Shown here piece by piece: positions 1-57,871 of a stretch of DNA of 57,871 nucleotides. Under the pieces are notes generated by a model. The model was not told where the DNA came from and searched no databases. It was given only the letters and a program-made list of their open reading frames with translations. Position 1 is the first letter of the stretch; the number at the start of each line of letters is the position of its first letter. This DNA comes from Candidatus Woesearchaeota archaeon (GTDB lineage: Archaea > Nanobdellota > Nanobdellia > Woesearchaeales > UBA11576). The stretch is from positions 1 through 57,871 of the forward strand of contig JAFGJH010000059.1 in the NCBI GenBank assembly GCA_016929255.1, given 5' to 3'. A program made the position numbers and the translations under genes.

Positions 1-133
1 CCGTAGGGGCCGACCCCCGAAAACGCCCGCAATACTCATCGCCAAATCGCCTCACAAAGAGGTGCTGGCTACATTCCGGACAGAGCCAATCCACTCAAAA
101 CTTTAATAAACAATCCAGCTTTTTTCTTCTTCA

Positions 134-1357
134 ATGGCGGAAAGGACAAAACCCTGGACACAGCAGCATTCCCCTAAGAAGATAAAGGATATAGCAGGAC
201 AGGACAAGGCCATAGCAGAGCTCAAGAGATTCGTGGTCAACTTCAGGAAAGAGAAGAAGAAGGCAGCGATCATCCACGGTCCAACAGGAAGCGGCAAGAC
301 CTGCGCAGTCTATGCGATAGCCAATGAGCTCGGGCTTGAGATAGTCGAGCTGAACGCATCAGACTTCAGGAACGCAGAGGGGATATCATCCATAGTAGGC
401 AACGCGTCAAGGCAGATGTCGCTGTTCTTCAAGGGCAAGATAATACTCGTAGACGAGATAGACGGAGTATCAGGAACGCAGGACCGGGGAGGAATACCTG
501 AGCTTGCGCGCATGATAGAGGGGACAGCATTCCCGATAGTCATGACAGCGAACGACCCGTTCGACAAGAAATTCTCAGACCTTCGCAAGAGAGCCGCGAT
601 GATAGAGTTCTCGCCGCTGCAATACACAGATGTGTTCGAGGCGCTGAAGCGCATAGCCGCGCTTGAGAAGATAAAGTACGAGGAAGACGCGCTCAAGTCA
701 ATAGCCAGACGGGTCGGAGGCGATGCCAGGGCAGCAGTCAATGACCTGCAGATGCTGAGCTCAGGAGGGACGCTCACCAAGAATGACCTCAATGCCCTGT
801 CAGACAGGGAGAAGACAGAGGAGATATCGACTGCCCTGACCAAAGTGTTCAAGACAACAGACCCCGCCATAGCCAGACAGTCGTTCGACACTGTCAGCGA
901 AGACCTCAAGGAATGCATGCTGTGGGTAGACGAGAACCTTCCCAAAGAATATGAGAAGCCTGCAGACCTGGCCAGGGCGTATGACTTCGTCTCCAAGGCA
1001 GACATAATGAACAGGCGCATAATGCGCTGGCAGCACTGGCGATTCCTGGTATACATCAACGACTACCTCAGCGCAGGGGTCGCAGTATCAAAGGATGAGA
1101 AGTACAGGAAGATAGTCGATTACGGTCAGACACAGAGGCTTCTTAAAATCTATATTGCAAACCGGAAATACCAGAAACGCCTCGCGATCTGCGAGAAGAT
1201 AGCAGCAGCGACACACAGCTCCAAGAAGGAAGTGGTGAAGGATACCTATCCATACATCAAGGAGATATTCAGGAAAGGCAAGGACAGGGAGATGATATCA
1301 GCGATAGCAGACAAGCTCGACCTGGACAGCGAAGAGATAGATTATCTGAGAAGATAG
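134..1357 (+). CDS. rfcL: Replication factor C large subunit (AAA+ clamp loader)
   Basis: 407-aa ORF. Walker A HGPTGSGKT, Walker B ILVDEIDG, ELNASDFRN box, and the C-terminal helical region typical of archaeal RFC large subunits. Confidence 0.85.
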   Translation: MAERTKPWTQQHSPKKIKDIAGQDKAIAELKRFVVNFRKEKKKAAIIHGPTGSGKTCAVYAIANELGLEIVELNASDFRNAEGISSIVGNASRQMSLFFKGKIILVDEIDGVSGTQDRGGIPELARMIEGTAFPIVMTANDPFDKKFSDLRKRAAMIEFSPLQYTDVFEALKRIAALEKIKYEEDALKSIARRVGGDARAAVNDLQMLSSGGTLTKNDLNALSDREKTEEISTALTKVFKTTDPAIARQSFDTVSEDLKECMLWVDENLPKEYEKPADLARAYDFVSKADIMNRRIMRWQHWRFLVYINDYLSAGVAVSKDEKYRKIVDYGQTQRLLKIYIANRKYQKRLAICEKIAAATHSSKKEVVKDTYPYIKEIFRKGKDREMISAIADKLDLDSEEIDYLRR

Positions 1358-1480
1358 GATTCCAAAAGATGATTTCTTGGCTTTTTAACCGGAACGCAGC
1401 ACAAACTATATAAATATAAAACCACAGAACACAGGTTCAGATAGTCAAATCTGTCTTGGGCTATCAACGGGGCAGGGTAA

Positions 1481-3082
1481 ATGACGGAAAAAGAGGCAAA
1501 GAAACAGACAAAACAGGAAAAGACACAGGAAACTAAACAGGAAAGGCCGATTCCAAAAGATGACCCTTCTAAATGCCTCAGCATAGATGACATGGCAGTA
1601 TTCTGCAAGAGGAAAGGATTTGTCTATCCAAGCTCTGAGATATACGGCGGGATGGCCGGATTCTTCGACTACGGCCCTTACGGCACAGAGCTAAAGAACA
1701 GCATCAAGAACGAATGGTGGAAGTCCCATGTCCAGTCACGCGAAGACATAGTGGGCATAGACGGCAGCATAATCTCAAACCCAAAAGTATGGGTCGCGTC
1801 AGGCCACGCAGAGCAGTTCGGAGACATACTAGTCGAGGATCTCAAGACACACGAAAGGCACAGGGCAGACGTGCTGATCGAGGAAGCGCTTAAGATACAG
1901 GCAGACGGCCTGTCTGCTGAGGACCTCGGCAAGCTGATCAAGGAGAACAATGTCAAGTCGCCCAAAGGCAACCCCCTGTCCGAACCCCGGAAGTTCAACC
2001 TCATGTTCACGACAAACGTCGGACCTGTCCAGAGCGAAGAGTCCAAGGCATACCTCAGGGCAGAGACAGCACAGATAATATTCGCGGAGTTCAAGAACGT
2101 ATTCGAGACATCAAGGCTCAAGCTGCCTTTCGGCATAGCCCAGATGGGGAAGGCGTTCAGGAACGAGATAGCGCCCAGGCACTTCCTGTTCAGGTGCAGG
2201 GAATTCGAGCAGATGGAGATAGAGTACTTCATACACCCGAAGAAGCACGGCGAGTGCCCATACATCAGCGAGGTCATCGAAGAAAAACTGACGGTGTATT
2301 CTGCAGAGATGCAGGAGAAGAAGCAGGAAGCGAAGGAGATGACTGTCAAGGACGCGCTCGCCAAGAAAGTCCTCAAGAGCCCGTGGCACGCATACTGGCT
2401 CGCCACAGAACACAGGTGGTTCCTCGACCTCGGCGCCCAAAGGGAGCACTTCAGGATAAGGCAGCACAAGAAAGACGAGCTCGCACACTACTCAAGCGAC
2501 TGCTGGGACCTTGAGTACAGGTTTCCATGGGGCTGGAAAGAGCTTGAAGGCATAGCCGACCGTTCAGACTTCGACCTCAATCAACACTCAAAGCACAGCA
2601 AGAAAGACCTGAGCATATACGACGAGGAGACAAAAGAGAAAGTGGTCCCCCACGTGGTCGCAGAGCCAAGCCTCGGCGTGGACAGGAGCTTCCTGGTGTT
2701 CATGTTCGATGCATACGACGACGACAAGAAAAGAGGGAACATCGTCCTGCACCTGCACCCCAAGCTCGCTCCCATAAAGGCAGCGGTACTGCCTCTTGTC
2801 AATAAGCTCGAGGACAAGGCAAAAGAGGTCCACAACCTGCTCAAGAATGACCTGTCCTGCTTCTATGACCGCGCAGGAAGCATAGGTCGGAGATACGCAA
2901 GGATGGACGAGCTCGGCACGCCGTTCTGCATCACAATCGACTTCGACTCGCTGGAGAAGGAGGACGTCACGATAAGGGACAGGGAGACCACAGAACAGGC
3001 AAGGGTCAAGATAAATGACCTGAAGGAGACGCTCAGGAAGCTAGCCATAGGAGATATCCAGTTCAAGGATATCAAGAAATAG
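1481..3082 (+). CDS. glyS: Glycyl-tRNA synthetase, archaeal/eukaryotic alpha2 type
   Basis: 533-aa ORF. N-terminal FVYPSSEIYGGMAGFFDYGPYG signature, class II motif 2 (FRNEIAPRHFLFRCREFEQME), C-terminal anticodon-binding domain. Confidence 0.9.
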   Translation: MTEKEAKKQTKQEKTQETKQERPIPKDDPSKCLSIDDMAVFCKRKGFVYPSSEIYGGMAGFFDYGPYGTELKNSIKNEWWKSHVQSREDIVGIDGSIISNPKVWVASGHAEQFGDILVEDLKTHERHRADVLIEEALKIQADGLSAEDLGKLIKENNVKSPKGNPLSEPRKFNLMFTTNVGPVQSEESKAYLRAETAQIIFAEFKNVFETSRLKLPFGIAQMGKAFRNEIAPRHFLFRCREFEQMEIEYFIHPKKHGECPYISEVIEEKLTVYSAEMQEKKQEAKEMTVKDALAKKVLKSPWHAYWLATEHRWFLDLGAQREHFRIRQHKKDELAHYSSDCWDLEYRFPWGWKELEGIADRSDFDLNQHSKHSKKDLSIYDEETKEKVVPHVVAEPSLGVDRSFLVFMFDAYDDDKKRGNIVLHLHPKLAPIKAAVLPLVNKLEDKAKEVHNLLKNDLSCFYDRAGSIGRRYARMDELGTPFCITIDFDSLEKEDVTIRDRETTEQARVKINDLKETLRKLAIGDIQFKDIKK

Positions 3083-3116
3083 AAAAAAATAGAACAGGCC
3101 GACCAAAGGAAAAAAG

Positions 3117-4163
3117 ATGGAAAAAACAGGTGAAAAAGCCAAGTCCTTCATCACGCACTCAGTGTTCATAATCATAGTAATCCTCGGGCTTTACTTCATC
3201 GTCACAGCATCGCCCACACTCACAGGATACGCGGTCCTCGACGCGAGCACTGCAAAAGCAAAGCTCGAAAGCGCTCTGTCAGGCTCCGCGATGTTCAGCC
3301 AGATAGCCCAGTCGAGCATCTGCGTGGTCATAAACGACCCCGAACAGCCACTTTCGCTGCAGGCTGCCAAGACAAGCACAGGATGGACTGTATCCGAGAT
3401 GAAAGGGATGTGCGCAGGCTTCACGTCAGAGGATGTCATAATACAGTTCCCTGACTACGATTCATTCTCAAAGATGGTGGATGACCCGTCTCCGCGGAAC
3501 CTTGCCAACGGAGCGATAAACCAGGACTTCCAGATACTTCAGTCAAGGTATGTCGAGCTGGGAGGCAACGTGGTCTGCGACGCAGCGTTCAGGGTCAAGT
3601 ACTGCGAAGCCCTCAAGAGCATGGCAACAACGAACCAGCTCATAGACGGCGACCTCGCATGCTGCCTTGACAAGCTCACAAGGGCAGAGAAGAAGCTCCT
3701 CGAAGAGCACCTCAATCAAGGCAACTATGAAGATGAGATGGGTGTCCTCCAGCAGCCCACGACAATAGCAGGCATGAGCATGACCACAAGCATCATAATA
3801 CTCGCCGCAGTAATCCTGGTCATCGTCGGCATAGTCGCAGGGGTCATGATGGGACACAAAGGAGGCAAGGCCCCTTCGACGACAGCTGCTCCGATGCCCA
3901 CTATGCCTGCTATGCCTGCAGGAATGCCTGCGGGAGCAGAGGCGGCGGGGGCCGCGATGCCAGAGGTGCAGGCAGGATACAGCCGGCCAGCACAGCCTAC
4001 AGAAAGCCCGCAGATAACCGACCTCAGGAACTATGTTGCGCAGGTGATTTCAGAAGGGTATGACCTTGAAGAGATAAGGTCACACCTCATCGAGATAGGC
4101 TGGGACTACCAGACAGCAGAGCAGATAATAGGAGATGCGCAGCAGCAGCTGCAGCAGCAGTAG
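3117..4163 (+). CDS. Membrane protein, function unknown
   Basis: 348-aa ORF with N-terminal signal-anchor helix, second TM helix (IIILAAVILVIVGIVAGVMM), Pro/Ala/Met-rich linker (PMPTMPAMPAGMPAG) and a short C-terminal helical domain. Confidence 0.6.
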   Translation: MEKTGEKAKSFITHSVFIIIVILGLYFIVTASPTLTGYAVLDASTAKAKLESALSGSAMFSQIAQSSICVVINDPEQPLSLQAAKTSTGWTVSEMKGMCAGFTSEDVIIQFPDYDSFSKMVDDPSPRNLANGAINQDFQILQSRYVELGGNVVCDAAFRVKYCEALKSMATTNQLIDGDLACCLDKLTRAEKKLLEEHLNQGNYEDEMGVLQQPTTIAGMSMTTSIIILAAVILVIVGIVAGVMMGHKGGKAPSTTAAPMPTMPAMPAGMPAGAEAAGAAMPEVQAGYSRPAQPTESPQITDLRNYVAQVISEGYDLEEIRSHLIEIGWDYQTAEQIIGDAQQQLQQQ

Positions 4164-4262
4164 AGGATGCAAAACCGCGCAATATAAAAACCGGCACAAC
4201 AAGCTTTTTATACTCTTTCTGACAAACAAGCCATATAAAGAAAAAGCAAACAGGGGGTAAGC

Positions 4263-5438
4263 ATGGCAGATCTCATAGACGTTATGCGGAGGATGCGGAA
4301 GCTGTCCTCTGAAGAGGAGAAGTCTCTCGATTCCCTTGACTGGTATGTCTCTGAAAAGCAGAAACGCCTGGTCAGAGGACTCCTCAAGGAGAAGAAGGTG
4401 GCCATAGAGACGGAATCATTCTCGCTCGGCGGGCTCATAGACAGACTCAGCATCCCCAAGCTGGTAGCCAAGAAGAAGAGTGAAGAGGCAGACGGGCTGA
4501 TAGAAGACATCAACACAGCGATAGACGAGAAGACGAAAAAGACCCTGTTCACAGAATTCTCAAAAGCAATACATGACAAATGCTCGCAGATAATCGCGCC
4601 CAACATAGTCGGGTTCGAGACAGTCAAGAAGGCAGTCGCGCTGCAGCTTCTCTCACCGGAACGCATACACATACTTCTGCTCGGCGACCCGGGCACAGGC
4701 AAGACACAGATACTCAGCTCAGCGACAGAGCTCGCTCCGATATCATCGATGGGGCTCGGCTCAGGCACTTCAGGAGTGGGTCTTGCGGTAACTGTCAAGG
4801 GCAACGAGGTGATGAAAGGGCTCCTGCCCATGGCAGACAAAGGCCTGTGCGCAATCGACGAGCTCAACCTCATGAAAGAGGAGTCGAGGGCCAGCCTCTA
4901 CAACGCTATGGAGAAAGGGTTTGTCAGCTACGACAAGGGAGGACACTCATACAAGTTCGACGCGCGAGTGTCTGTGCTTGCGACAGCAAACCCCAAAGGC
5001 GACAAGTTCACGGGCACGACAGTCAGCGAGCTGAAGAAGCAGCTCCCGTTCGATGCAGCGCTGCTGACGAGGTTCCACCTCACATTCCTGGTCAAGAAGC
5101 ACGACATAGATGAGTTCAAGAAGATAACAAAGGCCCTGCTGCAGAAGTGCAAGCACGAGCTGAGCAGCAAGGAGCAGGAATTCCTGAAGAGCTACATAAG
5201 GCACGCGCACTCGCTCGGGGACATAAATCTCCCGAAGAAGTTCGAGCAGGAGATAGTCGACTTCATTGCAGACATAAAGGAGAACGAGAAGAAATACCTC
5301 GTCGAGATATCCCCCAGGATGGTCGTCGGCTTCACAAGGCTCGCGAAAGCATCCGCGCGCTCAGAGCTGAGGGGAGAGGTCGCTGAGAAGGACGTGGCGC
5401 TGGTGAAACATATAGTCAAGGAAAGCCTTAAGCTGTGA
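4263..5438 (+). CDS. mcm: MCM-family AAA+ ATPase lacking the canonical N-terminal OB/Zn domain
   Basis: 391 aa. IAPNIVGFETVKKAVALQL, Walker A LLGDPGTGKTQ, Walker B CAIDELNLM, MCM-type arginine finger LLTRFHLTF, sensor-2-like ISPRMVVGFTRLAKASA. Only about 110 aa precede the ATPase core. Confidence 0.75.
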   Translation: MADLIDVMRRMRKLSSEEEKSLDSLDWYVSEKQKRLVRGLLKEKKVAIETESFSLGGLIDRLSIPKLVAKKKSEEADGLIEDINTAIDEKTKKTLFTEFSKAIHDKCSQIIAPNIVGFETVKKAVALQLLSPERIHILLLGDPGTGKTQILSSATELAPISSMGLGSGTSGVGLAVTVKGNEVMKGLLPMADKGLCAIDELNLMKEESRASLYNAMEKGFVSYDKGGHSYKFDARVSVLATANPKGDKFTGTTVSELKKQLPFDAALLTRFHLTFLVKKHDIDEFKKITKALLQKCKHELSSKEQEFLKSYIRHAHSLGDINLPKKFEQEIVDFIADIKENEKKYLVEISPRMVVGFTRLAKASARSELRGEVAEKDVALVKHIVKESLKL

Positions 5439-5582
5439 TGCGCACAATCCTTCGAAATTCTGCGCAAAAACAGAAAAAATGCCCGTCCGTATAACGCGGG
5501 CTGCTGAAAACCGCAACCGAAAGTTATATAAACAAAACACAAATTTTTGAGGCAGGACAAAACAAGCAAAGACGGTGAACTG

Positions 5583-6215
5583 ATGATAAAATTTGTCGGA
5601 AAATTCATCCATAAGGTGTTCAGGGACATATTCAGGAAACGCAAAGCACTAAAGATAGGTCTATACGGCCCTCCGAACGGCGGCAAGACAACGCTCGCCA
5701 ACAGGCTCTGCCTGGACTGGCTCGGCGAGGAGATGGGAAGCGTCTCTAACATAGAGCACGAGACAAGAGAGGTCCAGATAAAGGAGCGGATAACAGTCAA
5801 GAAGGACAACCATGAGCTTTCTTTCAGCCTTGTAGACACCCCTGGCATAGCCACGAAGATAGACTATGAGGACTTCATGAAGAAAGGACTGACCGAATCA
5901 GAGTCCAAGAAGCGTGCAAAGGAGGCCACAAAAGGTGTCATCGACGCCATAAGATGGCTAGACAACATGGACGTGGTCGTAGTCGTGCTAGACGCCACAA
6001 AAGACCCGTACTCGCAGGTCAACATAACAATAATAGGCAACCTCGCAGCAAGGGACATACCTGTCCTTGTCGTGGGCAACAAGACAGACCTGAGGAAGGC
6101 GAGCATAAAGAAGATCAAGGCGGCCTTCCCGCAGTACGATGTCATAGGGATATCAGCGAAGAAAGGCACGAACATGGAGGAGTTCTACGAATCCCTGTTC
6201 GTCATAGCAGGATGA
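5583..6215 (+). CDS. Small GTP-binding protein (TRAFAC GTPase)
   Basis: G1 GPPNGGKT, G3 VDTPG, G4 GNKTD, G5 ISAKKG. ATG at 5583 with GGTGA 6 nt upstream is preferred over the TTG at 5547, which lies immediately after the TATA box at 5524-5532. Confidence 0.75.
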   Translation: MIKFVGKFIHKVFRDIFRKRKALKIGLYGPPNGGKTTLANRLCLDWLGEEMGSVSNIEHETREVQIKERITVKKDNHELSFSLVDTPGIATKIDYEDFMKKGLTESESKKRAKEATKGVIDAIRWLDNMDVVVVVLDATKDPYSQVNITIIGNLAARDIPVLVVGNKTDLRKASIKKIKAAFPQYDVIGISAKKGTNMEEFYESLFVIAG

Positions 6216-6637
6216 GGTTTCAGAAGATGGGACTCACACTACAATTTGTTCCTTACATGGAAATCGAGAACCTGAGCTCGATAGGCAGGATCAGGAAACT
6301 GCTCAACGCAGTCAAAGAGGACAAGATAGTCCTGCTGGAAGGCAGGCTCAAGAAGGAAGAGGAAGCTGAGCTCATCAAGACGACGATGGAAGAGATAAAC
6401 TCAGAGTTCAGGGGCATCGAGCTGGCAGTCGTATACCCTGCGGCGCACAACATGGCAGCTTTCAGGAAGCTGAAGCAGCAGTTCATCAACATGCTGCTCG
6501 GAGACAGGCAGGGTCTGACGATAATAGGCCCCGCATCCATAGTCAAGGAGATAAAGAAAGACCCCAACAAGATACAGCTTTTCACGACGGACGATAGGTC
6601 TAAACCCAAGAAGGCCAGGAAGAAAGCCAAGAGCTAA
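6212..6637 (+). CDS. Conserved archaeal protein resembling the DUF2073 family, function unknown
   Basis: ATG overlaps the GTPase stop (ATGA coupling). The motif KIVLLEGRL..EEEAELIKTTMEEI resembles the small proteins encoded next to this GTPase in other archaea (recalled from memory, not searched). Lys-rich tail. Confidence 0.5.
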   Translation: MRFQKMGLTLQFVPYMEIENLSSIGRIRKLLNAVKEDKIVLLEGRLKKEEEAELIKTTMEEINSEFRGIELAVVYPAAHNMAAFRKLKQQFINMLLGDRQGLTIIGPASIVKEIKKDPNKIQLFTTDDRSKPKKARKKAKS

Positions 6638-6645
6638 GATACACC

Positions 6646-7041
6646 ATGCCTCACCAATGCGTCAGATGCGGAAAATTCTATGAGGATGGAGACTCAACGC
6701 TCCTTCAGAAGGGCTGCTCGTGCGGGTCAAGGCTCTGGTTCTTCGTCAAGAAAGAATCAATAGATAAAGCCAAGACAATAAACACCAACCTCACGCAGGA
6801 GCAGAAGGTGCAGATCGAGGAGGATGTCCGTGAGATAATAGGCGAAACAGACCCTGATGAGCCCGTGGTGCTGGACCTCGAGTCCATACGCGTGACAGAG
6901 CCCGGCAAGTTCGAGCTCGACCTCGTGCAGCTCTTCAACAAGGACAAGCCGATAGTCTTCAAGCTCGCAGAAGGCAAGTACCTGATAGACATACCAGAGA
7001 CCTTCCAGAGAAGAAGGGAGCTGGGCGAGAAGCACGAGTGA
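6646..7041 (+). CDS. Zn-ribbon protein (DUF2072-like)
   Basis: 131 aa. N-terminal CxxC...CxC ribbon (CVRCGKFY...GCSCGS). Third gene of the GTPase triad. Confidence 0.6.
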   Translation: MPHQCVRCGKFYEDGDSTLLQKGCSCGSRLWFFVKKESIDKAKTINTNLTQEQKVQIEEDVREIIGETDPDEPVVLDLESIRVTEPGKFELDLVQLFNKDKPIVFKLAEGKYLIDIPETFQRRRELGEKHE

Positions 7042-7075
7042 CTATTTCTTGTAATCTAAAATGAAAAATACAAAA

Positions 7076-7280
7076 ATAATGCCGACTCGTGGACTCATCG
7101 GCATCATTAAGCATTAAAAAATGCATAATGCATTTTTTCAAATACAAAGATAATCCCGACTCCCTGCGGTCGTCTGGGATAATCAAGCATTTGAAAACAC
7201 AAAATCCCGACTTTACGGATAATCCTGCGGATTATCCCACTTGGCAACAGGTTGTCAATCATCGGGATTTTGCATTTCTC
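7076..7280. repeat. Cluster of three related hairpin units plus a 23-bp perfect palindrome (possible ncRNA or operator array)
   Basis: Unit 1 stem ATGCCGA/TCGGCAT (7078-7104). Palindrome AAAAAATGCAT-A-ATGCATTTTTT (7116-7138). Unit 2 stem ATCCC/GGGAT (7153-7180). Unit 3 outer stem AAATCCCGA/TCGGGATTT (7202-7210 / 7262-7270) encloses hairpins GGATAATCC/GGATTATCC and TTGGCAAC/GTTGTCAA. Each unit is followed by GCATT. Confidence 0.45.
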
Positions 7281-7283
7281 AAA

Positions 7284-7462
7284 TGGGACGGCGGGGACTT
7301 TCATGTTGTTGAACAACAATTTGAACCCCGAACCCCACGGTATCTGACAATCATCCCCTTGCGGGTCATCATACCGTATGGCATGAAACGGCCTTCAGCC
7401 GTGTGCTCTTTTCTGCCGCGAGCCTCGCAGGCTCGGCAGGTCCCAGATTGAGCTACCGTCCC
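7284..7462 (-). tRNA. tRNA-Phe (anticodon GAA) with three introns; CCA not encoded
   Basis: The minus strand parses exactly (179 nt) as GGGACGG-TA-GCTC-AATCTGGGA-[32 nt]-GAGC-A-CACGG-CTGAAG-[51 nt]-A-CCGTG-GGGTT-CGGGG-TTCAAAT-[22 nt]-CCCCG-CCGTCCC-A. The spliced 74-nt product has fully Watson-Crick stems and closely resembles known archaeal tRNA-Phe. Confidence 0.85.
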
Positions 7463-7702
7463 ATCGACCGCTCTTTGTTGTCTCTCATCGGCATAAAGCC
7501 TCGACAATCTGGGTGGTCATACGAAGAATCTGATTGATTTATATAACTTTTGGTGCTTGGCTGTTCCATCCCGCACAGCCACAGCGCGCTCCGTCCTCTT
7601 CTTAAACAGCATCTTTCACCGAGTGTTGAACTCTGGATCATTATCCCACAACGTCGCAAGGCGGCAGTGGCTGTGTGGGCCGGTTTTAGAATTAGACTCT
7701 GA

Positions 7703-8200
7703 TCAGCTGAGGTCCTCTTCCTCGACATCAATGGGATCTTCAGGAGCGCCCCCTTTCTTCGGCACCTCGTCCTCCTTGTCATCACCGAACGAGAAATCAT
7801 CGGGCTTATCCGCTGATGCCGACTCCTCCTTTGGCTCTTCCTTCTCTTCGGCAGGCGCCGGTTCCGGCTTCGCAGCAGCCCCCGGACCTTCTGCTTCCTG
7901 CGGCACACCCTCCTTACTCACGACGTCAAGCGTACCGAACTTCCCTGTCGTCAGCTGAAGCTCACCCTGAAACTCGCCAACATAGCCTTTCTGGATCTTG
8001 ACCTTGTCACCCACGCGGACCTTCTCAATCTGCTCATTCCACAAAGAAAGCTTAACCCTGCCGGTGCCGTCCTTTATCAGCGCATTCGCGACCTTACCCT
8101 GCCTACCAAACTTGCTGAACTCACGGACATCACTCATCTCAACAACTTCACCTTCGACATCAACATTCGTCTGTCTCGGCTGCAGGTCTTTTATGAACAT
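7703..8200 (-). CDS. Single-OB-fold ssDNA-binding protein (SSB/RPA-like) with acidic C-terminal tail
   Basis: 165 aa. One OB-fold-like N-terminal domain (VDVEGEVVEMSDVREF...GKVANALIKDGTGRVKLSLWNEQ), then a Pro/Ala/Glu-rich linker and an acidic tail ending DPIDVEEEDLS. Confidence 0.7.
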   Translation of the reverse strand: MFIKDLQPRQTNVDVEGEVVEMSDVREFSKFGRQGKVANALIKDGTGRVKLSLWNEQIEKVRVGDKVKIQKGYVGEFQGELQLTTGKFGTLDVVSKEGVPQEAEGPGAAAKPEPAPAEEKEEPKEESASADKPDDFSFGDDKEDEVPKKGGAPEDPIDVEEEDLS

Positions 8201-8334
8201 TCAATCACCCAGTCCAAACGATATGCTGACAGGGTTTAAAAAACTTTGCCTCGCCCATTTAAAAGCCTTAAAATGCCTGGCGCACGGAGAGATGCATAGA
8301 AACTTTTATATAAACGGAAAATGACTTCTTCACC

Positions 8335-8895
8335 ATGGAAAAAGAGATGCCCAATTCTGTGAGGAAGGAAATAGTCCGCGTCCTGAAGAAGGCGCAGAGG
8401 AACATAAACAGCGGAGACTCGAAGAAGCTTAAGATACTCAGCGACGCGACAATACACAACGCAAGCGTGTTCCAGGACCCTGACTCCCTTTCAGTGGCAG
8501 TCATAGTATATGCCATATCAAAGCTTCTCGAGAGATGGGGTTTCGAGTCAGAGTACGCAGACCAGGCAAGGAACCTGCTCGGCAGCGCGCAGTTCTCGCT
8601 GGAACAGAACCATCTTGACGAATACCGCGACAAGATGAAGAAGGTGTTCGCTTTCACAGCTTCTGTCGAGAAGGAATTCAAGCTGTACATAGATAAGGTC
8701 ATAGAGAAGGCCAGGGTCAAGAAAGGGAGCAGGCTCTACGAGCGCGGCATAAGCGCGGCAAGGGCGGCCGAGATGCTGGGCGTAGGGCAATGGGAGCTGC
8801 TTAGCTACATAGGCAAGACAAGGATAAATGATGACGCAGCAGTTTCGACTGACGTCGGGCAGAGGCTCAACCTGGCCAGGCAGCTATTTGAGTAG
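8335..8895 (+). CDS. Protein with C-terminal UPF0175-like HTH (antitoxin-like), enlarged
   Basis: 186 aa. The C-terminal GISAARAAEMLGVGQWELLSYIGKTRI resembles the UPF0175/COG2886 motif. The gene sits 15 nt upstream of a PIN-like gene. Confidence 0.45.
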   Translation: MEKEMPNSVRKEIVRVLKKAQRNINSGDSKKLKILSDATIHNASVFQDPDSLSVAVIVYAISKLLERWGFESEYADQARNLLGSAQFSLEQNHLDEYRDKMKKVFAFTASVEKEFKLYIDKVIEKARVKKGSRLYERGISAARAAEMLGVGQWELLSYIGKTRINDDAAVSTDVGQRLNLARQLFE

Positions 8896-8909
8896 CCACA
8901 GAGGACAAG

Positions 8910-9650
8910 ATGAAATCGCTAATATTCGACGCTGGACCTGTAATAAGCCTCACGACCAACAACCTCCTCTGGACACTGGACTGCCTGAAGGAGATGTTCA
9001 AGGGAGAGTTCTATATACCGCGGGCAGTCAAGGCAGAGCTGGTCGACCGACCCCTTGCGTCGAAGAAGTTCAAGTTCGAGGCCCTGCAGGTGGGCTTCAG
9101 GATAAAGAACGGCGTGCTGACCGTGCTGGACGAGCAGAAGATGAGGATGCTCGCAGAAGAGCTCCTTGAGCTTGCCAACCACTCATTCAAGGTCAGGGGC
9201 AACTGGCTGAAGATTGCCCATTACGCAGAGATGGAAGTCCTCGCGGCTGCATCAATCCTCAATGCCTCGGCAGTCGTGATTGACGAGAGGACGACAAAGC
9301 TCCTTATCGAAGACCAGTCAGGGCTTGCCCGGATGCTCGAGAAGAACATGGGTTCGAAGGTATACACTGACCAGGCCAACCTCAACAGGATAAAGAACTG
9401 GACAAGGGGAATCAAGGTCATAAGATCAGTGGAGCTCGTGATGGTGGCGTATGAGAAGGGCATATTCAACAAGTATCTCCCCGACGGAGAGGGCGCAGCA
9501 AGGACTCTTGTCGAGTCATTACTGTGGGGTGTGAAACTCCACGGATGCGCACTGTCCAGGCAGGAGCTCAACGACCTGGTCAGGATTGAGACAGGCAACA
9601 CCCTTAATCCAATAAATGAGGTTTCTCGTCAGGAAAAAGACAATCCTTGA
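8910..9650 (+). CDS. PIN-like nuclease domain protein (DUF3368/COG2405-like), enlarged
   Basis: 246 aa. N-terminal LIFDAGPVISL (first acidic residue), IPRAVKAEL, and AEMEVLAAASILNASAVVIDERTTKLL, matching the GE..A..LA......lliDDr..R pattern. Confidence 0.6.
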   Translation: MKSLIFDAGPVISLTTNNLLWTLDCLKEMFKGEFYIPRAVKAELVDRPLASKKFKFEALQVGFRIKNGVLTVLDEQKMRMLAEELLELANHSFKVRGNWLKIAHYAEMEVLAAASILNASAVVIDERTTKLLIEDQSGLARMLEKNMGSKVYTDQANLNRIKNWTRGIKVIRSVELVMVAYEKGIFNKYLPDGEGAARTLVESLLWGVKLHGCALSRQELNDLVRIETGNTLNPINEVSRQEKDNP

Positions 9651-9738
9651 AGCCTCATCGTCGGCGAAAACAAAACATTTAAATACTAGTATTCGTAAGG
9701 TTTACTGATTCTCATTCGAGAAAAGGAGGTCAAATAAA

Positions 9739-10086
9739 ATGGCGCAAAAAGTTGCAAAAGTAGGTGTCAAGAAACAGGCAGGGTACCTCTACTTCGTCGA
9801 CAGACATGGCGACGTATCCTGTGCAAAGATGGCCCGCGGCAAGGGAAAGAAGGCCGGCGCTGTCAAGAAAGTCGCCAAGGTCGGCGTCAAGAAGAAGGGT
9901 GGTTTCCTCTACTTCATCGACAAGCAGGGTGACATATCCTGTGCGAAGATGGTAAGAGGCGGATCCAAGAGGAAGAAGGCCAAGAAAAAGGTCGCCAAGA
10001 AGAAGGCCAAGAAAAAGGTCGCCAAGAAGAAGGCCAAGAAAAAGGTCGCCAAGAAGAAGGCCAAGAAAAAGGCGAAGAAGAAGTAA
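9739..10086 (+). CDS. Small lysine-rich protein with two 39-aa repeats and an H1-like KKAKKK tail (candidate nucleic-acid-binding protein)
   Basis: 115 aa. Strong SD AAGGAGGT. Repeat VAKVGVKK.(A/G)G(Y/F)LYF(V/I)D..GD(V/I)SCAKM(A/V)RG occurs twice, then (KKVAKKKAKK)n encoded by a 24-nt tandem DNA repeat at about 9967-10075. Confidence 0.65.
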   Translation: MAQKVAKVGVKKQAGYLYFVDRHGDVSCAKMARGKGKKAGAVKKVAKVGVKKKGGFLYFIDKQGDISCAKMVRGGSKRKKAKKKVAKKKAKKKVAKKKAKKKVAKKKAKKKAKKK

Positions 10087-10096
10087 ATACTACTAA

Positions 10097-10124
10097 CTTT
10101 TTTCTTTTTCTTTTTTTCTTTTTA
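10097..10124 (+). terminator. Oligo-T tract (archaeal-type terminator candidate)
   Basis: CTTTTTTCTTTTTCTTTTTTTCTTTTT directly downstream of the stop at 10086. Confidence 0.4.
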
Positions 10125-10150
10125 AAACAACCCATTCTGCCAAAACAAAA

Positions 10151-10160
10151 TTTTATATAA
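10151..10160 (+). promoter_or_regulatory. TATA box for the HerA-like gene
   Basis: TTTTATATAA ends 22 nt before the ATG at 10182 (leaderless geometry). Confidence 0.5.
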
Positions 10161-10181
10161 CACTCAAGATTATCCTATCAT

Positions 10182-11714
10182 ATGATAAAAGGACAGGTGG
10201 TGGGAGGAGAGCTCGGGAAGGTATGCATAAGGCAGAAGGCCGACGCCTGCCTCGAGATAGGCGAGCTCCTTGTAAGCGGCGACGACAGGCAGAAGATACT
10301 CCTCCAGGTGTATGACCTCAACTACGGAAGCCAGATATCACAGCAGAACCTGGAGCTCATATCAGGCATGAAGCTTGAAGACAACACAGACATATCGTTC
10401 TTTGACGGCAATGTGCGCAACTACACCCTTGCCTCGGCGAAGCCCATAGCCATAATACGCGGCACAGATGTCCAGCTATGCAAGCAGCTGCCCCTGTTCT
10501 TCGGCGAGCTCAGGCAGGTCGAAGAGGCAGACCTGGACTTTATGGTCACTCCACCCAACCCTCTGTTCCTCGGCAACCTCAGGTCCGGATCAAAGATGAT
10601 GGATGTGCCGATAAGCATCCCCGGTGACAAGGTATTCTCGCACCATGTGCTCATAACATCGACGACAGGCAGAGGCAAGAGCAACCTCGTCAAGGTCATG
10701 CTCTGGAGCGCAGTCGACAAGGGATATTGCGGAGTTATTGTTCTAGATCCGCACGACGAATACTACGGCAGGAACGGACCAGGGCTGAAGACGCACCCTT
10801 CCTCCGGAAACGTGATATACTATACACCGAGGGACGCTCCGCCAGGAGCAAAGACACTCAAGATAAACCTCAAGCAGGTGAAGCCAGACCATTTCAGGGG
10901 CGCAGTTAACTTCTCCGACGCGCAGGTCCAGGCGATGAGCGCATACTACAAGGAGTACGGCAAGAAATGGGTAGAGGCAGTCGTGCTCGAGAAGCCTCTC
11001 AAGGTAGAGTTCCAGGAAGCCACAGTGGGGGTTCTCAAGAGAAGGCTCATGCACCTGCTTGACCTAGACTTCGACGGGAGCCAGCTATACTGCAACGGCG
11101 TGTTCGACCTCAGCGCAGGAGAGACCACCATAAAGGACATCGCAGGCGAGGCAGAGCAGGCCAAGACAGTCATAATAGACACATCAGGATTCTCAGGAGC
11201 AGTCGAGATAATGATAGGCAGCATGGTCACGACAGAGATATTCAACAGGTACAGGGGCTATAAGGCAAAAGGCCAGTTCGACAGCAGGCCGGTGGTCTCA
11301 ATTGTGCTCGAGGAGGCGCCCCGCGTGCTCGGAAAAGAGGTGCTGGAGTCAGGCGCCAACATATTCAGCACAATCGCCCGCGAGGGAAGGAAGTTCAAAG
11401 TGGGGTTGACAGCCATAACGCAGCTGCCTTCTCTCATACCCCGCGAGGTGCTCGCGAACATTAACACAAAGATAATACTGGGCATAGAGATGAAGCCCGA
11501 ACGTCAGGCCATAATCGAATCAGCATCGCAGGACCTGTCCACAGACGACAGGAACATAGCATCGCTCGACAAGGGAGAGGCGATAGTCACGAGCAACTTC
11601 GTAAAGTTCGCCACGCCCATAAAAGTCCCTCTTTTCACGCAGCATATAAAGAAAAGCCAAAAAGATAATAAACCAGAGAGACATCCGAGCTTCGAGGGAG
11701 TCAGGCTGACCTGA
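10182..11714 (+). CDS. HerA-like ATPase (HerA/FtsK superfamily, DUF87-type) with N-terminal barrel domain
   Basis: 510 aa. Walker [11 protein letters not shown], Walker B-like [30 protein letters not shown] motif. Confidence 0.8.
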
Positions 11715-11744
11715 CCCTGTCCGAATTCCTTTCCAAAAACAAAG

Positions 11745-12557
11745 GTGATCAAGCTGGGAATATACTCAGAACAAAAGAACTTCAGGAAGAACCTTGAATC
11801 AGCGTTCCCTCTCGCGAAGAGGGCTGCAGGCGAGGCAGGGCAGCTTGATGTCAAGATATTCCTAAAATTCCTGAAAAAGCACAAGCTTTTCGGGGAGTCG
11901 CTGAAGCAGGAGATTGCAGAGATATATGACCTGCTCCACGAGTCATGGGAGCTGGCCGAGGAAATCCGCAATAAGCCTGAGCACGAGAAGGAGTTTGATA
12001 GGCTGAACAAGATAACGTACGAGCTCGAGACCAAGAACACTGACCTGCTGAACAAGCTGGATGCAGGCAAGCATATGATATTGCAGATGGGGAAGAACCT
12101 CAGGATGTTCTACAATGACGAGCTCAAGATACTTTCGCTCCTGAAAGAATTCAATGAAGGACTGCATCGCGAAGGCAAATTGAAGCAGGTGCCCCATGCG
12201 ACCCAGCTGGTCAATGAGGCCACCAATATACAGGGCGCGCTGCACCAGATAAAGCCACTTTTCGAGGCAATAGCCACTGCCTATGAGAAGGACTCGATAG
12301 AGATCGGAAAGATGATAGAGGAAGAGATGAGGAAGGTGGAGTACAAGGTCAGGGGAAATGATGCGCAGCATATAGACTTCAGGAAGATACTTGAGCATGT
12401 CAAGTATGTGGAAGGCCAGATTGACAAGCTCATAGAAAAGGCTGAAAAGGAGCAGAAACTGGCAAATGTCAGCCAGCGAAGTGCCAGGATGATGGAAATA
12501 CTGATAGGCAAGATGCTGGAAAGGGAAGAACAGCAGAGAGAGCGCTTCAGGGCCTGA
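11745..12557 (+). CDS. Hypothetical all-alpha/coiled-coil protein
   Basis: 270-aa ORF (GTG start) 30 nt after the HerA-like gene. Codon usage matches its neighbours. No recognisable motif. Confidence 0.5.
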   Translation: MIKLGIYSEQKNFRKNLESAFPLAKRAAGEAGQLDVKIFLKFLKKHKLFGESLKQEIAEIYDLLHESWELAEEIRNKPEHEKEFDRLNKITYELETKNTDLLNKLDAGKHMILQMGKNLRMFYNDELKILSLLKEFNEGLHREGKLKQVPHATQLVNEATNIQGALHQIKPLFEAIATAYEKDSIEIGKMIEEEMRKVEYKVRGNDAQHIDFRKILEHVKYVEGQIDKLIEKAEKEQKLANVSQRSARMMEILIGKMLEREEQQRERFRA

Positions 12558-12586
12558 AACGCTATTTAATACACTTCTGAACCATA

Positions 12587-12598
12587 ATATTTATATAG
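12587..12598 (+). promoter_or_regulatory. TATA box
   Basis: ATATTTATATAG lies about 26 nt upstream of the ATG at 12624. Confidence 0.45.
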
Positions 12599-12623
12599 TT
12601 TTAATGACTAACTAGTGGTTACT

Positions 12624-13106
12624 ATGGGTGGGATAGACCACATAACAGTCAGGTTCTCGGAAATTGAGCTTGGTGGCAGCGAGCTAGAGCTCTCCCTTGA
12701 GAAAGAGGTGTGGGATTCTGTGGAAGGCACCCCCAACGAACATGTCGAATGGCATGTATATTATGTCCGGGCGTATAAAGCCGGTGAGATGACAGAAGAG
12801 CCTGCAAGGATGAAGGCAGAGATAGGACGTACATTGTACTCACGCGAGACCCTGCCGCCCAGACCCTGCTATACAGAAGGCGACACACAGGTAATCGTAA
12901 ACTTCCTGCTTCTCCTGGCACACCTGAAAGGGAACGGAGCCAGAGCGACAGTATCTTCAGACAGCACAGGTCTTTTCGAATCATTGGGCACTCTCGAAGG
13001 ATTCAGCGCAGACAACATCCTCAATTTGTGCGCAAGCAGGAACCGCCATACATTCACCGGAGTCGGCATGCATAACAGCTATCCGCCGCCACTTACAGAG
13101 CACTGA
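12624..13106 (+). CDS. Hypothetical protein
   Basis: 160-aa ORF from the ATG at 12624 (the track ORF begins at the GTG at 12615). No recognisable motif. Confidence 0.4.
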   Translation: MGGIDHITVRFSEIELGGSELELSLEKEVWDSVEGTPNEHVEWHVYYVRAYKAGEMTEEPARMKAEIGRTLYSRETLPPRPCYTEGDTQVIVNFLLLLAHLKGNGARATVSSDSTGLFESLGTLEGFSADNILNLCASRNRHTFTGVGMHNSYPPPLTEH

Positions 13107-13210
13107 GCCATTTTCTTCTTGAATCTTCCATCAGCCAGGCAAGACTAAAAAACAAAAGCTTAAAATATACCGCTCGGCTGCATCAACCCAATAAACCAAA
13201 GAAGGTGAGC

Positions 13211-14143
13211 ATGTTGATGAGCGAAAGAGGGATGCAAAGAGAATTCGCGGATCTTGAACAGAGCATACTTCTGATTGACCATTCCATGAGCGGCGTCATG
13301 GAACACGCCAGCAAGAGCAGCGACGATGAGACCCTCCGCTTTGCCAGGGCACTGCATTTCTTCTTCAGGAACAGGTCAAAATTCCTGAAGAATCTCGCAT
13401 CCGCGGCAAAGAAAGTCAACCAGCAGGAGCTGATTGATGAGAAGGCTGACCAGGAACTCCTGTCGCTCCTGAATGAAGCGGAAAGCGGCCACAGGTTCTC
13501 TCCGTCCGAAGTGGCGGCGAAACTCGAGAAATCATTCGACCTCTTCAGGCATGTCATGAGGATGCAGGTCATATACCACATATCAGACCAGATAGGCAGG
13601 ACAAGGTTCAATGTAGCAAGGCCGATAAAGATACGGACAGAGCTCCTGGAGAAGATGCGCAGCATCTTCAGTATGACTGGCTTCGAGAGGATGCTGACCT
13701 CTGACAACCGCGCCAGGCTTAGGAACGTATTGACTAAGCTAATTGAGAAACGCTACCCTGACCTCCTCAAGTTCTCAAACGAACTTGACCAGAAGGTCGC
13801 CTACTACAACTTCAGGTTCCAGGAGATGTACAACATACTCTGCACAATGCATATGTTCAAAGAGCCTGAAACAAAGAAAGGGTTCTGGGCAGCAGTCTTC
13901 GGCACCCAAAAAAAGAGCCCGCAGCTGCTCACGTTGACCCCTGCACAGAAGAAGAGCGACATCGAGAGGGTCCGAGTGAGCCTTCACAAGAGGATTGGCG
14001 AACTGCACAGATCATTTGAGGATATCAAGACTGCGCGCGACAGTACCGAGAGGGAGATGCAGCAGATCAAAGAAGACGAGGCAGAGCTGAGAGGCATCTT
14101 TAAAAAATGCTTTATAGGGAGAGATTTGAGGCGTTTAAGGTGA
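13211..14143 (+). CDS. Hypothetical coiled-coil protein
   Basis: About 310-aa ORF. GAAGGTGA precedes ATGs at 13211 and 13217, so the start is ambiguous. No recognisable motif. Confidence 0.5.
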   Translation: MLMSERGMQREFADLEQSILLIDHSMSGVMEHASKSSDDETLRFARALHFFFRNRSKFLKNLASAAKKVNQQELIDEKADQELLSLLNEAESGHRFSPSEVAAKLEKSFDLFRHVMRMQVIYHISDQIGRTRFNVARPIKIRTELLEKMRSIFSMTGFERMLTSDNRARLRNVLTKLIEKRYPDLLKFSNELDQKVAYYNFRFQEMYNILCTMHMFKEPETKKGFWAAVFGTQKKSPQLLTLTPAQKKSDIERVRVSLHKRIGELHRSFEDIKTARDSTEREMQQIKEDEAELRGIFKKCFIGRDLRRLR

Positions 14144-14347
14144 TTCTTGGCTTTTAAACCACCATTTTCTTTTTATCTCTTGAATTTTTTGCTTTTTCTT
14201 CCATTTGGGCGGTTTTAAACCTTTTTTTGTCTAATTTTGCTGTTTAAACGGCTTTTTTTGCTTTGTTTTTTTTGGAAAAAATATATAAACTCGTTATGTT
14301 TTATCACTAAATCGTAATAACAATGTAGGAACGATGTAAGGGCGCTT

Positions 14348-14986
14348 TTGTGTCCTAAATTGCCGGGGGGATGCAGTTTGTTCAGCGGAAGTTCAGCAAG
14401 AAGAATTGAAGAACAGATAGATGAGATCCAGAAGCTCGCAGACATCGAGTTCGTGCTGCGCTTCCACCGCGAGACCATCGGACCCAACGGTCTTGTCGAC
14501 CATCTTTATCTGGACCTTTCAGACAACATAAAGAGCGACCCTGAACGGCCTGCTCTTGTTGAGGCCCTCAGAAAGGCGATCAGATGCGATGAGTTCTATC
14601 AATCGATAGATTACATCGCTTTAGACATCAAAAACCGAAGAACATCAAAAACTGATTTCTACAAGGCAGTCGACTTTGCCGCCACCACTCAAAACAGGCA
14701 TGTTGACGGCCAAAAAACAAAACGGATATTCGTAGCCAGCATCAGTGACGTGACCAGGGTCGCCGGAAAGATCCTGGAGCATGTGGCATACATTGAGAGG
14801 AACGAGTTCCTGCTCCCGATGATAGTAAGCGTAGACGGTCTTGATTACTTCCATAATTCTGCCAAGGACGGCTCTTTTGTTGAACCTCAGTTCAGGCCTT
14901 CATTCTACAGCACATTCTACCGAGAGACGCACGGCTTCAGGGAGTGGGTTGAAGCGACGGCAAGAATGATGAGTTTTTTTCATTAA
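14348..14986 (+). CDS. Hypothetical protein
   Basis: 212-aa ORF with only TTG in-frame starts near the 5' end. TATA AAATATATAAA at about 14279-14290. No recognisable motif. Confidence 0.4.
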   Translation: MCPKLPGGCSLFSGSSARRIEEQIDEIQKLADIEFVLRFHRETIGPNGLVDHLYLDLSDNIKSDPERPALVEALRKAIRCDEFYQSIDYIALDIKNRRTSKTDFYKAVDFAATTQNRHVDGQKTKRIFVASISDVTRVAGKILEHVAYIERNEFLLPMIVSVDGLDYFHNSAKDGSFVEPQFRPSFYSTFYRETHGFREWVEATARMMSFFH

Positions 14987-14994
14987 GACAAGCA

Positions 14995-15155
14995 GGCTCT
15001 GTCCCGAATATCGCTTCGCGGGCCAGCGCCAGGTCCGGCTTAGCAAATAACATACAGAAGGCGCTGCCTCCCGTATGAGCCTGCCCCTGCTACGCGCGGG
15101 CAGCATTAAGAAATAAGCACCACAAAGGGCGCTGACCTCGACTTGGGACAGAGCC
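14995..15155. mobile_element. MITE-like element (161 bp) with perfect 11-bp TIR and 9-bp target-site duplication
   Basis: TIR GGCTCTGTCCC (14995-15005) pairs with GGGACAGAGCC (15145-15155). Direct repeats AGACAAGCA flank it at 14986-14994 and 15156-15164. No ORF inside. Confidence 0.7.
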
Positions 15156-15200
15156 AGACAAGCAGAAACCTATTTAAACAATATCATATGTTCTATCTCC

Positions 15201-17918
15201 ATGCGCAGGTTCGAAAAAGAGGAGATGGGACAAAGGTCAAAGATAGTGGCCCTTTGCCACAGCATATACCAGCTGTTCAACGAGAAGAGGAAAGAGCTGG
15301 CAGTTGACTGGAAGGAAGAGTTCAACAAAGGAGGGGTCGAGAGGGTCGAACAGCTCTTCAACAGGACCCTGGAAGTCGTCTACCAGCAGATAAGTGCAGT
15401 CTCTCAGCTATCAGAGCTCATAAGACAGCAGGACGCAGAAGTGAGGAAATCTGCAGGAAGGCTCGGCAAGCACCTGGACTACGCATCATTGGTCAAATCA
15501 CACTTCTCATTCGCGACAATAGCCGGCGAGATGATCAAGAAAGAAGAGCTTGACACAGAGAAACTCCTTGAACTTCTCCGGAAGCTGTTCTTTGACCTCA
15601 GCGAACAGAAAAAGAAGCTTGATTCTGTGAAAAAACAGGGTGCGGGAAAGCAGGCATATGCTGAAGTTGATATCAGGAGCCTGGCACAGACCGAGTTTAA
15701 GATACTGCAGAGCATAACACCGTTCTGGAACGAATGGGAGACCCTTGTCCCGAAGATAGAAGCCTTGGTATCCAACATAGGCCAGGCCAGCGAGGAGGAC
15801 CTGGATAGACTGAAGAAAGACATCAGGAAACTTCTTGACTCGTACCACAAGAGCTTCGCCAATGACGAACAGGCATCACAGCTCGGCACAGAGCTCGCGC
15901 TGAACCTCGCGATCAACGATACAAAAGAGATGGATGCTCTCGGAGGGAAAGTCCCCGTAGCAATAGTCAACGTCGACATGACTGCATGCAACTCCCTTGA
16001 CACGTCCCACAAACTCGGCGACGCGCTTATACAGACAGCATATAAAGAGCTTGACCGCAGGCTCAGGAGGGAGTTCACGATAATCGAACAGTACGAGCGG
16101 AAGGGGATCATAGACGGCAAGGGTGTCGTGACCATCCTCGGAAGGACAAGGCTGAAGATAGTCGGCATAGGCAAGAAGGAGATAGAAGACGCGCTGAAAG
16201 AGGTGCCCCCTATAGTCCGCAAACAGCTTGTAGACACTTTCAGCGGACAGTTCCAAGGCGCAGACCTTCAATCCCTCAAGAACCTCAACACCCGCCTGCT
16301 GGCAGGATACCATGAGCTGGATGTCGGAAATGAGCGCAGGCAGTTCGTCTACAAGCTCGTTTATTTCAAACTGACCTCAGAAGGCTATCTGAAGGATATC
16401 ATCCAGCCCTACACCGGAGAGCTCGACGCAAAGGTAGAAAGAGAGAGTGCGCTCGCAGAGCTGAAGGAACTCGAGAAGCAGATTGCACAGAAGATAGACG
16501 ACGCGATAAAGCACGCAGCGGCAAAGGCAGAGTATCTGGAGAAGATGTTCCTCCCTGACTACGAGGGCAGGAAACTGGGCGAGCTCAAGAAAAGGATGGA
16601 AGAGGAGCACATACCGCCTGTGGAGACCCCTGTATTCGTACAGAGGATAAACGCCATCGAAAGGGAGGTGCTGGCAGATTTCCCTGCTGTAGTCATCTAC
16701 GACGGGAAGTTCGAGCCGAAGTCAGCCTGGATAGGCCTCAACTACATACCAGAGGAGGAGTTCGAAGGAAAGATGATAAACAGGGTCGCGCACCAGATAG
16801 GGCTGGACAACCACCTGGCAGAAGAGCTGTTAAGGCTGTTCCATGAATGCCGGCAGAAGAGAAAGGACGGCAAGCTGGAGCCGGAAGACGCGAAAAAGCT
16901 CCACGAGCTCAAAGAGAAATTCTATCTTGACGTGCTGCAGAAGAGACACCTCGCAAAGAGCTATGACCTCAGGTTCCCCGCCTCACTGCGCGAGGACTCG
17001 TTCGACCAGGTGCTCGCGGCGATGACGCTCATAGAGGGCCCGCAGGTCATGACGTTCTTCGAGTTGGACGGGTTCAACGCATTCAACAAGCTGTACAGGC
17101 CAGACAAGCAGGACACATACTACCATTCCGTTCTGAAGATGATGCTGACGCATTTCGACGAGGTCTTCAATGAGGGGGTCGCCGAGCAGTACGCGATAAA
17201 GCCCAGGATGGTCAAGCAGGGCGACGAGATATGGATCAGCTATCCCCTGACTTCAGAGAGGGGAAAAGTGTCCGAGAAGGAGCACATGAAGTTCCTCGAA
17301 AGGGTCAGGAGATCGCTCGTGAGCCTCTCTCTCGGCGAAGCCCTCAAAGTTCCGAACCAGAGGACGATAGACTGGATACCCCTGCGCATAGACAACAAAA
17401 TTCTCCTGCATCTTCACCTGCAGAACTGCTTCAGGAAGTCGAAGCAGGTTTTCTATGTCGACAACAGCAAATTCACTCACGACCGTCCGCAGTCAGAGAA
17501 GCACATAGAGGTAACTCCCCTGAACCAAGAGGGGCTCTTCGGCAGTTATTTCACTATGGTCAGGATAATCGGCGCGAACAAGAAAGAGGACTTCACAGAC
17601 TGGAAGTCCATCAGTCCCGCGAGGGAGGTGACTGGAGATGGGGATTTCGGGCCAGAAAAATTCATTTTCTCATCGATGCTGTTCGAAGAGACCGTCAAAC
17701 TGCTTTCAGACGGCGCGTCAAGCAGGCTGAAGACAGGAAGGGTCATAAGGCTGGGCACCACCGCAGGATATGCCGGGTTCAGCAGGCCTCTGATGCCAAC
17801 AGCACCCAAAGAATCGGAACTGATAAGGGGCAGGCTGAACGAGGCAGTCGAGAAGATGCGCCATAGGAAAGGCCGCGGCGGGATATACAACCTTGAGAAG
17901 GAAGGTTTCGCTTTTTGA
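15201..17918 (+). CDS. Large (905 aa) orphan protein with coiled-coil regions and two divergent nucleotide-cyclase/GGDEF-like palm signatures
   Basis: aa 253-320: VAIVNVDMTACNSLDTSHKLGDALIQTAYKEL. aa 616-680: VMTFFELDGFNAFNKLY...VKQGDEIWISYP. The second aligns by eye to the class III cyclase core in this window (MTVMFSDLRGFTAMSEKL...KFVGDEIMALFG). Confidence 0.55.
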   Translation: MRRFEKEEMGQRSKIVALCHSIYQLFNEKRKELAVDWKEEFNKGGVERVEQLFNRTLEVVYQQISAVSQLSELIRQQDAEVRKSAGRLGKHLDYASLVKSHFSFATIAGEMIKKEELDTEKLLELLRKLFFDLSEQKKKLDSVKKQGAGKQAYAEVDIRSLAQTEFKILQSITPFWNEWETLVPKIEALVSNIGQASEEDLDRLKKDIRKLLDSYHKSFANDEQASQLGTELALNLAINDTKEMDALGGKVPVAIVNVDMTACNSLDTSHKLGDALIQTAYKELDRRLRREFTIIEQYERKGIIDGKGVVTILGRTRLKIVGIGKKEIEDALKEVPPIVRKQLVDTFSGQFQGADLQSLKNLNTRLLAGYHELDVGNERRQFVYKLVYFKLTSEGYLKDIIQPYTGELDAKVERESALAELKELEKQIAQKIDDAIKHAAAKAEYLEKMFLPDYEGRKLGELKKRMEEEHIPPVETPVFVQRINAIEREVLADFPAVVIYDGKFEPKSAWIGLNYIPEEEFEGKMINRVAHQIGLDNHLAEELLRLFHECRQKRKDGKLEPEDAKKLHELKEKFYLDVLQKRHLAKSYDLRFPASLREDSFDQVLAAMTLIEGPQVMTFFELDGFNAFNKLYRPDKQDTYYHSVLKMMLTHFDEVFNEGVAEQYAIKPRMVKQGDEIWISYPLTSERGKVSEKEHMKFLERVRRSLVSLSLGEALKVPNQRTIDWIPLRIDNKILLHLHLQNCFRKSKQVFYVDNSKFTHDRPQSEKHIEVTPLNQEGLFGSYFTMVRIIGANKKEDFTDWKSISPAREVTGDGDFGPEKFIFSSMLFEETVKLLSDGASSRLKTGRVIRLGTTAGYAGFSRPLMPTAPKESELIRGRLNEAVEKMRHRKGRGGIYNLEKEGFAF

Positions 17919-17963
17919 ACATCTCATTCGTTCGGCAGCCAGGCCGCAGCGCAGCTTCAAAAG

Positions 17964-18108
17964 GCAGCACCGCCACGCTGCTAAACTTATGTTAGCTGCT
18001 AATCGCACATTTTCATGACCTTGCTTGCGCAATAACCGTTGTTTGTTGCGGAAGTGCAGCCCATCCCGCTTCTTTTGCCAACCGGCGCTAAAGCGGTGGC
18101 AGTGCTGC
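17964..18108. repeat. GC-rich MITE-like intergenic element, family 1, copy A
   Basis: Imperfect TIR GCAGCACCGCCACGCT / AGCGGTGGCAGTGCTGC. Shares the internal core GTGCAGCCCAT(C/T)CCGCTTCT with copies at 18141, 45785, 47060 and 49498. Confidence 0.6.
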
Positions 18109-18140
18109 AAATAATAGCTAAACAAATACAATAATTTCAC

Positions 18141-18243
18141 GGACCGCGCTTGCGCCATAAGCGCAGTTGCTGTCAAAGTGCAGCCCATTCCGCCTGTCTT
18201 GTCTGAGTGCACGCCATGAGCGGTGGCACTGCCGGGACAATAA
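18141..18243. repeat. Family 1 element, copy B (5'-truncated, tandem to copy A)
   Basis: Has CTTGCGCC...AAGTGCAGCCCATTCCGCC...GAGCGGTGGCACTGCC but lacks the left arm. Confidence 0.5.
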
Positions 18244-18275
18244 GCGGCGCTGCAGAAACAAGTACAGCCAGTCTA

Positions 18276-18752
18276 TCAATAGCACCTGGAATCATGCGCA
18301 GTGGTGTCAGCAAGGCCCACGATACGCCTATGGTTGCCGTGCTTCTCTGCGCAGTCCTGGCGAAGGCCTTTGACCAGCGTGTAGACCGCTTCTATCTTCT
18401 GGTCAAGGGGTGAGCGGTCCTTGTCCGCAATCTTCCTGCAACGCGAATAGAGCGCGCCGCATCTGCCATGCTCCTCCTCAAGCAGATCTTCTGACCAGTC
18501 ATATCTGCTCAACGGAGAGGCCTGCCTGAAAAGGAGTTCCATCTGGTCGAGGCTTGCGAATGTCTCTGGAAGCTGGAACGTGTCTTTCTCACGCTTGATC
18601 CTTGCCTGCTCATAATTGTTGAGCATGTACTTCAGCACAATCAGTGCTTCGATATATGTGGAAGAATCAGCGATATCTTTCGGGCGGAGTATAGCTTCAT
18701 AAAGCTTTTCAGCAAGTCCTGCATCATGTTTTGCATCTTTGTCAGCAGTCAT
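18276..18752 (-). CDS. Hypothetical protein
   Basis: 158-aa ORF divergent from mre11. No recognisable motif. Confidence 0.4.
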   Translation of the reverse strand: MTADKDAKHDAGLAEKLYEAILRPKDIADSSTYIEALIVLKYMLNNYEQARIKREKDTFQLPETFASLDQMELLFRQASPLSRYDWSEDLLEEEHGRCGALYSRCRKIADKDRSPLDQKIEAVYTLVKGLRQDCAEKHGNHRRIVGLADTTAHDSRCY

Positions 18753-18880
18753 CTATTCCCCCCGAAATAGTTATTACTTATCAATGTTGAACATCTTTAA
18801 TATTTAAATGTTTTGTTTTCTTTTTAAGCTGTTTTTAAACGCCGTAACATTAAAAAAACGGTGTTATATTCCCTGAGGAT

Positions 18881-20095
18881 ATGAAATTCGCCCATATCGC
18901 AGACGTGCACCTCGGAAGCTGGAGAGAGCCTAAGCTGAGAGAGCTCAACGCCAGGGCATTTGTTGAGGCGGTCAGCAGATGCCTGTCCAAGCGGGTAGAT
19001 TTCGTTCTCCTGGCAGGAGACCTGTTCAACACGAGCATACCTTCTATCGAAAGCCTCAAGCTTGCAGTGACTGAACTTAAGAGGCTGAAGGACGCAGGCA
19101 TACCTGTCTACACAATCGCAGGAAGCCATGACTTCTCTCCATCAGGGAAGACCATGCTTGAAGTGCTTGAAGAGGCAGAACTGCTGAAGAATGTCTGCAA
19201 AGGGGAGGTGGCTGATGGAAAGCTCAAGCTGCACTTCACAACAGACAGGAAGACAGGAGCGAAGATAACAGGCATGATAGGGAAGAAAGGCATGCTGGAA
19301 AAGAAATACTACGGAGACCTTATGCATCAGAACCTCGAACAGGAGCAAGGGTTCAGGATATTCATGTTCCACACAGCGCTGTCAGAGCTCAAGCCAGAGT
19401 ATATGGAGCATATGGAAGCCGCACCGCTCTCGTTGCTGCCGAAGGGATTTGACTATTATGCGGGCGGGCATGTGCATATCGTAAAAGAGGCGAGCATATC
19501 AGAATACAGGAACATAGTCTATCCCGGCCCGACATTCCCTAACAGCTACACAGAGCTGGAAAAGCTCGGGTGCGGTGGTTTCTACATCTATGATGGCAGC
19601 AGCGACAGCAGGCTTGTCTATGAGCGAATCGAGCTCTGCCCCGTGGTTCCCATAAGCATCGACTGCATGCACAAGACTCCCCAGCAGTCCACAGAAGACA
19701 TCCTCGACGCGCTTGCCGGCAAGGAGATGAAAGACGCGATAGTCCTCCTCAGGCTGGCCGGAAGGCTAGAGACAGGAAAGACATCAGAAGTAGATATCAA
19801 AATGGCGACAGATATCATGCACGAGAGGGGGGCGTGCTTTGTGATGAAGAACACCACTAAGCTCGTGTCAAAGGAGTTTGAAGAGGTCAAGGTGAAGGCA
19901 GACACTACAGAGGAGGCAGAGAGGCTCGTCGTCGAAGAGCATGTCGGGCAGGTCAAGTCTCTTGAGCTGACACCTGAAGCAGAGAAGGGTCTTGTTCATC
20001 AGCTCATGACGGTCCTTGACAAGGAGAAAGAGGAAGGCGAGAGGCAGTCAGACTACGAGGCAAGGATAATAGCAGAGATGGAGAAGATATTCTGA
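18881..20095 (+). CDS. mre11: Mre11 DNA double-strand-break repair nuclease (calcineurin-like phosphoesterase)
   Basis: 404 aa. Phosphoesterase motifs HIADVHLG, LLAGDLFN, AGSHD, GGHVH. No rad50-like gene adjacent. Confidence 0.85.
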   Translation: MKFAHIADVHLGSWREPKLRELNARAFVEAVSRCLSKRVDFVLLAGDLFNTSIPSIESLKLAVTELKRLKDAGIPVYTIAGSHDFSPSGKTMLEVLEEAELLKNVCKGEVADGKLKLHFTTDRKTGAKITGMIGKKGMLEKKYYGDLMHQNLEQEQGFRIFMFHTALSELKPEYMEHMEAAPLSLLPKGFDYYAGGHVHIVKEASISEYRNIVYPGPTFPNSYTELEKLGCGGFYIYDGSSDSRLVYERIELCPVVPISIDCMHKTPQQSTEDILDALAGKEMKDAIVLLRLAGRLETGKTSEVDIKMATDIMHERGACFVMKNTTKLVSKEFEEVKVKADTTEEAERLVVEEHVGQVKSLELTPEAEKGLVHQLMTVLDKEKEEGERQSDYEARIIAEMEKIF

Positions 20096-20113
20096 AAGCA
20101 CTGACCGGATGAT

Positions 20114-20521
20114 TCAGATATCATCAAGGATGGTCTTGACATCCTCGCCTATCCTGTCAGCCAGGTCATCCTTCTTGAGGTCAGATATCACGAACCACCC
20201 GATCTCCTCAATATTCTCCCCTGGCGTGAAAGTCGCTTCAGGGTCCAGGTCGCACTCAAAGATCGTGGCCTCGACATTGTTGCCTGCCTTCTGGTATTCA
20301 AGGATTGTGAAGTGCTGGATTATCTCAGGCTTGACGCCAATCTGCTCTTTCGTCTTCTGGACAGCGGCGTCCTCCAGACCTATCTTTGACTTGACTATGC
20401 CGCCGGGAAGCTCCCAGAGCGCCTTGCCCTTCTTGCGAATAAGCAGCACCTTTTCATTCTTCAGAATCGCGCAACCGGACAACAGTATAGTAGGCATCAG
20501 ACCGTGAGAATAGCCTTTCAT
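20114..20521 (-). CDS. NUDIX-family hydrolase with atypical Nudix box
   Basis: 135 aa. The segment LPGGIVKSKIGLEDAAVQKTKEQIGV occupies the Nudix-box position, but RE..EE is replaced by QK..KE. Confidence 0.6.
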   Translation of the reverse strand: MKGYSHGLMPTILLSGCAILKNEKVLLIRKKGKALWELPGGIVKSKIGLEDAAVQKTKEQIGVKPEIIQHFTILEYQKAGNNVEATIFECDLDPEATFTPGENIEEIGWFVISDLKKDDLADRIGEDVKTILDDI

Positions 20522-20609
20522 TTAAAAACTTAACGTAAAAATACCGTCTAAAACATATACTGATTATATCATGATAAAAAGAAAAATCAAAAGAAACAGG
20601 TGAAAATAT

Positions 20610-21509
20610 TTACGCTGCTTCCTTCTGCAGCTGCGCGATGAATGTCTGCGCCATCTCAATCTCATTCTTCTTTGCCTTGAGAGCCGGCCTCATCGCAGCA
20701 AGCAGCGATCCCTGGAAAACCAAGAGCTTCTTGGCATATGCGACCTCGTCCTTGACCCTCTTGACCAGCTCCGGAGCGTCAACCGCGACCGGCGCAAGGA
20801 GCTGGAGTATAAAATCAATATCGCTCCTGAGCTGCGAACCTGCGGAAGCCATTGTCGTTATCTTCTGGAATGATGCGAATATGTCCCTGTCCTTCCTTCC
20901 GAGCTGAGCTATCAGCTTCTGCTCTTCCTTTACCAGAGCCTTGTCAAATGTCTGGAGCTTCCTCTCCACTATTTCATTCAGCTGGGCGCTCAACTGCGCC
21001 CTCTCGGCGAGAAGATTGGAAAGCCTCGCAATCTCATCCTCCTGCGCAGTGACCTGCTGGGACACCCTCAAAGACACCTTTTCCGCTTCCCTGAGGCTCT
21101 TGCCCATCCCTTCAAGGAAATTGGAGATGCTCTCTGACTGGCGCTGCAAAGAGTCTGTCTTCATCGGCTTCCCTGATTTTTCAATTGCCTTTACAAGCTC
21201 TGCCTCTCTCTGTGCATCTGTCTTCATGCTTTTGAACCAGGCCTCTTCATCCTTCTTCTTCATAGGTATGCCAGGCCTGGGAGTTTTCTTCAGTTCTTCC
21301 CTTGCAATCGCGGCAAGCTCCTGTGTTCTCTTGGCCTGCTTGTCAATAGCCTTGCCCCCTTCCCGCATCTCTGACCGAAAATCTTTTCTGGAAAGGGCAT
21401 TCTTTTTCTCCTCTGCCTCTCTGGTCCTGATTATCTTATCCCCTTCAGCCATAGCTTCCTTTATCTCTTTAGATTCAAAAAGACCAGAAAACCAGTTGAG
21501 CAACCCCAT
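20610..21509 (-). CDS. Hypothetical coiled-coil protein
   Basis: 299-aa ORF. N-terminal MGLLNWFSGLF followed by long heptad-rich sequence. Confidence 0.5.
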   Translation of the reverse strand: MGLLNWFSGLFESKEIKEAMAEGDKIIRTREAEEKKNALSRKDFRSEMREGGKAIDKQAKRTQELAAIAREELKKTPRPGIPMKKKDEEAWFKSMKTDAQREAELVKAIEKSGKPMKTDSLQRQSESISNFLEGMGKSLREAEKVSLRVSQQVTAQEDEIARLSNLLAERAQLSAQLNEIVERKLQTFDKALVKEEQKLIAQLGRKDRDIFASFQKITTMASAGSQLRSDIDFILQLLAPVAVDAPELVKRVKDEVAYAKKLLVFQGSLLAAMRPALKAKKNEIEMAQTFIAQLQKEAA

Positions 21510-21658
21510 GTTAAGACCTCTTTTGAGTTTTTGACGTACTGTTAACCCTTATTCTGCAAGAACAAGCGTTTTCTCTTTAAAAAGTTTTCCTTTGATTATG
21601 GGCGTTTCAGGGGCTTTTTCAGAAAAGTATAAAAATGACTACTTATTAGTAGTTTAAT

Positions 21659-22219
21659 ATGGGGGATGTAGTCAGCTTAACAGGGTTCAGGCAGTACAGC
21701 AAGGAAGCTTCTCAGAAAGACAGCGATTATGACAAGCTCAAGACCCTTGAGCGTGAGCTATTTGGAGAATCAAAGCAGGGGCATTCTTTCCTTGAGCTCA
21801 TTGTCGGAGGCGCAGAGCAGCCACCAAAAGCAGGGGCACTAGAACCTGTAAATGCCGCCACGGAACTTTTAAGTCTGGACCTTCTGAGAACACCTTATCT
21901 CAAATTCGAAAACTATGACCTGAAGAGATATGGGGATTTCCTCTACACTGCACTGGTCTACTTATACAGGCATGAACCACGAATGCCCGTCCCAAAAGAT
22001 AGGATCAAGGGCGTCGCAAGGCAGCTCTTCAGGCACTCAACAGGCCTGCCGAAACTGTCAGAACCTGAGCTGATCAACGAATACAAGAAAACAATGAGAG
22101 GCAGGATATCTTATCGTTATAGGGAATGGAAAGTCCATGTCCGCCTCAGGATATTCGAGGACGAGGCTGTCCTGGAAGCCAACGGCGGGTATGAGACAAC
22201 AGTCGAAGAAAAAAAATAA
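21659..22219 (+). CDS. Hypothetical protein
   Basis: 186-aa ORF. TATA GTATAAAAATG about 25 nt upstream. Confidence 0.45.
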   Translation: MGDVVSLTGFRQYSKEASQKDSDYDKLKTLERELFGESKQGHSFLELIVGGAEQPPKAGALEPVNAATELLSLDLLRTPYLKFENYDLKRYGDFLYTALVYLYRHEPRMPVPKDRIKGVARQLFRHSTGLPKLSEPELINEYKKTMRGRISYRYREWKVHVRLRIFEDEAVLEANGGYETTVEEKK

Positions 22220-22240
22220 GACAACAAAAAAGATATTTTC

Positions 22241-22603
22241 TTATCTCTTGCCGACCTTAATCCCTGTCTTCTGCGAACCGCCGGACTGCAGCAACCTCTT
22301 CAGCTCGACACGGTCCTTCTCTGTCAGAGCAGTCTCGTTCCTCACTATCTTGAAAGCCTCATCAATCAGGAGGTCTGCCTGGAACTTCAGCTTCTGGAGG
22401 ACATCAAGATGGCTCTCGAACAGCTCGCGCTCCTTCTGCAGGTCTGACGGAGACTTCGCCTTCTGGAAGTTCTTCTCGAAAAGGGACAGAGAACTGAAGT
22501 GCGAGTCCCTGAACTGCTTCGCGAGAGCATTCACCTGCGACAGAGCGTCATCAAACTCCTTGATATAGCGCGTATCCTCTTTTTTTGAAAACAATCCCAT
22601 CAT
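22241..22603 (-). CDS. Small hypothetical helical protein
   Basis: ATGATG at 22603-22598 preceded by GGAGAGGGGTG. The product begins MMGLFSKKED. Confidence 0.45.
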   Translation of the reverse strand: MMGLFSKKEDTRYIKEFDDALSQVNALAKQFRDSHFSSLSLFEKNFQKAKSPSDLQKERELFESHLDVLQKLKFQADLLIDEAFKIVRNETALTEKDRVELKRLLQSGGSQKTGIKVGKR

Positions 22604-22679
22604 ACACACCCCTCTCCGACTGGTTGATATCAACAATCCTCATTATTTAATTGTTTCTTTAATTGTTTCCTGACAAAAC

Positions 22680-25662
<2,983 letters not shown>

Positions 25663-25666
25663 TTTT

Positions 25667-26320
25667 TCACTCCTTCTCAAGTATCTGGACAGGCACCTTG
25701 CTCAGCTTTTTGAACTGCTCCGCATCATCCTTGCTGCCGACGATGGCGCCGTAATGCATGGGTATGGCAAGCTTGGGCTTGAATCCCTCGACAGCCTTTG
25801 CTGCCTCTTCTGCAGTCATCACGTAAGTGCCTGAGACGGGCACCAGCGCCACGTCGATCTTGTGCAGCTTCGACATTTCAGGTATGGCGTCAGAGTCGCC
25901 GCTATGATATATGCGCTTGCTGTTTATGCCTATTATATACCCCACCCAATCATTGGCCTTCGGATGGAAGCTCTTGCCTGTGTTGTACGCAGGCACTGCC
26001 TCAACCTGGATGTTGCCCATGACAATGCTCTTACCGGGTGTCATTATCACGCTCGTCCTCATGTCAATCTTCCCCTGGAACTTGCTCTGGCAGTCCGGAG
26101 GGGCGAGCAGGACTGTCCTGGGAGTGGATATCTTATTCAGGTCCTCGATAGAGCAATGGTCATAATGAGAATGAGTGATCAGTATGGCGTCAGCAGGGAC
26201 AGCATCCCCTATCCGGTAAGGGTCTATATAAAGCACCCTGTTCTCAAGCACATCAGTTATCCTGAAACCGGAATGGCCAAGCCACTTTATCTCAACATTG
26301 CCCACATCCATGGCTAACAC
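25667..26320 (-). CDS. Metallo-beta-lactamase-fold hydrolase
   Basis: 217 aa. ILITHSHYDHC metal-binding motif. Confidence 0.75.
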   Translation of the reverse strand: MLAMDVGNVEIKWLGHSGFRITDVLENRVLYIDPYRIGDAVPADAILITHSHYDHCSIEDLNKISTPRTVLLAPPDCQSKFQGKIDMRTSVIMTPGKSIVMGNIQVEAVPAYNTGKSFHPKANDWVGYIIGINSKRIYHSGDSDAIPEMSKLHKIDVALVPVSGTYVMTAEEAAKAVEGFKPKLAIPMHYGAIVGSKDDAEQFKKLSKVPVQILEKE

Positions 26321-26390
26321 CCCCTAACGCCATAAGTTAATAGGATGGAGAATATTAATCTTTTGGTTGTGCAGCATATCACTCAGCGCA

Positions 26391-27539
26391 TCACTTGTTG
26401 AATTCCAGGCAGACATCAATCAAGACGCTTGAGAACTTAAAGAGATTGTCAAGCCTGCAGTACTCGTTCGCGTTGTGAGCCACGTAATCATCAGCGAAGT
26501 CAAAGCCCACAGCGGGAATGTCATTCAGGACAAAAGACTTAGTGTCAGTGGCGCCGCTCAGGCCCTTTAGCCTGAGGTTTATGCCGTGCCTCTCAGCGAC
26601 ATTCCGGATGGTCTCGACCAGGATGTTATGGTCATCCACCTCTGTCGGAGGGGCGTTGACCAGGACTTCGAACTCGAACTCGCCGAAACGCTCGGACAGA
26701 TTCTTGAGCTCATCGACGATGCTTTTCGGAGACTGGCTCGGCAGGTACCTTATGTTCACAACGCATTCACAATGCCCAGCCACCGTGTTCGGCGCAGAGC
26801 CTCCCTTTATCGTGCCGAAGTTTATTGTCGGCCGCGTAAGGTACTTATGCAGCTGATGCTTGAGTATGTAGTGCTCGAGTTTCGCTATGAACTTGGCCAT
26901 CCCCGCGATGGCGCTGATTCCTTTCTGCGGGGTGGAGCCGTGCGCCTGCTTTCCCTTTGCTGTGATCCTGATGTTCAGCACGCCCTTCTCAGCGACAGTC
27001 ACCTTCTGCATCGCGCCCGCAACATCGACCACTATGGCATAATCCGCCTCGACCTTCCTCTCGCCCAGAAGGTACTTCAGGCCCAATGACGAGCCCTGCT
27101 CCTCGTCAGCTGCAAAGACGAAGATGTACTGGCTCTTCAGCTGCTTCTCTACGCTCTTCAGGTAGTCAAGCACAAGAAGCGTGGCAGCTGCCTGGCCCTT
27201 GTTGTCGCATGCGCCCCTGCCGTAAAGGAGGCCGTCCTTGATTACAGGGGTGAAAGGGTCTGTCTCCCAGCCGTCACCTGCCGGCACGACGTCCAGATGG
27301 GTGGAGATGAGTATCTTCTTCCCTTTCGCATCACCCACCTTGGCGACGACATTGGTCCTATGACGCTTCTTATCATAAATCTTGTACCAAGCGCCTATCT
27401 TAGAGAGACGCTTCTTGATTATCTTTGCGGCAAGATACTCGTCACCCGGAGGGTTGACTGTCTTGGCACCTATCAGGTCGCATAGAATCTTGGTGTAAAC
27501 CTCTTTCCTCTGGTTGATGAAATCCTCAGACACAGTCAT
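26391..27539 (-). CDS. M20-family metallopeptidase/deacylase (ArgE/DapE-like)
   Basis: 382 aa. STHLDVVP, GRGACDNKG, ADEEQGS motifs. Confidence 0.8.
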   Translation of the reverse strand: MTVSEDFINQRKEVYTKILCDLIGAKTVNPPGDEYLAAKIIKKRLSKIGAWYKIYDKKRHRTNVVAKVGDAKGKKILISTHLDVVPAGDGWETDPFTPVIKDGLLYGRGACDNKGQAAATLLVLDYLKSVEKQLKSQYIFVFAADEEQGSSLGLKYLLGERKVEADYAIVVDVAGAMQKVTVAEKGVLNIRITAKGKQAHGSTPQKGISAIAGMAKFIAKLEHYILKHQLHKYLTRPTINFGTIKGGSAPNTVAGHCECVVNIRYLPSQSPKSIVDELKNLSERFGEFEFEVLVNAPPTEVDDHNILVETIRNVAERHGINLRLKGLSGATDTKSFVLNDIPAVGFDFADDYVAHNANEYCRLDNLFKFSSVLIDVCLEFNK

Positions 27540-28690
27540 ACCGCAGCCTCTTCCTCTTGCATAAGCTGGATTATCCTGCCGCGCTCAGCAGTGAACGAGG
27601 TGACTATGGACTGGACCCTGTTGATGTTTATAGTGCCCTTTACGCTCTCGATGTCAAGCTTGCCTGCAGCATCACTGAGGTCGCACTTCCTCCTCCTCTC
27701 AAAATTGTGAAGGCTGCTCATGCCGAAAGACCACCTGTCCCTGCTTTCGCGGATCTTTTCCAGCGCATCAGCTATCCATCTTATTCGCGTCATGTCCAGC
27801 TCCCACTGGTCGATGATCCCCTTGAGCCTCCAGGTCTCCTGGCTGACCTTCTTCTCTTCAGCGAGCAGCCTGTCCATCGTCCTCTTCTTGTCCGCCATCA
27901 ACTCAAGAAGATGCTTAATGTGAGATATCTCATTGCTGATCCAGTGCAGCATCCTCTCCCTGTCTGAAGAGGCAGACACAACCTTGCCTTTCAGCGCTCC
28001 TTCGATACCCTTTGCATCACTGTCTGCAAGGTCAAGCGCCTGGGCAATGCGCTCATCAACCTTCCGGTCATGCCTAATCAGGCCGAAAGTCACCCCATCC
28101 TTCAGAGAGTTTGCAGCGTCAAGAAGCCCTGCCTGCGCAAGGACTATGTCGCCGCCTTTCTTGATTGCGCTGTTGTTGTGCTGTATCTCACGAGGGTCCT
28201 TTCCCGACATGGCAAGCCTCTGGAAATAGAAAAGCTGCGCGGCGATGTTCATGGCATAACGATGGCGTCTTAGCCTTTCAGCAAAGAAGTGCATGTTGAG
28301 CACAATCCTTCCGAAATTCCCGTGCGCGACATCAGAGGGAGGGTTCAGGTGGAACCGCCATACCCTGGAGGAAAGAAAGCCTGCCTTCCTGAACATGACA
28401 TCAGAAGGCCTGACGCCCGGACCGCTGAGATGCTGCTTGTCATAAAGCTGTTTCAAGACAGCATTTATCAGGTGTGCTATGTCACCAATGTGCTGCTCAG
28501 GATGCGCAGTCGGGTGGGTGAAGTGCCCTCTACGTTCATGGTATTTCAGAATAATATCAAGAAAGACGCAAAGGAATATAAGGACCACGCACAGGGAGAT
28601 GATAGTCTTGACAGAATTTGGACTGAAGTTCACAGCCCACTCTCCTGTGGCTATGTTGTCTAGGGCATTGTTGAGATTCTCGAACGGCAT
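27536..28690 (-). CDS. Hypothetical membrane-anchored protein
   Basis: 384 aa. One N-terminal TM helix. Its stop overlaps the start of the M20 gene by 4 nt. Confidence 0.5.
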   Translation of the reverse strand: MPFENLNNALDNIATGEWAVNFSPNSVKTIISLCVVLIFLCVFLDIILKYHERRGHFTHPTAHPEQHIGDIAHLINAVLKQLYDKQHLSGPGVRPSDVMFRKAGFLSSRVWRFHLNPPSDVAHGNFGRIVLNMHFFAERLRRHRYAMNIAAQLFYFQRLAMSGKDPREIQHNNSAIKKGGDIVLAQAGLLDAANSLKDGVTFGLIRHDRKVDERIAQALDLADSDAKGIEGALKGKVVSASSDRERMLHWISNEISHIKHLLELMADKKRTMDRLLAEEKKVSQETWRLKGIIDQWELDMTRIRWIADALEKIRESRDRWSFGMSSLHNFERRRKCDLSDAAGKLDIESVKGTININRVQSIVTSFTAERGRIIQLMQEEEAAV

Positions 28691-28742
28691 TTTCCTCTTT
28701 TAGCGCGCAGAACCGCCTACCACCGACCAGTTTGACCTTGCC

Positions 28743-29321
28743 TTAGATCTTCTTGCTCAGCTTGAGGCTCAGGACAAGGTCGTCAAGCTTCTTCAGATCG
28801 TACTTGATTGAGTCGAACTTCTTCCTGAGTTCGCCTCCTGCAAAATCAAAGAGCATGAGCTCATCATACAGCTCAGAGACCAGGTCCTTGAGCTTCACAG
28901 AAGTCTTGTAATCACCCTTGATGGCAGAATTGATCGCCTTCCTGACAAGCTCGCCGGTCAGGTCAATCAGGCCCATCAGGTAGAATTCAGGGTCAAGCTT
29001 CAGCTTTGAGTTCGGAGGTATCCTGTTATTCTTCATCAGCTCATAGAAAGATAATGCCTCCACAAACTCCTGGACAGCCACCTTGTAAGAGCCGGAAGTC
29101 ACAAGCTTAGGATGCTTCGCAGCAAGCGAGAGCTTCCTGAAAGAGGCACCCATCTCAGCCGCGGCCTTGCCAGCCGACTTGATGTCATTCCTGTGCAATG
29201 CATATATCGTCTTCTTTGAAAGCTGTATAACATCCCTTGATGTCCGGATGACAGTGTCCCGGTCCTTCTCGAATGCATCAATACCTTTCCTGATAATCTC
29301 CAAATCCTTCTTGTCAAGCAT
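28743..29321 (-). CDS. Translin-family protein
   Basis: Start at the ATG at 29321 (GAGGTG upstream). YLMGLIDLTGELVRKAI and LRKKFDSIKYDLKKL resemble translin/TRAX signatures. Confidence 0.65.
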   Translation of the reverse strand: MLDKKDLEIIRKGIDAFEKDRDTVIRTSRDVIQLSKKTIYALHRNDIKSAGKAAAEMGASFRKLSLAAKHPKLVTSGSYKVAVQEFVEALSFYELMKNNRIPPNSKLKLDPEFYLMGLIDLTGELVRKAINSAIKGDYKTSVKLKDLVSELYDELMLFDFAGGELRKKFDSIKYDLKKLDDLVLSLKLSKKI

Positions 29322-29450
29322 AAGACAACACCTCTTTTTATAGTGAAGCTGTGTCATTATAAATCTTACGTTTTGAGGCCTAACTCGGTAATTTGACGTC
29401 CAGAACCAAGCGAAAGATTTATATACTCTACTTGACCTTAAGGCGCTTAT

Positions 29451-30005
29451 ATGGTAAGCACGTTTAGAGGTGTATTAGAATTTTTTGTCAGGTTGGGAAT
29501 CTATGATGTAGTCCTCCCTTTCCTTCTTGTTTTCACCATCGTGTTCGCGATAATGGAGAAAAGCAAGGTCTTCGGCACAGAGAAGACGAGCCATGGGGAG
29601 TTCACAAGGAAGAACCTGAATGCAATGGTGGCGTTCGTGGTCGCGTTCCTGGTCGTAGCATCATCAAGGCTTGTAGCAGTAATAAACGAGACAATGGCCA
29701 ACATGGTCCTTCTCCTGATAATGAGCGTCTGCTTCCTGATACTCATCGGAAGCTTCATGAAGGAGACCAGGGAAGGTGTATTCCTCCAGGGAGGATGGGC
29801 AACGTTCTTCATGATTATCATGTTCGTAGGAATAGTCCTCATATTCACCAACGCTCTCGGCTGGCTCGAGCCTGCCTGGAACTGGCTCCTCCAGCACTAT
29901 GACAGCACAGTGGTCGCGTCCATACTCCTCGTGGCAGCGATGGTCGGGTTTGTCTACTGGATAATAAAGGAGCCCAAGAGAGAGGAGACAAAGTCAGAAT
30001 CATGA
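29451..30005 (+). CDS. Polytopic membrane protein, paralog 1 of 3
   Basis: 184 aa, about 4-5 TM helices. Shared motif DVVLPFLLVFTIVFAIMEKSKVFG and C-terminal YWIIKEPK. Confidence 0.6.
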   Translation: MVSTFRGVLEFFVRLGIYDVVLPFLLVFTIVFAIMEKSKVFGTEKTSHGEFTRKNLNAMVAFVVAFLVVASSRLVAVINETMANMVLLLIMSVCFLILIGSFMKETREGVFLQGGWATFFMIIMFVGIVLIFTNALGWLEPAWNWLLQHYDSTVVASILLVAAMVGFVYWIIKEPKREETKSES

Positions 30006-30082
30006 CCTTTAACTATATTGAGGCAACTTAAATCAACAAACAAAAAAACAAAGACTAACACTCAAAAAAGGAGGTTTAAAAA

Positions 30083-30724
30083 ATGGCATATCCTTACGCT
30101 ACTGGTTACGGAAGCGGCGGCGGTTATTTCTACAATATAATCCAGAGGCTTGAGATGTGGGGCCTCTCCGACGTCATCCTGCCGTTCATCCTCATCTTCA
30201 CCATCGTATTCGCGATAATGCAGAAGGTGAAGCCGCTGGGTGAAGGCACAGCCCAGAACAAATCTTTCAATGTGGTCATCTCGCTCGTGATGGCCCTGGC
30301 AGTGGTGATACCGCATGTCCTGGGATATTACCCTCCGGGAGCTGACATAGTCAACATCATAAATGCGGCACTGCCACAGGTCTCAATAGTTCTCGTCGCG
30401 ATACTCATGGTCCTGCTTATCGTCGGGCTTTTCGGCGGCAAAGCGACATGGGGAGGGGCGCTCTCAGGCTGGATAGCATTCTTTGCATTCATCCTGGTAG
30501 TCTACATCTTCGGAAGGGCCGCAGGATGGTTCTACTACCTGCCTAACTGGCTCTACTGGCTGGACAACCCTGACACGCAGGCGATGCTGGTCGTCATCGC
30601 GATATTCGCGATAATCATCTGGTACATCACCAAGGAGCCGAAGGAACCAGGGGCAGCGACCAGCCTCGACAAGTTCAGGGACTCCTGGGGGGAGCTTTTC
30701 AGCGGCGGCAAAAGCAGCAAGTGA
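30083..30724 (+). CDS. Polytopic membrane protein, paralog 2 of 3
   Basis: 213 aa. DVILPFILIFTIVFAIMQKVKPLG and IWYITKEPK. SD GGAGGT. Confidence 0.6.
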   Translation: MAYPYATGYGSGGGYFYNIIQRLEMWGLSDVILPFILIFTIVFAIMQKVKPLGEGTAQNKSFNVVISLVMALAVVIPHVLGYYPPGADIVNIINAALPQVSIVLVAILMVLLIVGLFGGKATWGGALSGWIAFFAFILVVYIFGRAAGWFYYLPNWLYWLDNPDTQAMLVVIAIFAIIIWYITKEPKEPGAATSLDKFRDSWGELFSGGKSSK

Positions 30725-30794
30725 CCAAATAATCTTTCATTTTTTTTAAAATTTCACATCAGCTTTCACAAAGTACTGGCAAAAGAGGTAAACA

Positions 30795-31382
30795 ATGGCG
30801 ACATTTTTGGACATAGGGCTGGCACAGCACTTCTCAGTGATATTCCCTGTACTCCTCGTGTTCGTCATCATATTCGCCCTGCTCGAGAAATCCAAGGCGC
30901 TTGGCGATAACAAAGGGCTGCATTCCCTTATAGCACTGTGCATAGCAATAATGCTCCTTTTCGTCCCAGGAGTCATCCAGGTCATAGGATACATGGCGCC
31001 GTGGTTTGTGCTGATCTTCCTCCTGGTATTCTTCTTCTTCCTGCTGCTCCTGGCTTTCGGTACGCCTTGGGACAAGATAGTGGGGGTCGCAGGCAGCTGG
31101 GGGACACCACATTGGTTCCTGCTCGTCATAGGGCTCATAATATTTGTAGGCGCACTCGGCCATGTATACGGCCAGGCGATGCTCCCTTACTCGAATGAGG
31201 GTGCAGAGAGCGCAGCGACAAATGCCACAGAATCAGGTGTGCCTGCAGAGACATCAACAGATACCGGCGACTTCAACAGCAACGTAGGAAGGGTGATATT
31301 CCACCCAAAGACACTGGGAATGGTCCTTCTTCTCATGATAGGTTCTCTTGCCATAAAACTTCTGGCTTCAGCGCCGAAATAA
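30795..31382 (+). CDS. Polytopic membrane protein, paralog 3 of 3
   Basis: 195 aa. VIFPVLLVFVIIFALLEKSKALG. Divergent C-terminal half. Confidence 0.6.
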   Translation: MATFLDIGLAQHFSVIFPVLLVFVIIFALLEKSKALGDNKGLHSLIALCIAIMLLFVPGVIQVIGYMAPWFVLIFLLVFFFFLLLLAFGTPWDKIVGVAGSWGTPHWFLLVIGLIIFVGALGHVYGQAMLPYSNEGAESAATNATESGVPAETSTDTGDFNSNVGRVIFHPKTLGMVLLLMIGSLAIKLLASAPK

Positions 31383-31450
31383 GAAAGTGGATGCATCATA
31401 AGAACACATAATAAAATCATTTTAAGAGCATCATAAAAAACCAAACCCGC

Positions 31451-32050
31451 TTATTTCTGCTGCTTCTTCAGGTCATCAGTTATCCTTGACAGCTCAGAAA
31501 CGTTCTCGATGAATCCCGGCAGCACCTTCTGGAAGACCTTCTCAAGGGCCTTGACCTCTGTACCGACATCGCCTATGTGCTTGTCATACTCGCCGACCCT
31601 CTCAAGCACAGATGTGTGGATCTTGTCAAAATCATCCTTGATAGACTTCATCATGGTCTCCATCTGCGTGATCCTCGCCTCTGTCTTGTCCTTCCACTCG
31701 ACAATGCGGTTGATGTTCTCCATCAGGTCAGTCCATTTCTCTTCTATTATCGCCTCTGCAATCTCCTCAATCCTTCCTGTGTCGACACCCATATCCATCG
31801 GAGGGAGCTCCTCGCCAGGAGCAGGATAAGCGCCAGGGGTCATGCCTTCAGGAACATTCTGATTCGCCATCTTACCACCTTCAACATCAAACGGTCTTCT
31901 CGTCTGCATCCTTATATCTGCCTGGTTCATCGCGTCAAGGATCTGGTTAGTGTTATAGCCCTGCCTCTGAAGAGCAGCGATGACCTGATTGTTCGTCAGG
32001 CCCTGCTGCCTCATGCTCAAAACAGCTTCGGTAGGAGTATCTTCAGGCAT
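31451..32050 (-). CDS. Hypothetical protein: small N-terminal helical domain plus coiled coil
   Basis: 199 aa. N-terminal AVLSMRQQGLTNNQVIAALQRQGYNTNQILDAMNQA, then a Pro-rich linker and heptad repeats. Confidence 0.5.
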   Translation of the reverse strand: MPEDTPTEAVLSMRQQGLTNNQVIAALQRQGYNTNQILDAMNQADIRMQTRRPFDVEGGKMANQNVPEGMTPGAYPAPGEELPPMDMGVDTGRIEEIAEAIIEEKWTDLMENINRIVEWKDKTEARITQMETMMKSIKDDFDKIHTSVLERVGEYDKHIGDVGTEVKALEKVFQKVLPGFIENVSELSRITDDLKKQQK

Positions 32051-32161
32051 GGTCAGACAAGAGCAAAACCTGTTTTTAAATGTTTCGACGGATTACACCA
32101 TTAGGATGAGTGAAAAACATTTAAATAATCCAATCAACACGTGACTGAATGAGGTGGACTG

Positions 32162-33517
32162 ATGCCTGAAGAGGAAAAAAAAGAGGCAAAGAAAGAGGAG
32201 AAACTGCCTGTGGTCATAGGCAGGAGCCTGAAGGACGTGCAGAAGTTCGGCACGAAAGGAGCCATACTTCTAGGCAAGCAATATGTCGAGAGGCTCGACA
32301 GGCTCTTCCTCGAGAACAACATATACATGGATGTCTCAGGGGCACACGTAGTGCTCATCTGCGGAAAAAGAGGAGGGGGAAAGAGCTACACAATGGGAGT
32401 CATAGCAGAAGGCCTGTCTCTCCTGGAGCCAGAGGTCAAGCAGAACCTCAGCATAATACTCCTTGACACCATGGGCATATACTGGACCATGGGCCACGCC
32501 AACCAGAAGGAGAAGGAGCTTCTCGAGCCATACGGCATAAAGCCCCACCCTGTAGACCTTAAGATATTCACGCCCGAGAAATACTACAACGAATACAAGA
32601 AGAAAGGCATACGCACAGACGTCCCGTTCTCCATAGAGCCCCACCAGATAACCGGCGAGGACTGGTGCGTGGCGTTCAGGCAGGACAAGTATTCGCCTAA
32701 CGGCCTCTACCTGCAGAAGATAGTCGAGCAGCTGAGCGAGAAGAAAGGCAAGTACTCAATGAAAGACATATTTGACTTCATCGAGAACGACAAAGAGGCG
32801 GACGTGCTGATAAAGTCCGCCGCCAAGAACATGTTCACAACAGCGCAGGGATGGGGAGTCTTCTCAGAGAAAGGAACACCTATAGAGGATCTTGCCAAAG
32901 GCGGACAGATAACCGTGCTGGATGTCAGCTGCTACGCCACGCTGCCAGGAGGATGGGACGTAAAGGCTCTCGTCGTGGGCATAGTGTCAAGGCATCTTTT
33001 CATAACCAGGATGTCGTACAGGAAGGAGGAGGAGCTGTCAGATATAAAATATCTGGAGAAATACTTCGAGGAGACCACTGCCGCACAGGCGCAGAAGCAG
33101 AAGATGCCGCTGGTCTGGCTGGTCGTCGATGAGGCGCACGAGTTCCTGCCGAAAGACGAGGCAGCAGCCAACGCGGCAACAGAGCCCCTCAAGATAATAA
33201 TGAGAGAAGGAAGGCAGCCGGGCATATGCCTTGTGGTCGCCACGCAGCAGCCTGGAAAGATACACACAGATGTGATGACCCAGGCAGACACAGTCCTTTC
33301 ACACAGGATAACAGCAAGGCTTGACGTGCAGGCGCTGGGACTTCTTGCGCAGAGTTATATGGAGCATGGCATAGAGCGCGCGATGAACGATCTTCCCACG
33401 GTCAAAGGGACCGCGGTCGTGTTCGACGACCTCAACGAGAAGATAATGATGGTACGCATCAGGCCGAGGTTCACGTGGCATGGAGGGTCAAGCCCTTCGG
33501 CGCTAAAAGAGGACTGA
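32162..33517 (+). CDS. HerA/FtsK-superfamily ATPase (DUF87-like), second copy
   Basis: 451 aa. Walker A CGKRGGGKSYT, Walker B LVVDEAHEFLP, REGRQPGICLVVATQQPGKI. Confidence 0.8.
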   Translation: MPEEEKKEAKKEEKLPVVIGRSLKDVQKFGTKGAILLGKQYVERLDRLFLENNIYMDVSGAHVVLICGKRGGGKSYTMGVIAEGLSLLEPEVKQNLSIILLDTMGIYWTMGHANQKEKELLEPYGIKPHPVDLKIFTPEKYYNEYKKKGIRTDVPFSIEPHQITGEDWCVAFRQDKYSPNGLYLQKIVEQLSEKKGKYSMKDIFDFIENDKEADVLIKSAAKNMFTTAQGWGVFSEKGTPIEDLAKGGQITVLDVSCYATLPGGWDVKALVVGIVSRHLFITRMSYRKEEELSDIKYLEKYFEETTAAQAQKQKMPLVWLVVDEAHEFLPKDEAAANAATEPLKIIMREGRQPGICLVVATQQPGKIHTDVMTQADTVLSHRITARLDVQALGLLAQSYMEHGIERAMNDLPTVKGTAVVFDDLNEKIMMVRIRPRFTWHGGSSPSALKED

Positions 33518-33560
33518 AGCATACTTCTGGAAAATCTGACAACCCTGAAAAATCTGGAAA

Positions 33561-34004
33561 ATGGTATCCGAAGCATTCATAACCAACACCGTGACAATAA
33601 TAGTCCTCGCCATACTGATAGGCACATTTGCGCTTCCAAAGAAGATCAGATATGCTGTGCATGCGCTGTTCCTCCTGTCACTCGGCCTCCTTCCCATTCT
33701 CTACGCGCTTGATGTGATAGGCTTCACGTTCGGCGAGGCAGGCATAATAAAATACATGGTATCAGTCGTAGTAGTCTTCACGGCGCGAAGCCTCATCGTC
33801 GAGGGAGTCAATGAGGAAGGCCCTATGCGGTGGGCGTCAATCATTGCGGGCGTGGTGATAATAATGCTCGTCTCAGTCCCTGCATTGCACAGCATGGGCG
33901 CGCTGACCTTCACCATACCGAAATATCCTGCTTTGATAGACCACATACTGTACGTAATAGCCTCTGTACTTGTAATATTGGGAATATTCATGTCACACGA
34001 ATGA
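33561..34004 (+). CDS. Small membrane protein (about 4 TM helices)
   Basis: 147-aa hydrophobic ORF 44 nt downstream of the ATPase. Confidence 0.55.
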   Translation: MVSEAFITNTVTIIVLAILIGTFALPKKIRYAVHALFLLSLGLLPILYALDVIGFTFGEAGIIKYMVSVVVVFTARSLIVEGVNEEGPMRWASIIAGVVIIMLVSVPALHSMGALTFTIPKYPALIDHILYVIASVLVILGIFMSHE

Positions 34005-34034
34005 GGCGGCCCAGAAGAAAAAGTGCCTGCCAGC

Positions 34035-34604
34035 TCACTTCTCAAGACTGAGGTCCTTAAGAACTATCCTTATCTGCTCCTTTATGTAATCCTCTTCCTG
34101 CAGACGGATGTTAAGATCCTTGAACTGCGCCTCCACCTGGTCCCTGACCATCTTGTTGACCGTATCCCTTGTCACGAAATTCATCGGCTGCCAGATGTTG
34201 ATATACTTCTGGAGCACCTCGACCTCCTGGTGCTTGGCGCACTCCTTCAGTTCGCGCACGATTATCTTCATCTTCTCTACAATGTCGCCTATCTGCTTCT
34301 TTATCTCATCCATCTCAGCATGGCCGGCCTGGATCTCAGTCATGAACTTCTTGTTGCTGCCGAGCATGTTCTGGTCAGTCACCTGCGTCTTCTTGCGCAG
34401 GCTGGTGTACCTCTCCTCAATCACCATAAGCCTCCTGCTTATGTTGTTGAGCTCTCCAGCAAGGTCAGAAACAGACTTTGTAAGGTCCCCGCCAGGCTTA
34501 GGCTTGGGCGCGAAAAGGCCTCCGCTCTTCTTCGGGGGCGGCGGAGCAGCATCAGCACCTCCAGGAGGAGGCATCCCAGGCGGAACAGCGTTATCATCAG
34601 CCAT
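34035..34604 (-). CDS. Hypothetical coiled-coil protein with Pro/Gly-rich N-terminus
   Basis: 189-aa ORF. TATA about 40 nt upstream on the minus strand. Confidence 0.5.
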   Translation of the reverse strand: MADDNAVPPGMPPPGGADAAPPPPKKSGGLFAPKPKPGGDLTKSVSDLAGELNNISRRLMVIEERYTSLRKKTQVTDQNMLGSNKKFMTEIQAGHAEMDEIKKQIGDIVEKMKIIVRELKECAKHQEVEVLQKYINIWQPMNFVTRDTVNKMVRDQVEAQFKDLNIRLQEEDYIKEQIRIVLKDLSLEK

Positions 34605-34781
34605 TTTTAAACAACCCTTTTTGTTTCAGCGCAAATATCACAATTTTTATAAAACGCCTTATTCTGTGACTAATTAATTGAAGACAGCCCTATGTTTTGC
34701 TGGCTTATCTTATAAGATTATGTTATTATGGTTTAGTGGTATATTAAATGTATCGCGAAAAACGCGAAAAAAGGTGAAGCA

Positions 34782-37115
34782 ATGGCCCTGTTCCAAGGTA
34801 ACCTCCCGATCTACGGCTATGAGGTCGTGAAAGAGGGAGAAGACAATGTAATGCGCGTTAACTACGAAGGCGCGCCCATAGTCCCATCCATAGAGGACAA
34901 TCCCACAGTCATGGCCAGGACCTGCGACAACCTCATAGAGTCCAAGAACGCAACCAAGATAATATTCCTGCAGAAAAGGGAATACGAGTATGACTACAAC
35001 CAGACAGCGCTGTTGAGGGAAGTTGCCCTGATCTACGACAAGCTGTCCCGGCAGAAAGATATGTTCACGCTGCAGGCGCTGCAGATCGACGAGGCGTCCA
35101 AACAGTTCGCCAAGATATGGTACACTGAGATACAGAAGCTGGTGTACCAGCTCCTCAGGTCAGACCCTATAAGCATGTATGTTGAGCTCAAGAGGAGCCT
35201 GAGGGAACAGAGGGTCGCCTACCTCAAGATTGTCGACGAGAAGCTCAAGCCGGGAATAGAGCACTACATGCAGCTCCTCTCATATCTCATCGACCTGATG
35301 GGAAAGACAAGGCTCATCACAATAGCAAAGCCGTTCCTTGCAGGATACAAGATAGGCGACAGGGATGTCTACAGGAACTTCTTCCACCCGATAATAAAGC
35401 CGGACTTCATGTGGACCAAGCTGATGGCCAACTTCCCGCCGGAAGGGGAGGAGATAGACAGCTACACAATAGGCGATGACACGGAGATAACCGTATTCAA
35501 GCTGCCTGATTCTGTCCAGTACATATACCACATGGTTCCTCCAGAATTCAAGCTCTCAGAGGACCAGTACGAGATACTCGACCTCGCAAGAAACATACTT
35601 GCAGAGCACAAGCCGACCAGACAGGAGTTCACAGACCCTGAGAGGATGAGGGAGGTATTCGTCAATGTCGGCAGGGACCTGATAGGCGAGCTGGTCGCGT
35701 ACAAGAACCTCACGATGCCTGAGGAGGAGATGGACAAGCTCGCGAAAGTCCTCGTCAGGTATACCATAGGCTTCGGCCTCGTAGAAGTCCTGCTGCAGGA
35801 CGAGAAGATACAGGACATCTCGGTCAACAGCCCGCAGGGAAGGCTTCCCATATTCATAGTGCATGGGGACTATGCCGACTGCGTGACCAACATCATACCC
35901 ACCAGCATAGAGGCAGAGAGCTGGGCGACGAAGCTGAGGATGATATCAGGAAGGCCGCTCGACGAGGCGAACGTGATACTTGACACAGAGCTGGAGCTTC
36001 CCGGGTCTTCTGTGAGGGTATCAACCATAACCAAACCCCTGGATCCGTCAGGGCTCGCATTCTCATTCAGGAGGCACAGGGACAAGCCTTGGACGCTGCC
36101 CCTCTTCATAAAATACGAGATGTTAACACCTCTCGCAGCAGGACTGCTCAGCTTCCTGATAGACGGCACGAGAAGCATGATGGTCTGCGGCACGAGGTCG
36201 AGCGGAAAGTCAAGCTTCCTGAGCGCCCTGCTTATAGAGATAATGAGAAGGTACAGGATAATAACAGTGGAAGACACGCTGGAGCTGCCGACAGGCTCCA
36301 TGAGGAAGCTCGGATTCAACATACAGCCCATGAAAGTCGCCTCGGCGCTGGCGAAAGGCAGCAGCGAGATGAGCGCGGCAGACGGGATAAGGAGCACGCT
36401 CAGGCTCGGTGACAGCGCACTCATCGTCGGAGAGGTCAGGAGCGGAGAGGCCAAGGCACTCTACGAGGCCATGAGGGTCGGTGCCGCAGCCAATGTCGTC
36501 GCAGGCACGATCCACGCCGACTCGCCGTTCGGGCTCTTCGACAGGGTAGTCAACGACATCGGCATCCCGAAGACAAGCTTCAAGGCCACAGACGTGATTG
36601 TGGTTGCCAACCCCATAAAATCCGCAGACGGCCTGCACAGGTTCAGGCGCGTGACAGAGATAACCGAGATAAGGAAGATGTGGCAGGAGGACCCGATGCT
36701 CGAGCACGGCTTTGTCGACCTCATGAAATACGAGCCTAAGACAGACCAGCTCGTCCCGACAGACGAGCTCCTCGACGGCGACTCAGAGGTCCTTAAGGCG
36801 ATAGCTGCGAACATACCCGACTTTGCAGGCAACTGGGACGCGGTGTGGGACAACGTAGTCTTGAGAGGCGAGCTGAAGGAGATGCTGGTCAAGAAATCCG
36901 CGGAGACGAACGATCCCGACATGCTCGAGGCGCCCTTCGTGATAAAGAGCAACGACAAGTTCCACCTGCTTTCTGAAGAGGTGAAGGAGGCCAAAGGCAA
37001 GCTGGACACGCAGGAGATAAAGAGGCGTTGGGCTAGCTGGCTCGAGAGGGAGCTGAAGAAGAGGAAAATTAATAAAGGTCAGACAGAATTCAATCCATAC
37101 GGATTGGGATATTAA
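34782..37115 (+). CDS. FlaI/PilB/VirB11-family secretion ATPase (type II/IV secretion NTPase), long form
   Basis: 777 aa. Walker A CGTRSSGKSS, ITVEDTLEL, ALIVGEVRSGEAKALYEAMRVG, GTIHADSP. About 330-aa N-terminal region. No FlaJ/PilC-like polytopic partner adjacent. Confidence 0.85.
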   Translation: MALFQGNLPIYGYEVVKEGEDNVMRVNYEGAPIVPSIEDNPTVMARTCDNLIESKNATKIIFLQKREYEYDYNQTALLREVALIYDKLSRQKDMFTLQALQIDEASKQFAKIWYTEIQKLVYQLLRSDPISMYVELKRSLREQRVAYLKIVDEKLKPGIEHYMQLLSYLIDLMGKTRLITIAKPFLAGYKIGDRDVYRNFFHPIIKPDFMWTKLMANFPPEGEEIDSYTIGDDTEITVFKLPDSVQYIYHMVPPEFKLSEDQYEILDLARNILAEHKPTRQEFTDPERMREVFVNVGRDLIGELVAYKNLTMPEEEMDKLAKVLVRYTIGFGLVEVLLQDEKIQDISVNSPQGRLPIFIVHGDYADCVTNIIPTSIEAESWATKLRMISGRPLDEANVILDTELELPGSSVRVSTITKPLDPSGLAFSFRRHRDKPWTLPLFIKYEMLTPLAAGLLSFLIDGTRSMMVCGTRSSGKSSFLSALLIEIMRRYRIITVEDTLELPTGSMRKLGFNIQPMKVASALAKGSSEMSAADGIRSTLRLGDSALIVGEVRSGEAKALYEAMRVGAAANVVAGTIHADSPFGLFDRVVNDIGIPKTSFKATDVIVVANPIKSADGLHRFRRVTEITEIRKMWQEDPMLEHGFVDLMKYEPKTDQLVPTDELLDGDSEVLKAIAANIPDFAGNWDAVWDNVVLRGELKEMLVKKSAETNDPDMLEAPFVIKSNDKFHLLSEEVKEAKGKLDTQEIKRRWASWLERELKKRKINKGQTEFNPYGLGY

Positions 37116-37124
37116 CAATTGTCC

Positions 37125-37264
37125 GCAGCTCCACGCTGCTAAACCGCTTTGCCGGCAAAAGGCTGATCAGTCCAGCGCGGGAGGATAATGCCTTACCGCC
37201 TGTCGCCGGTGACGCGGCCGGTTTCCGCCTGCGGTACCGACCGACGCTTGAGCGGCGGAGCTGC
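37125..37264. repeat. Family 1-related MITE-like element, copy F
   Basis: TIR GCAGCTCCACGCTGCTA pairs with TTGAGCGGCGGAGCTGC (13 of 17 positions). The left arm matches copy A (CCACGCTGCTAAAC). Confidence 0.5.
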
Positions 37265-37281
37265 CCATCAAAAGAGGTAAA

Positions 37282-37641
37282 ATGGCGGGTATCAAGAGCA
37301 TATTCGAGAAGATAGGCAAGGCGACAGGTGCGAAGATGCCGGGTTCAAAGCAGGGGTCCGCATCCCCTTCAGCTAATGCAGGAATCAGGACAGGAGCAGC
37401 ACCATCCGTCGGCGTGGCGAAAAAGTTCGACTTCAACATGTACCTGAAGGCCGTCAAAATGTTCTTCAGCGACTTCTTCGGCAAGAAAGTGCCCTACTTC
37501 TTCAAGAACATGGGACATGTATTCAAGGAGTTCCCTGTCTGGTGGGGAAAGCAGAAGCAGGACGAGCAGATAAGCTACGCGCTGGTCGTGCTCGGGAACG
37601 TGATGCTCATAATAGGGATAGTGCTGCTGATAGTGCTGTAG
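37282..37641 (+). CDS. Small tail-anchored membrane protein
   Basis: 119 aa. SD AGAGGT. C-terminal TM helix. Confidence 0.5.
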   Translation: MAGIKSIFEKIGKATGAKMPGSKQGSASPSANAGIRTGAAPSVGVAKKFDFNMYLKAVKMFFSDFFGKKVPYFFKNMGHVFKEFPVWWGKQKQDEQISYALVVLGNVMLIIGIVLLIVL

Positions 37642-37709
37642 CAATATTGTCGGTTTTCTTAATTGCAGCGCCTCGTGAGGCTGTACATAAATGATAATAC
37701 AAAGAATTC

Positions 37710-39344
37710 TTACTGCTTGACCAGGCCGGTCACGTTGTATATCTGGATGGGCTTTGACTTGCCCTTGACCTTAATCGCTTCCAGTTCCTGGACCTTGACG
37801 AGCTTCTTGACTTCTGCATAGGTAGTCTCGCTTATGAGTATCTGGCCGGGCGCAGCGGCAGAGCAGAGCCTTGATGCGGTGTTCACGCTGTCACCGATGA
37901 CCGTGTAGTCCGTGCGCTGCTTGCATCCGATATTCCCCACGACCATCTCACCAGTGTTTATGCCTATGCCTACGTCGAGTTCGATGCCAAACTTCTTCTT
38001 GAGCTTCTTCGAGAGCTCGTGCTGGGCATTCTGCATATCCAATGCGGTCTTTATCGCCTTGAGCGCGTGCGACTCGGTGTAGACCGGAGCGCCGAACAGC
38101 GCCATGATCTCATCCCCGACAAACTTGTCGAGAGTGCCGCGCTGCTTGAGTATTATCTCTGACATCGCCTCAAAATGCTCGTTGAGTATCTCGACGACCT
38201 GCTCTGGCTTCAGCTTCTCAGACATGGCTGTGAAACCCCTCAGGTCAGAGAACATGACTGTCATCTCCCTCTTGTCAGTCTTCATGAAGTCCTTGTCAGG
38301 CTCGGACAGTATCTCTTCGATGACATCCGGGCTGACATAACGCTGGAATGCGCTCTTGAGCACGTTCTTTTCCATGTCCTCGAATACCGCAGAGTCAGAC
38401 TGCTTCGCTATCGCATCAAGAAGCCTCCTATCGACCTTGCTGAAACCGTTGACCGCATTTGAGTTGATGACTCCGAATACGCCCATGGTGTCGTCGCTTA
38501 CGATTATGGGCGTGCACATCGCTGACTTTATCTCCTTGTTGACGTCGTTGAACTCCATCAGCTCTCCGTGGTTAAGTGTGGAACGTGACATCTCATAAAT
38601 GTACTCTGCATTATTGTGGACGAATGTCGAAGACTTGAGCTGCCCTGATATCTTGAGCTCGGTCTTGTTGGTCTTCTTGTTGTAGAGCAGGAAGAATGCG
38701 AGCTTTGCGCTTATCACCTGCGTGAGCTCCTGGAGCACCGCCTCCATCATCGTGTTGAAGTCCTTGATGGTATCCCTTATGCGGTCAATAGAGTAAATGG
38801 TTGTCAGCTCCTTGCTCTTGTCGTCAAGGTCCGTGTAATTGTTGGCGTGCTCTATTGCAGACGCCGCGAACTTGCAGATCATGGTGAAGAGTATCAGGTC
38901 ACGCTTCTTGAACAGCTGCTTGTTCTTGTTCATGACCAGGAAGACTCCCACGGGGTTCTTTCCGTAGAGCAGCGGAAGCGCTATTATGTTCCTTATCTTG
39001 CATCTCCTGAGCCTCTTGTGGAGCCTGGTGTCGTTTATGATGACCGGCTTCCTTGTCTTGATTATGTTGTCGCAGATGTCCCTGACCAGGGTCTTGTCCT
39101 CGAACTGCTCAGAAGTGTTTGTCGCGCCGTACTCGAAGGGGTTTTTGCTTTCCTTGTTGTACAGGATTATGAAGCCCTGCTCAACAGAAAGCGACTTGAC
39201 TGTCAGGAGAAGTATCTCCTTCAGCATCTGGTATTTGTCCTTTGTGGCTGTCTCTATCTCGATAAGCTCATTGAGAACCTGCAGCCTGGCTGCCTGAGCC
39301 TTTATCTTCGCTACCAGCTTTTTGAGTTTATCAGCAGATGCCAT
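37710..39344 (-). CDS. GAF-GAF-class III adenylate cyclase
   Basis: 544 aa. Cyclase core MFSDLRGFT, KFVGDEIMALFG, TDYTVIGDSVNTASRL (Lys/Asp adenine-specifying pair). Two GAF-like regions lie upstream. Confidence 0.8.
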   Translation of the reverse strand: MASADKLKKLVAKIKAQAARLQVLNELIEIETATKDKYQMLKEILLLTVKSLSVEQGFIILYNKESKNPFEYGATNTSEQFEDKTLVRDICDNIIKTRKPVIINDTRLHKRLRRCKIRNIIALPLLYGKNPVGVFLVMNKNKQLFKKRDLILFTMICKFAASAIEHANNYTDLDDKSKELTTIYSIDRIRDTIKDFNTMMEAVLQELTQVISAKLAFFLLYNKKTNKTELKISGQLKSSTFVHNNAEYIYEMSRSTLNHGELMEFNDVNKEIKSAMCTPIIVSDDTMGVFGVINSNAVNGFSKVDRRLLDAIAKQSDSAVFEDMEKNVLKSAFQRYVSPDVIEEILSEPDKDFMKTDKREMTVMFSDLRGFTAMSEKLKPEQVVEILNEHFEAMSEIILKQRGTLDKFVGDEIMALFGAPVYTESHALKAIKTALDMQNAQHELSKKLKKKFGIELDVGIGINTGEMVVGNIGCKQRTDYTVIGDSVNTASRLCSAAAPGQILISETTYAEVKKLVKVQELEAIKVKGKSKPIQIYNVTGLVKQ

Positions 39345-39810
39345 TTTAGGAGCACTATATAATCACTGGTAAGTGATAATTATAAGTAATATTTAAAGTT
39401 TTCCTTTTTGCGGAGTGTTTCGGCCTATTTTTCCGCGTGCAATAATTGTCTCCAGAAGCTCCCTAACTAATATACTGTGTGTTATTGTCCGGTTATATTA
39501 ATTTTTTGTGGTGCTTCTTGGTGACATTATTTATCTATTTTATACTAATCCGGGTTGGTTATTGATCCCTGCAGAGATTATTTGAAACAAAAAACCGAAA
39601 CTTTTAAATAGTGGTTCTATAATGGTAAATATATAGTTAAAACGTGAAAAGAGGCGATTTCGGCTTCTTTTTTTAACTTCAGAGGCAAAAAACAAGAGAT
39701 AAATTATTTGAAAAGTCCATTTAAGGCTTTTTTTTGTTTTTTTTGGACGCAAAGAGGTGAAACAGACTGGAAGTCTGTAAACCTCAAAGACAAGTTTTGA
39801 GGTGTCGGCG

Positions 39811-40572
39811 ATGACAGACGGCGTAGGAAGCAGAGAGGCAGAGACTTTAGAAAGAATTCTCGCAAAGATAAGGACAAGCATGCCACAGCGCACAGAAGAA
39901 GAGATGGAGTTCTCAAACCTTGTAAGCGCGTGGTACGAGACACTGCAAGAGATTCATGATACATCGGACGGTCATGGCATAACCCTTGTGGTATGGAACG
40001 GCGAACGCGGGGGAGAAGGATCTTTTGAGGATTATCTCAGAGAGGCCAGGCCATACAACGGCGTGCCACATCGGCAAAGCGATGCTGACATAGTAAGCGT
40101 GATGTCTGCCCGAAGACACAGGGATGCAGCATTAGTCTCAGGCAAATACGGAGAGATAATGGGCGCGAACGTGCCATTACCACTCGATCCTATTGAGATG
40201 AGGAAGGCATACGGCATCCTTCCACAGTACCAGGTCGCTGACTTCATGGGATGCGCCAAAGACGAGGATCTGGGAACAAGGGCTGCCAGCGCATTGTGCG
40301 CAACCAACCGCTTCGATGAGATAGCGATAATAACCCTCGGCGAGAACACTGAGGCTGGCAAGAAAGGCCCGCTTAGGGTATACTATGGCGGGAACATCGT
40401 CTACAGCACCGATGGGAAAGAGCTGCGCTGGGAATGCGCAAGAGCTGAGGCGCGGCCAGATTATGGAAATGTCATACCTCTGGATAGATACAAGCATGAT
40501 GTCCCTGAACACCACCGCGGCAAAGGACAATATGATCAGCCGACACAAGTTGCCGCGGCAGGACGCGTCTGA
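39811..40572 (+). CDS. Diadenylate-cyclase (DisA_N/DAC)-like domain protein with altered catalytic motifs
   Basis: Aligns by eye to CdaA: GITLVVW..FEDYL; RHRDAALVSGKYGEIMGANVPLPL (DGA replaced by DAA); LGTRAASALCATNRFDEIAIITLGENT (RHR replaced by RAA). GAGGTG lies 6 nt before the ATG at 39811. Confidence 0.6.
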   Translation: MTDGVGSREAETLERILAKIRTSMPQRTEEEMEFSNLVSAWYETLQEIHDTSDGHGITLVVWNGERGGEGSFEDYLREARPYNGVPHRQSDADIVSVMSARRHRDAALVSGKYGEIMGANVPLPLDPIEMRKAYGILPQYQVADFMGCAKDEDLGTRAASALCATNRFDEIAIITLGENTEAGKKGPLRVYYGGNIVYSTDGKELRWECARAEARPDYGNVIPLDRYKHDVPEHHRGKGQYDQPTQVAAAGRV

Positions 40573-40691
40573 AAATATTTTTCATCTTTTTTTCGCGCTT
40601 GTTTTCCATTTCTTTTTCACTTCTTCTTCTGACGGAAAACAGCGCGCAACAAGCATAAGTTTTATAAAACAAGCAGCGCAATAACTGCAGT

Positions 40692-41939
40692 ATGGAGACA
40701 AGAAAGCTTCTGGACGGCGTACTAAAGCAGATAAAGCCCACAGACAGGAAGCTGTTCAAGGAGATAAACGAATTCCTGAAGAAGCTCAATTCTGAAATCA
40801 AGAAGAGCAAGACAAAGGCAAAGGCAGTCGTCGGCGGCTCAATAGCAAAGGACACATTCCTCAAGGGCGACCATGACTGCGACATCTTCGTGAAGTTTGA
40901 CTGCTCATACAAAGAAAAAGACATATCCTGCATGCTTTTCAAGATTCTCAAGCCTTTCAAGGCAGAGCTCGTGCACGGGAGCAGGGACTATTACCGCGTC
41001 AAGAACATGATAAACTACGAGGTCGTGCCGGTGCTTGACATCAAGGACCCGAAAGATGCCGTGAATGTGACCGACATGAGCCCGCTCCATGTGGAATGGG
41101 TCAGGAAGCACCCCGGATTCGACGATGAGATAAGGCTTGCCAAGCAGTTCTGCAAGGCAGCGCACGTCTACGGCGCAGAGTCCTACATCAAGGGGTTCTC
41201 AGGACATGTCCTGGACGTACTTGTGATACACTACGGCGGGTTCATCAAGCTGCTGAAGGCATCCCGGAAATGGAAAGACAAGGAGGTCATCGACCCTGAG
41301 AAGTTCTACAGGAAAAGCAGGAAAGACGCGCTCGAGCAGCTCAACAGGTCGAAGATAGACAGCCCGATAATAATCATAGACCCTGTCCTGCCGGAAAGGA
41401 ACGCGGCAGCGGCGCTCTCGTACGAAAAGCTGGAGCTTTTCAAGAAGGCGGCGGCTGAATTCATCGACAGGCCGTCACAAGAACAGTTCATCGTCAAGCA
41501 GAAGACCGCTGAAGTCCTCAGGAGAGGGGCGGGAAAAGACAAGCTTATGATTCTCGACGTGACACCATTCACCGGCAAAGAGGATGTTGTAGGGGCAAAA
41601 CTGCTCAAGGCATACCAGCAGATATACAACCAGCTGAAGTTCTACGACTTCGGGATAAAGGATGCCGGCTGGAGCTGGGACAAGAAGGACAAGGCGATGT
41701 TCTGGTATATCCTGGATCCGAAAGACCTCGTGCCGATAAAGAAATGGGTCGGACCTCCTCTCGAAGAGAAAGAAAGAGTGCAGAACTTCAGGGAGAAGCA
41801 TGTGAAGACCTTCATGGAGAAAGGAAGGATATGCACATATGTCAAGAGAAGATACATCAGGGCAGAGGAGCTTGCAGACGACATCATAAGAAATGACGAT
41901 TACCTATATGAAAAAGTCAAGAAGGTGGTGAGACAATGA
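40692..41939 (+). CDS. cca: CCA-adding enzyme (class I archaeal tRNA nucleotidyltransferase)
   Basis: 415 aa. VVGGSIAKDTFLKGDHDCDIFV catalytic motif. Overall archaeal CCA-enzyme layout. Confidence 0.85.
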   Translation: METRKLLDGVLKQIKPTDRKLFKEINEFLKKLNSEIKKSKTKAKAVVGGSIAKDTFLKGDHDCDIFVKFDCSYKEKDISCMLFKILKPFKAELVHGSRDYYRVKNMINYEVVPVLDIKDPKDAVNVTDMSPLHVEWVRKHPGFDDEIRLAKQFCKAAHVYGAESYIKGFSGHVLDVLVIHYGGFIKLLKASRKWKDKEVIDPEKFYRKSRKDALEQLNRSKIDSPIIIIDPVLPERNAAAALSYEKLELFKKAAAEFIDRPSQEQFIVKQKTAEVLRRGAGKDKLMILDVTPFTGKEDVVGAKLLKAYQQIYNQLKFYDFGIKDAGWSWDKKDKAMFWYILDPKDLVPIKKWVGPPLEEKERVQNFREKHVKTFMEKGRICTYVKRRYIRAEELADDIIRNDDYLYEKVKKVVRQ

Positions 41940-42676
41940 AGGCCATAATACTCGCTGCAGGTTATGCGACACGGCTATACCCCCTCACCCTCGACACGCC
42001 CAAGCCGCTGCTTGAGGTCGGGAAGAAGAGGATGGTTGAGCACATCATACACAAGCTTGAGGAGCTTGACGCGGTAGATGAGATACATATAGTCACGAAC
42101 GACAAGTTCTGCCCCCATTTTGTAGAGTGGAGAAGGACATTCCCCAGCATCACGAACATATTCATCCACAACGACCTCACGAAGACGAACGAGGACAGGC
42201 TCGGCGCGATAGGAGACGTCCACTTCGTGATAGAGAAGGCAAAGATAGATGATGATGTCGTGATAGTCGGGGGAGACAACCTCTTCGACTTCAGCCTTCT
42301 CGGCATGTACTCTCTCTTCAGGTCAAAGAAAGGCCCGGTCAACGCGGCAAGGGACCTCGGCGACCCTGCGAAGCTGGCCAGGAAGTTCGGCACTGTCCAA
42401 ATAGACCTGAACAACAGGATAATAAGCTTTGAGGAGAAGCCTGAGAAGCCGAAATCTTCTCTCGCTTCGACCTGCGTCTACATGTACACCAAGAAGGACA
42501 TCGAAGAGCTCGAGAGCCACATAAAGAAGGTGGGCATGCCTGACAACACAGGGGACTTTGTCAAGCACCTGATGACTGTGCGCGACGTGTTCGCATACCC
42601 TTTCGAAGAGCACTGGTACGACATAGGCAGCCACGAGCAGCTAGAAGAGGCCAGGCAGATATTCAGCAGGAGGTGA
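41936..42676 (+). CDS. Sugar-phosphate nucleotidyltransferase (G1P thymidylyl/uridylyltransferase-like)
   Basis: 246 aa. MKAIILAAGYATRLYPLT...PKPLL signature. Overlaps the cca stop by 4 nt. Confidence 0.8.
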   Translation: MKAIILAAGYATRLYPLTLDTPKPLLEVGKKRMVEHIIHKLEELDAVDEIHIVTNDKFCPHFVEWRRTFPSITNIFIHNDLTKTNEDRLGAIGDVHFVIEKAKIDDDVVIVGGDNLFDFSLLGMYSLFRSKKGPVNAARDLGDPAKLARKFGTVQIDLNNRIISFEEKPEKPKSSLASTCVYMYTKKDIEELESHIKKVGMPDNTGDFVKHLMTVRDVFAYPFEEHWYDIGSHEQLEEARQIFSRR

Positions 42677-42678
42677 GG

Positions 42679-43230
42679 ATGAACAAGATAATAATAAGCG
42701 AAGAAGCGTTTGTCATGATGCTTGCAGGAGCGGCAGAGGTCTTCGACAAGGAAACATACGGGATGCTCCTCGGCAAGAAGAGGAAAAAAGACTTCTATAT
42801 CGAATATGCAGTCCCTCACCAGTCCACAATAAGGACAAAGAATGATGTCTCAGTCACCAAGAGAAGCGAGAAAAGGCTCATCGAATCAATAAACTTCCTC
42901 AAAGGATACAGGTACATAGGAGAGTTCCATTCACATCCCCATGGCCCGAACAAACTGAGCAAGTACGACATCAACGACATAAGGGAGAGCGGCGCGGGCA
43001 TATCCATCCTGGTATCGATGGAAGAAACAGACCATTACAAGCCCTGGGCATATGACAGGAAAGACAAAAGCCTGTCAGGGACAATCGACGACAATTACCT
43101 GGTCAGCATCAAGGCATATCGCTGCGCAGACACGGGCATAAGGATAATGAAACTCAGGCTTGAATGCGATTTCATAAAGAAGCTGAACAAGAAAGTCAAG
43201 AAGGCAAGGCCTGCGTTCTTCGACAGCTGA
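42679..43230 (+). CDS. JAB/MPN (JAMM) metalloprotease domain protein
   Basis: JAMM motif EFHSHPHGPNKLSKYD (HxHx7SxxD). AGGAGGTGAGG precedes the ATG at 42679. Confidence 0.75.
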   Translation: MNKIIISEEAFVMMLAGAAEVFDKETYGMLLGKKRKKDFYIEYAVPHQSTIRTKNDVSVTKRSEKRLIESINFLKGYRYIGEFHSHPHGPNKLSKYDINDIRESGAGISILVSMEETDHYKPWAYDRKDKSLSGTIDDNYLVSIKAYRCADTGIRIMKLRLECDFIKKLNKKVKKARPAFFDS

Positions 43231-43334
43231 GCGCTGCCCTGAGCACGGCAGCCCAAACGTTTCAGTTAAGAAGCAGAAATATATAAACATTCCCGAAAAG
43301 CTATATAAACATCTTTCTCCACATATCATACACC

Positions 43335-44366
43335 ATGGAACTCCAGGAACAGCTCAAAAAAGCATTCATCGACAAGGGAAAAGGTTTCGACGAGATCATA
43401 GGACAGGATGCTGCAAAGCAGCAGGTCAAGTCAGCGCTCATCGCAGGAAGGCACCTTCTCATAGTCGGGCCGCCGGGGATAGGCAAGACGACGCTCGCAA
43501 AGAACGTGGCACTCCTTCTGCCCGAGATAGAGGTCAATGACTGCGAATACAACTGCAGCCCGAAAAGGCCGCTATGCCCAGCCTGCAAGGCGGGCCAGAC
43601 AAAGAAGAAAAAGAAGATATCAGGGGCACAGCGCTTCATAAGAGTACAGGGCAGCCCTGACCTAACAGCAGAGGACCTCATCGGAGACATAGACCCTGCA
43701 CGTGCCATCAAGCACGGCCCGCTTTCAATAGAGGCATTCACCCCTGGAAAGATATTCAAGGCGAACAACGGAGTGCTCTTCTTCGACGAGCTCAACCGCG
43801 CCCCTGAAAAGCTCCAGAATGCGCTGCTGCAGGCGCTGCAGGAGAGGGCAGTCACCATAGGCAGCTATGACCTGGACCTTGAGGCCAACTTCATATTCAT
43901 AGCGACGATGAACCCTGAAGACACGAGCACAGAGCCGCTTTCTGACGTCCTGCTGGACAGGTTTGATGTCGCGTACATGGACTACCCAGAGACACTCGAG
44001 AACGAGGAAATGATAGTAGAGGGGCGGTCACAGCACTTCGCAGAATTTCCCGCAGACGTAAGAAGACTGGCAGTGCTGTTCGTAAGGCTGCTCAGGGAAT
44101 CTGACAGGCTGGAGAAGCTGCCGAGCGTAAGGGCAACCATCGGCCTCTACGAGAGGGCGCAGACAAACGCCCTAGTCAATGGACTGCAGAAAGTCACATG
44201 GAAGGATGTCCAGGATGTCATGGTCTCGGTGCTCAGCCACAGGATAAAGCTCAAGCCCTCAGCGCAATATCTCCAGACGCCGCAGGAGCTCATACAGGAG
44301 AAGCTCAAGGAGTTCATGCAGCAGCAGGGCATCTCAGGAGAGTCAGAACAGGGTGAAGTACCCTAG
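43335..44366 (+). CDS. AAA+ ATPase of the ChlI/BchI (Mg-chelatase-like)/MoxR group
   Basis: 343 aa. Walker A GPPGIGKTT, Cys-rich insert CEYNCSPKRPLCPAC, Walker B VLFFDELNR, MNPED...LLDRFD. Confidence 0.8.
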   Translation: MELQEQLKKAFIDKGKGFDEIIGQDAAKQQVKSALIAGRHLLIVGPPGIGKTTLAKNVALLLPEIEVNDCEYNCSPKRPLCPACKAGQTKKKKKISGAQRFIRVQGSPDLTAEDLIGDIDPARAIKHGPLSIEAFTPGKIFKANNGVLFFDELNRAPEKLQNALLQALQERAVTIGSYDLDLEANFIFIATMNPEDTSTEPLSDVLLDRFDVAYMDYPETLENEEMIVEGRSQHFAEFPADVRRLAVLFVRLLRESDRLEKLPSVRATIGLYERAQTNALVNGLQKVTWKDVQDVMVSVLSHRIKLKPSAQYLQTPQELIQEKLKEFMQQQGISGESEQGEVP

Positions 44367-45567
44367 CGCCCACGAGAACAAAGACAAAGGCGGGGCAAAG
44401 ACAGATTTCTCAAACTTCTCGACCATAGAAGAGCTGGAAGGCAAGCTTAAGCTAGAGAACGTGGACGACAAGCTCATGCATTCCGTGCTTGACAACGACA
44501 AGGAATCGATAGATGAGGGAATGATGATAGAAGAGGCGCTGAACAGGGGGATAGGTGCGTTCACACCAGACATCATATTCGAGAAGCTCGTCAAGAACTT
44601 CATGATGACTAAAAGCCTGTTTGGAGAGACGCTCATACGCGCAGTGTCAGGCTACGATCCAGAATACCTTGAGAAGAACATAGGCATACCAGAGTTCCAG
44701 CGCGAACTCAAGAAGAATATAAAGGACAGGCTCGACAGGTTTAAACATGACGGCGTGCTCGACAAGCAGGGCGTGGTGACAGAGAAAGGCATAGAACTAG
44801 CATCTCTCATAATGTGTGTCCAGGAGCTCGACAACATAGTCCCTAAAGGCATACACGGCGAGAGGATCCACAAGAAGGCATACATATACGGAGACAAGCT
44901 CGATGTCCGCGACTACAGGAAAGGGGACAGGTACAAGGACGTGGCGATAAAGAAATCAGCAAAGACAGCCATAAGGCGCGGGCACGGGCAGATAGAGCTG
45001 GACGACCTCAAAATCCATGAAAGGCAGAGCAAAGGCGAGGTGTATATCATCTACGCGCTCGATTCCTCCGGCAGCATGAAAGGCGAGAAGATTGGGACGT
45101 GCAAGAAGGCCGGCGTGGCGCTCGCGTACAAGGCGATCAGGGAAAGGGACAAAGTGGGGCTTATCGTATTCGGCACAGACATCAAAGAGGCCATCGCTCC
45201 AACCACAGACTTCTCTCTGCTGCTGACATCCATAACGCGCATCAAAGCAGCGGCTGAGACAGACATGGCATCGACAATAAGCAAGGCAATAGAGCTCTTC
45301 CCGAGCACAGACGCGACAAAGCATCTTCTCCTGCTCAGCGACGCCCTTCCGACAAAAGGCAAAGACCCTGAGAAAGCCACTCTGGAGGCAGCATCCATGG
45401 CAAAGTCAAGAGGAATAACAATATCAGTCATAGGCATAAACCTCGACAGCAAAGGGAAGAAGCTGGCAGAGAAGCTCGTCAGCATAGGAAGAGGCAAACT
45501 CTATGTGGTCAAGGACCTGAAAGAGATTGACAAGCTCGTTCTTGAGGATTATTACGGTGTGATATGA
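44353..45567 (+). CDS. von Willebrand factor A (vWA) domain protein, ChlD-like partner
   Basis: 404 aa. MIDAS DSSGSM at the start of the C-terminal vWA domain. GTG start overlaps the upstream ATPase gene (start uncertain). Confidence 0.7.
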   Translation: MKYPSAHENKDKGGAKTDFSNFSTIEELEGKLKLENVDDKLMHSVLDNDKESIDEGMMIEEALNRGIGAFTPDIIFEKLVKNFMMTKSLFGETLIRAVSGYDPEYLEKNIGIPEFQRELKKNIKDRLDRFKHDGVLDKQGVVTEKGIELASLIMCVQELDNIVPKGIHGERIHKKAYIYGDKLDVRDYRKGDRYKDVAIKKSAKTAIRRGHGQIELDDLKIHERQSKGEVYIIYALDSSGSMKGEKIGTCKKAGVALAYKAIRERDKVGLIVFGTDIKEAIAPTTDFSLLLTSITRIKAAAETDMASTISKAIELFPSTDATKHLLLLSDALPTKGKDPEKATLEAASMAKSRGITISVIGINLDSKGKKLAEKLVSIGRGKLYVVKDLKEIDKLVLEDYYGVI

Positions 45568-45784
45568 TATGCTACTAAATTCTGAGCAGTGGCGCCGTGA
45601 GTTTGTGAGGCTCTTCTGATTATTGTTTGCGGCCGTCGCGGGGGTGTCTCCGAACGGAGTGAGCGAGACACTCAAACTGCGCAGCAGTTTGGTGTGCCAA
45701 AGCATCCCTGATGCTTTGAGCACCCCATCAGGGGAAGCAGGCCTTGCCGAGTATATATTCACTAGCCTAACCTCACGCGCCACT

Positions 45785-45927
45785 GCTGCAGCCACGCTGC
45801 TAATCCGCATTCGGTTGCTATCCTCTTATGCATTCGACTGTGCTTGCGCAGTATCCGCTGTTTGTCGGTAAAGTGCAACCCCTTCCGCTTCTCTTGTCAA
45901 CGGTACGCTAAGAGCGGTGGCTGCAGC
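45785..45927. repeat. Family 1 MITE-like element, copy C
   Basis: TIR GCTGCAGCCACGCT / AGCGGTGGCTGCAGC. Core AAGTGCAACCCCTTCCGCTTCT. It sits inside a larger hairpin-rich 45578-45957 segment bounded by the inverted repeats AATTCTGAGCAG / CTGCCAGAATT. Confidence 0.6.
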
Positions 45928-45956
45928 CATGCAAAAAGCGGCAGCGCTGCCAGAAT

Positions 45957-46520
45957 TCATTCAGGCCTCTTGAACCTGTCATGCCTGTGCCTGTGCCTGT
46001 GTTCTGCTGCGTGAAGGACAAGGCCGAGTATCGCTATGACCACCAGCATGCCTGAAACAGCAGAAATGGCATGGTTTGTGGCAAGTTTTGTCACGCCCCC
46101 GACAGCAGCGCCCGTGACTGCCGGATCGCTGAGCATGTAATAAAAAGACACTCCCAGAATAAGCACTGCAGCGATCACCAGGATGTATGTGGATAAAGGG
46201 AAGTTCTCCTTTGCCCCCTGGCTCAGCATCTTCTCAGCCTGCCTCTGCTTATGGTAACGCAGCCTCAGGTCATCAACTACAGAATCATAAGGCCTGTTGT
46301 GGTGTCCGAGCCTTTCCAGCCTCTTCTGGACATCATCCATATCCTTGATCAGCCGGTTATTAGAACGCATCCTCTCGACCTGCAGCTTCGTAAGCCTTTC
46401 CGTGGCCTGCTTCGGGTCAGTCCCCAGATACACGTGCTTTTTAGAGCCGTCTTTCTCGGTCACGTGACTGAAATGATGCGTGACCTTACGCTTCCCTCTT
46501 TTTTCCTCAAGTTTGTGCAT
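45957..46520 (-). CDS. Hypothetical membrane protein
   Basis: 187 aa. Basic N-terminal half, two C-terminal TM helices, HRHRHRH tail. Confidence 0.5.
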   Translation of the reverse strand: MHKLEEKRGKRKVTHHFSHVTEKDGSKKHVYLGTDPKQATERLTKLQVERMRSNNRLIKDMDDVQKRLERLGHHNRPYDSVVDDLRLRYHKQRQAEKMLSQGAKENFPLSTYILVIAAVLILGVSFYYMLSDPAVTGAAVGGVTKLATNHAISAVSGMLVVIAILGLVLHAAEHRHRHRHDRFKRPE

Positions 46521-46591
46521 GGAATCCCAGCACGCAAAACTGATTTATAAAACTTTAGGAGAAATAATGCAAGGCAGATGTACCTCCCGCC

Positions 46592-46978
46592 CTAGAACAG
46601 GCTGAATTCACCCAAGTCCTTCGAATGGGCGATTATATCTGTCGAGGTTATTATCCCCACCAGCCTGCCGTCGTCAACTACTGGCAGCTTCTTTATCTTG
46701 TTCTGGCTCATGAGCGACGCGGCGTCATCGATGAGCCTCTTAGAGCCTATCATGACAATATCCCTTGACATGAATTCAGACAGAGGACGCTCCAGGCTCT
46801 TGCTGTCTTCAGAGACACTCTTGAGTATATCCCGCTCAGTTATTATGCCTTTTATCTCATCTCCCGAAACTATTATGATCGACCCTATATGCTCTTTTGC
46901 CATAATCCTTGCGGCGTCCTGCAGCGAAGAATCTGAGCTGATAGTAACCGCTTTCTTCATTATCTCCTTGACCCGCAT
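46592..46978 (-). CDS. CBS-domain pair protein
   Basis: Two CBS repeats (VKEIMKKAVTISSD..., LSEFMSRDIVMIG...). Start at the ATG at 46978 with AGGTG 5 nt upstream. Confidence 0.8.
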   Translation of the reverse strand: MRVKEIMKKAVTISSDSSLQDAARIMAKEHIGSIIIVSGDEIKGIITERDILKSVSEDSKSLERPLSEFMSRDIVMIGSKRLIDDAASLMSQNKIKKLPVVDDGRLVGIITSTDIIAHSKDLGEFSLF

Positions 46979-47059
46979 GACAACACCTACTTTCAGAAAC
47001 AATCAGGCATTATTAATACTTTCGTATCTGTTCAGCTCAATCAAGGAGGCACTACCCTT

Positions 47060-47253
47060 CTGCTGACCCGCAGTCGGCTGCTATCCACTTATATTTCTGG
47101 CCATGCGCTCAAAGACCTGCTATGCAGGGGTCTTTGGCGTCCTAAAATGCTACGCATTTTATGACTTGTGCAATATCCGCACATTTCAGAACAAGCGCAG
47201 CCCATTCCGCTTCTCAAGTCAGAGGATGCACAATAAGCGGCAGCAGTGCCGCC
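47060..47253. repeat. Family 1 MITE-like element, copy D (longer variant)
   Basis: Arms CTGCTGACCCGC / GCGGCAGCAG. Core GCGCAGCCCATTCCGCTTCT. Carries the extra hairpin CAAAGACC/GGTCTTTG. The intergenic region is bracketed by ACCTACTTTC(A/G)GAAA direct repeats (46985-47000, 47272-47288). Confidence 0.55.
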
Positions 47254-47345
47254 AATAATGGCTAAACAAATACCTACTTTCGGAAAACCAACAACACCGG
47301 AAAAAAAACAAAAGCTTTATAATCACTAATCCTGTCTTCAGGGGC

Positions 47346-47942
47346 ATGAAGATACTTGCCTTGGTCGACCTGCATGGTTCTATGAACGCAATAAAGAAGA
47401 TGGCTGCGCTTGCAAAGAAGGAAAAGGTGGACTACATCGTCAGCGCAGGAGACCACACCATATTCGGCGACTCCAACGAGGCAATAATAAGGAAGTTCGA
47501 TGAGATAGGAGTGCCCGTAATAATGCTACACGGCAACCACGAGGACGAAGGCACCATGCGCAGGCTCTGCGCAAAGACCAAGAACGTGAAGTTCCTGCAC
47601 AAGGAACTCCTGGATGCTGACGGATATGTGTTCATGTGCTACGGAGGCGGCGGGTTCTCGACAAAAGACAAGGAATTCGAGGACTGGTCCCAGCAGGCCA
47701 TGAAGCAGGTACCTGAAGGAAAGAAGATAATACTGGTGACTCATGCACCACCCTATGGAACCAAACTCGACCTGATCCTTGACCAGCCTGCAGGAAGCAA
47801 ATCCATAAGGCAGTTCATAAAGCTTGTCCAGCCAAAGCTCGCGATATCAGGGCACCTTCACGAGAACGCAGGAGCGAAAGACAGGATAGACGGCACAAAA
47901 ACAGTCAACCCCGGGCCATGGGGAATGATATTCATCGTTTAG
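47346..47942 (+). CDS. Calcineurin-like metallophosphoesterase
   Basis: 198 aa. LVDLHG, SAGDH, LHGNHE, GHLHE motifs. Confidence 0.8.
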   Translation: MKILALVDLHGSMNAIKKMAALAKKEKVDYIVSAGDHTIFGDSNEAIIRKFDEIGVPVIMLHGNHEDEGTMRRLCAKTKNVKFLHKELLDADGYVFMCYGGGGFSTKDKEFEDWSQQAMKQVPEGKKIILVTHAPPYGTKLDLILDQPAGSKSIRQFIKLVQPKLAISGHLHENAGAKDRIDGTKTVNPGPWGMIFIV

Positions 47943-47944
47943 AG

Positions 47945-48877
47945 TCAGAACTTCATAATTCTCCCATCAAAGTCCTCTTTCATCAACAGCACAACCCTTG
48001 ATGCGGGATGCTCATCTATGACCTTGTAGCCGGCGTGCTCTGCTATCTCTTCCGAGAATTTTCTTACGTCCTTATGCAGGGGCATGTTGGCCAACCCGAG
48101 CTTGAGGCGCGAAGCGCCCACGAACATGTAAGCCTTCACCTCAACAAAGTGAGGGTCAGCGCGCCTTATGAGAGCTGCGTAGCCGGCAGGGTCAAGCATG
48201 TTCATATCATTTATTGCTGTGATGCGGATGCAGGTCCTTGTCTTCTGCTTGAGCTGCTTCATGATGTCAAGGCTTTTCATCAGGCGCTCCCAGGCGTCAG
48301 GATGCAGGGGTTTGCAAAGCCTGTCCTGCAATTCCTTGCCGGGCGAGTCTAATGACAGGTAGAGCTGGGTGGGCGGCTCAAGGTTTTTCATCACTTCAGG
48401 CAGCATGCCGTTCGTGACAACAAAGCTCGAGAAACCCTTCTTCTTCAGCTCCTTGATGAAACCGCTCAGGTGCGGGTAGTACAATGTCTCACCAGTGAGC
48501 GAGATGGCAAACTGGTCAGGGTCCTGCGCCTCCCTGAACTTCCTCTTGTCAGTCTTTTCCAGGCCGCCGAAACCTGACAGAAGCTTGCGCTGGGCAGCGA
48601 CTGCCTTCGCGACCAATTCTTTCGGGTCATCTATGCTTGTGAAAGGCTCATTGTAATGCTCGCGCCAGCAATACACGCAGTCCATATCGCAGAAATTCAC
48701 AGTGACAGACATCTGGCAGCAGCGGTGAGAGCGTATGCCATAGAACTGCTCCTTATAGCACACGCCCTGGTTGCGCAGCGACTTCTTGGTCCACGTGCAT
48801 ATCTTGACAGCAGAGTGGCTGCCGATGAGCTCATAATGCTGTCTCGCCAGCAGCTTCCTGTAAGCTTCTTTGACCAT
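47945..48877 (-). CDS. taw1: Radical SAM tRNA 4-demethylwyosine synthase (Taw1/TYW1)
   Basis: Start at the ATG at 48877 (MVKEAYRKLLARQHY); the longer track ORF crosses the promoter. TYW1-type N-terminal Cys region and CDMDCVYCWR radical SAM cluster. Confidence 0.8.
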   Translation of the reverse strand: MVKEAYRKLLARQHYELIGSHSAVKICTWTKKSLRNQGVCYKEQFYGIRSHRCCQMSVTVNFCDMDCVYCWREHYNEPFTSIDDPKELVAKAVAAQRKLLSGFGGLEKTDKRKFREAQDPDQFAISLTGETLYYPHLSGFIKELKKKGFSSFVVTNGMLPEVMKNLEPPTQLYLSLDSPGKELQDRLCKPLHPDAWERLMKSLDIMKQLKQKTRTCIRITAINDMNMLDPAGYAALIRRADPHFVEVKAYMFVGASRLKLGLANMPLHKDVRKFSEEIAEHAGYKVIDEHPASRVVLLMKEDFDGRIMKF

Positions 48878-48959
48878 GCAGGGTGGGGAGAGGGCTGGTT
48901 TTTTAAGGGTTGCGGCAGCATAAGTAAAATATATAAAACAAGCCTTGTTCTGATGCACT

Positions 48960-49463
48960 ATGAAAGTCCTGGATGTGCTCAAACGGTTCAAGCAGACAAC
49001 CCTGTTCAAGGAATGGCATAGGAAGAACAAGGAAGCGAAGCTTGTCCACGTGTTCATAATGCTTGACCCTGGACAGGAAGTCAAGTATGACATAGGATTC
49101 TACGACTATAGTAAGAAGCTTATGACATCATTCACAGTCGATGAGGCGCTCAATGACATACAGTCCAGGGAAGACAAGGAAGTGTTCAAGAAGCCAGGAG
49201 ATAAGATAAACCCCCTGGATGAGTCAAGGCTCAGAATATGCTTCAATGAAGCGTGCGCCAAGTGCCGGCAGCTCCAGAACGACAAATACAGGCAGCACAC
49301 ACCAATCAAGGAAGTGGTAATACTCCAGAACCTGGACTGCGGGCAGGTCTGGAACATAACATACATCACAAAGACCTTCCAGACACTCAACATGAAAGTG
49401 GACGCTGAGACAGGAGATATCGTGGAGGAAAAACTCCACCAGATATTCAGCTTTGATAAATGA
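48960..49463 (+). CDS. Hypothetical protein, possibly PepSY-like
   Basis: 167 aa. C-terminal VWNITYITKTFQTLNMKVDAETGDIVEE resembles the PepSY pattern. Confidence 0.4.
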   Translation: MKVLDVLKRFKQTTLFKEWHRKNKEAKLVHVFIMLDPGQEVKYDIGFYDYSKKLMTSFTVDEALNDIQSREDKEVFKKPGDKINPLDESRLRICFNEACAKCRQLQNDKYRQHTPIKEVVILQNLDCGQVWNITYITKTFQTLNMKVDAETGDIVEEKLHQIFSFDK

Positions 49464-49497
49464 CGCGGCTTCAGCCGTTCAGTTCGAAAGAATCAAC

Positions 49498-49598
49498 CTG
49501 CAGCCGCCGCGCTCGCACCGCTTCTCTTTCAGACCCTCTTTGCTCAACTGCGATATTATCCGCATATATCTCCGCTGCCTGCTAGGCTGCGGCTGCAG
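49498..49598. repeat. Family 1 MITE-like element, copy E (short)
   Basis: TIR CTGCAGCCGCCGC / GCTGCGGCTGCAG. Core CGCACCGCTTCTCTTTCAGA. Confidence 0.5.
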
Positions 49599-49923
49599 TG
49601 TATGCTGGTGAAATGACACAACAAAAAACATAAATCCGTCGATGTTTTTCTACAAAACACGATTCGTGATAAACATAATTTCATCAGGCAGTGGTGTCTC
49701 AATGCAGACTATATTTTACTAAGAATAGTTTTCAGTTTGGGTTAATTTATATACTAGTCTTGTTTCTGAAAATACTGCATTCATGGTTCTGGAATTCTCT
49801 TCACGATTTCAGAACCACCCCAACTTTTTTGTGCAGACTTTTGCAGGTCTCGCTGGAGATGCTCAAAGACTCGATTTGCAGGAGTCTTTGGCAACTCAAG
49901 TCCTTTGGCCTTGAGTAGAAGAG

Positions 49924-50061
49924 ATGAAAGGAGGTGAAAGCTTGATTCCTCAGAGCAACATCAGCTACAAGACAATCAAGAGCAACAGGACACTATTCGA
50001 CTGCGTAGGCAAGGAATGCTTTGAGGCAGAAGAGGAGAACGAAGAGGAGATAGTTGATTAA
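49924..50061 (+). CDS. Possible small acidic-tailed protein (45 aa)
   Basis: Not in the ORF track (<60 aa). ATG at 49924 and an in-frame TTG at 49942, with GGAGGTGA between them. Two Cys. Tail EEENEEEIVD. Confidence 0.25.
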   Translation: MKGGESLIPQSNISYKTIKSNRTLFDCVGKECFEAEEENEEEIVD

Positions 50062-50109
50062 GAAATTGTTCTCGCTTTTTTCATCCGACACCTGATAATG
50101 CCAGATATT

Positions 50110-50991
50110 TCACTGTCTGATGCCATAATTGAACTTCTGACCACCCTTCAGCTTTCCAGACCTGAAAAGCCCGACAACAGCAAGCGCAGCCCTCACAGTG
50201 TCCTCAGGCCTTTTAGGTTTCTCTGTATTCACGTAAGCGACACATGAGCCCTGCGACTCAAGAAGCTCCCTCAGCCATCCTGCCCGGTACTTGCCCTCAA
50301 TCCGCCTCTGGAACTCCAATGTCTCGAACTTGCAGCAGTCCTTCTTGTCCCTGGCAGACTTGCGCTCCATGGCGGTCTCAGCGCTCACATCGCATATCAC
50401 ATACAGGTGAGGCGCGTTCCCTGCAGCATAGCGGTTGCCCTCAAGCGCAAGGATATGGTCAACAGTGAGGGGGTTGTCCATCGAAGACTGGTAAACCACG
50501 CTGGAGCAGAAGTTGCGCTCACAATACACATCCACCCCATCAAGTATCGCGGGGCGGATGAGCTTAGAGATGAGCTCCTGCCTGTCCTCTGCGTAAGCCT
50601 CTGCAGCATCACGCGCAGTGTAATCAAGGCCTTTGACCTCATGGATGAGCTTGTTACGGATCTTCAGCCCGGTCCTGGCCCAGGTGGGCTCACAGGTGAA
50701 GATTACATCAATCCTTTTTCCATCCTCGCCCACAAAGAAACTCTTGAGCTTGCCATACTCAGGAATCACATCATTCGTCCCGTATATCGCGGAGAGAGGA
50801 TTGTCCCCGCCGTCAGCTATCCTGCGTTCCTCATTAGAAGGCCAAAGGAGACGCAGGTCTATGATGCGCTTTCCGGCAGCCATCTCAGCACGCTTTATGG
50901 CGCTCACTATCGAGCCCTTGCCGCCGCAGTCAATCGACTCTGCAACAAGATACAGCCCGCTTTTCCTGCCGCACTCTGTTATCAATGCCAT
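50110..50991 (-). CDS. tmk: Thymidylate-kinase-like (d)NMP kinase, long form
   Basis: Start at the ATG at 50991 (TATA AGTATAAATAC about 23 nt upstream). P-loop ESIDCGGKGS, AEDRQEL, CERNFCSSVVYQS match the Tmk pattern. About 90 aa longer than typical Tmk. Confidence 0.6.
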   Translation of the reverse strand: MALITECGRKSGLYLVAESIDCGGKGSIVSAIKRAEMAAGKRIIDLRLLWPSNEERRIADGGDNPLSAIYGTNDVIPEYGKLKSFFVGEDGKRIDVIFTCEPTWARTGLKIRNKLIHEVKGLDYTARDAAEAYAEDRQELISKLIRPAILDGVDVYCERNFCSSVVYQSSMDNPLTVDHILALEGNRYAAGNAPHLYVICDVSAETAMERKSARDKKDCCKFETLEFQRRIEGKYRAGWLRELLESQGSCVAYVNTEKPKRPEDTVRAALAVVGLFRSGKLKGGQKFNYGIRQ

Positions 50992-51142
50992 CAGACAGAT
51001 CCGGCCCTGGTTTGTATTTATACTTATTGATTCCCGCCCAAGATGTTTTTTAAATGAACATGATATTTTAAATATCACATGCCATATTTGGCATCATCAT
51101 AATATATAGTGAGTGATACAGCAAATATAAGGAAGGCGAAAA

Positions 51143-52966
51143 ATGGGGGTACAGACATTGACAGAAATCATACAGACAGTCCTAGATGAAGATGGAACCC
51201 TGAAGCCAGGCTTCTCAGGCATAGGAAGGCTCCGCGGAAAGAGCGGAGACGACTATACAGAGGATGAAAGGACAGTCCTCGAGCACTTCTTCACGAACAC
51301 CCACTCAAACATATACTGCGCAACAGACAACATGCCCAATGAGCTGTGGGCGCTGGTGATGGGACAGTACGCGAGGAGCAACTTCACAGGAAGGGACAGG
51401 CTGCTGCAGCTCTTCCACGACATGCACGAGAAAGAGAAAGAGGCATCAGTGGCAAAGCTCGCAGAGATGATAAGGTCAGGCGAAGATGTCGCGGCCATGC
51501 TATCAGGCCACCTGAAGAAAGCGGGAAAATTCATCGACACATGGGGGGTCAAGTACGGCCACGCGAGCCTCAGGGATTCAGGCACCATAAGGATATGCTT
51601 CGAGGGAGTGAGCCAGAGAGCGACAAAGTTCCTCGAGGCAGCACGCGAAGGAGCCTACCAGGAGCAGTCTACAAGGGCGCTACCGTTCACAGCAGAGAAC
51701 CTCGGCGTCCCGTACGAGGTGCGCGGCACAAAATACGAAAAGATGCTTCTCGAGCTTGACCGTGGGCTCATAGAGCTATATGAACGGGTCTATGACCTGC
51801 TGCTCGACCACCTCGACAAGAAGTTCGCGCACAAGAGGGCTGAAGCAGACTTTCAGATACAGAAAGCCCTCGGAAGGTATGATGTGCGGATGAGGGACAG
51901 GAGCTGGGAAGGGATAATCAAGAGCAAGGCGTTCGACGTGGCGCGCTACCTCCTGCCGCAGAACATGACAACATCCCTCGGCATCACGCTCAACACAAGA
52001 AGGTTCCAGGACATGCTGACAGCATGGCAGTCAGAAGAGATAATGGAGATGCAGGCGCTCGGGGCAGCGGCGCAGGCAGAGGCAAGGAAGATAAGCCCGA
52101 CGCTCATGAAGTACGGCAACCGCAGCGAGTACCACGCGAACATACCGCCCGCACTGCGCGCGCTGCACAGGAAATTCGTAGAGGCAGAAGGAGCCGGCAA
52201 AGACTTCAGGTATCAGCATTACGACTGCGTCTCGACACTGGTCCATGCGCCAGCCGACCTGCAGAACCTGGTCCTCGCGAGCATACTCCTGAACGGCGGA
52301 GACGGCAAGGCAAGCATAGAAGAGCTGAAGAGCGCTGTGCAGAAGCTGAGGTTCGAGGAGAAACGCGAGATAGCACGTGCAGTCGCGGAAGGAAAAACCA
52401 GGCACGACATATTCAACAAGTCCCCTGAGATAGCTGCTGTGGTCTTTGAAAGGGTATATGACATAGGAGCGTACAGGGACCTACACCGGCAGAGAGGGGA
52501 CAGGCAGCAGGTCAACAGGTATTCAGTCATAGGATACAACATGCCCAAGGAGATAGAAGAGATAGGCATGAAAGCAGAGTTCGTCGCAATCATGCACGAT
52601 GTGAAGGAAATATATGACCTGCTCAAGAAGGAAGGGATGCACGCAGCAGCAGAATACGTGCCGGTGATGGCGAATGTCCTGAGACATGTTGCCACAAAAG
52701 ACCCTGTGCAATGCTTCTATGAGGCAGGGCTGAGGACACAGCCAGCAGGCATAGACTCGTACAGGTCAATAGCTCAGCAGGAGATACAGAAGCTGCTTGA
52801 GCTCATGCCAGTATTCCATGGCCTGGTGCCTTTCGACGATTCGTATTATGACCTGGGAAGGCTGCCTGAGGCGGTCCGGATGGAGATAGACCATTTCAAT
52901 GGCCAGATAAAGAAAGGAAATATCCAGCACAATACCTGCATAAATTTCCCAGATAAATTTAAATAA
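51143..52966 (+). CDS. thyX: Tandem-duplicated ThyX-like (Thy1 fold) protein
   Basis: 607 aa. Half 1: YGHASLRDSGTIRICFEGVSQRATKFLEAAREGAYQEQSTRA and VARYLLPQNMTTSLGITLNTRRF. Half 2: VVFERVYDIGAYRDLHRQRGDRQQVNRYS. Both align by eye to the ThyX RHRxxSxxxxSxRY region, but the motif is incomplete in each half. Confidence 0.6.
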   Translation: MGVQTLTEIIQTVLDEDGTLKPGFSGIGRLRGKSGDDYTEDERTVLEHFFTNTHSNIYCATDNMPNELWALVMGQYARSNFTGRDRLLQLFHDMHEKEKEASVAKLAEMIRSGEDVAAMLSGHLKKAGKFIDTWGVKYGHASLRDSGTIRICFEGVSQRATKFLEAAREGAYQEQSTRALPFTAENLGVPYEVRGTKYEKMLLELDRGLIELYERVYDLLLDHLDKKFAHKRAEADFQIQKALGRYDVRMRDRSWEGIIKSKAFDVARYLLPQNMTTSLGITLNTRRFQDMLTAWQSEEIMEMQALGAAAQAEARKISPTLMKYGNRSEYHANIPPALRALHRKFVEAEGAGKDFRYQHYDCVSTLVHAPADLQNLVLASILLNGGDGKASIEELKSAVQKLRFEEKREIARAVAEGKTRHDIFNKSPEIAAVVFERVYDIGAYRDLHRQRGDRQQVNRYSVIGYNMPKEIEEIGMKAEFVAIMHDVKEIYDLLKKEGMHAAAEYVPVMANVLRHVATKDPVQCFYEAGLRTQPAGIDSYRSIAQQEIQKLLELMPVFHGLVPFDDSYYDLGRLPEAVRMEIDHFNGQIKKGNIQHNTCINFPDKFK

Positions 52967-52988
52967 GCCCTGCTTTACTTTTTTTGCC

Positions 52989-54170
52989 ATGAACACAGTA
53001 ACATACGACAGCATAGTCAATTACATGAACAGCATGGAATTCTCAGGCATGAAGCTGGGCATAGACAGGATAAAGTCAGCCCTGCAACTATTCGGCAATC
53101 CTGAAAGGAAGCTGAAGATAATAAACATCGTCGGGACCAACGGCAAAGGGTCAGTGGCTGCGATGATGTCCCAGATACTCCGTGACTCAGGGCACAGGAC
53201 AGGGATGTTCACATCACCGCACCTTGTCGATGTCAGGGAAAGGATACAGGTGGACGGCCAGATGATAACCAAGCAGGATTTCAGGGATGTGTTCCTCGAG
53301 GCGAAATCCAAACTTGTGGAACTTACTTTCTTCGAGCTCGTCACGCTCATGGCAGTCCTTCATTTCGTCCATAAGAAAGCGGAGTACGCAATATTCGAGG
53401 CAGGACTAGGAGGCATGTACGACGCCACGAACTTTGACACAGGGATGATGACACTCATAACCAACATATCGCCGGATCACACATCTGTCCTTGGTGACAG
53501 CGTCGAAAAGATAGCAGAGGACAAGTGCGGCATGATAAAGAAGGGTCAGCCCGTAGTCGTGACGCATGCCAACAGCGGGCTGATGGGGCTGATAAGTCGG
53601 GTGGCAGCAGAGAGGAACGCGAGGCTTGTCATAGCAGATGACACAGACTATGAGCTGTCGCTCAAAGGCAGATTCCAGAAAGAGAACGCAGGCATAGCTG
53701 TACAGGCAGCCAAGGAGCTTAGGATAGATGAAGAGAGCGTGAAGCAATCCCTGCGCAGGGTAAAGTGGCCTGGAAGGGCAGAGTTCATCGAGAATAACGT
53801 CCTGCTCGACTGCGCGCACAACCCCGGAGGGATAGCTGCGTTGAGAGGATATGTCAAGACGCTGAAGTACGGCAGGCTGTTCATAATCTTTGCGGTCAGC
53901 AAGAACAAGGACTATACTGAGATGCTCAGCCTGCTGCCGGAACACCATGAGCTCATATTCACCCAGACAAGTGTCGCCAGGAGGCTGTCCATAGACGAAA
54001 TCCCTGATGACATAGAATGCACAAAGATGAGGGAGCCCATCAAAGCGCTCCAGCACGCCAAATCACTTGCAGGCGAGAAAGACCTTATACTAGTGTGCGG
54101 CTCGATATTCCTTGCAGGAGACATAAAGACCGCGCTAATGCCCGAGGCTGCCGAGGATGCGGTTACCTAG
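52989..54170 (+). CDS. folC: Folylpolyglutamate synthase/dihydrofolate synthase (Mur ligase family)
   Basis: 393 aa. P-loop VGTNGKGS, TSPHL, ISPDH motifs. Confidence 0.8.
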   Translation: MNTVTYDSIVNYMNSMEFSGMKLGIDRIKSALQLFGNPERKLKIINIVGTNGKGSVAAMMSQILRDSGHRTGMFTSPHLVDVRERIQVDGQMITKQDFRDVFLEAKSKLVELTFFELVTLMAVLHFVHKKAEYAIFEAGLGGMYDATNFDTGMMTLITNISPDHTSVLGDSVEKIAEDKCGMIKKGQPVVVTHANSGLMGLISRVAAERNARLVIADDTDYELSLKGRFQKENAGIAVQAAKELRIDEESVKQSLRRVKWPGRAEFIENNVLLDCAHNPGGIAALRGYVKTLKYGRLFIIFAVSKNKDYTEMLSLLPEHHELIFTQTSVARRLSIDEIPDDIECTKMREPIKALQHAKSLAGEKDLILVCGSIFLAGDIKTALMPEAAEDAVT

Positions 54171-54686
54171 GTCGGCGCATGCAAGCTTCACGTCTTCCTT
54201 CTTTTCCAATTCTCCCGGATCCGTGGCTCTGGCGACGACCGAACCAAGAGACACAATCTTCATCTCCCTGCAGTACTCATCAAATATCTTCACGAGAAAT
54301 CCAGTCTCCTCTGCAGGCCTCGCACCGACGCATACAAAGCCAGCAGGCTTATCCTTCAGCAGCGGAGGCTTGCAGAGCGGATTTGTCCTGTCCATGAAAA
54401 CCTTCAGCTGGCCTGAGATGTTGGTGAAGTAATTCGGGCTGCCCAGAAGAATAGCATCCGCCTCAAGCATCTTCGACAGCAGCACTTCCATCCCGTCTTC
54501 AATGACGCACGGGAAGCCGGTGCCATAACAGGTACGGCAGCAGCCTTCGCATGGCTTGATATCAATCTCCCCTAACCTGATCAGCTCGACATCACCGCCG
54601 CCTGCCCTGCACGCGTCCAGCACCCAATTCAGCATCTGCTCCGTGTTTCCCTTCCTTGGGCTGCCGCATATAGCCACTATCTTCAT
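54135..54686 (-). CDS. Iron-sulfur flavoprotein / NAD(P)H-dependent FMN reductase-like
   Basis: 183 aa. [15 protein letters not shown] flavodoxin-like start, Cys cluster [15 protein letters not shown]. Overlaps the glyA stop by 4 nt (operon) and overlaps the folC 3' end convergently by 36 nt. Confidence 0.7.
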
Positions 54687-56005
54687 TGTATCAGACCATC
54701 ATAGATAGGGAACTTCCTGCACAGATCCAGCACCTCTGCCCTTACCTTCGACTTGAGATACCCATCGCCAGGCTTCTTGATCACCTGCGAGATGAACAGG
54801 CCTATCATGCGCATCTCGCCCTCCTTCATGCCGCGGGTAGTCAGGGCAGGAGTGCCGAGACGTATCCCTGACGGGTCGAAAGGGCTGCGCTGGTCAAAAG
54901 GTATCATGTTCTTGTTGGTGAAGATGAACGCCTCATCAAGCGCCTTCTCGACCTCCTTGCCGCCGAGGCCGGTCTTAGTGAGGTCGATGAGCATCAGGTG
55001 GTTGTCAGTGCCGCCGGAGACAAGGCTTATGCCGCAGTCCATCAAGGTCTCGGCAAGCACCTTAGCATTCTTCAGCACCTGGCGCTGATAAAACTCAAAA
55101 CCCGGCTGGAGCGCCTCTCCGAATGCCACTGCCTTCGCAGCAATCACGTGGTCCAGCGGGCCGCCCTGCATGCCCGGGAAGACCGCGCTGTCGATCTTGC
55201 GCGCAAGATTCTTCTTGTCATCAGGCCTCAGCCGGTCATCAATCTTCGAGAGTATGAGAGCGCCTCTCGGGCCCCTCAGGGTCTTGTGCGTCGTGGTCGT
55301 GACGACATCGCAATAAGGGGCTGGATTCTGGTGCAGGCCTGCACCGACGATGCCTGCGATGTGCGCGATGTCTGCCATATGATATGCGCCTATCTCGTCG
55401 GCGATCTCCCTGAATGCCTTGAAGTCAAGCTTCCTAGGGTATGCGCTGAAACCGGAAAGCAGGAGCTTGGGCCTCTCACGGACCGCGATCTTCCTGACAG
55501 CGTCCATGTCAAGGCGCATCGTCTCCTTGTCCACGCCATAGCTCACGAAACTGTAGAACCTGCCTGAGAAATTCACACCGCTGCCGTGTGTCAGGTGGCC
55601 CCCATGGGCGAGATCCATGCCGAGTATCTTGTCTCCGAGATTGAGGAGCGCGAAGTATGCCTCCATGTTCGCCTGGCTGCCTGAGTGAGGCTGTACATTC
55701 GCGTGCTCAGCGCCGAAAATCTTTTTCGCGCGGTCGATGGCCAGCTGCTCAGAGACGTCCACGTGCTCGTTCCCGCCGTAATAGCGCCTGCCAGGATAGC
55801 CCTCGCTGTACTTGTTCGTGAGCACAGACCCCATAGCCTGCATCACGGCACGCGAGACGTAGTTCTCAGAAGCGATGAGCTCGACGCCCTTCTGCTGGCG
55901 GACAAGCTCATTCCTGACGACCGAGAATATTTCAGGATCCTTGTCTTTCAGATGCCTCATCATCCCGGAAAAAAATTCAGGACGTGCATATTTATACTTT
56001 TCCAT
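54683..56005 (-). CDS. glyA: Serine hydroxymethyltransferase
   Basis: 440 aa. [11 protein letters not shown]-lysine region [13 protein letters not shown]. Confidence 0.9.
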
Positions 56006-56109
56006 GCTGCTCTTTTAAAACAGATTTAAAACAAACCTTTTGTCTCCAGCCCTTGACAACACAACAAATAAATAAAACAACGGTCGTGTCTCTCACGGGG
56101 AGGTCAGAT

Positions 56110-57153
56110 ATGATAATAGGCTTGACAGGAATGTACTGCTCCGGGAAGGATTCTGTCGCAGAGCACCTTGCAAAAAGAGGCTTTGTCCATTTCTCGCTTT
56201 CTGACATCATAAGGGAAGAGCTGGGTAGAAGAGGTATAGAGGTGACGAGAGATAGCCTCATAAAAGTTGCAAACGAACTCAGGCAGGAACACGGACACGG
56301 TGTGCTGGGGGAAAGAGCGCTTCTGAAGATGAAGGAAAAAGGAGGGGATTTCGTAATAAGCTCGATAAGGCATCCTGCCGAGGCAAAAGCGCTGATGAAG
56401 CACGGGCATTTCTTCCTTGTCGATGTAAGAGCCCCCATCAAGACACGCTTTGAGAGGATCAAGGCCAGGAAGAGGGAGAATGACCCAACCACCATTGCAG
56501 AGCTCAAGAAAAAGGAGAAGTTAGAGAGCCAGGAGAGCGGGCCGGGACAGCAGCTGACAAATACCGCCAAGATGTCGCAATATGTCGTCATGAATGACGG
56601 AACAGTGAAGCAGCTGCATGCAAAAGTCGACAAGCTCCTCGCAGACCTGATAAAGAAGACCGAGAAGATGCCTGAATATATCAGGCCGAGCTGGGACGAG
56701 TACTTCATGGGCATAGTCGACGCAGTGGCGAAAAGGGCGACCTGCGACAGGGGAAGGACAGCAGTCGTGCTGGTCAGGGACAAGAGAATACTGTCGACTG
56801 GTTATGTCGGTTCACCTATGGGCATAGCGCACTGCGACGACGTCGGCCACCTGATGAAGAAAATAATACACGAGGACGGAAGCGTCTCGCAGCACTGCAT
56901 GAGGACAAACCACGCGGAAGTCAACGCGGTCGCGCTTGCAGCAAGGAACGGCGTCTCGATAGACAAGTCGACTCTGTACTGCAGGCTCGCTCCATGCTAC
57001 ACCTGCGCAAAGATGATAATCAACGCAGGGATAGTCAGGGTTGTGTGCCAGAAGAGATACCACGCAGACAAGGAAAGCATGGAGCTTTTCAGGCAGGCGA
57101 AAATCAAGGTTGAGGTCCTGGACAACACCGTAGAGCAGTACAAGAACCAGTGA
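56110..57153 (+). CDS. Fusion of a P-loop (DPCK/NMP-kinase-like) kinase domain with dCMP deaminase
   Basis: Start at the ATG at 56110 (GGGGAGGT upstream). N-terminal IIGLTGMYCSGKDS P-loop. C-terminal deaminase Zn motifs HAEVNA and PCYTCAKMI. Confidence 0.75.
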   Translation: MIIGLTGMYCSGKDSVAEHLAKRGFVHFSLSDIIREELGRRGIEVTRDSLIKVANELRQEHGHGVLGERALLKMKEKGGDFVISSIRHPAEAKALMKHGHFFLVDVRAPIKTRFERIKARKRENDPTTIAELKKKEKLESQESGPGQQLTNTAKMSQYVVMNDGTVKQLHAKVDKLLADLIKKTEKMPEYIRPSWDEYFMGIVDAVAKRATCDRGRTAVVLVRDKRILSTGYVGSPMGIAHCDDVGHLMKKIIHEDGSVSQHCMRTNHAEVNAVALAARNGVSIDKSTLYCRLAPCYTCAKMIINAGIVRVVCQKRYHADKESMELFRQAKIKVEVLDNTVEQYKNQ

Positions 57154-57209
57154 AGATCCCCAATCCCTGTAAATATTTATAAATGAAAACATCTCTTTCT
57201 GCGTTTAAA

Positions 57210-57785
57210 ATGATAGTCGGAGTCACAGGACCTATCTGTGCGGGGAAAGGGAGGGTAGTCGATGAGTTCAAGAAGCTCGGCTTTGTGCACCACTCATTCT
57301 CAGCAGAGATAAGGCAGGTCGCCAAGGAAAGAGGCATAGAAATCAACAGGCTGAGCCTAAGCAAGCTCGGCCATGACCTGCGCAGAGAAAGCCCCAGGCA
57401 TTCAATCCTGGCGTCGCGCGTGCTTGCGCACATACACGACGACATGAAAAGAGGCTCGCACAGGTTTGTCGTGGAGGGGATGAGGGACTTCGATGAGCTC
57501 TTCATGTTCAGGGAGCACGAGCTCGAGAAACCAGACATGCGGTTCATCCTGATCGGAGTGGACGCCCCGCAGGAGCTGAGATGGAAAAGACTCAAGAAAA
57601 GGGCGAGGCACGGAGACCCCCGGACATTCGGGGAGTTCAAGAGGATAGACGACTGGGAGCTCAGCGGCAGAGGAGGGCAGGAAGTCGCAAGGTGCATGAA
57701 GATGGCAGATTACATGATAGTGAATGACTCGACGCTGCCCGAGCTTAAGAGGAAAGTTAAGGGGATATTCAGGGAGATAATTTAA
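57210..57785 (+). CDS. Stand-alone P-loop kinase, paralog of the kinase domain of the preceding gene
   Basis: MIVGVTGPICAGKGRVVDEFKKLGFVHHSFSAEIR parallels MIIGLTGMYCSGKDSVAEHLAKRGFVHFSLSDIIR. The TATA at 57173-57183 makes the ATG at 57210 the likely leaderless start. Confidence 0.65.
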   Translation: MIVGVTGPICAGKGRVVDEFKKLGFVHHSFSAEIRQVAKERGIEINRLSLSKLGHDLRRESPRHSILASRVLAHIHDDMKRGSHRFVVEGMRDFDELFMFREHELEKPDMRFILIGVDAPQELRWKRLKKRARHGDPRTFGEFKRIDDWELSGRGGQEVARCMKMADYMIVNDSTLPELKRKVKGIFREII

Positions 57786-57871
57786 ACTAGAGAATTCCCC
57801 ACAGCTTGCTGTGGGGTAAAACTCTTATAAAGGAAGCTCTTTTTATGGTATTCTATGGTTAAGAAGTCCGC

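Follow-up and report, generated by a model that had tools for sequence, protein, structure and literature searches.

Archaeal introns that are spliced by proteins are defined by the bulge-helix-bulge (BHB) motif, in which a 4-bp helix, H, is placed between two bulges of 3 nt, each containing a splice site, and outer helices, h and h', lie on either side. In the strict form, hBHBh', h and h' each exceed 2 bp; HBh' and hBH are relaxed forms that also count as recognised archaeal classes (PMC3728597). Genes in which several such introns interrupt one tRNA have been described in the Thermoproteales (Pyrobaculum and Thermofilum; Sugahara et al. 2007/2008, summarised in PMC4033280), where the introns are short, lie at canonical and non-canonical sites, have a strict or relaxed BHB each, turn over rapidly between related genomes, and are cut by an (alpha-beta)2 endonuclease with a crenarchaeal loop; three introns per tRNA gene was the known maximum in a 2014 review (PMC4033280). 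Non-canonical tRNA introns are also known in ARMAN and other DPANN archaea, a superphylum in which disrupted tRNA genes occur with an epsilon2 EndA (ARMAN-2) or with an alpha4 EndA bearing an L3 loop (PMC3239211, PMC5829648). In the portion of the latter survey available to us, the alpha4-type EndA with the extra L3 loop is found in several DPANN lineages and is linked to larger numbers of disrupted tRNA genes, one Woesearchaeota genome is included, and incomplete tRNA sets are taken as a hint of undetected disrupted genes (PMC5829648). Multi-intron archaeal tRNAs and the disruption of DPANN tRNA genes are thus already documented, with data for Woesearchaeota at survey level so far. A near-equal architecture to the one reported below comes from a different tRNA in a eukaryotic nuclear gene, the tRNA-Ile gene of a red alga, which has introns in the D arm, at 37/38 and in the T loop (the last also 22 nt long), all with BHB-type motifs, and for which RT-PCR demonstrated stepwise removal, the outer introns leaving before the one at 37/38 (PMC3728597).

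The locus that we analysed lies within a 57,871-nt stretch of Woesearchaeota DNA (hereafter, the window), and very probably represents a functional tRNA-Phe(GAA) gene of this DPANN lineage that is interrupted by three protein-spliced introns of the archaeal type, at positions 20/21, 37/38 and 59/60. The basis for this reading is the layout of the gene, the BHB geometry at each junction, the conservation and covariation of the spliced product among relatives, and a conserved BRE/TATA promoter element. The gene shares with those of the Thermoproteales the presence of three introns in one gene, the mixture of canonical and non-canonical sites, the strict or relaxed BHB at each intron, and a rapid turnover of introns between related genomes. 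It differs in that the host belongs to the Woesearchaeota rather than to the TACK group, and in its moderate G+C content of ~50%. It differs from the algal tRNA-Ile gene in that the D-arm intron of the latter is in the stem and the one here is in the loop, and in that splicing was confirmed experimentally in the alga and the window gene is known from its sequence.

The complete gene spans 179 nt on the minus strand (7284..7462, with A73 at 7284) and comprises four exons and three introns. Read from 7462 to 7284, it consists of GGGACGGTAGCTCAATCTGGG, 32 nt, AGAGCACACGGCTGAAG, 51 nt, ACCGTGGGGTTCGGGGTTCAAA, 22 nt and TCCCCGCCGTCCCA. Exon 1 (7442..7462, 21 nt) covers nt 1-20, that is, the 5' strands of the acceptor and D stems and the D loop up to G20; it is followed by intron 1 (7410..7441, 32 nt) at site 20/21 in the D loop. 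Exon 2 (7393..7409, 17 nt) runs from A21 to G37 and holds the 3' strand of the D stem, the 5' strand of the anticodon stem, the anticodon GAA and G37, after which intron 2 (7342..7392, 51 nt) occupies the canonical 37/38 site. Exon 3 (7320..7341, 22 nt) extends from A38 to A59, taking in the 3' strand of the anticodon stem, the variable loop, the 5' strand of the T stem and the T-loop sequence UUCAAA, and intron 3 (7298..7319, 22 nt) then splits the T loop at 59/60. Exon 4 (7284..7297, 14 nt) supplies U60-A73, with the 3' strands of the T and acceptor stems and the discriminator A73. All coordinates are on the minus strand. Three introns, two of them non-canonical (20/21 and 59/60), make this a multiple-intron tRNA gene.

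Joining the four exons gives a 74-nt sequence that ARAGORN calls as tRNA-Phe(gaa), with stems of 7 (acceptor), 4 (D), 5 (anticodon) and 5 bp (T), all of them Watson-Crick, and A73 as the discriminator. The identity elements of tRNA-Phe comprise the anticodon GAA, A73, G20 and G37, the last being the wyosine site in archaea and eukaryotes; the spliced sequence has G34, A35, A36, G37, G20 and A73. A first-pass annotation, made from the letters of the window, had proposed that the 179 nt are accounted for by a tRNA plus inserts of 32, 51 and 22 nt in the D loop, at 37/38 and in the T loop, and that the spliced 74-mer has perfect stems and A73. Our reading of the segment bears out this layout, the 74-mer agrees with the proposed string exactly, and the three sites are supported by the evidence from splice motifs and relatives given below. 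CCA is absent from the gene, which is followed directly by TTT, as had also been noted.

Automated searches gave no sign of the unspliced gene. ARAGORN, run with default settings or with introns allowed, reported no tRNA anywhere in the window, and Rfam yielded no tRNA match for the unspliced gene at the gathering score or at E<=10, because the exons are too short. The lack of an automatic call, together with the many degrees of freedom that come with three freely placed deletions, is what could be said for the idea that three arbitrary deletions from a random 179 nt happened to yield a tRNA-like sequence. The quality of the product speaks against it, since the spliced 74-mer combines perfect stems with conserved tRNA loops, and so do the junctions and the relatives described below, which reduce this idea to a negligible one. 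The failure of standard tools could also be taken to mean that the gene is a decaying or redundant copy with insertions, a pseudogene whose work is done by a separate, intact tRNA-Phe gene elsewhere in the genome, of which the view here covers 58 kb. A search of the window for T arms, intact or split at 59/60, returned this gene and one false positive within an ORF, so that no further tRNA-like T arm accompanies it in the window.

In the BHB register, which we took from the canonical 37/38 case through the established pairing between anticodon and intron, the exon tetramer at -6..-3, counted from the 5' splice site, has to pair with the intron tetramer at -6..-3, counted from the 3' one. With this register the H helix has four of four Watson-Crick pairs at all three junctions (UCUG/CAGA in intron 1, CUGA/UCAG in intron 2 and UUCA/UGAA in intron 3), and each intron contains a single tetramer able to pair with its exon tetramer, located at the required place. 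Alternative boundaries that give an equal spliced product have at most one H pair; the sites are therefore 20/21, 37/38 and 59/60. Two of the boundaries had been left ambiguous before, at 20/21 or 21/22 and at 59/60 or 60/61, and the register retains the former of each pair and discards the latter. Four of four pairs at all three junctions arose in ~3e-5 of mononucleotide shuffles of the introns, a frequency that weighs heavily against chance resemblance, and an exact BHB register in each insert is not what a decaying copy would lead one to expect.

The three motifs differ in their outer helices. Intron 3 has the strict form hBHBh', with two 3-nt bulges, the 5-bp T stem as h, and an h' of UGUUG/CAACA that is 5 bp as drawn by hand and 6 by the computed count, which includes a G-U pair. 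Intron 2 has the relaxed form hBH, with the 5-bp anticodon stem as h and an h' of 1 bp. Intron 1 has the relaxed form HBh', with an h' of 2 bp (CC/GG) that continues, after a 1-nt bulge, into the longer helix of an inner hairpin; helix h is missing, and the 3' splice site falls within a 2x3 internal loop beside the D stem. One of the three introns thus has a strict motif and two have motifs of recognised relaxed classes, so that every one of the three junction pairs accommodates a BHB or relaxed BHB, as the first-pass annotation's reading of the inserts as introns had called for. One of its intron-internal hairpins, GGTAT/ATACC, did not hold up, because those intron bases pair with the last two bases of intron 2 and with exon nt 38-40. 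A fold constrained to the cloverleaf and the three BHBs has an energy of -73.9 kcal/mol, versus -79.3 kcal/mol for the unconstrained minimum free energy (MFE) structure, a gap of 5.4. In the unconstrained structure, H of intron 1 and h' of intron 3 are already formed, and at intron 2 an alternative hairpin, between the 5' end of the intron and the 5' strand of the anticodon stem, takes the place of the BHB. The mature tRNA likewise does not adopt the cloverleaf in the energy model, and we therefore give the alternative at intron 2 little weight.

Conservation of the locus was assessed in relatives by retrieving 80 loci around homologues of OapC, whose gene flanks the tRNA gene in the window, and by a spliced alignment of the tRNA-Phe genes. 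In the 12 closest loci (L001 to L012), from related Woesearchaeota, a tRNA-Phe gene is found at the equivalent place, just downstream of oapC and convergent with it. The number of introns in these orthologues ranges from 0 to 4, distributed over five sites (20/21, 27/28, 30/31, 37/38 and 59/60). L001 has the same three introns as the window (20/21, 37/38 and 59/60). L003 has four, at 20/21, 27/28, 37/38 and 59/60, in a gene of 211 nt, and two further loci have three, at 27/28, 37/38 and 59/60 (L004) or at 30/31, 37/38 and 59/60 (L012). Two introns are present in L002, L007 and L008 (27/28 and 37/38) and in L005 (37/38 and 59/60), one in L009 (37/38), and none in L006, L010 and L011. ARAGORN recovered the intron-free and single-intron genes of the relatives only, mis-called two others as tRNA-Leu and missed six. 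These failures, like that on the window gene, fit the remark on undetected disrupted genes in the available portion of the DPANN survey (PMC5829648).

In silico splicing yields a 74-nt tRNA-Phe from every orthologue. Once spliced, the four-intron gene in L003 matches the uninterrupted gene in L006 at every base, and the genes in L004 and L005 arrive at the same product from other sets of introns. Among the nine distinct spliced sequences, pairing in the cloverleaf is complete (100%), and nine pairs have changed on both sides in a compensatory manner, including pairs in the T stem that is split at 59/60, in the anticodon stem that flanks 37/38, and in the acceptor stem that spans the gene. The observed combination of pairing and covariation was reached in none of 500 shuffles, and controls in which the positions were slid had 41-52% of cells paired. 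Chance resemblance is refuted by these results, with an equal product obtained from relatives of which one is uninterrupted, covariation above all 500 shuffles, and the BHB register at p ~3e-5.

The same comparison bears on the possibility that the gene is a pseudogene. Beyond the considerations given above, that possibility can draw on remnants of insertions in relatives: L004 and L005 have a second copy, 15 nt long, of the 5' end of the tRNA 154 nt upstream. Against it stand exons that are perfectly conserved, compensatory changes across stems that are split by introns, a conserved promoter (see below), and the fact that the syntenic locus holds the only tRNA-Phe gene found per related locus, which in the intron-free relatives is an ordinary gene. 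We consequently regard a pseudogene as quite improbable. As for the duplicates themselves, the 154-nt stretch between them in L004 was considered as a fourth BHB intron and rejected, as only the palindromic AGCT can pair, with neither h nor h', and the upstream duplicate in L005 is degenerate, which also counts against that reading.

A further alternative accepts that the gene is functional and holds that the BHB endonuclease does not remove all three inserts, for instance because the relaxed D-loop insert is cut by another activity, or is cut only after the RNA has been reshaped. The absence of h and the 2x3 internal loop in intron 1, the 1-bp h' in intron 2, the preference of the MFE structure for other pairings around intron 2, and a 9-mer in the 5' leader that competes with intron 1 for D-loop bases would each be compatible with this scenario. 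Three or four of the four H pairs are present in the BHB register in 26 of the 27 introns of the set, the exception being the 16-nt intron of L005 as first aligned (the computation covered loci to L011, and the three introns of L012 were checked by hand). The T-loop introns, which are 22-57 nt long, cannot be aligned with one another except for a terminal TG[AG]AAG, the part that forms H and the 3' bulge. Eight distinct introns at 20/21, taken from the genomes and from metagenomes searched for tRNA-Phe genes carrying an insert in the D loop, share an initial A and a terminal CAG[AGT]AA, and their h' helices range from 2 to 11 bp and are unrelated in sequence. Conserved ends combined with unrelated h' helices form the pattern that would be expected if selection acted on the HBh' motif, and retention of the 20/21 H helix and bulge bases in eight otherwise unrelated introns is what selection for recognition by the endonuclease predicts. 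We know of no other mechanism for excising a 32-nt insert from a D loop. Given also that HBh' and hBH are both recognised among archaeal motifs (PMC3728597), we consider it very improbable that any of the inserts escapes the BHB endonuclease. The introns show no sign of having moved between tRNA genes, unlike those of the Thermoproteales: BLAST searches with the 27 introns against the window and the 80 loci returned orthologous matches only, with no paralogous copies.

Upstream of the gene, the likely promoter is a BRE/TATA element, GCACCAAAAGTTATATAAATC (7536..7556, minus strand), that reads CCAAAAG-TTATATAAA and is conserved ahead of the tRNA-Phe orthologues in the window, L001-L003, L004, L005 and L006-L011. 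Its distance from the 5' end of the tRNA is 31-36 nt in intron-poor relatives and ~75 nt in the window, L001, L002, L003, L007 and L008, the longer distance being due to an intervening conserved leader element of ~45 nt. The first-pass annotation had listed two candidate TATA boxes, a weak one (TTTAT) about 30 nt upstream and a strong one about 75 nt upstream. The strong box (7547..7536) proves to be part of the conserved BRE/TATA, and the weak one is the loop of a conserved hairpin in the leader element and is not kept as a TATA box among the relatives, which leaves the distal box as the likely promoter. With the usual archaeal distance from TATA to start, transcription would begin near 7516-7520, producing a leader of ~55 nt.

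The conserved leader element (7480..7513, minus strand) consists of a 9-mer and, after it, a short hairpin flanked by GA-rich sequence. The 9-mer, CCCAGATTG (7513..7505), is complementary to nt 13-20 of the tRNA and so competes with intron 1 for bases of the D loop; a 9-nt complement was reached in 42 of 5000 shuffles. In L007 and L008, the D loop has CAACCTGG and the leader has AGGTTG. The hairpin that follows the 9-mer reads TCGA GGC tttat GCC GATGA. A complete box C/D sRNA, in the order C, 12-nt guide, D', C', guide, D, was considered for the leader and rejected, as the terminal C and D boxes are unconserved in L002, L003, L007 and L008. The second half of the leader also matches intron 3 over 7-8 nt, a resemblance that L001 lacks and that we took as chance.

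Intron 2 contains a conserved module (7349..7377, minus strand) made up of ACGGTAT followed by TGATGA-CCC-gcaa-GGG-GATGATT. The ACGGTAT is complementary to the last 2 nt of the intron plus nt 38-42 of the tRNA (ACGGUAU to AU|ACCGU), and this 7-nt complement is kept in five orthologues, among which the target is invariant, so that no covariation accompanies it. The GA-rich hairpin of the module resembles the leader hairpin in shape. A comparison is offered by the intron of the Haloferax volcanii pre-tRNA-Trp, which serves as a box C/D guide in the formation of Cm34 and Um39 (PMC2584109). The 37/38 intron of the window gene has a conserved GA-rich internal-loop hairpin that follows a 7-nt complement to the 3' strand of the anticodon stem, and under the rule of the fifth nucleotide upstream of box D the target would be position 39. 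The two differ in that a single K-turn-like motif with no clear box C/D pair is present here, that the guide is 7 bp rather than at least 10 bp, and that the intron is 51 nt rather than 103 nt long. A C/D guide has a box C (RUGAUGA) with a box D (CUGA) and a box C' with a D', each pair forming a K-turn, and guides of ~10-12 nt that lie upstream of box D or D' and are complementary to the tRNA target; intron 2 has one GA-rich hairpin and no terminal C/D pair, and Rfam gave no C/D family match there. Among the relatives, the key A beside the K-turn stem is missing in L001, the L003 leader has AG in place of GA, and RNAalifold found one compensatory pair only for the K-turn-like hairpins of the leader and the intron 2 module. 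The motif is damaged in the closest relative, L001, and we do not place intron 2 among the C/D guide introns of the pre-tRNA-Trp type. The leader and intron 2 elements recall half box C/D units with incomplete boxes and a motif that is damaged in L001 and L003, and we offer the resemblance as a lead.

The tRNA gene is flanked by oapC (6646-7041, plus strand) and, on the other side, by a gene for an Ssb-like OB-fold protein (7703-8200, minus strand), with oapA/oapB and an MCM ATPase gene close by; the top homologues of OapC come from Woesearchaeota and Nanoarchaeota metagenome-assembled genomes. A gene for a CCA-adding enzyme, which is required because the tRNA gene does not encode CCA, had been placed at 40692 by the first-pass annotation, and Pfam confirmed it at 40692..41939 (plus strand). 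The window further encodes an archaeosine-type TGT and a Taw1/TYW1-type radical-SAM wyosine enzyme (47945..49093, minus strand). The substrate of the Taw1 family is m1G37 of tRNA-Phe, and the presence of this gene fits a working, G37-bearing tRNA-Phe in the organism. A Pfam scan of ~50 ORFs in the window (58 kb) returned no match to EndA or RtcB.

What is established about the splicing and maturation of archaeal tRNAs suggests the following route for the functional, three-intron gene. Transcription would proceed from the BRE/TATA ~75 nt upstream and would give a precursor with the ~55-nt leader. EndA would cut each 3-nt bulge or loop beside the 4-bp H helix between its second and third bases, leaving 2',3'-cyclic phosphate and 5'-OH ends, with the strict T-loop intron probably being the easiest substrate. 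With two of the three motifs relaxed (HBh' at 20/21 and hBH at 37/38), this endonuclease must accept relaxed BHBs. An RtcB-type ligase would join the four exons and probably circularise the introns, the ends would be trimmed, CCA would be added by the enzyme encoded in the window, and G37 would be converted to a wyosine derivative through Taw1, likewise encoded in the window.

The use of five alternative intron sites in one orthologous gene among close relatives goes a little further than the known members of this class of genes. A limited literature search found no published equal of a four-intron tRNA gene such as that in L003, and the available portion of the DPANN survey is a survey of counts in which this particular tRNA-Phe gene, its five intron sites and a four-intron orthologue are not described (PMC5829648). 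It is conceivable, if rather unlikely as a whole, that this clade of Woesearchaeota, independently of the Thermoproteales, forms a second hot spot for the turnover of tRNA introns, with cutting of the alpha4 type, in which cis-acting K-turn or half box C/D units in the leader and in intron 2 also take part. The five sites and the up to four introns (L003) in one orthologous gene may point to such a hot spot, and the cutter would be an alpha4-type endonuclease, a type once thought to be strict. The leader, antisense to nt 13-20, and the intron 2 module, antisense to nt 38-42, may be the cis-acting units, which could direct 2'-O-methylation near C17 and C39 or act as chaperones that help the BHBs to form ahead of splicing.

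With its four introns, the gene in L003 would, if confirmed, surpass the highest number published for a tRNA gene, which is three (PMC4033280). Because tRNA finders miss or mis-call the window gene and most of its relatives, genomes of this kind would be scored as lacking tRNA-Phe, which distorts both completeness estimates and claims about the dependence of DPANN archaea on hosts. The relaxation of two of the three motifs predicts that the lineage should have an endonuclease of broad specificity. Finally, the occurrence of 0, 1, 2, 3 or 4 introns in one orthologous gene constitutes a natural experiment on the gain and loss of archaeal tRNA introns, and it lies outside the thermophilic Crenarchaeota, in which the turnover of these introns has mostly been studied.

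The tRNA-Phe orthologue of L003, one of the related Woesearchaeota loci (L001-L012) in which this gene lies downstream of oapC, is a 211-nt gene (10529-10739, minus strand) interrupted by four introns, at 20/21, 27/28, 37/38 and 59/60. The central 4-bp helix of the bulge-helix-bulge (BHB) splice motif pairs at all four positions in each of these introns, and the spliced L003 tRNA has the same sequence as the uninterrupted gene of L006. A 2014 review gives three introns as the known maximum for a single archaeal tRNA (PMC4033280).

In two other relatives, L004 (10796-10950, minus strand) and L005 (5687-5790, minus strand), 15 nt from the 5' end of the tRNA (GGGGCGGTAGCTCAA, degenerate in L005) are repeated ~100-154 nt ahead of the complete gene, downstream of the conserved leader or promoter. 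The duplication is not a BHB intron; it resembles a scar left where an insertion entered the tRNA gene carrying its own 5' part.

The leader itself contains a conserved element (window 7480-7513, minus strand), found also upstream of tRNA-Phe in L001, L002, L003, L004, L007 and L008. It includes a 9-mer, CCCAGATTG, that is complementary to D-loop nucleotides 13-20 of the tRNA and whose sequence in L007 and L008 covaries with that of the D-loop, followed on its 3' side by a K-turn-like hairpin (TCGA-GGC-loop-GCC-GATGA). The element may act in cis as an antisense, serve as a guide or chaperone folding. Because the long leader implies a 5'-processing activity, a weak intergenic match to archaeal RNase P RNA (window 45787-45925, minus strand; Rfam, 15 bits, E=3.3) was of interest; its score is far under the gathering score, and the match is probably noise.

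A second conserved module lies inside the 37/38 intron (window 7349-7377, minus strand; also in L001, L007, L008 and L009) and consists of ACGGTAT followed by TGATGA-CCC-GCAA-GGG-GATGATT. The ACGGTAT segment is complementary to AT|ACCGT, formed by the end of the intron and nucleotides 38-42, and the 'fifth nucleotide' rule for box C/D guides, if applied here, would point to C39. Reading the module as a K-turn is weak, since the L001 version is missing one A. The window also encodes a Taw1/TYW1 wyosine-formation enzyme (47945-49093, minus strand) and an archaeosine-type tRNA-guanine transglycosylase (24178-25662, plus strand); position 15 of the window tRNA-Phe is A rather than G, so this tRNA would not itself receive archaeosine.

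The region between oapC and tRNA-Phe (window 7042-7283) contains four copies of AAT(C/G)CCGA(CT), which lie inside longer ~23-nt repeats spaced by 74 and 51 nt. The inverted repeats GGATAATCC/GGATTATCC and AAAATCCCGA/TCGGGATTTT occur here too, as does an AT-rich palindrome at 7116-7138. Similar hairpins occur downstream of tRNA-Phe in L001, L003 and L004. The region could be a replication origin, given that oapABC and MCM adjoin it, but GC skew over the window shows no turn there. The MCM region (3117-5438, plus strand) may represent a split or divergent MCM: a 391-aa ORF (4263-5438) has the ATPase and lid domains and lacks the N-terminal and OB domains, and the preceding 348-aa ORF (3117-4163) has no Pfam match.

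When ARAGORN was run on L001-L012 with introns allowed, six multi-intron tRNA-Phe genes went undetected, and the genes of L002 and L007, each with two introns, were typed as tRNA-Leu with a wrong intron. tRNA-Phe is probably given as absent or mis-typed in MAG annotations of this clade. Two ORFs overlapping the window gene, of 120 aa (7089-7451, plus strand) and 68 aa (7301-7507, minus strand), are almost certainly spurious and may be mis-annotated as hypothetical proteins.

What the first reader, a model, noticed from the sequence alone, without database searches (positions are those of the whole stretch)
10182..17918. Co-directional block: HerA-like ATPase, four orphan ORFs and a 905-aa double-palm protein (candidate uncharacterised system)
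Six same-strand genes occupy 7.7 kb. The first is a HerA/FtsK-superfamily ATPase with an N-terminal barrel. It lacks the partners usually found with HerA (NurA, Mre11, Rad50); mre11 sits alone about 1 kb downstream of the block, on the same strand. The following ORFs (270, about 160, about 310 and 212 aa) have no motifs I recognise. The last gene encodes a 905-aa coiled-coil protein with nucleotide-cyclase-like palm signatures. In bacteria, HerA-family ATPases combined with effector or signalling proteins recur in defence systems. A HerA plus putative cyclase or polymerase combination in a small archaeal genome would be new. The evidence for linkage is only adjacency and shared orientation: several intergenic gaps carry their own TATA boxes, and one gap holds a MITE.
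Basis: inference. Interest (0 to 1): 0.7.

Follow-up and report, generated by a model that had tools for sequence, protein, structure and literature searches.

The report
GGDEF-type cyclase island between herA and mre11
In a small clade of Woesearchaeota (tiny DPANN archaea), a variable group of genes lies between the DNA-repair genes herA and mre11; its constant core is a GGDEF-type nucleotide cyclase, here a very divergent 905-aa two-palm version, which matters because GGDEF/c-di-GMP signalling is considered almost absent from archaea.

Summary
The six same-strand genes exist as described. Gene 1 is a HerA ATPase closest to the archaeal repair HerA. Gene 6 (905 aa) is a tandem GGDEF-type palm protein. 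Palm 1 has no acidic residues in its hairpin. Palm 2 keeps E-x-D-G-F-N-A-F-N, K-Q-G-D-E-I-W and K-G-R-G in all 13 family members. Pfam does not detect it, but profile-profile and fold comparisons do.

Two sister lineages have all six slots in the same order, with a canonical Pfam GGDEF protein replacing the 905-aa gene. The four orphans are real, fast-evolving, clade-restricted families. They are dispensable and come and go in pairs (2+3, 4+5). Other lineages have HerA directly next to the palm gene, unrelated inserts, or no HerA.

The constant unit is the palm gene, a small downstream gene and mre11. The whole neighbourhood is collinear, so synteny alone cannot prove function.

My reading is a variable signalling island with a GGDEF-type core, inserted in the herA–mre11 repair cluster. 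It is not shown to be a HerA-dependent defence system. I rate it a new variant of a known kind, of moderate to high interest.

The parts
10182..11714 (+). herA: FtsK/HerA-superfamily hexameric ATPase (510 aa). Probably the housekeeping repair helicase and the left flank of the island.
   Evidence: Pfam DUF87 3e-24. NCBIfam repair-HerA models are the best hits. Best PDB hit is 4D2I, Sulfolobus HerA, 1e-24. It is 95/76/74/70% identical in relatives, and dN/dS is 0.064.
11745..12557 (+). ORF2: 270-aa all-helical protein, 30 bp after herA with no TATA box of its own, so probably co-transcribed with herA.
   Evidence: Seven family members, all from this clade, share the invariant motifs LDVKIxLxFLKKHKLFG and IKPxFEAIxTAYE. 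The AF2 model has pLDDT 74 and is a helical bundle with no specific Foldseek match. dN/dS is 0.165.
12615..13106 (+). ORF3: about 160-aa orphan (likely start 12624) with its own TATA box. It is always found together with ORF2.
   Evidence: Homologues are present in L001 (74%), L019 (45%) and L020 (42%). dN/dS is 0.284. It has no family or PDB match.
13205..14143 (+). ORF4: 312-aa orphan that looks helical from its sequence (no structure was predicted), with its own BRE/TATA and followed by oligo-T runs.
   Evidence: Homologues are present in L004 (27%), L019 and L020 (about 23%). phmmer gives 7e-30, 3e-9 and blastp 2e-8. The word-based search of 5.8 billion proteins found only the window's own copy.
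14348..14986 (+). ORF5: 212-aa orphan with a conserved LDYF motif (DGLDYF in three of four members) and a conserved FRP...R.W C-terminus. It is always found together with ORF4.
   Evidence: Homologues are present in L004, L019 and L020 (phmmer 7e-18 and 3e-12). It has no family or PDB match.
14995..15155 (.). MITE-like 161-bp element with 12-nt terminal inverted repeats, in the ORF5-to-905 gap.
   Evidence: The DNA fold pairs 14995-15006 with 15144-15155. A 73% identical copy lies at a different locus in the sister genome, L001 21408-21521.
15201..17918 (+). 905-aa tandem GGDEF-type (double-palm) protein with its own TATA box; the ATG lies so close to the box that the transcript is probably leaderless (inferred).
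   Evidence: The family has 13 full-length members, all Woesearchaeota/Nanoarchaeota. AF2 mean pLDDT is 67. Foldseek finds adenylyl cyclase 9, GGDEF, Cas10/Cmr2, sGC and Thg1-like proteins. dN/dS is 0.12.
15948..16325 (+). Palm 1 (aa about 250-375): degenerate GGDEF-like domain. The hairpin reads G-x-G-V-V-T...GRTR and has no acidic residues.
   Evidence: The model's beta-alpha-alpha-beta-beta-alpha-beta order. hhalign to a canonical GGDEF domain is in register at E 0.0085. Motif table for 13 members.
17043..17915 (+). Palm 2 (aa about 615-905): GGDEF-like domain with the catalytic set kept and an insertion of about 140 aa (aa 709-851).
   Evidence: hhalign to the canonical GGDEF of L019 gives E 6e-5 and 4e-5, probability 66-71%. 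E621-x-D623-G-F-N-A-F-N629, D638, K672-Q-G-D-E-I-W, R887 and G891-R-G are invariant or nearly invariant in 13 members.
18276..18752 (-). Small (158-aa) protein, helical in appearance (not modelled), convergent with the 905-aa gene. It is the constant companion of the double-palm gene.
   Evidence: It lies next to the 905-family gene in all 11 distinct loci, the window included. Both canonical-GGDEF loci lack it and have a + strand 96/170-aa gene instead. Its dS of 1.29 matches that of the 905-aa gene (1.40), against 0.27-0.73 for the other eight genes compared.
18881..20095 (+). mre11: DSB-repair nuclease and right flank of the island.
   Evidence: Pfam Metallophos 3e-16. The best NCBIfam hits are archaeal Mre11 equivalog models. 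It is present in every related locus.

Best explanation
The block is not one six-gene machine. It is a variable gene island lodged between two housekeeping DNA-repair genes, herA and mre11, which are normally operon neighbours in archaea. The region around it is a replication and repair neighbourhood of a small Woesearchaeota clade.

Core of the island. The constant core is a GGDEF-type nucleotide cyclase plus a small downstream partner gene. In this window the cyclase is a 905-aa tandem form. Palm 2 keeps the residues that in diguanylate cyclases bind metal, guanine and phosphate. I infer that it condenses GTP, or GTP plus another NTP, into a cyclic di- or oligonucleotide. Palm 1 has lost its acidic residues. 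It most likely serves as a regulatory or acceptor half-site, as in Cas10 and in the C1/C2 pair of mammalian adenylyl cyclases. The long helical N-terminal and linker regions would be the sensing and dimerising parts.

Accessory genes. The four orphans form two optional gene pairs (ORF2+3, ORF4+5). They are lineage-specific accessories, probably sensors, receptors or effectors of the signal.

Shown versus inferred. Shown: gene content, homologies, motif conservation and the presence/absence pattern. Inferred: enzymatic activity, the product, and any role for the orphans, HerA or Mre11.
For: - Palm assignment. Foldseek hits are all cyclase, GGDEF, Cas10 or Thg1 palms. hhalign of Palm 2 against a canonical GGDEF gives E 4-6e-5, and Palm 1 aligns in register at E 0.0085.
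- Catalytic motifs are invariant in 13 members down to 34% identity.
- In-situ equivalence. L019 and L020 carry a Pfam-recognised GGDEF protein in the same slot. It matches WspR at 5e-27 and PleD at 4e-24. L020 has an RSSD I-site and GGEEM.
- Variable content between herA and the palm gene: ORFs 2,3,4,5 (window, L019, L020); 2,3 (L001); 4,5 (L004); two unrelated ORFs (L023); nothing (L003, L005, L006, L017). There is no HerA at the locus in L016 and L008.
- The palm gene and its small partner have dS 1.3-1.4, against 0.27-0.73 for the other eight genes compared. This suggests a separately exchanged module.
- herA and mre11 are the best conserved genes of the region, and herA scores best against repair HerA.
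- All the genes are under purifying selection.
- Background knowledge: herA and mre11 are adjacent in the canonical archaeal herA-mre11-rad50-nurA cluster.
Against: - Pfam GGDEF and Guanylate_cyc do not detect the 905-aa protein, even on isolated domains.
- hhalign probabilities are only 66-71%. The AF2 model is mediocre (pLDDT 67, pTM 0.38), so the Palm 1-Palm 2 packing is unknown.
- The motif is QGDEI, not GGDEF, and there is no RxxD I-site.
- No phosphodiesterase or known c-di-GMP receptor was found in the window.
- HerA sits directly upstream of the palm gene (32-122 bp) in four lineages (L003, L005, L006 and the deepest one, L017). This could reflect a real functional link rather than a flank.
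- All related loci belong to one collinear clade, so neither linkage nor independence can be demonstrated by synteny.
Confidence: 0.5

Rival explanations
1. Integrated HerA-dependent conflict or defence system. HerA with ORF2 forms a motor complex. The orphans sense or execute. The GGDEF-type cyclase makes a signal nucleotide on infection, in the manner of CBASS, type III CRISPR, or Sir2-HerA and DUF4297-HerA systems.
For: - The HerA-ORF2 gap is 7-30 bp with no promoter, so they are likely an operon.
- HerA directly precedes the palm gene in L003, L005, L006 and L017.
- The orphans and the palm protein evolve fast and are patchily present.
- The core module has raised dS and has been displaced in situ.
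- HerA also scores on anti-phage HerA models, although more weakly.
Against: - HerA is the most conserved gene of the region (dN/dS 0.064). It scores best on repair HerA and on 4D2I.
- The locus is fixed in a core replication and repair neighbourhood in every genome seen. It is not sporadic or mobile.
- No recognisable effector (nuclease, Sir2, TIR, transmembrane protein), CRISPR array or Cas gene is present.
- L016 and L008 keep the palm module without HerA.
- No relatives are found on viral contigs.
Confidence: 0.22
2. Repair-coupled signalling. The cyclase monitors or regulates HerA-Mre11 end resection. This would be a DisA-like DNA-integrity checkpoint that uses a GGDEF-type enzyme, or control of the HerA motor by a nucleotide. 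The small proteins would act as adaptors. In an extreme version the island substitutes for the missing Rad50/NurA.
For: - The palm gene lies next to mre11 in every locus and next to herA in most.
- No rad50 or nurA is present in the 58-kb window.
- The 905-aa protein is of Rad50 size and has long helices.
- Reviews cite c-di-GMP regulation of DNA repair in Vibrio (PMC10249747).
Against: - The 905-aa protein has no Walker A/B or ABC signature, and its only Rad50/SMC fold matches are weak ones with probability 0.05 or less.
- The palm gene is transcribed separately and is separated from mre11 by an opposite-strand gene.
- rad50 and nurA may lie elsewhere in the genome, which I could not test.
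- The accessory genes are dispensable.
Confidence: 0.15
3. Neighbours by descent only. The genes are unrelated in function. The 905-aa protein is either a catalytically dead scaffold or an independent signalling enzyme, and the orphans are unrelated lineage-specific genes.
For: About 25 flanking genes, including ProRS, AspRS and TGT, are equally collinear across the same genomes. Most genes in the block have their own promoters. No orphan family was found outside this clade (ORF2 and ORF4 in the 5.8-billion-protein search, ORF2 and ORF3 in contig scans; ORF5 was checked only in the fetched loci), so co-occurrence cannot be tested.
Against: A divergent GGDEF-type gene was replaced by a canonical one at exactly the same slot, which argues that position matters. 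ORF2+3 and ORF4+5 are lost as pairs. The Palm 2 catalytic residues are strictly conserved, which argues against a dead scaffold.
Confidence: 0.13

Closest known systems
GGDEF diguanylate cyclases (PF00990; PleD, WspR, DgcB, SiaD)
   Same: Palm 2 aligns to a canonical GGDEF domain from beta-1 to beta-4. ELDGFNAFN corresponds to DIDHFKQFN, QGDEIW to GGEEIM, and KGRGG to SGRNQ. A coiled-coil stalk lies upstream, as in DgcB and SiaD, which are among the Foldseek hits. Sister lineages carry a true GGDEF protein in the same slot.
   Different: It is not detected by the Pfam model. The first Gly of the motif is Gln. There is no RxxD I-site. About 140 aa are inserted between alpha-3 and beta-4. A second, degenerate palm lies upstream in the same chain. 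The host is archaeal, where GGDEF is described as almost absent (PMC10249747, PMC10086821).
Cas10 (Cmr2/Csm1) of type III CRISPR-Cas
   Same: One polypeptide of about 900 aa holds two cyclase-type palms. The first is degenerate and the second carries a GGD[DE]-like motif. Cmr2 and Csm1 structures are among the Foldseek hits.
   Different: There is no HD domain, no Cas10 profile hit in PADLOC, no csm/cmr genes and no CRISPR array in the window. At sequence level it is closer to GGDEF than to Cas10.
Class III adenylyl/guanylyl cyclases with tandem C1-C2 domains (e.g. AC9)
   Same: A tandem palm pseudo-heterodimer with one competent and one degenerate site. AC9 is the top Foldseek hit (E 3e-4).
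   Different: There is no Pfam Guanylate_cyc hit, and TM-scores are very low (0.12). The motif pattern is GGDEF-like, not class III. The window does encode a true class III cyclase elsewhere, at 37710-39344.
Archaeal herA-mre11-rad50-nurA DNA end-resection cluster
   Same: herA and mre11 are on the same strand, about 7 kb apart, in a replication and repair neighbourhood. HerA scores best against the repair HerA equivalogs and 4D2I.
   Different: rad50 and nurA are not in the window. Six or seven unrelated genes lie between herA and mre11.
HerA-containing anti-phage systems (Sir2-HerA, DUF4297-HerA) and cyclic-nucleotide defence systems (CBASS, mCpol-type)
   Same: A HerA ATPase lies next to fast-evolving partner genes and a nucleotide-cyclase-type enzyme. 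The content is patchy across relatives.
   Different: No Sir2, DUF4297, SAVED/CARF or other known effector or sensor was found. The HerA is of the repair type. The locus is fixed in the core genome.

Membership tests
HerA (FtsK-HerA superfamily ATPase) | HerA central/DUF87 P-loop domain with Walker A and Walker B | tested here: met
   PF01935 3.3e-24 over aa 130-351. Walker A reads TTGRGKSN and Walker B reads IVLEEA in the translation. PDB 4D2I matches at 1.2e-24.
HerA (FtsK-HerA superfamily ATPase) | Adjacent NurA nuclease partner | tested here: not met
   No NurA profile hit among the ORFs scanned, which cover most ORFs of 120 aa or more in the window. NurA could lie elsewhere in the genome.
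Archaeal herA-mre11-rad50-nurA cluster | mre11 next to herA | tested here: met
   mre11 is at 18881-20095 on the same strand. It lies near herA in every related locus that has herA.
Archaeal herA-mre11-rad50-nurA cluster | rad50 (ABC ATPase with coiled coil and zinc hook) in the cluster | tested here: not met
   The 905-aa protein has no Walker A, no SMC/AAA_23 hit, and only weak Rad50/SMC fold matches (probability 0.05 or less). No other ORF of Rad50 size is in the window.
GGDEF diguanylate cyclase (PF00990) | Match to the family profile | tested here: not met
   No PF00990 hit for the whole protein, for isolated palm regions at E up to 10, or for any of 9 members. JGI names one member (P0007) 'GGDEF domain-containing'.
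GGDEF diguanylate cyclase (PF00990) | Homology of the palm to a bona fide GGDEF domain by profile-profile comparison, and the palm fold | tested here: inconclusive
   hhalign of Palm 2 against the L019/L020 GGDEF gives E 5.7e-5 and 3.7e-5 at probability 66-71%. Palm 1 gives E 0.0085. Foldseek finds GGDEF, AC and Cas10 hits with low TM-scores.
GGDEF diguanylate cyclase (PF00990) | GG[DE]EF hairpin and acidic metal ligand in beta-1 | tested here: met
   Palm 2 has K-Q-G-D-E-I-W and E-x-D-G-F, invariant in 13 members. The first Gly is Gln. Palm 1 lacks the acidic residues (G-x-G-V).
GGDEF diguanylate cyclase (PF00990) | RxxD inhibitory site five residues upstream of the motif | tested here: not met
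   Residues 664-667 are Y-A-I-K. The canonical GGDEF protein of L020 has RSSD.
GGDEF diguanylate cyclase (PF00990) | Synthesis of c-di-GMP from GTP | not testable with these tools
   This needs an enzyme assay. N629, D638, R887 and R892 align with the guanine- and phosphate-binding positions of PleD as I recall them, which is a lead rather than a test.
Cas10 / type III CRISPR-Cas | Cas10 profile, HD domain, csm/cmr genes and a CRISPR array | tested here: not met
   PADLOC gives no Cas10 hit, only a weak Cas7g hit at E 0.022. There is no tandem array. No Cas genes are found in the related loci.
Class III nucleotide cyclase (PF00211) | Match to the family profile | tested here: not met
   No hit. 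The model does detect the true class III cyclase at 37710-39344 (1e-34).
Known HerA-based defence systems (Sir2-HerA, DUF4297-HerA) | Sir2 or DUF4297 effector next to HerA | tested here: not met
   ORFs 2-5 and the 905-aa protein have no significant PADLOC or Pfam hit.

The most novel reading that the evidence does not exclude
A clade of DPANN archaea has a vertically inherited, chromosomally fixed GGDEF-type second-messenger module. Its cyclase has evolved into a Cas10-like tandem-palm enzyme. Together with HerA and four clade-specific proteins it would form a new signalling or defence machine coupled to DNA-end processing. This would be the first archaeal c-di-GMP-type, or new cyclic-nucleotide, pathway, and a new partner set for HerA.
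Probability: 0.2. Interest if true: 0.85.

Novelty: new variant of a known kind. Interest (0 to 1): 0.6.

Why it matters
- Reviews state that c-di-GMP has never been detected in archaea and that GGDEF proteins are almost absent there, with archaeal occurrences still awaiting confirmation (PMC10249747, PMC10086821). Here both canonical and highly derived GGDEF-type genes sit on unmistakably archaeal contigs, next to MCM, OapB/C, HerA and Mre11, and are inherited across a clade. This gives concrete candidates for testing archaeal GGDEF signalling.
- The 905-aa family is invisible to Pfam and shows an independent route to a Cas10- or AC-like tandem palm.
- The locus offers a small natural experiment. 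Core and accessories are swapped in and out between two repair genes. This could reveal receptors or effectors of a new nucleotide signal, or new HerA partners.

Tried and rejected
- Rad50 substitute. The 905-aa gene has Rad50's size and long helices and sits by mre11, but it has no P-loop or ABC signature, no SMC hit, and only weak Rad50/SMC fold matches with probability 0.05 or less. Rejected as a homologue. A functional substitute cannot be excluded.
- Cas10 / type III CRISPR. No HD domain, cas genes or array.
- Internal duplication of the 905-aa protein. hhalign of the N-terminal half against the C-terminal half, and of Palm 1 against Palm 2, was not significant (E 0.2-0.5). Only a faint shared K-x-A-x-x-x-E-Y/AY-x-E motif was seen.
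- Function of the orphans. Pfam, NCBIfam and PADLOC, PDB profile searches for ORF2, ORF3 and ORF5, and an AF2 model of ORF2 with Foldseek gave nothing specific.
- Wider distribution.
  - The genome-contig scan returned only the loci already known.
  - The metagenome-contig scan added two new loci (L021, L023) from the same clade.
  - The ORF2 scan of metagenome contigs found nothing.
  - The viral-contig scans for the 905-aa, ORF2 and ORF3 families found nothing.
  - The exhaustive HMM search found only about 13 full-length members, plus the module embedded in a few giant proteins.
- Literature searches for HerA with GGDEF or diguanylate cyclase, or for DPANN HerA/Mre11, found nothing relevant.
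- The bacterial promoter/terminator scanner was not used, because it does not cover archaeal promoters. TATA boxes were read by eye.

Full report
**1. Observation**

- The first is a HerA ATPase. Pfam DUF87 scores 3e-24, and several PADLOC and NCBIfam HerA models match. The best NCBIfam models are the two 'DNA double-strand break repair helicase HerA' equivalogs. The best solved structure is Sulfolobus HerA, 4D2I, at 1e-24.
- ORFs 2-5 and the 905-aa protein hit nothing significant in Pfam, NCBIfam or PADLOC.
- mre11 follows at 18881-20095.
- TATA-like boxes precede herA, ORF3, ORF4, ORF5 and the 905-aa gene. The 30-bp herA-ORF2 gap has none.
- The ORF5-to-905 gap contains a 161-bp element with 12-nt terminal inverted repeats. 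The sister genome has a related copy at another locus.

**2. Origin and context**

Homologues of the 905-aa protein come only from Nanoarchaeota/Woesearchaeota MAGs.

The window upstream carries replication genes: an RFC/Cdc6-like AAA protein, a short MCM-like protein, a GTPase, OapB, OapC and SSB. Downstream lie NUDIX, AspRS, TGT and others. This order is kept in the related contigs. Gene-order conservation inside this clade is therefore weak evidence for functional linkage.

No rad50, nurA, cas genes or CRISPR arrays are in the window.

**3. The 905-aa protein**

*Family size.* The family is tiny. An exhaustive HMM search of 1.84 billion representatives found about six full-length clusters. 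It also found the same module inside a few giant proteins of 1977-3803 aa.

*Model and fold.* An AlphaFold model built from nine sequences (pLDDT 67, pTM 0.38) shows:
- a helical N-terminus (aa 1-245);
- a beta-alpha-alpha-beta-beta-alpha-beta domain (aa 250-375);
- a 60-residue helix and a helical region (aa 400-612);
- a second domain of the same kind (aa 615-860) interrupted by a poorly predicted insertion of about 140 aa;
- a C-terminal helix.

Foldseek against the PDB returns only nucleotide-cyclase-type palms among its meaningful hits: adenylyl cyclase 9 (3e-4), the GGDEF enzymes SiaD, DosC and DgcB, Cas10/Cmr2, soluble guanylyl cyclase and Thg1-like proteins. TM-scores are low because the inter-domain arrangement is uncertain.

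*Profile comparison.* Palm 2 aligns to a canonical GGDEF domain at E 6e-5, and at E 4e-5 with the insertion spliced out (probability 66-71%). ELDGFNAFN falls on DIDHFKQFN and QGDEIW on GGEEIM. Palm 1 aligns in the same register at E 0.0085, but its hairpin reads G-x-G-V and has no acidic residues.

*Conservation.* In all 13 full-length members, down to 34% identity, these residues are invariant or nearly so: E621-x-D623-G-F-N-A-F-N629, D638, K672-Q-G-D-E-I-W, G846-R, R887 and G891-R-G. From my recollection of PleD, these are the metal, guanine and phosphate ligands of diguanylate cyclases. That is a lead, not a test.

More precisely, the protein is a tandem GGDEF-type protein with a degenerate first palm and an apparently competent second palm. 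The arrangement parallels Cas10 and the C1/C2 adenylyl cyclases. Pfam does not recognise it, so I do not file it as a member of PF00990.

**4. Comparative genomics of the block**

| Locus | Gene order |
|---|---|
| L001/L002 (sister; 905 family 75% identical) | herA, ORF2, ORF3, 905 |
| L003, L005, L006 | herA followed after 84-122 bp by the 905-family gene |
| L017 (most divergent, 34%) | the same, with a 32-bp gap |
| L004 | ORF4 and ORF5 homologues before the palm gene; upstream is cut by the contig end |
| L023 | herA, two ORFs unrelated to ORFs 2-5, then the palm gene |
| L016 | collinear neighbourhood, no herA at the locus |
| L008-L010 | a transposase-like gene upstream, no herA |
| L019 (261-kb contig), L020 | herA, ORF2, ORF3, ORF4, ORF5 homologues in order, then a 508/517-aa coiled-coil protein with a canonical Pfam GGDEF domain, a small + strand gene, mre11, NUDIX |

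The L019 GGDEF domain matches WspR at 5e-27 and PleD at 4e-24. The L020 protein carries an RSSD I-site and GGEEM.

These points follow:
- The stated refutation test, no synteny anywhere, fails.
- The orphans are real families: ORF2 7 members, ORF3 4, ORF4 4, ORF5 4.
- The orphans are gained or lost as pairs (2+3 and 4+5) and are dispensable.
- The slot next to mre11 always holds a GGDEF-type gene.
- The minus-strand 158-aa gene accompanies every 905-family gene (11 loci). It is replaced together with that gene in the two canonical-GGDEF loci.

In a midpoint-rooted NJ tree of Mre11, the canonical-GGDEF lineages are nested among 905-bearing ones. This suggests in-situ displacement of one GGDEF-type gene by another, but the rooting is not secure.

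**5. Evolutionary rates**

Against the sister genome all comparable genes have dN/dS of 0.06-0.28, so they are functional genes. herA is the most constrained, at 0.064.

Synonymous divergence of the 905-aa gene (1.40) and the 158-aa gene (1.29) is two- to five-fold that of the other eight genes compared (0.27-0.73). This suggests that the pair has a separate history, for example allelic exchange. The NG86 estimate is close to saturation, so the result is indicative only.

**6. Interpretation**

The most economical reading is as follows. herA and mre11 are neighbours in the canonical archaeal herA-mre11-rad50-nurA cluster (background knowledge). Here they are conserved housekeeping flanks. The material between them is a variable island whose constant core is a GGDEF-type cyclase plus a small partner. 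ORF2+3 and ORF4+5 are optional accessory pairs.

I infer that Palm 2 condenses GTP, or mixed NTPs, into a cyclic di- or oligonucleotide. Palm 1 would be a regulatory or acceptor half-site. The helical regions would sense and dimerise. None of this is shown.

The rivals are:
The tight herA-ORF2 spacing and the repeated herA-palm adjacency support it. The repair-type, highly conserved HerA, the fixed core-genome location, the missing effectors, and the lineages without herA count against it;
- a repair-coupled signalling role, like a DisA checkpoint or control of HerA/Mre11;
- simple neighbourhood by descent.

**7. Comparison with known systems and novelty**

The nearest families are GGDEF diguanylate cyclases (homology of Palm 2), Cas10 and tandem class III cyclases (architecture), the archaeal herA-mre11 cluster (flanks), and HerA-based or cyclic-nucleotide defence systems (theme only).

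Reviews state that c-di-GMP has not been detected in archaea and that GGDEF proteins are almost absent there (PMC10249747, PMC10086821). I found no paper that links HerA with a GGDEF-type enzyme or describes this family.

I rate the finding as a new variant of a known kind: a divergent tandem GGDEF-type cyclase in an archaeal, clade-specific variable island. The six-gene 'system' remains a candidate. Interest is 0.6. The most novel reading not excluded is a HerA-coupled archaeal cyclic-nucleotide machine, which I put at about 0.2.

Noticed in passing
window 37710-39344 (-): A 544-aa GAF-GAF-class III adenylate/guanylate cyclase (Pfam Guanylate_cyc 1e-34). This is a second, unrelated cyclic-nucleotide enzyme in the same small-genome archaeon.
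   Followed up: no
window 32162-33517 (+) to 34782-37115 (+): A second DUF87/HerA-like ATPase (451 aa) is followed by two orphan ORFs and a 777-aa T2SSE-type secretion or pilus ATPase. This may be a separate translocation apparatus.
   Followed up: no
window 134-8200: A replication gene cluster: RFC/Cdc6-like AAA protein, a 391-aa MCM-like protein with only the AAA+ and lid domains, a GTPase, origin-associated proteins OapB and OapC, and SSB. A replication origin may be nearby.
   Followed up: no
window 9739-10086 (+): A 115-aa lysine-rich protein with an internal duplication of about 40 aa and a 27-nt tandem repeat that encodes a KKAKKKVA tail. It is 81-99% conserved in all relatives and has no family hit. 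It may be a chromatin protein.
   Followed up: partly
window 14995-15155: A 161-bp MITE-like element with 12-nt terminal inverted repeats (GGCTCTGTCCCG). A 73% identical copy lies at an unrelated intergenic site in the sister genome (L001 21408-21521).
   Followed up: partly
window 17919-18275: The gap between the convergent 905-aa and 158-aa genes is 357 bp here but 24 bp in the sister genome. It holds two tandem units of about 125 bp (18017-18105 and 18142-18232). Short matches occur at window 47243-47273 and in L004.
   Followed up: partly
P0015 (L018 4944-10877), P0017, P0018: The double-palm module (Palm 1, the AKAEYLEK-like helix and Palm 2) also occurs inside giant proteins of 1977, 3803 and 2554 aa from other metagenomic organisms. 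One of them also has GT4 glycosyltransferase domains.
   Followed up: partly
window 15201-18752 versus L001 10001-13218: Synonymous divergence of the 905-aa gene and its 158-aa neighbour (dS 1.3-1.4) is two- to five-fold that of the other genes compared (0.27-0.73). This hints at recombinational exchange of the pair.
   Followed up: partly
L008 1-660 (-) and 9227-10042 (+): A DDE-transposase-like gene and an rve integrase flank the locus in the lineage where herA is missing upstream of the palm gene. This suggests rearrangement mediated by an insertion sequence.
   Followed up: no

Follow-up and report, generated by a model that had tools for sequence, protein, structure and literature searches.

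A rare archaeal protein with two very divergent GGDEF-like palms, one degenerate and one retaining its acidic residues

The closest described systems to the protein considered here are the GGDEF diguanylate cyclases (PF00990), for example TM1788 of T. maritima (4URQ/4URG), DgcB of C. crescentus (6TTS/6TTR) and DosC of E. coli (4ZVF). Within GGDEF domains an Asn and an Asp residue (N335 and D344 in PleD numbering) specify guanine. Degenerate GGDEF domains serve as receptors or regulators in LapD (3PJW), PelD and GdpP. The palm superfamily also includes the class III cyclases, such as the pseudo-heterodimeric (C1-C2) AC9 (7PDE), and Cas10 (Cmr2/Csm1), the large subunit of type III CRISPR systems, which synthesises cyclic oligoadenylates and contains two palms per chain, only the second of which has an acidic hairpin, of the G-G-D-D type. 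Outside CRISPR, nucleotide signals are made by mCpol (minimal CRISPR polymerase), a small single-palm protein of the Panoptes defence system whose gene shares a defence operon with an effector gene (PMC12657218). GGDEF domains are reported to be nearly absent from archaea, and c-di-GMP was undetected in the two archaea tested (PMC8646023, PMC5847659).

The window analysed here, a stretch of 57,871 nucleotides from a member of the Woesearchaeota, encodes among housekeeping genes a protein of 905 residues, which we term protein X. The original prediction recognised two palm signatures in this protein within positions 15948-17300 (aa 250-700), and the strings that it quoted are all located in the translation where it placed them. 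Our analysis supports this reading, with enzymatic activity as a prediction from sequence, and the best explanation for protein X is that it belongs, as a very divergent member whose chain carries two palms, to the GGDEF (diguanylate-cyclase) palm superfamily. Read in this way, a tiny DPANN archaeon carries two very divergent copies of the bacterial fold that makes c-di-GMP, one apparently dead and the other retaining its putative catalytic residues. The family to which the protein belongs is rare and missed by standard domain databases. The gene and its domains are arranged as follows.

15201-17918, forward strand: gene for protein X, divergent tandem GGDEF-like, 905 aa (intact ORF)
15201-15875, forward strand: N-terminal all-helical domain, aa 1-225 (AF2 helices, pLDDT mostly 80-92)
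15876-16400, forward strand: palm 1, degenerate GGDEF-like domain, aa 226-400, beginning at about residue 226 (AF2, Foldseek, hhalign)
16515-16544, forward strand: A-A-A-K-A-E-Y-L-E-K motif, located on the long helix that follows palm 1 (family alignments)
16734-16808, forward strand: strongly conserved acidic loop G-x-N-Y-I-P-E-E-E-F-E-G...R-x-x-H-Q-I-G-x-D, aa 512-536 (alignment)
16956-17324, forward strand: N-terminal part of palm 2, aa 586-708, with beta1, two helices, the G-D-E hairpin and alpha3 (hhalign, PDB profile search, AF2)
17325-17735, forward strand: insertion that interrupts palm 2, ~137 aa long, aa 709-845 (AF2 pLDDT mostly below 50)
17736-17918, forward strand: C-terminal part of palm 2, aa 846-905, with the R-L-G-T-T-A-G-Y-A-G-F strand, the L-N-E-A-V-E-K-M-R-H-R-K-G-R-G-G helix and the stop codon (hhalign, AF2)

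Searches of X against Pfam, NCBIfam, PADLOC and PDB sequences yielded zero matches. Unlike the GGDEF cyclases, X is undetected by PF00990, which gave no match up to E 10 with X and the nine homologues of alignment A1 and none up to E 0.05 with the homologues P0011 and P0013; the NCBIfam scan of X returned no GGDEF match, and the PF00211/Guanylate_cyc Pfam model did not match X. One homologue carries the JGI label 'GGDEF domain-containing protein'. Foldseek searches with the full-length AF2 model of X (overall pTM 0.38) returned mostly members of the palm superfamily, namely AC9, SiaD, Cmr2, DosC, DgcB and soluble guanylate cyclase, with AC9 as the best match (7PDE, E 3e-4); among viral structures the match of highest probability was a phage diguanylate cyclase. 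The coiled-coil-plus-GGDEF structure 6TTR appeared in the searches with both the full-length protein and palm 1, and long helices (H408-468, H523-553 and H561-589 in the full-length model) stand before palm 2, as helices do before the catalytic domain of GGDEF cyclases.

Relatives of X are very rare. They comprise about 13 full-length proteins (homologues of 862-991 aa) from Woesearchaeota/Nanoarchaeota and three giant proteins (P0015, P0017 and P0018), in which the same two-palm cassette is found in a fixed order, the degenerate palm preceding the acid-bearing one. This confinement to a narrow DPANN group and a few giant proteins is itself a difference from the GGDEF cyclases. Motif residues are invariant or nearly so in alignments of 9 and then 14 sequences, the latter consisting of 13 full-length members and P0015, among homologues that are 34-75% identical.

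Both regions of X are confirmed as GGDEF-type palm domains. The order beta-alpha-alpha-beta-beta-alpha-beta, followed by a C-terminal strand and helix, is predicted at each of them, for palm 1 in its own model and for palm 2 in the full-length model and by hhalign, and both palms are nearer to GGDEF domains than to class III cyclases or Cas10. Three elements of palm 1 can be compared directly with the GGDEF consensus.

15969-15977, forward strand: N257-V-D259 on strand beta1 of palm 1, with Asn for Asp at the first metal position (translation)
16005-16022, forward strand: S269-H270-K-L-G273-D274, counterpart of GGDEF G-H-x-x-G-D (hhalign)
16140-16166, forward strand: G314-R-T-R-L-K-I-V-G322 hairpin of palm 1, degenerate at the GG[DE]EF position, with R-T-R replacing the acids (hhalign to GGDEF)

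The fold of palm 1 is like that of GGDEF domains. When modelled alone (AF2, aa 222-462; pLDDT 86.7, pTM 0.83), with the strand and helix order given above, it has as its best Foldseek matches in the PDB the GGDEF domains 4URQ, 4URG, 6TTS and 5XGE and that of LapD (3PJW), with probabilities of 0.90-1.00 for the top GGDEF matches (1.00 for 4URQ, E 1e-4). Its homology to GGDEF at the level of sequence profiles is marginal, with an hhalign score of 20.0 (P 0.027) against the E. coli GGDEF profile in the expected register and 2 of 60 shuffles reaching that score. The segment VAIVNVDMTACNSLDTSHKLGD (aa 253-274) contains N-x-D and S-H-x-x-G-D at the same spacing as in GGDEF. D259 is invariant, and at position 257 all 13 full-length members have Asn and P0015 has Ser. 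The 9-sequence alignment shows no variation at S269, H270 and G273, which are nearly invariant among the 14, with D274 varying between Asp and Asn. The hairpin lies within TILGRTRLKIV (aa 311-321), and here the second acidic motif, predicted from the outset to be degenerate in an otherwise GGDEF-like region, is replaced across the family by G-R-T-R-[FLY]; all sequences of the 9-sequence alignment share G314, R315, T316, K319, I320 and G322. Owing to N257 and G-R-T-R-L, palm 1 does not show the metal-acid and hairpin feature of GGDEF domains, and it is most likely a non-catalytic nucleotide-binding or regulatory pseudo-enzyme domain that is itself strongly conserved. It thereby resembles the degenerate domain of LapD, but unlike that type it has no R-x-x-D I-site, its partner is a second GGDEF-like palm and not an EAL or other output domain, and its replacement motif G-R-T-R-x-K-I-V-G is invariant in its own right.

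The acid-bearing palm 2 is split by the insertion, and its key residues are located as follows.

17061-17087, forward strand: E621-L-D623-G-F625-N-A-F-N629, equivalent to D-x-D-x-F-K-x-x-N of GGDEF, the strand of metal ligands with the Asn that contacts the base (hhalign)
17112-17114, forward strand: D638, aligned with the Asp of G-H-x-x-G-D that contacts guanine (hhalign)
17214-17231, forward strand: K672-Q-G674-D675-E676-I677, equivalent of the GG[DE]EF hairpin, retaining its two acids (hhalign to G-G-D-E-F)

The N-terminal part of this domain was correctly recognised in the original prediction, but the domain does not end at aa ~680 and instead resumes at aa 846-905 beyond the insertion. 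Aligned without the insertion to a profile built from six diguanylate cyclases of E. coli, palm 2 is homologous over the whole domain (hhalign score 39.9, P 1.4e-5, probability 80%, 135 columns), the insertion boundaries behind this best score having been picked after the alignments had been inspected. None of 60 column shuffles reaches the observed score (mean 14.3, sd 2.9, z about 9). With the natural sequence the N-terminal part reaches P 0.0033 and the C-terminal part aligns separately, and reversed sequence and other parts of X used as controls give P 0.25-0.68; the insertion itself has no similarity to GGDEF (P 0.33). A PDB profile search matched only the T. maritima diguanylate cyclases 4URQ, 4URG and 4URS, on the E-L-D-G-F-N-A-F-N block. 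In the full-length model, which is the sole model of palm 2 and in which parts of this domain have pLDDT below 50, the N-terminal part contains E615-623, H625-631, H640-657, E669-673, E676-682 and H692-707, and the C-terminal part E852-858, H869-890 and E895-897 (pLDDT 70-83).

The first metal strand lies within VMTFFELDGFNAFNKLYRPDK (aa 616-636) and the hairpin within VKQGDEIWISYP (aa 671-682). E621, D623, G624, F625, A627, F628 and N629 are invariant in 14 of 14 aligned sequences, in a block that aligns to D-M-D-K-L-K-Q-I-N of DgcJ. D638 is invariant in the same 14, and the spacing from N629 to D638 is identical to that of the GGDEF consensus; we take these two residues to occupy the guanine-specifying positions. 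G674, D675 and E676 are likewise invariant in all 14, the hairpin reading Q-G-D-E in the 13 full-length members and K-G-D-E-F in P0015. The acids of this region, E621, D623, D675 and E676, are thus conserved among homologues as had been anticipated, with the correction that the first metal position is occupied by Glu and not Asp. The C-terminal part aligns to the GGDEF 'S-I-G-V-A ... A-D-x-A-L-Y-x-A-K-x-x-G-R-N' region, and the 9-sequence alignment shows no variation at G846, R847, R850, G852, T854, G856, Y857, R887, K890, G891, R892 and G893. Palm 2 and the GGDEF cyclases carry their motifs in the same order and at the same spacing: the strand acids come first, followed by F-x-x-x-N, the helix with x-x-x-D, the G-[DE]-E hairpin, a strand resembling 'S-I-G-V-A' and, at the C-terminus, the G-R motif. 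In contrast to GGDEF cyclases, X has tandem palms, the first without metal ligands, a conserved insertion inside palm 2 and no I-site R-x-x-D before the hairpin of either palm. The signature of palm 2 is also non-canonical, with Glu for Asp at the first metal position, N626 where the phosphate-contacting Lys is expected (Lys in P0012 only) and Q-G-D-E-I for GG[DE]EF, in which Gln replaces the first Gly and Ile the last residue. We know of no characterised active enzyme with this combination of Gln and Ile.

Palm 2 had initially been aligned to a class III cyclase, a member of the same superfamily that is encoded elsewhere in the window.

37710-39344, reverse strand: genuine class III cyclase (Guanylate_cyc E 1e-34)

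The register of this alignment holds, the F-x-[DE]-L-x-G-F and G-D-E-I strings lining up with the cyclase peptides at 38232-38264 and 38091-38126, but taken alone it is not significant (hhalign P 0.18, compared with 1.4e-5 for GGDEF), and the C-terminal 'S-I-G-V-A...G-R-N'-like segment of palm 2 is a GGDEF feature. It is highly unlikely that the motifs of X reflect chance resemblance and that neither region is a palm domain. Such a view could draw on the lack of any curated HMM match, the marginal profile of palm 1 and this non-significant alignment, but it is opposed by the high-confidence model of palm 1 with GGDEF domains as its top matches, by the palm 2 profile match and a PDB profile search returning diguanylate cyclases only, and by the identical register of every motif across all these alignments.

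Palm 2 retains residues of the kind used by a GGDEF half-site. Invariant acids and an invariant Asn/Asp pair amid diverging surrounding sequence form a pattern typical of a working active site. We tentatively propose that X is an enzyme of the diguanylate-cyclase type that uses GTP and whose pseudo-palm is regulatory, the substrate, catalysis, dimerisation and product all being predicted. Palm 2 would bind GTP-Mg2+, with E621 and D623 on beta1 and D675 and E676 on the hairpin serving Mg2+ and catalysis, N629 and D638 reading guanine and the basic C-terminal K-G-R-G motif holding the phosphates. Two chains may pair via the long helices flanking the palms, as in stalk-containing diguanylate cyclases, so that the product of two palm-2 half-sites could be c-di-GMP or a dinucleotide that contains guanine and is closely related to it. 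Palm 1 would then be a non-catalytic nucleotide-binding or regulatory domain, and the helical N-terminal domain an input module. Several observations weigh against this proposal, namely the lack of any match to the Pfam GGDEF model, the non-canonical signature of palm 2, the low confidence of parts of its model, the choice of the insertion boundaries after inspection, the lack of EAL, HD-GYP or PilZ proteins among the window ORFs scanned, the reports on GGDEF domains and c-di-GMP in archaea cited above, and the fast evolution of X.

The occurrence of one degenerate and one acid-bearing palm in a fixed order, kept in the cassettes of P0015, P0017 and P0018, also recalls Cas10 and the heterodimeric cyclases. 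It is possible, if fairly unlikely, that palms 1 and 2 pack together within a single chain as an asymmetric synthase, with metals and donor NTP contributed by palm 2 and the acceptor nucleotide bound by the dead palm 1; such an enzyme would yield a linear dinucleotide (such as pppGpG) or, by repeated rounds, a linear or cyclic oligonucleotide, and not the c-di-GMP of a symmetric dimer. Palm 1 retains S-H-x-x-G-D, which in GGDEF belongs to the nucleotide-contacting helix region, as well as the invariant R315 and T316, and AC9 and Cmr2, both of which have two palms, can be aligned with the full-length model over 758-806 columns. However, the TM-scores of these long alignments are ~0.12, and together with the full-length pTM of 0.38 this means that the model does not predict how the palms are placed relative to each other. 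Cas10 chains are found among the matches of palm 1 and the full-length model, but they are weak (E 0.02-0.1, probability 0.3-0.7) and score below GGDEF, and the two palms of X have no detectable mutual similarity. The comparison with Cas10 made at the outset stands as an analogy of arrangement: X has two palms, the second reading Q-G-D-E and that of Cas10 G-G-D-D. Other features of Cas10 membership are missing: X has no match to an N-terminal HD nuclease domain, no C-x-x-C zinc-finger motif between the palms (there are 4 cysteines in 905 aa and no C-x-x-C anywhere) and a C-terminus that belongs to palm 2 instead of a helical D4 domain, and unlike Cas10 palm 2 keeps the guanine-specifying Asn/Asp pair. 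As had been noted, no CRISPR array, Csm/Cmr or other cas gene is present in the window, and no CARF or SAVED effectors were found near X. A single Csm5 match on an all-helical ORF of the window (E 0.0013, 16.5 bits) was judged spurious. X shares with mCpol a place in the stand-alone Cas10/GGDEF palm group but is set apart by the description of that protein, X being 905 aa long with two palms, no PADLOC match and housekeeping neighbours.

The genes flanking X recur in related loci.

10182-11714, forward strand: HerA-type ATPase, upstream neighbour (DUF87 E 3e-24; HerA models of NCBIfam and PADLOC)
18276-18752, reverse strand: conserved, fast-evolving neighbour of 157 aa, convergent with X (tblastn)
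18881-20095, forward strand: Mre11-like metallophosphoesterase, downstream neighbour (Metallophos E 3e-16)

The best NCBIfam models for the metallophosphoesterase are those of Mre11 (E 3e-33, below the curated cut-off), and an Mre11-like gene follows X in 10/10 related loci. HerA lies upstream of X in 6/8 loci with a contig covering that side and is absent in L010 and L011. The 157-aa neighbour, which gave no family match in model searches, stands directly after X in 8/10 loci at 25-71% identity (tblastn), and at its position in L008 and L012 minus-strand genes of 149 and 159 aa are called. The genomes that carry X are closely related (their HerA proteins are 70-76% identical), so this synteny is weak evidence of a functional link. 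A reading of X as Rad50, based on its length of ~900 aa, its helix-rich character and its position between HerA and Mre11, was rejected: it contains neither a Walker A motif nor a C-x-x-C zinc hook, and Foldseek gives Rad50 and MukB structures a probability of only 0.01-0.05.

The recurring HerA- and Mre11-like neighbours could also be accommodated if palm 2 added nucleotides to a 3' (or 5') end of DNA or RNA, as a template-independent polymerase or in the manner of Thg1, in a context of DNA-end processing. Thg1, Thg1-like proteins and poly(A) polymerase occur among the weaker Foldseek matches of the full-length protein and palm 1, and invariant Arg and Lys are abundant in the conserved insertion. 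We nevertheless regard this activity as quite improbable, since Thg1 and polymerases rank below GGDEF in every search, the guanine-reading Asn/Asp pair of GGDEF is retained, the synteny comes from closely related genomes, and the cassette also occurs in giant proteins in unrelated contexts, one of them a glycosyltransferase cluster. A somewhat improbable reading is that neither palm is catalytic and that X serves as a scaffold or receptor that binds nucleotides or nucleic acids, like the degenerate domains of LapD, PelD or GdpP, possibly with its HerA and Mre11-like neighbours. The departures of palm 2 from the GGDEF signature would suit such a protein, as would the presence of LapD among the palm 1 matches, the Asn at the D623 position of P0018, the recurring place of X between HerA and Mre11-like genes and the lack of c-di-GMP turnover or effector genes in the window (no EAL, HD-GYP or PilZ proteins among the ORFs scanned). 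X also evolves much faster than its neighbours, at 34-48% identity compared with 70-76% for HerA at the same loci, which would fit relaxed constraint on a non-enzyme as well. Against this, the four acids and the Asn/Asp pair of palm 2 remain invariant while their surroundings diverge, and both palms lack the I-site. The diguanylate-cyclase-like enzyme with a pseudo-palm is the reading to which we tentatively hold.

Conservation extends to regions of X outside the palms. The insertion has invariant residues that include N719, T722, W725, H739, N742, N755, W801, K802, R808, G812, F816, E830, T831, K833, S840 and R842. The A-A-A-K-A-E-Y-L-E-K motif is near-invariant in the family and recognisable in P0015, P0017 and P0018, which contain a reduced form of the acidic loop; in X this loop has an AF2 confidence below 50, and G512, N514, Y515, P517, E518, E520, F521, E522, G523, R528, H531, G534 and D536 are invariant in the 9-sequence alignment. 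Invariant residues of the N-terminal helical domain in the same alignment include W37, K90-H91, H101-F102, G147/G149 and P174-F175-W176, and it is possible that this domain functions as a sensor or dimerisation module. Sub-threshold matches to 7TMR-HDED were observed for two homologues.

The 905-aa protein under study (hereafter X) is encoded by a single intact open reading frame (15201-17918, plus strand) in a window of chromosomal DNA from a DPANN archaeon. Its family is invisible to Pfam and NCBIfam (no match to X at E up to 10), and X gave no match with PADLOC or in a phmmer search of all PDB sequences. A word-index search of 5.8 billion proteins recovered eight homologues, each of about 900 aa and 43-75% identical, and repeating it with the family profile added no member. 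HMMER, run exhaustively on 1.84 billion cluster representatives, returned only ten proteins at E <= 0.001, among them four further full-length members (34-44% identical), one fragment, three giant proteins and one spurious LRR match. The last of these, the NACHT-LRR protein P0016 (match to aa 474-514 only, 11 repeats), was discarded as an LRR-like chance match. Five loci, all from Woesearchaeota/Nanoarchaeota-type MAGs, one of them labelled Methanosarcinales, were found in a scan of one genome per species across 185,579 species, and a metagenome scan yielded three loci; the nearest homologues are in Nanoarchaeota and Woesearchaeota MAGs. Taken together, the searches show a family that is real, conserved and very rare, with fixed presence in a group of DPANN (Woesearchaeota/Nanoarchaeota) genomes. 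IMG/VR holds no relative of X and thus gives no sign of a viral or mobile origin. Full-text literature searches found no published description of a tandem family of this type.

The original prediction was that X contains two divergent cyclase/GGDEF/Cas10-like palms. All four peptides quoted for it are present in X at the residues assigned to them, which confirms the observation; fold and residue conservation support the two-palm interpretation as far as they reach. The order of domains is as follows:

aa 1-225, N-terminal helical domain
aa 226-400, degenerate palm 1, after the N-terminal helical domain
after palm 1, long helices carrying the invariant motif A-K-A-E-Y-L-E-K
aa 512-536, very conserved acidic loop, N-Y-I-P-E-E-E-F-E-G...H-Q-I-G-x-D, then more helices
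aa 586-708 and, after an insertion, aa 846-905, palm 2

The full-length AF2 model of X is only moderate (pLDDT 67, pTM 0.38), and at this pTM the placement of palm 1 relative to palm 2 is not readable from it. Foldseek matches to the full-length model fall mostly in the cyclase/GGDEF/Cas10 palm group, including adenylyl cyclase 9 (E 3e-4), SiaD, Cmr2, DosC, soluble guanylate cyclase and DgcB; against viral structures nothing was significant, the match of highest probability being a phage diguanylate cyclase. An internal duplication relating palm 1 to palm 2 was undetectable with hhalign (P 0.49 and 0.36). The N-terminal helical domain (aa 48-241, window approximately 15342-15923) has 7TMR-HDED Pfam matches in the homologues P0006 and P0007 (E 2e-4 and 0.03, under the gathering score), a hint that it may resemble a known sensor-type helical module.

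In the full-length model, aa 615-707 of palm 2 form the order strand, helix, helix, strand, strand, helix. A PDB profile search with aa 585-770 returned only three sequences, all of the T. maritima diguanylate cyclase (E about 0.5), in an alignment centred on E-L-D-G-F-N-A-F-N...D-T-Y-Y-H. For profile-profile comparison, six experimentally named diguanylate cyclases of E. coli K-12 (DgcJ, DgcP, DgcZ, DgcC, DgcN and DosC) were combined into a GGDEF profile, to which the 14-sequence family profile of aa 585-905 aligns in its natural sequence with P 0.0033 (hhalign). In this register E621/D623 correspond to D-x-D, F625 to F, N629 to N, D638 to the D of G-H-x-x-G-D, and Q-G-D-E-I to G-G-D-E-F. A second alignment places aa 850-892 (segments R-L-G-T-T-A-G-Y-A-G-F and L-N-E-A-V-E-K-M-R-H-R-K-G-R-G) on the end of the GGDEF domain, "S-I-G-V-A ... 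A-D-x-A-L-Y-x-A-K-x-x-G-R-N". Since the N- and C-terminal parts align separately, palm 2 is split by an insertion of approximately 137 aa (aa 709-845). Removal of this insertion gives one 135-column alignment across the whole GGDEF domain (probability 80%, P 1.4e-5); because the boundaries of the deletion were picked after the alignments had been viewed, the natural-sequence values are the more conservative ones. The reversed sequence scored P 0.68, and the N-terminal domain, linker and insertion of X P 0.25-0.62, while 60 column shuffles averaged a score of 14.3 (sd 2.9, maximum 24.5), compared with 39.9 observed for palm 2. Eleven residues are invariant in 14/14 sequences (E621, D623, G624, F625, A627, F628, N629, D638, G674, D675 and E676), among them the acids originally noted as retained (D623, D675 and E676); K890, G891, R892 and G893 are invariant in a nine-sequence alignment. 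A plausible GTP-binding catalytic site is thus retained in this family.

Palm 1 aligns to the GGDEF profile with marginal support (hhalign P 0.027; 2/60 shuffles reach its score), in the register expected: N257-V-D259 takes the place of D-x-D, S-H-K-L-G-D of G-H-x-x-G-D, G-R-T-R-L of G-G-D-E-F and L-L-A-G-Y of the "S-I-G-V-A" strand. A PDB profile search gave nothing relevant for this region. Modelled alone (aa 222-462, 14 sequences), palm 1 has a mean pLDDT of 86.7 and a pTM of 0.83 in AF2, with the order strand-helix-helix-strand-strand-helix-strand. GGDEF domains rank first when this model is compared with the PDB by Foldseek (4URQ, probability 1.00, E 1e-4), other leading matches being 4URG, 6TTS, 5XGE, the degenerate LapD GGDEF, DosC and SadC; Cas10/Csm1, Cmr2, Thg1 and GTP cyclohydrolase III follow with lower probability. 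The register, the model and the ranking of GGDEF domains together identify palm 1 as a GGDEF-like palm devoid of its former metal ligands, and the degeneracy predicted for it is borne out by G-R-T-R-L at the GG[DE]EF position. It has gained a motif of its own, G-R-T-R-x-K-I-V-G, which is invariant.

Palm 2 had been aligned originally to the class III cyclase encoded in the same window (37710-39344, minus strand). This enzyme is genuine, a 544-aa protein with two N-terminal GAF domains and a Guanylate_cyc match at E 1e-34, so that the genome also possesses conventional cyclic-nucleotide signalling. The same register is recovered by hhalign, but the match is not significant (P 0.18); on the same scale the E. 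coli GGDEF profile matches this cyclase with a P of only 0.042, hence hhalign barely sees a known superfamily link. In contrast to Cas10, X has neither an HD domain nor a zinc-finger-type cysteine motif and lacks cas/CRISPR context; as predicted, no CRISPR-like repeat was detected in the window. A PADLOC match to Csm5 on the ORF at 11745-12557, which is all-helical and rich in lysine and glutamate, is weak and spurious. Given the non-significant cyclase match and the missing Cas10 features, X is placed best in the GGDEF group, as a new and very divergent branch, and not as a cyclase or Cas10. The original prediction is thereby refined, in that both domains are GGDEF-type and palm 2 carries a large insertion; the description "one dead, one live palm" draws an analogy with Cas10 and the C1-C2 cyclases and is not evidence of membership.

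In GGDEF enzymes (PleD numbering), Mg2+ is coordinated by D327 and E370, E371 is indispensable, guanine is recognised by N335 and D344, and the phosphates are contacted by K442 and R446. At each aligned position palm 2 has an acid or the same residue as GGDEF enzymes, the exceptions being Glu as first metal ligand, Asn in place of K332 and Q-G-D-E-I as the signature. On the basis of the active-site residues kept, we propose that palm 2 would bind GTP-Mg2+ and make a 3'-5' bond. Synthesis of c-di-GMP requires two GTP-loaded GGDEF domains to meet, and in the simplest case X would form a homodimer joined via the flanking long helices, with c-di-GMP or a related G-containing dinucleotide as its product and palm 1 as a regulatory or nucleotide-binding pseudo-domain. 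We put this homodimeric synthase forward tentatively. The main alternative, which we regard as unlikely, would have the two palms pair within one molecule in the manner of Cas10, with palm 1 holding the acceptor and a linear dinucleotide or an oligonucleotide as the product. It is similarly improbable that X is a non-catalytic scaffold or receptor, a role to be weighed against the invariant acids of palm 2, and a nucleic-acid-directed nucleotidyltransferase seems more doubtful still.

The neighbours of X include the following:

8910-9650, PIN-like protein
9739-10086, plus strand, 115-aa very basic ORF
10182-11714, HerA-like ATPase
11745-14986, plus strand, HerA-X junction with four all-helical ORFs (270, 163, 312 and 212 aa)
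18276-18752, minus strand, 157-aa protein without family match, its gene running convergently to X and divergently from the Mre11-like gene
18881-20095, Mre11-like phosphoesterase

The surrounding genes are housekeeping genes (RFC-like AAA, aminoacyl-tRNA synthetases, MCM, OapB, SSB, TGT, CCA-adding enzyme, ThyX and SHMT), and the window contains no tRNA genes. X is followed by the Mre11-like gene in 10/10 related loci. The small convergent gene of about 150 aa between them was detected by tblastn in eight of these, and in the remaining two, minus-strand genes of 149 and 159 aa are called at that position. An opposite-strand NUDIX gene comes next wherever the contig reaches far enough. The usual upstream neighbours are a HerA-type ATPase, a small basic protein, a PIN-like protein and a 186-aa protein; HerA does not adjoin X in loci L010 and L011, and the outer flanks vary (L008 has GatB following, and L012 an inverted MCM-OapBC block). 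From locus to locus the neighbours share 50-95% identity, which marks the genomes as close relatives in which conserved gene order is expected, and we rejected synteny as proof of function; the link to Mre11 and HerA is suggestive, a lead only. With the closest relative (L014) set aside, X is 34-48% and the 157-aa protein 25-35% identical in the same loci, compared with 70-76% for HerA and 52-70% for Mre11; judged by these identities, X and the 157-aa gene evolve much faster. Rad50 and NurA are the usual partners of Mre11 and HerA; neither turned up in the 58-kb window, nor did either adjoin Mre11 in a related locus. X itself is ruled out as a Rad50 substitute, having no P-loop and no zinc hook.

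The PIN-like protein, kept upstream of HerA and DUF3368-like in related loci, could be HerA's nuclease partner. The 115-aa basic ORF has no Pfam match and comprises two copies of a unit of about 30 aa, K-V-A-K-V-G-V-K-K-x-x-G-[YF]-L-Y-F-[VI]-D-x-x-G-D-[VI]-S-C-A-K-M, and a lysine-rich tail from 4.3 copies of a 27-bp repeat (tandem repeat 9972-10083); its first 60 aa are 81-98% identical in eight related loci, and this strong conservation suggests that it is probably a small DNA-binding protein. The HerA-X junction carries variable cargo and behaves like an insertion hot spot: compared with L014 (6498-7895), L002 (158-1816) and L021 (approximately 2430-3773), the closest relative has two ORFs, the other two have homologues in one locus, and several loci lack such ORFs altogether.

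The two-palm cassette also occurs in giant proteins from the exhaustive HMMER search:

P0017 (3803 aa), cassette at aa ~2130-2520
P0018 (2554 aa), cassette at aa ~1500-1820

In both, the K-x-G-D-E hairpin precedes the E-L-[DN]-K-F-N-A-F-N strand by 19 residues, whereas it normally follows some 50 residues later, and the palm fold thus seems to have undergone a strand-hairpin permutation. P0018 additionally carries a GT4 glycosyltransferase domain, and its locus (L013) is a glycosyltransferase, radical-SAM and methyltransferase cluster. A third protein, P0015 (1977 aa), has an N-terminal hydrophobic signal-like segment and the cassette in normal order, with K-G-D-E-F. These contexts are unrelated to the X locus.

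DisA is a diadenylate cyclase that ties DNA integrity to c-di-AMP in bacteria, and by analogy with it the output of X might be coupled to the accompanying HerA/Mre11-like DNA-end-processing genes. It is quite improbable, taken as a whole, that X is the first case in archaea of a two-palm synthase that derives from GGDEF and works asymmetrically in a single chain, paralleling Cas10 in function and arisen outside CRISPR. Such a synthase would produce a linear or cyclic (oligo)nucleotide signal containing guanine, with the coupled output just described, and its cassette, with the hairpin permuted, would act in signalling as a module of giant proteins in other uncultured microbes.

The prevailing view is that GGDEF enzymes and c-di-GMP signalling belong essentially to bacteria. 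In archaea, curated censuses find GGDEF essentially absent (PMC5847659), and GGDEF enzymes together with c-di-GMP signalling almost absent (PMC5847659, PMC8646023); c-di-GMP was undetected in Haloferax or Sulfolobus, and canonical GGDEF has >300 BLAST matches in data from archaea, many of them in MAGs of Asgard and DPANN groups (PMC8646023). If X is active, guanine-based dinucleotide signalling would reach ultra-small, host-dependent archaea, and X would supply a naturally occurring tandem GGDEF, one copy dead and one live, in which to follow the evolution of asymmetric palm pairs (Cas10, mammalian adenylyl cyclases). The hairpin-permuted copies in the giant proteins appear to be a clean case of palm-fold strand permutation. 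If inactive, X would be one more pseudo-enzyme of local interest only; demonstrated activity or a DNA-end-processing link would raise its significance.

Several other genes of the window are of note:

29451-31382 and 34023-34677, ORFs without family match, before and between the next two ATPases
32162-33517, plus strand, second HerA/DUF87-type ATPase (451 aa), near the T2SSE-type ATPase
34782-37115, plus strand, 777-aa T2SSE-type secretion/pilus ATPase
51143-52966, plus strand, unusual 607-aa nucleotide-metabolism fusion in which the ThyX domain spans only aa 96-319
55984-57153, plus strand, unusual 389-aa fusion of AAA_17/18 kinase-like and dCMP/cytidine deaminase domains

MoxR and VWA form a classic gene pair, represented here by a MoxR-type AAA ATPase followed by a VWA/DUF58 protein (43335-45567, plus strand), downstream of a JAB-domain protein (42673-43230).
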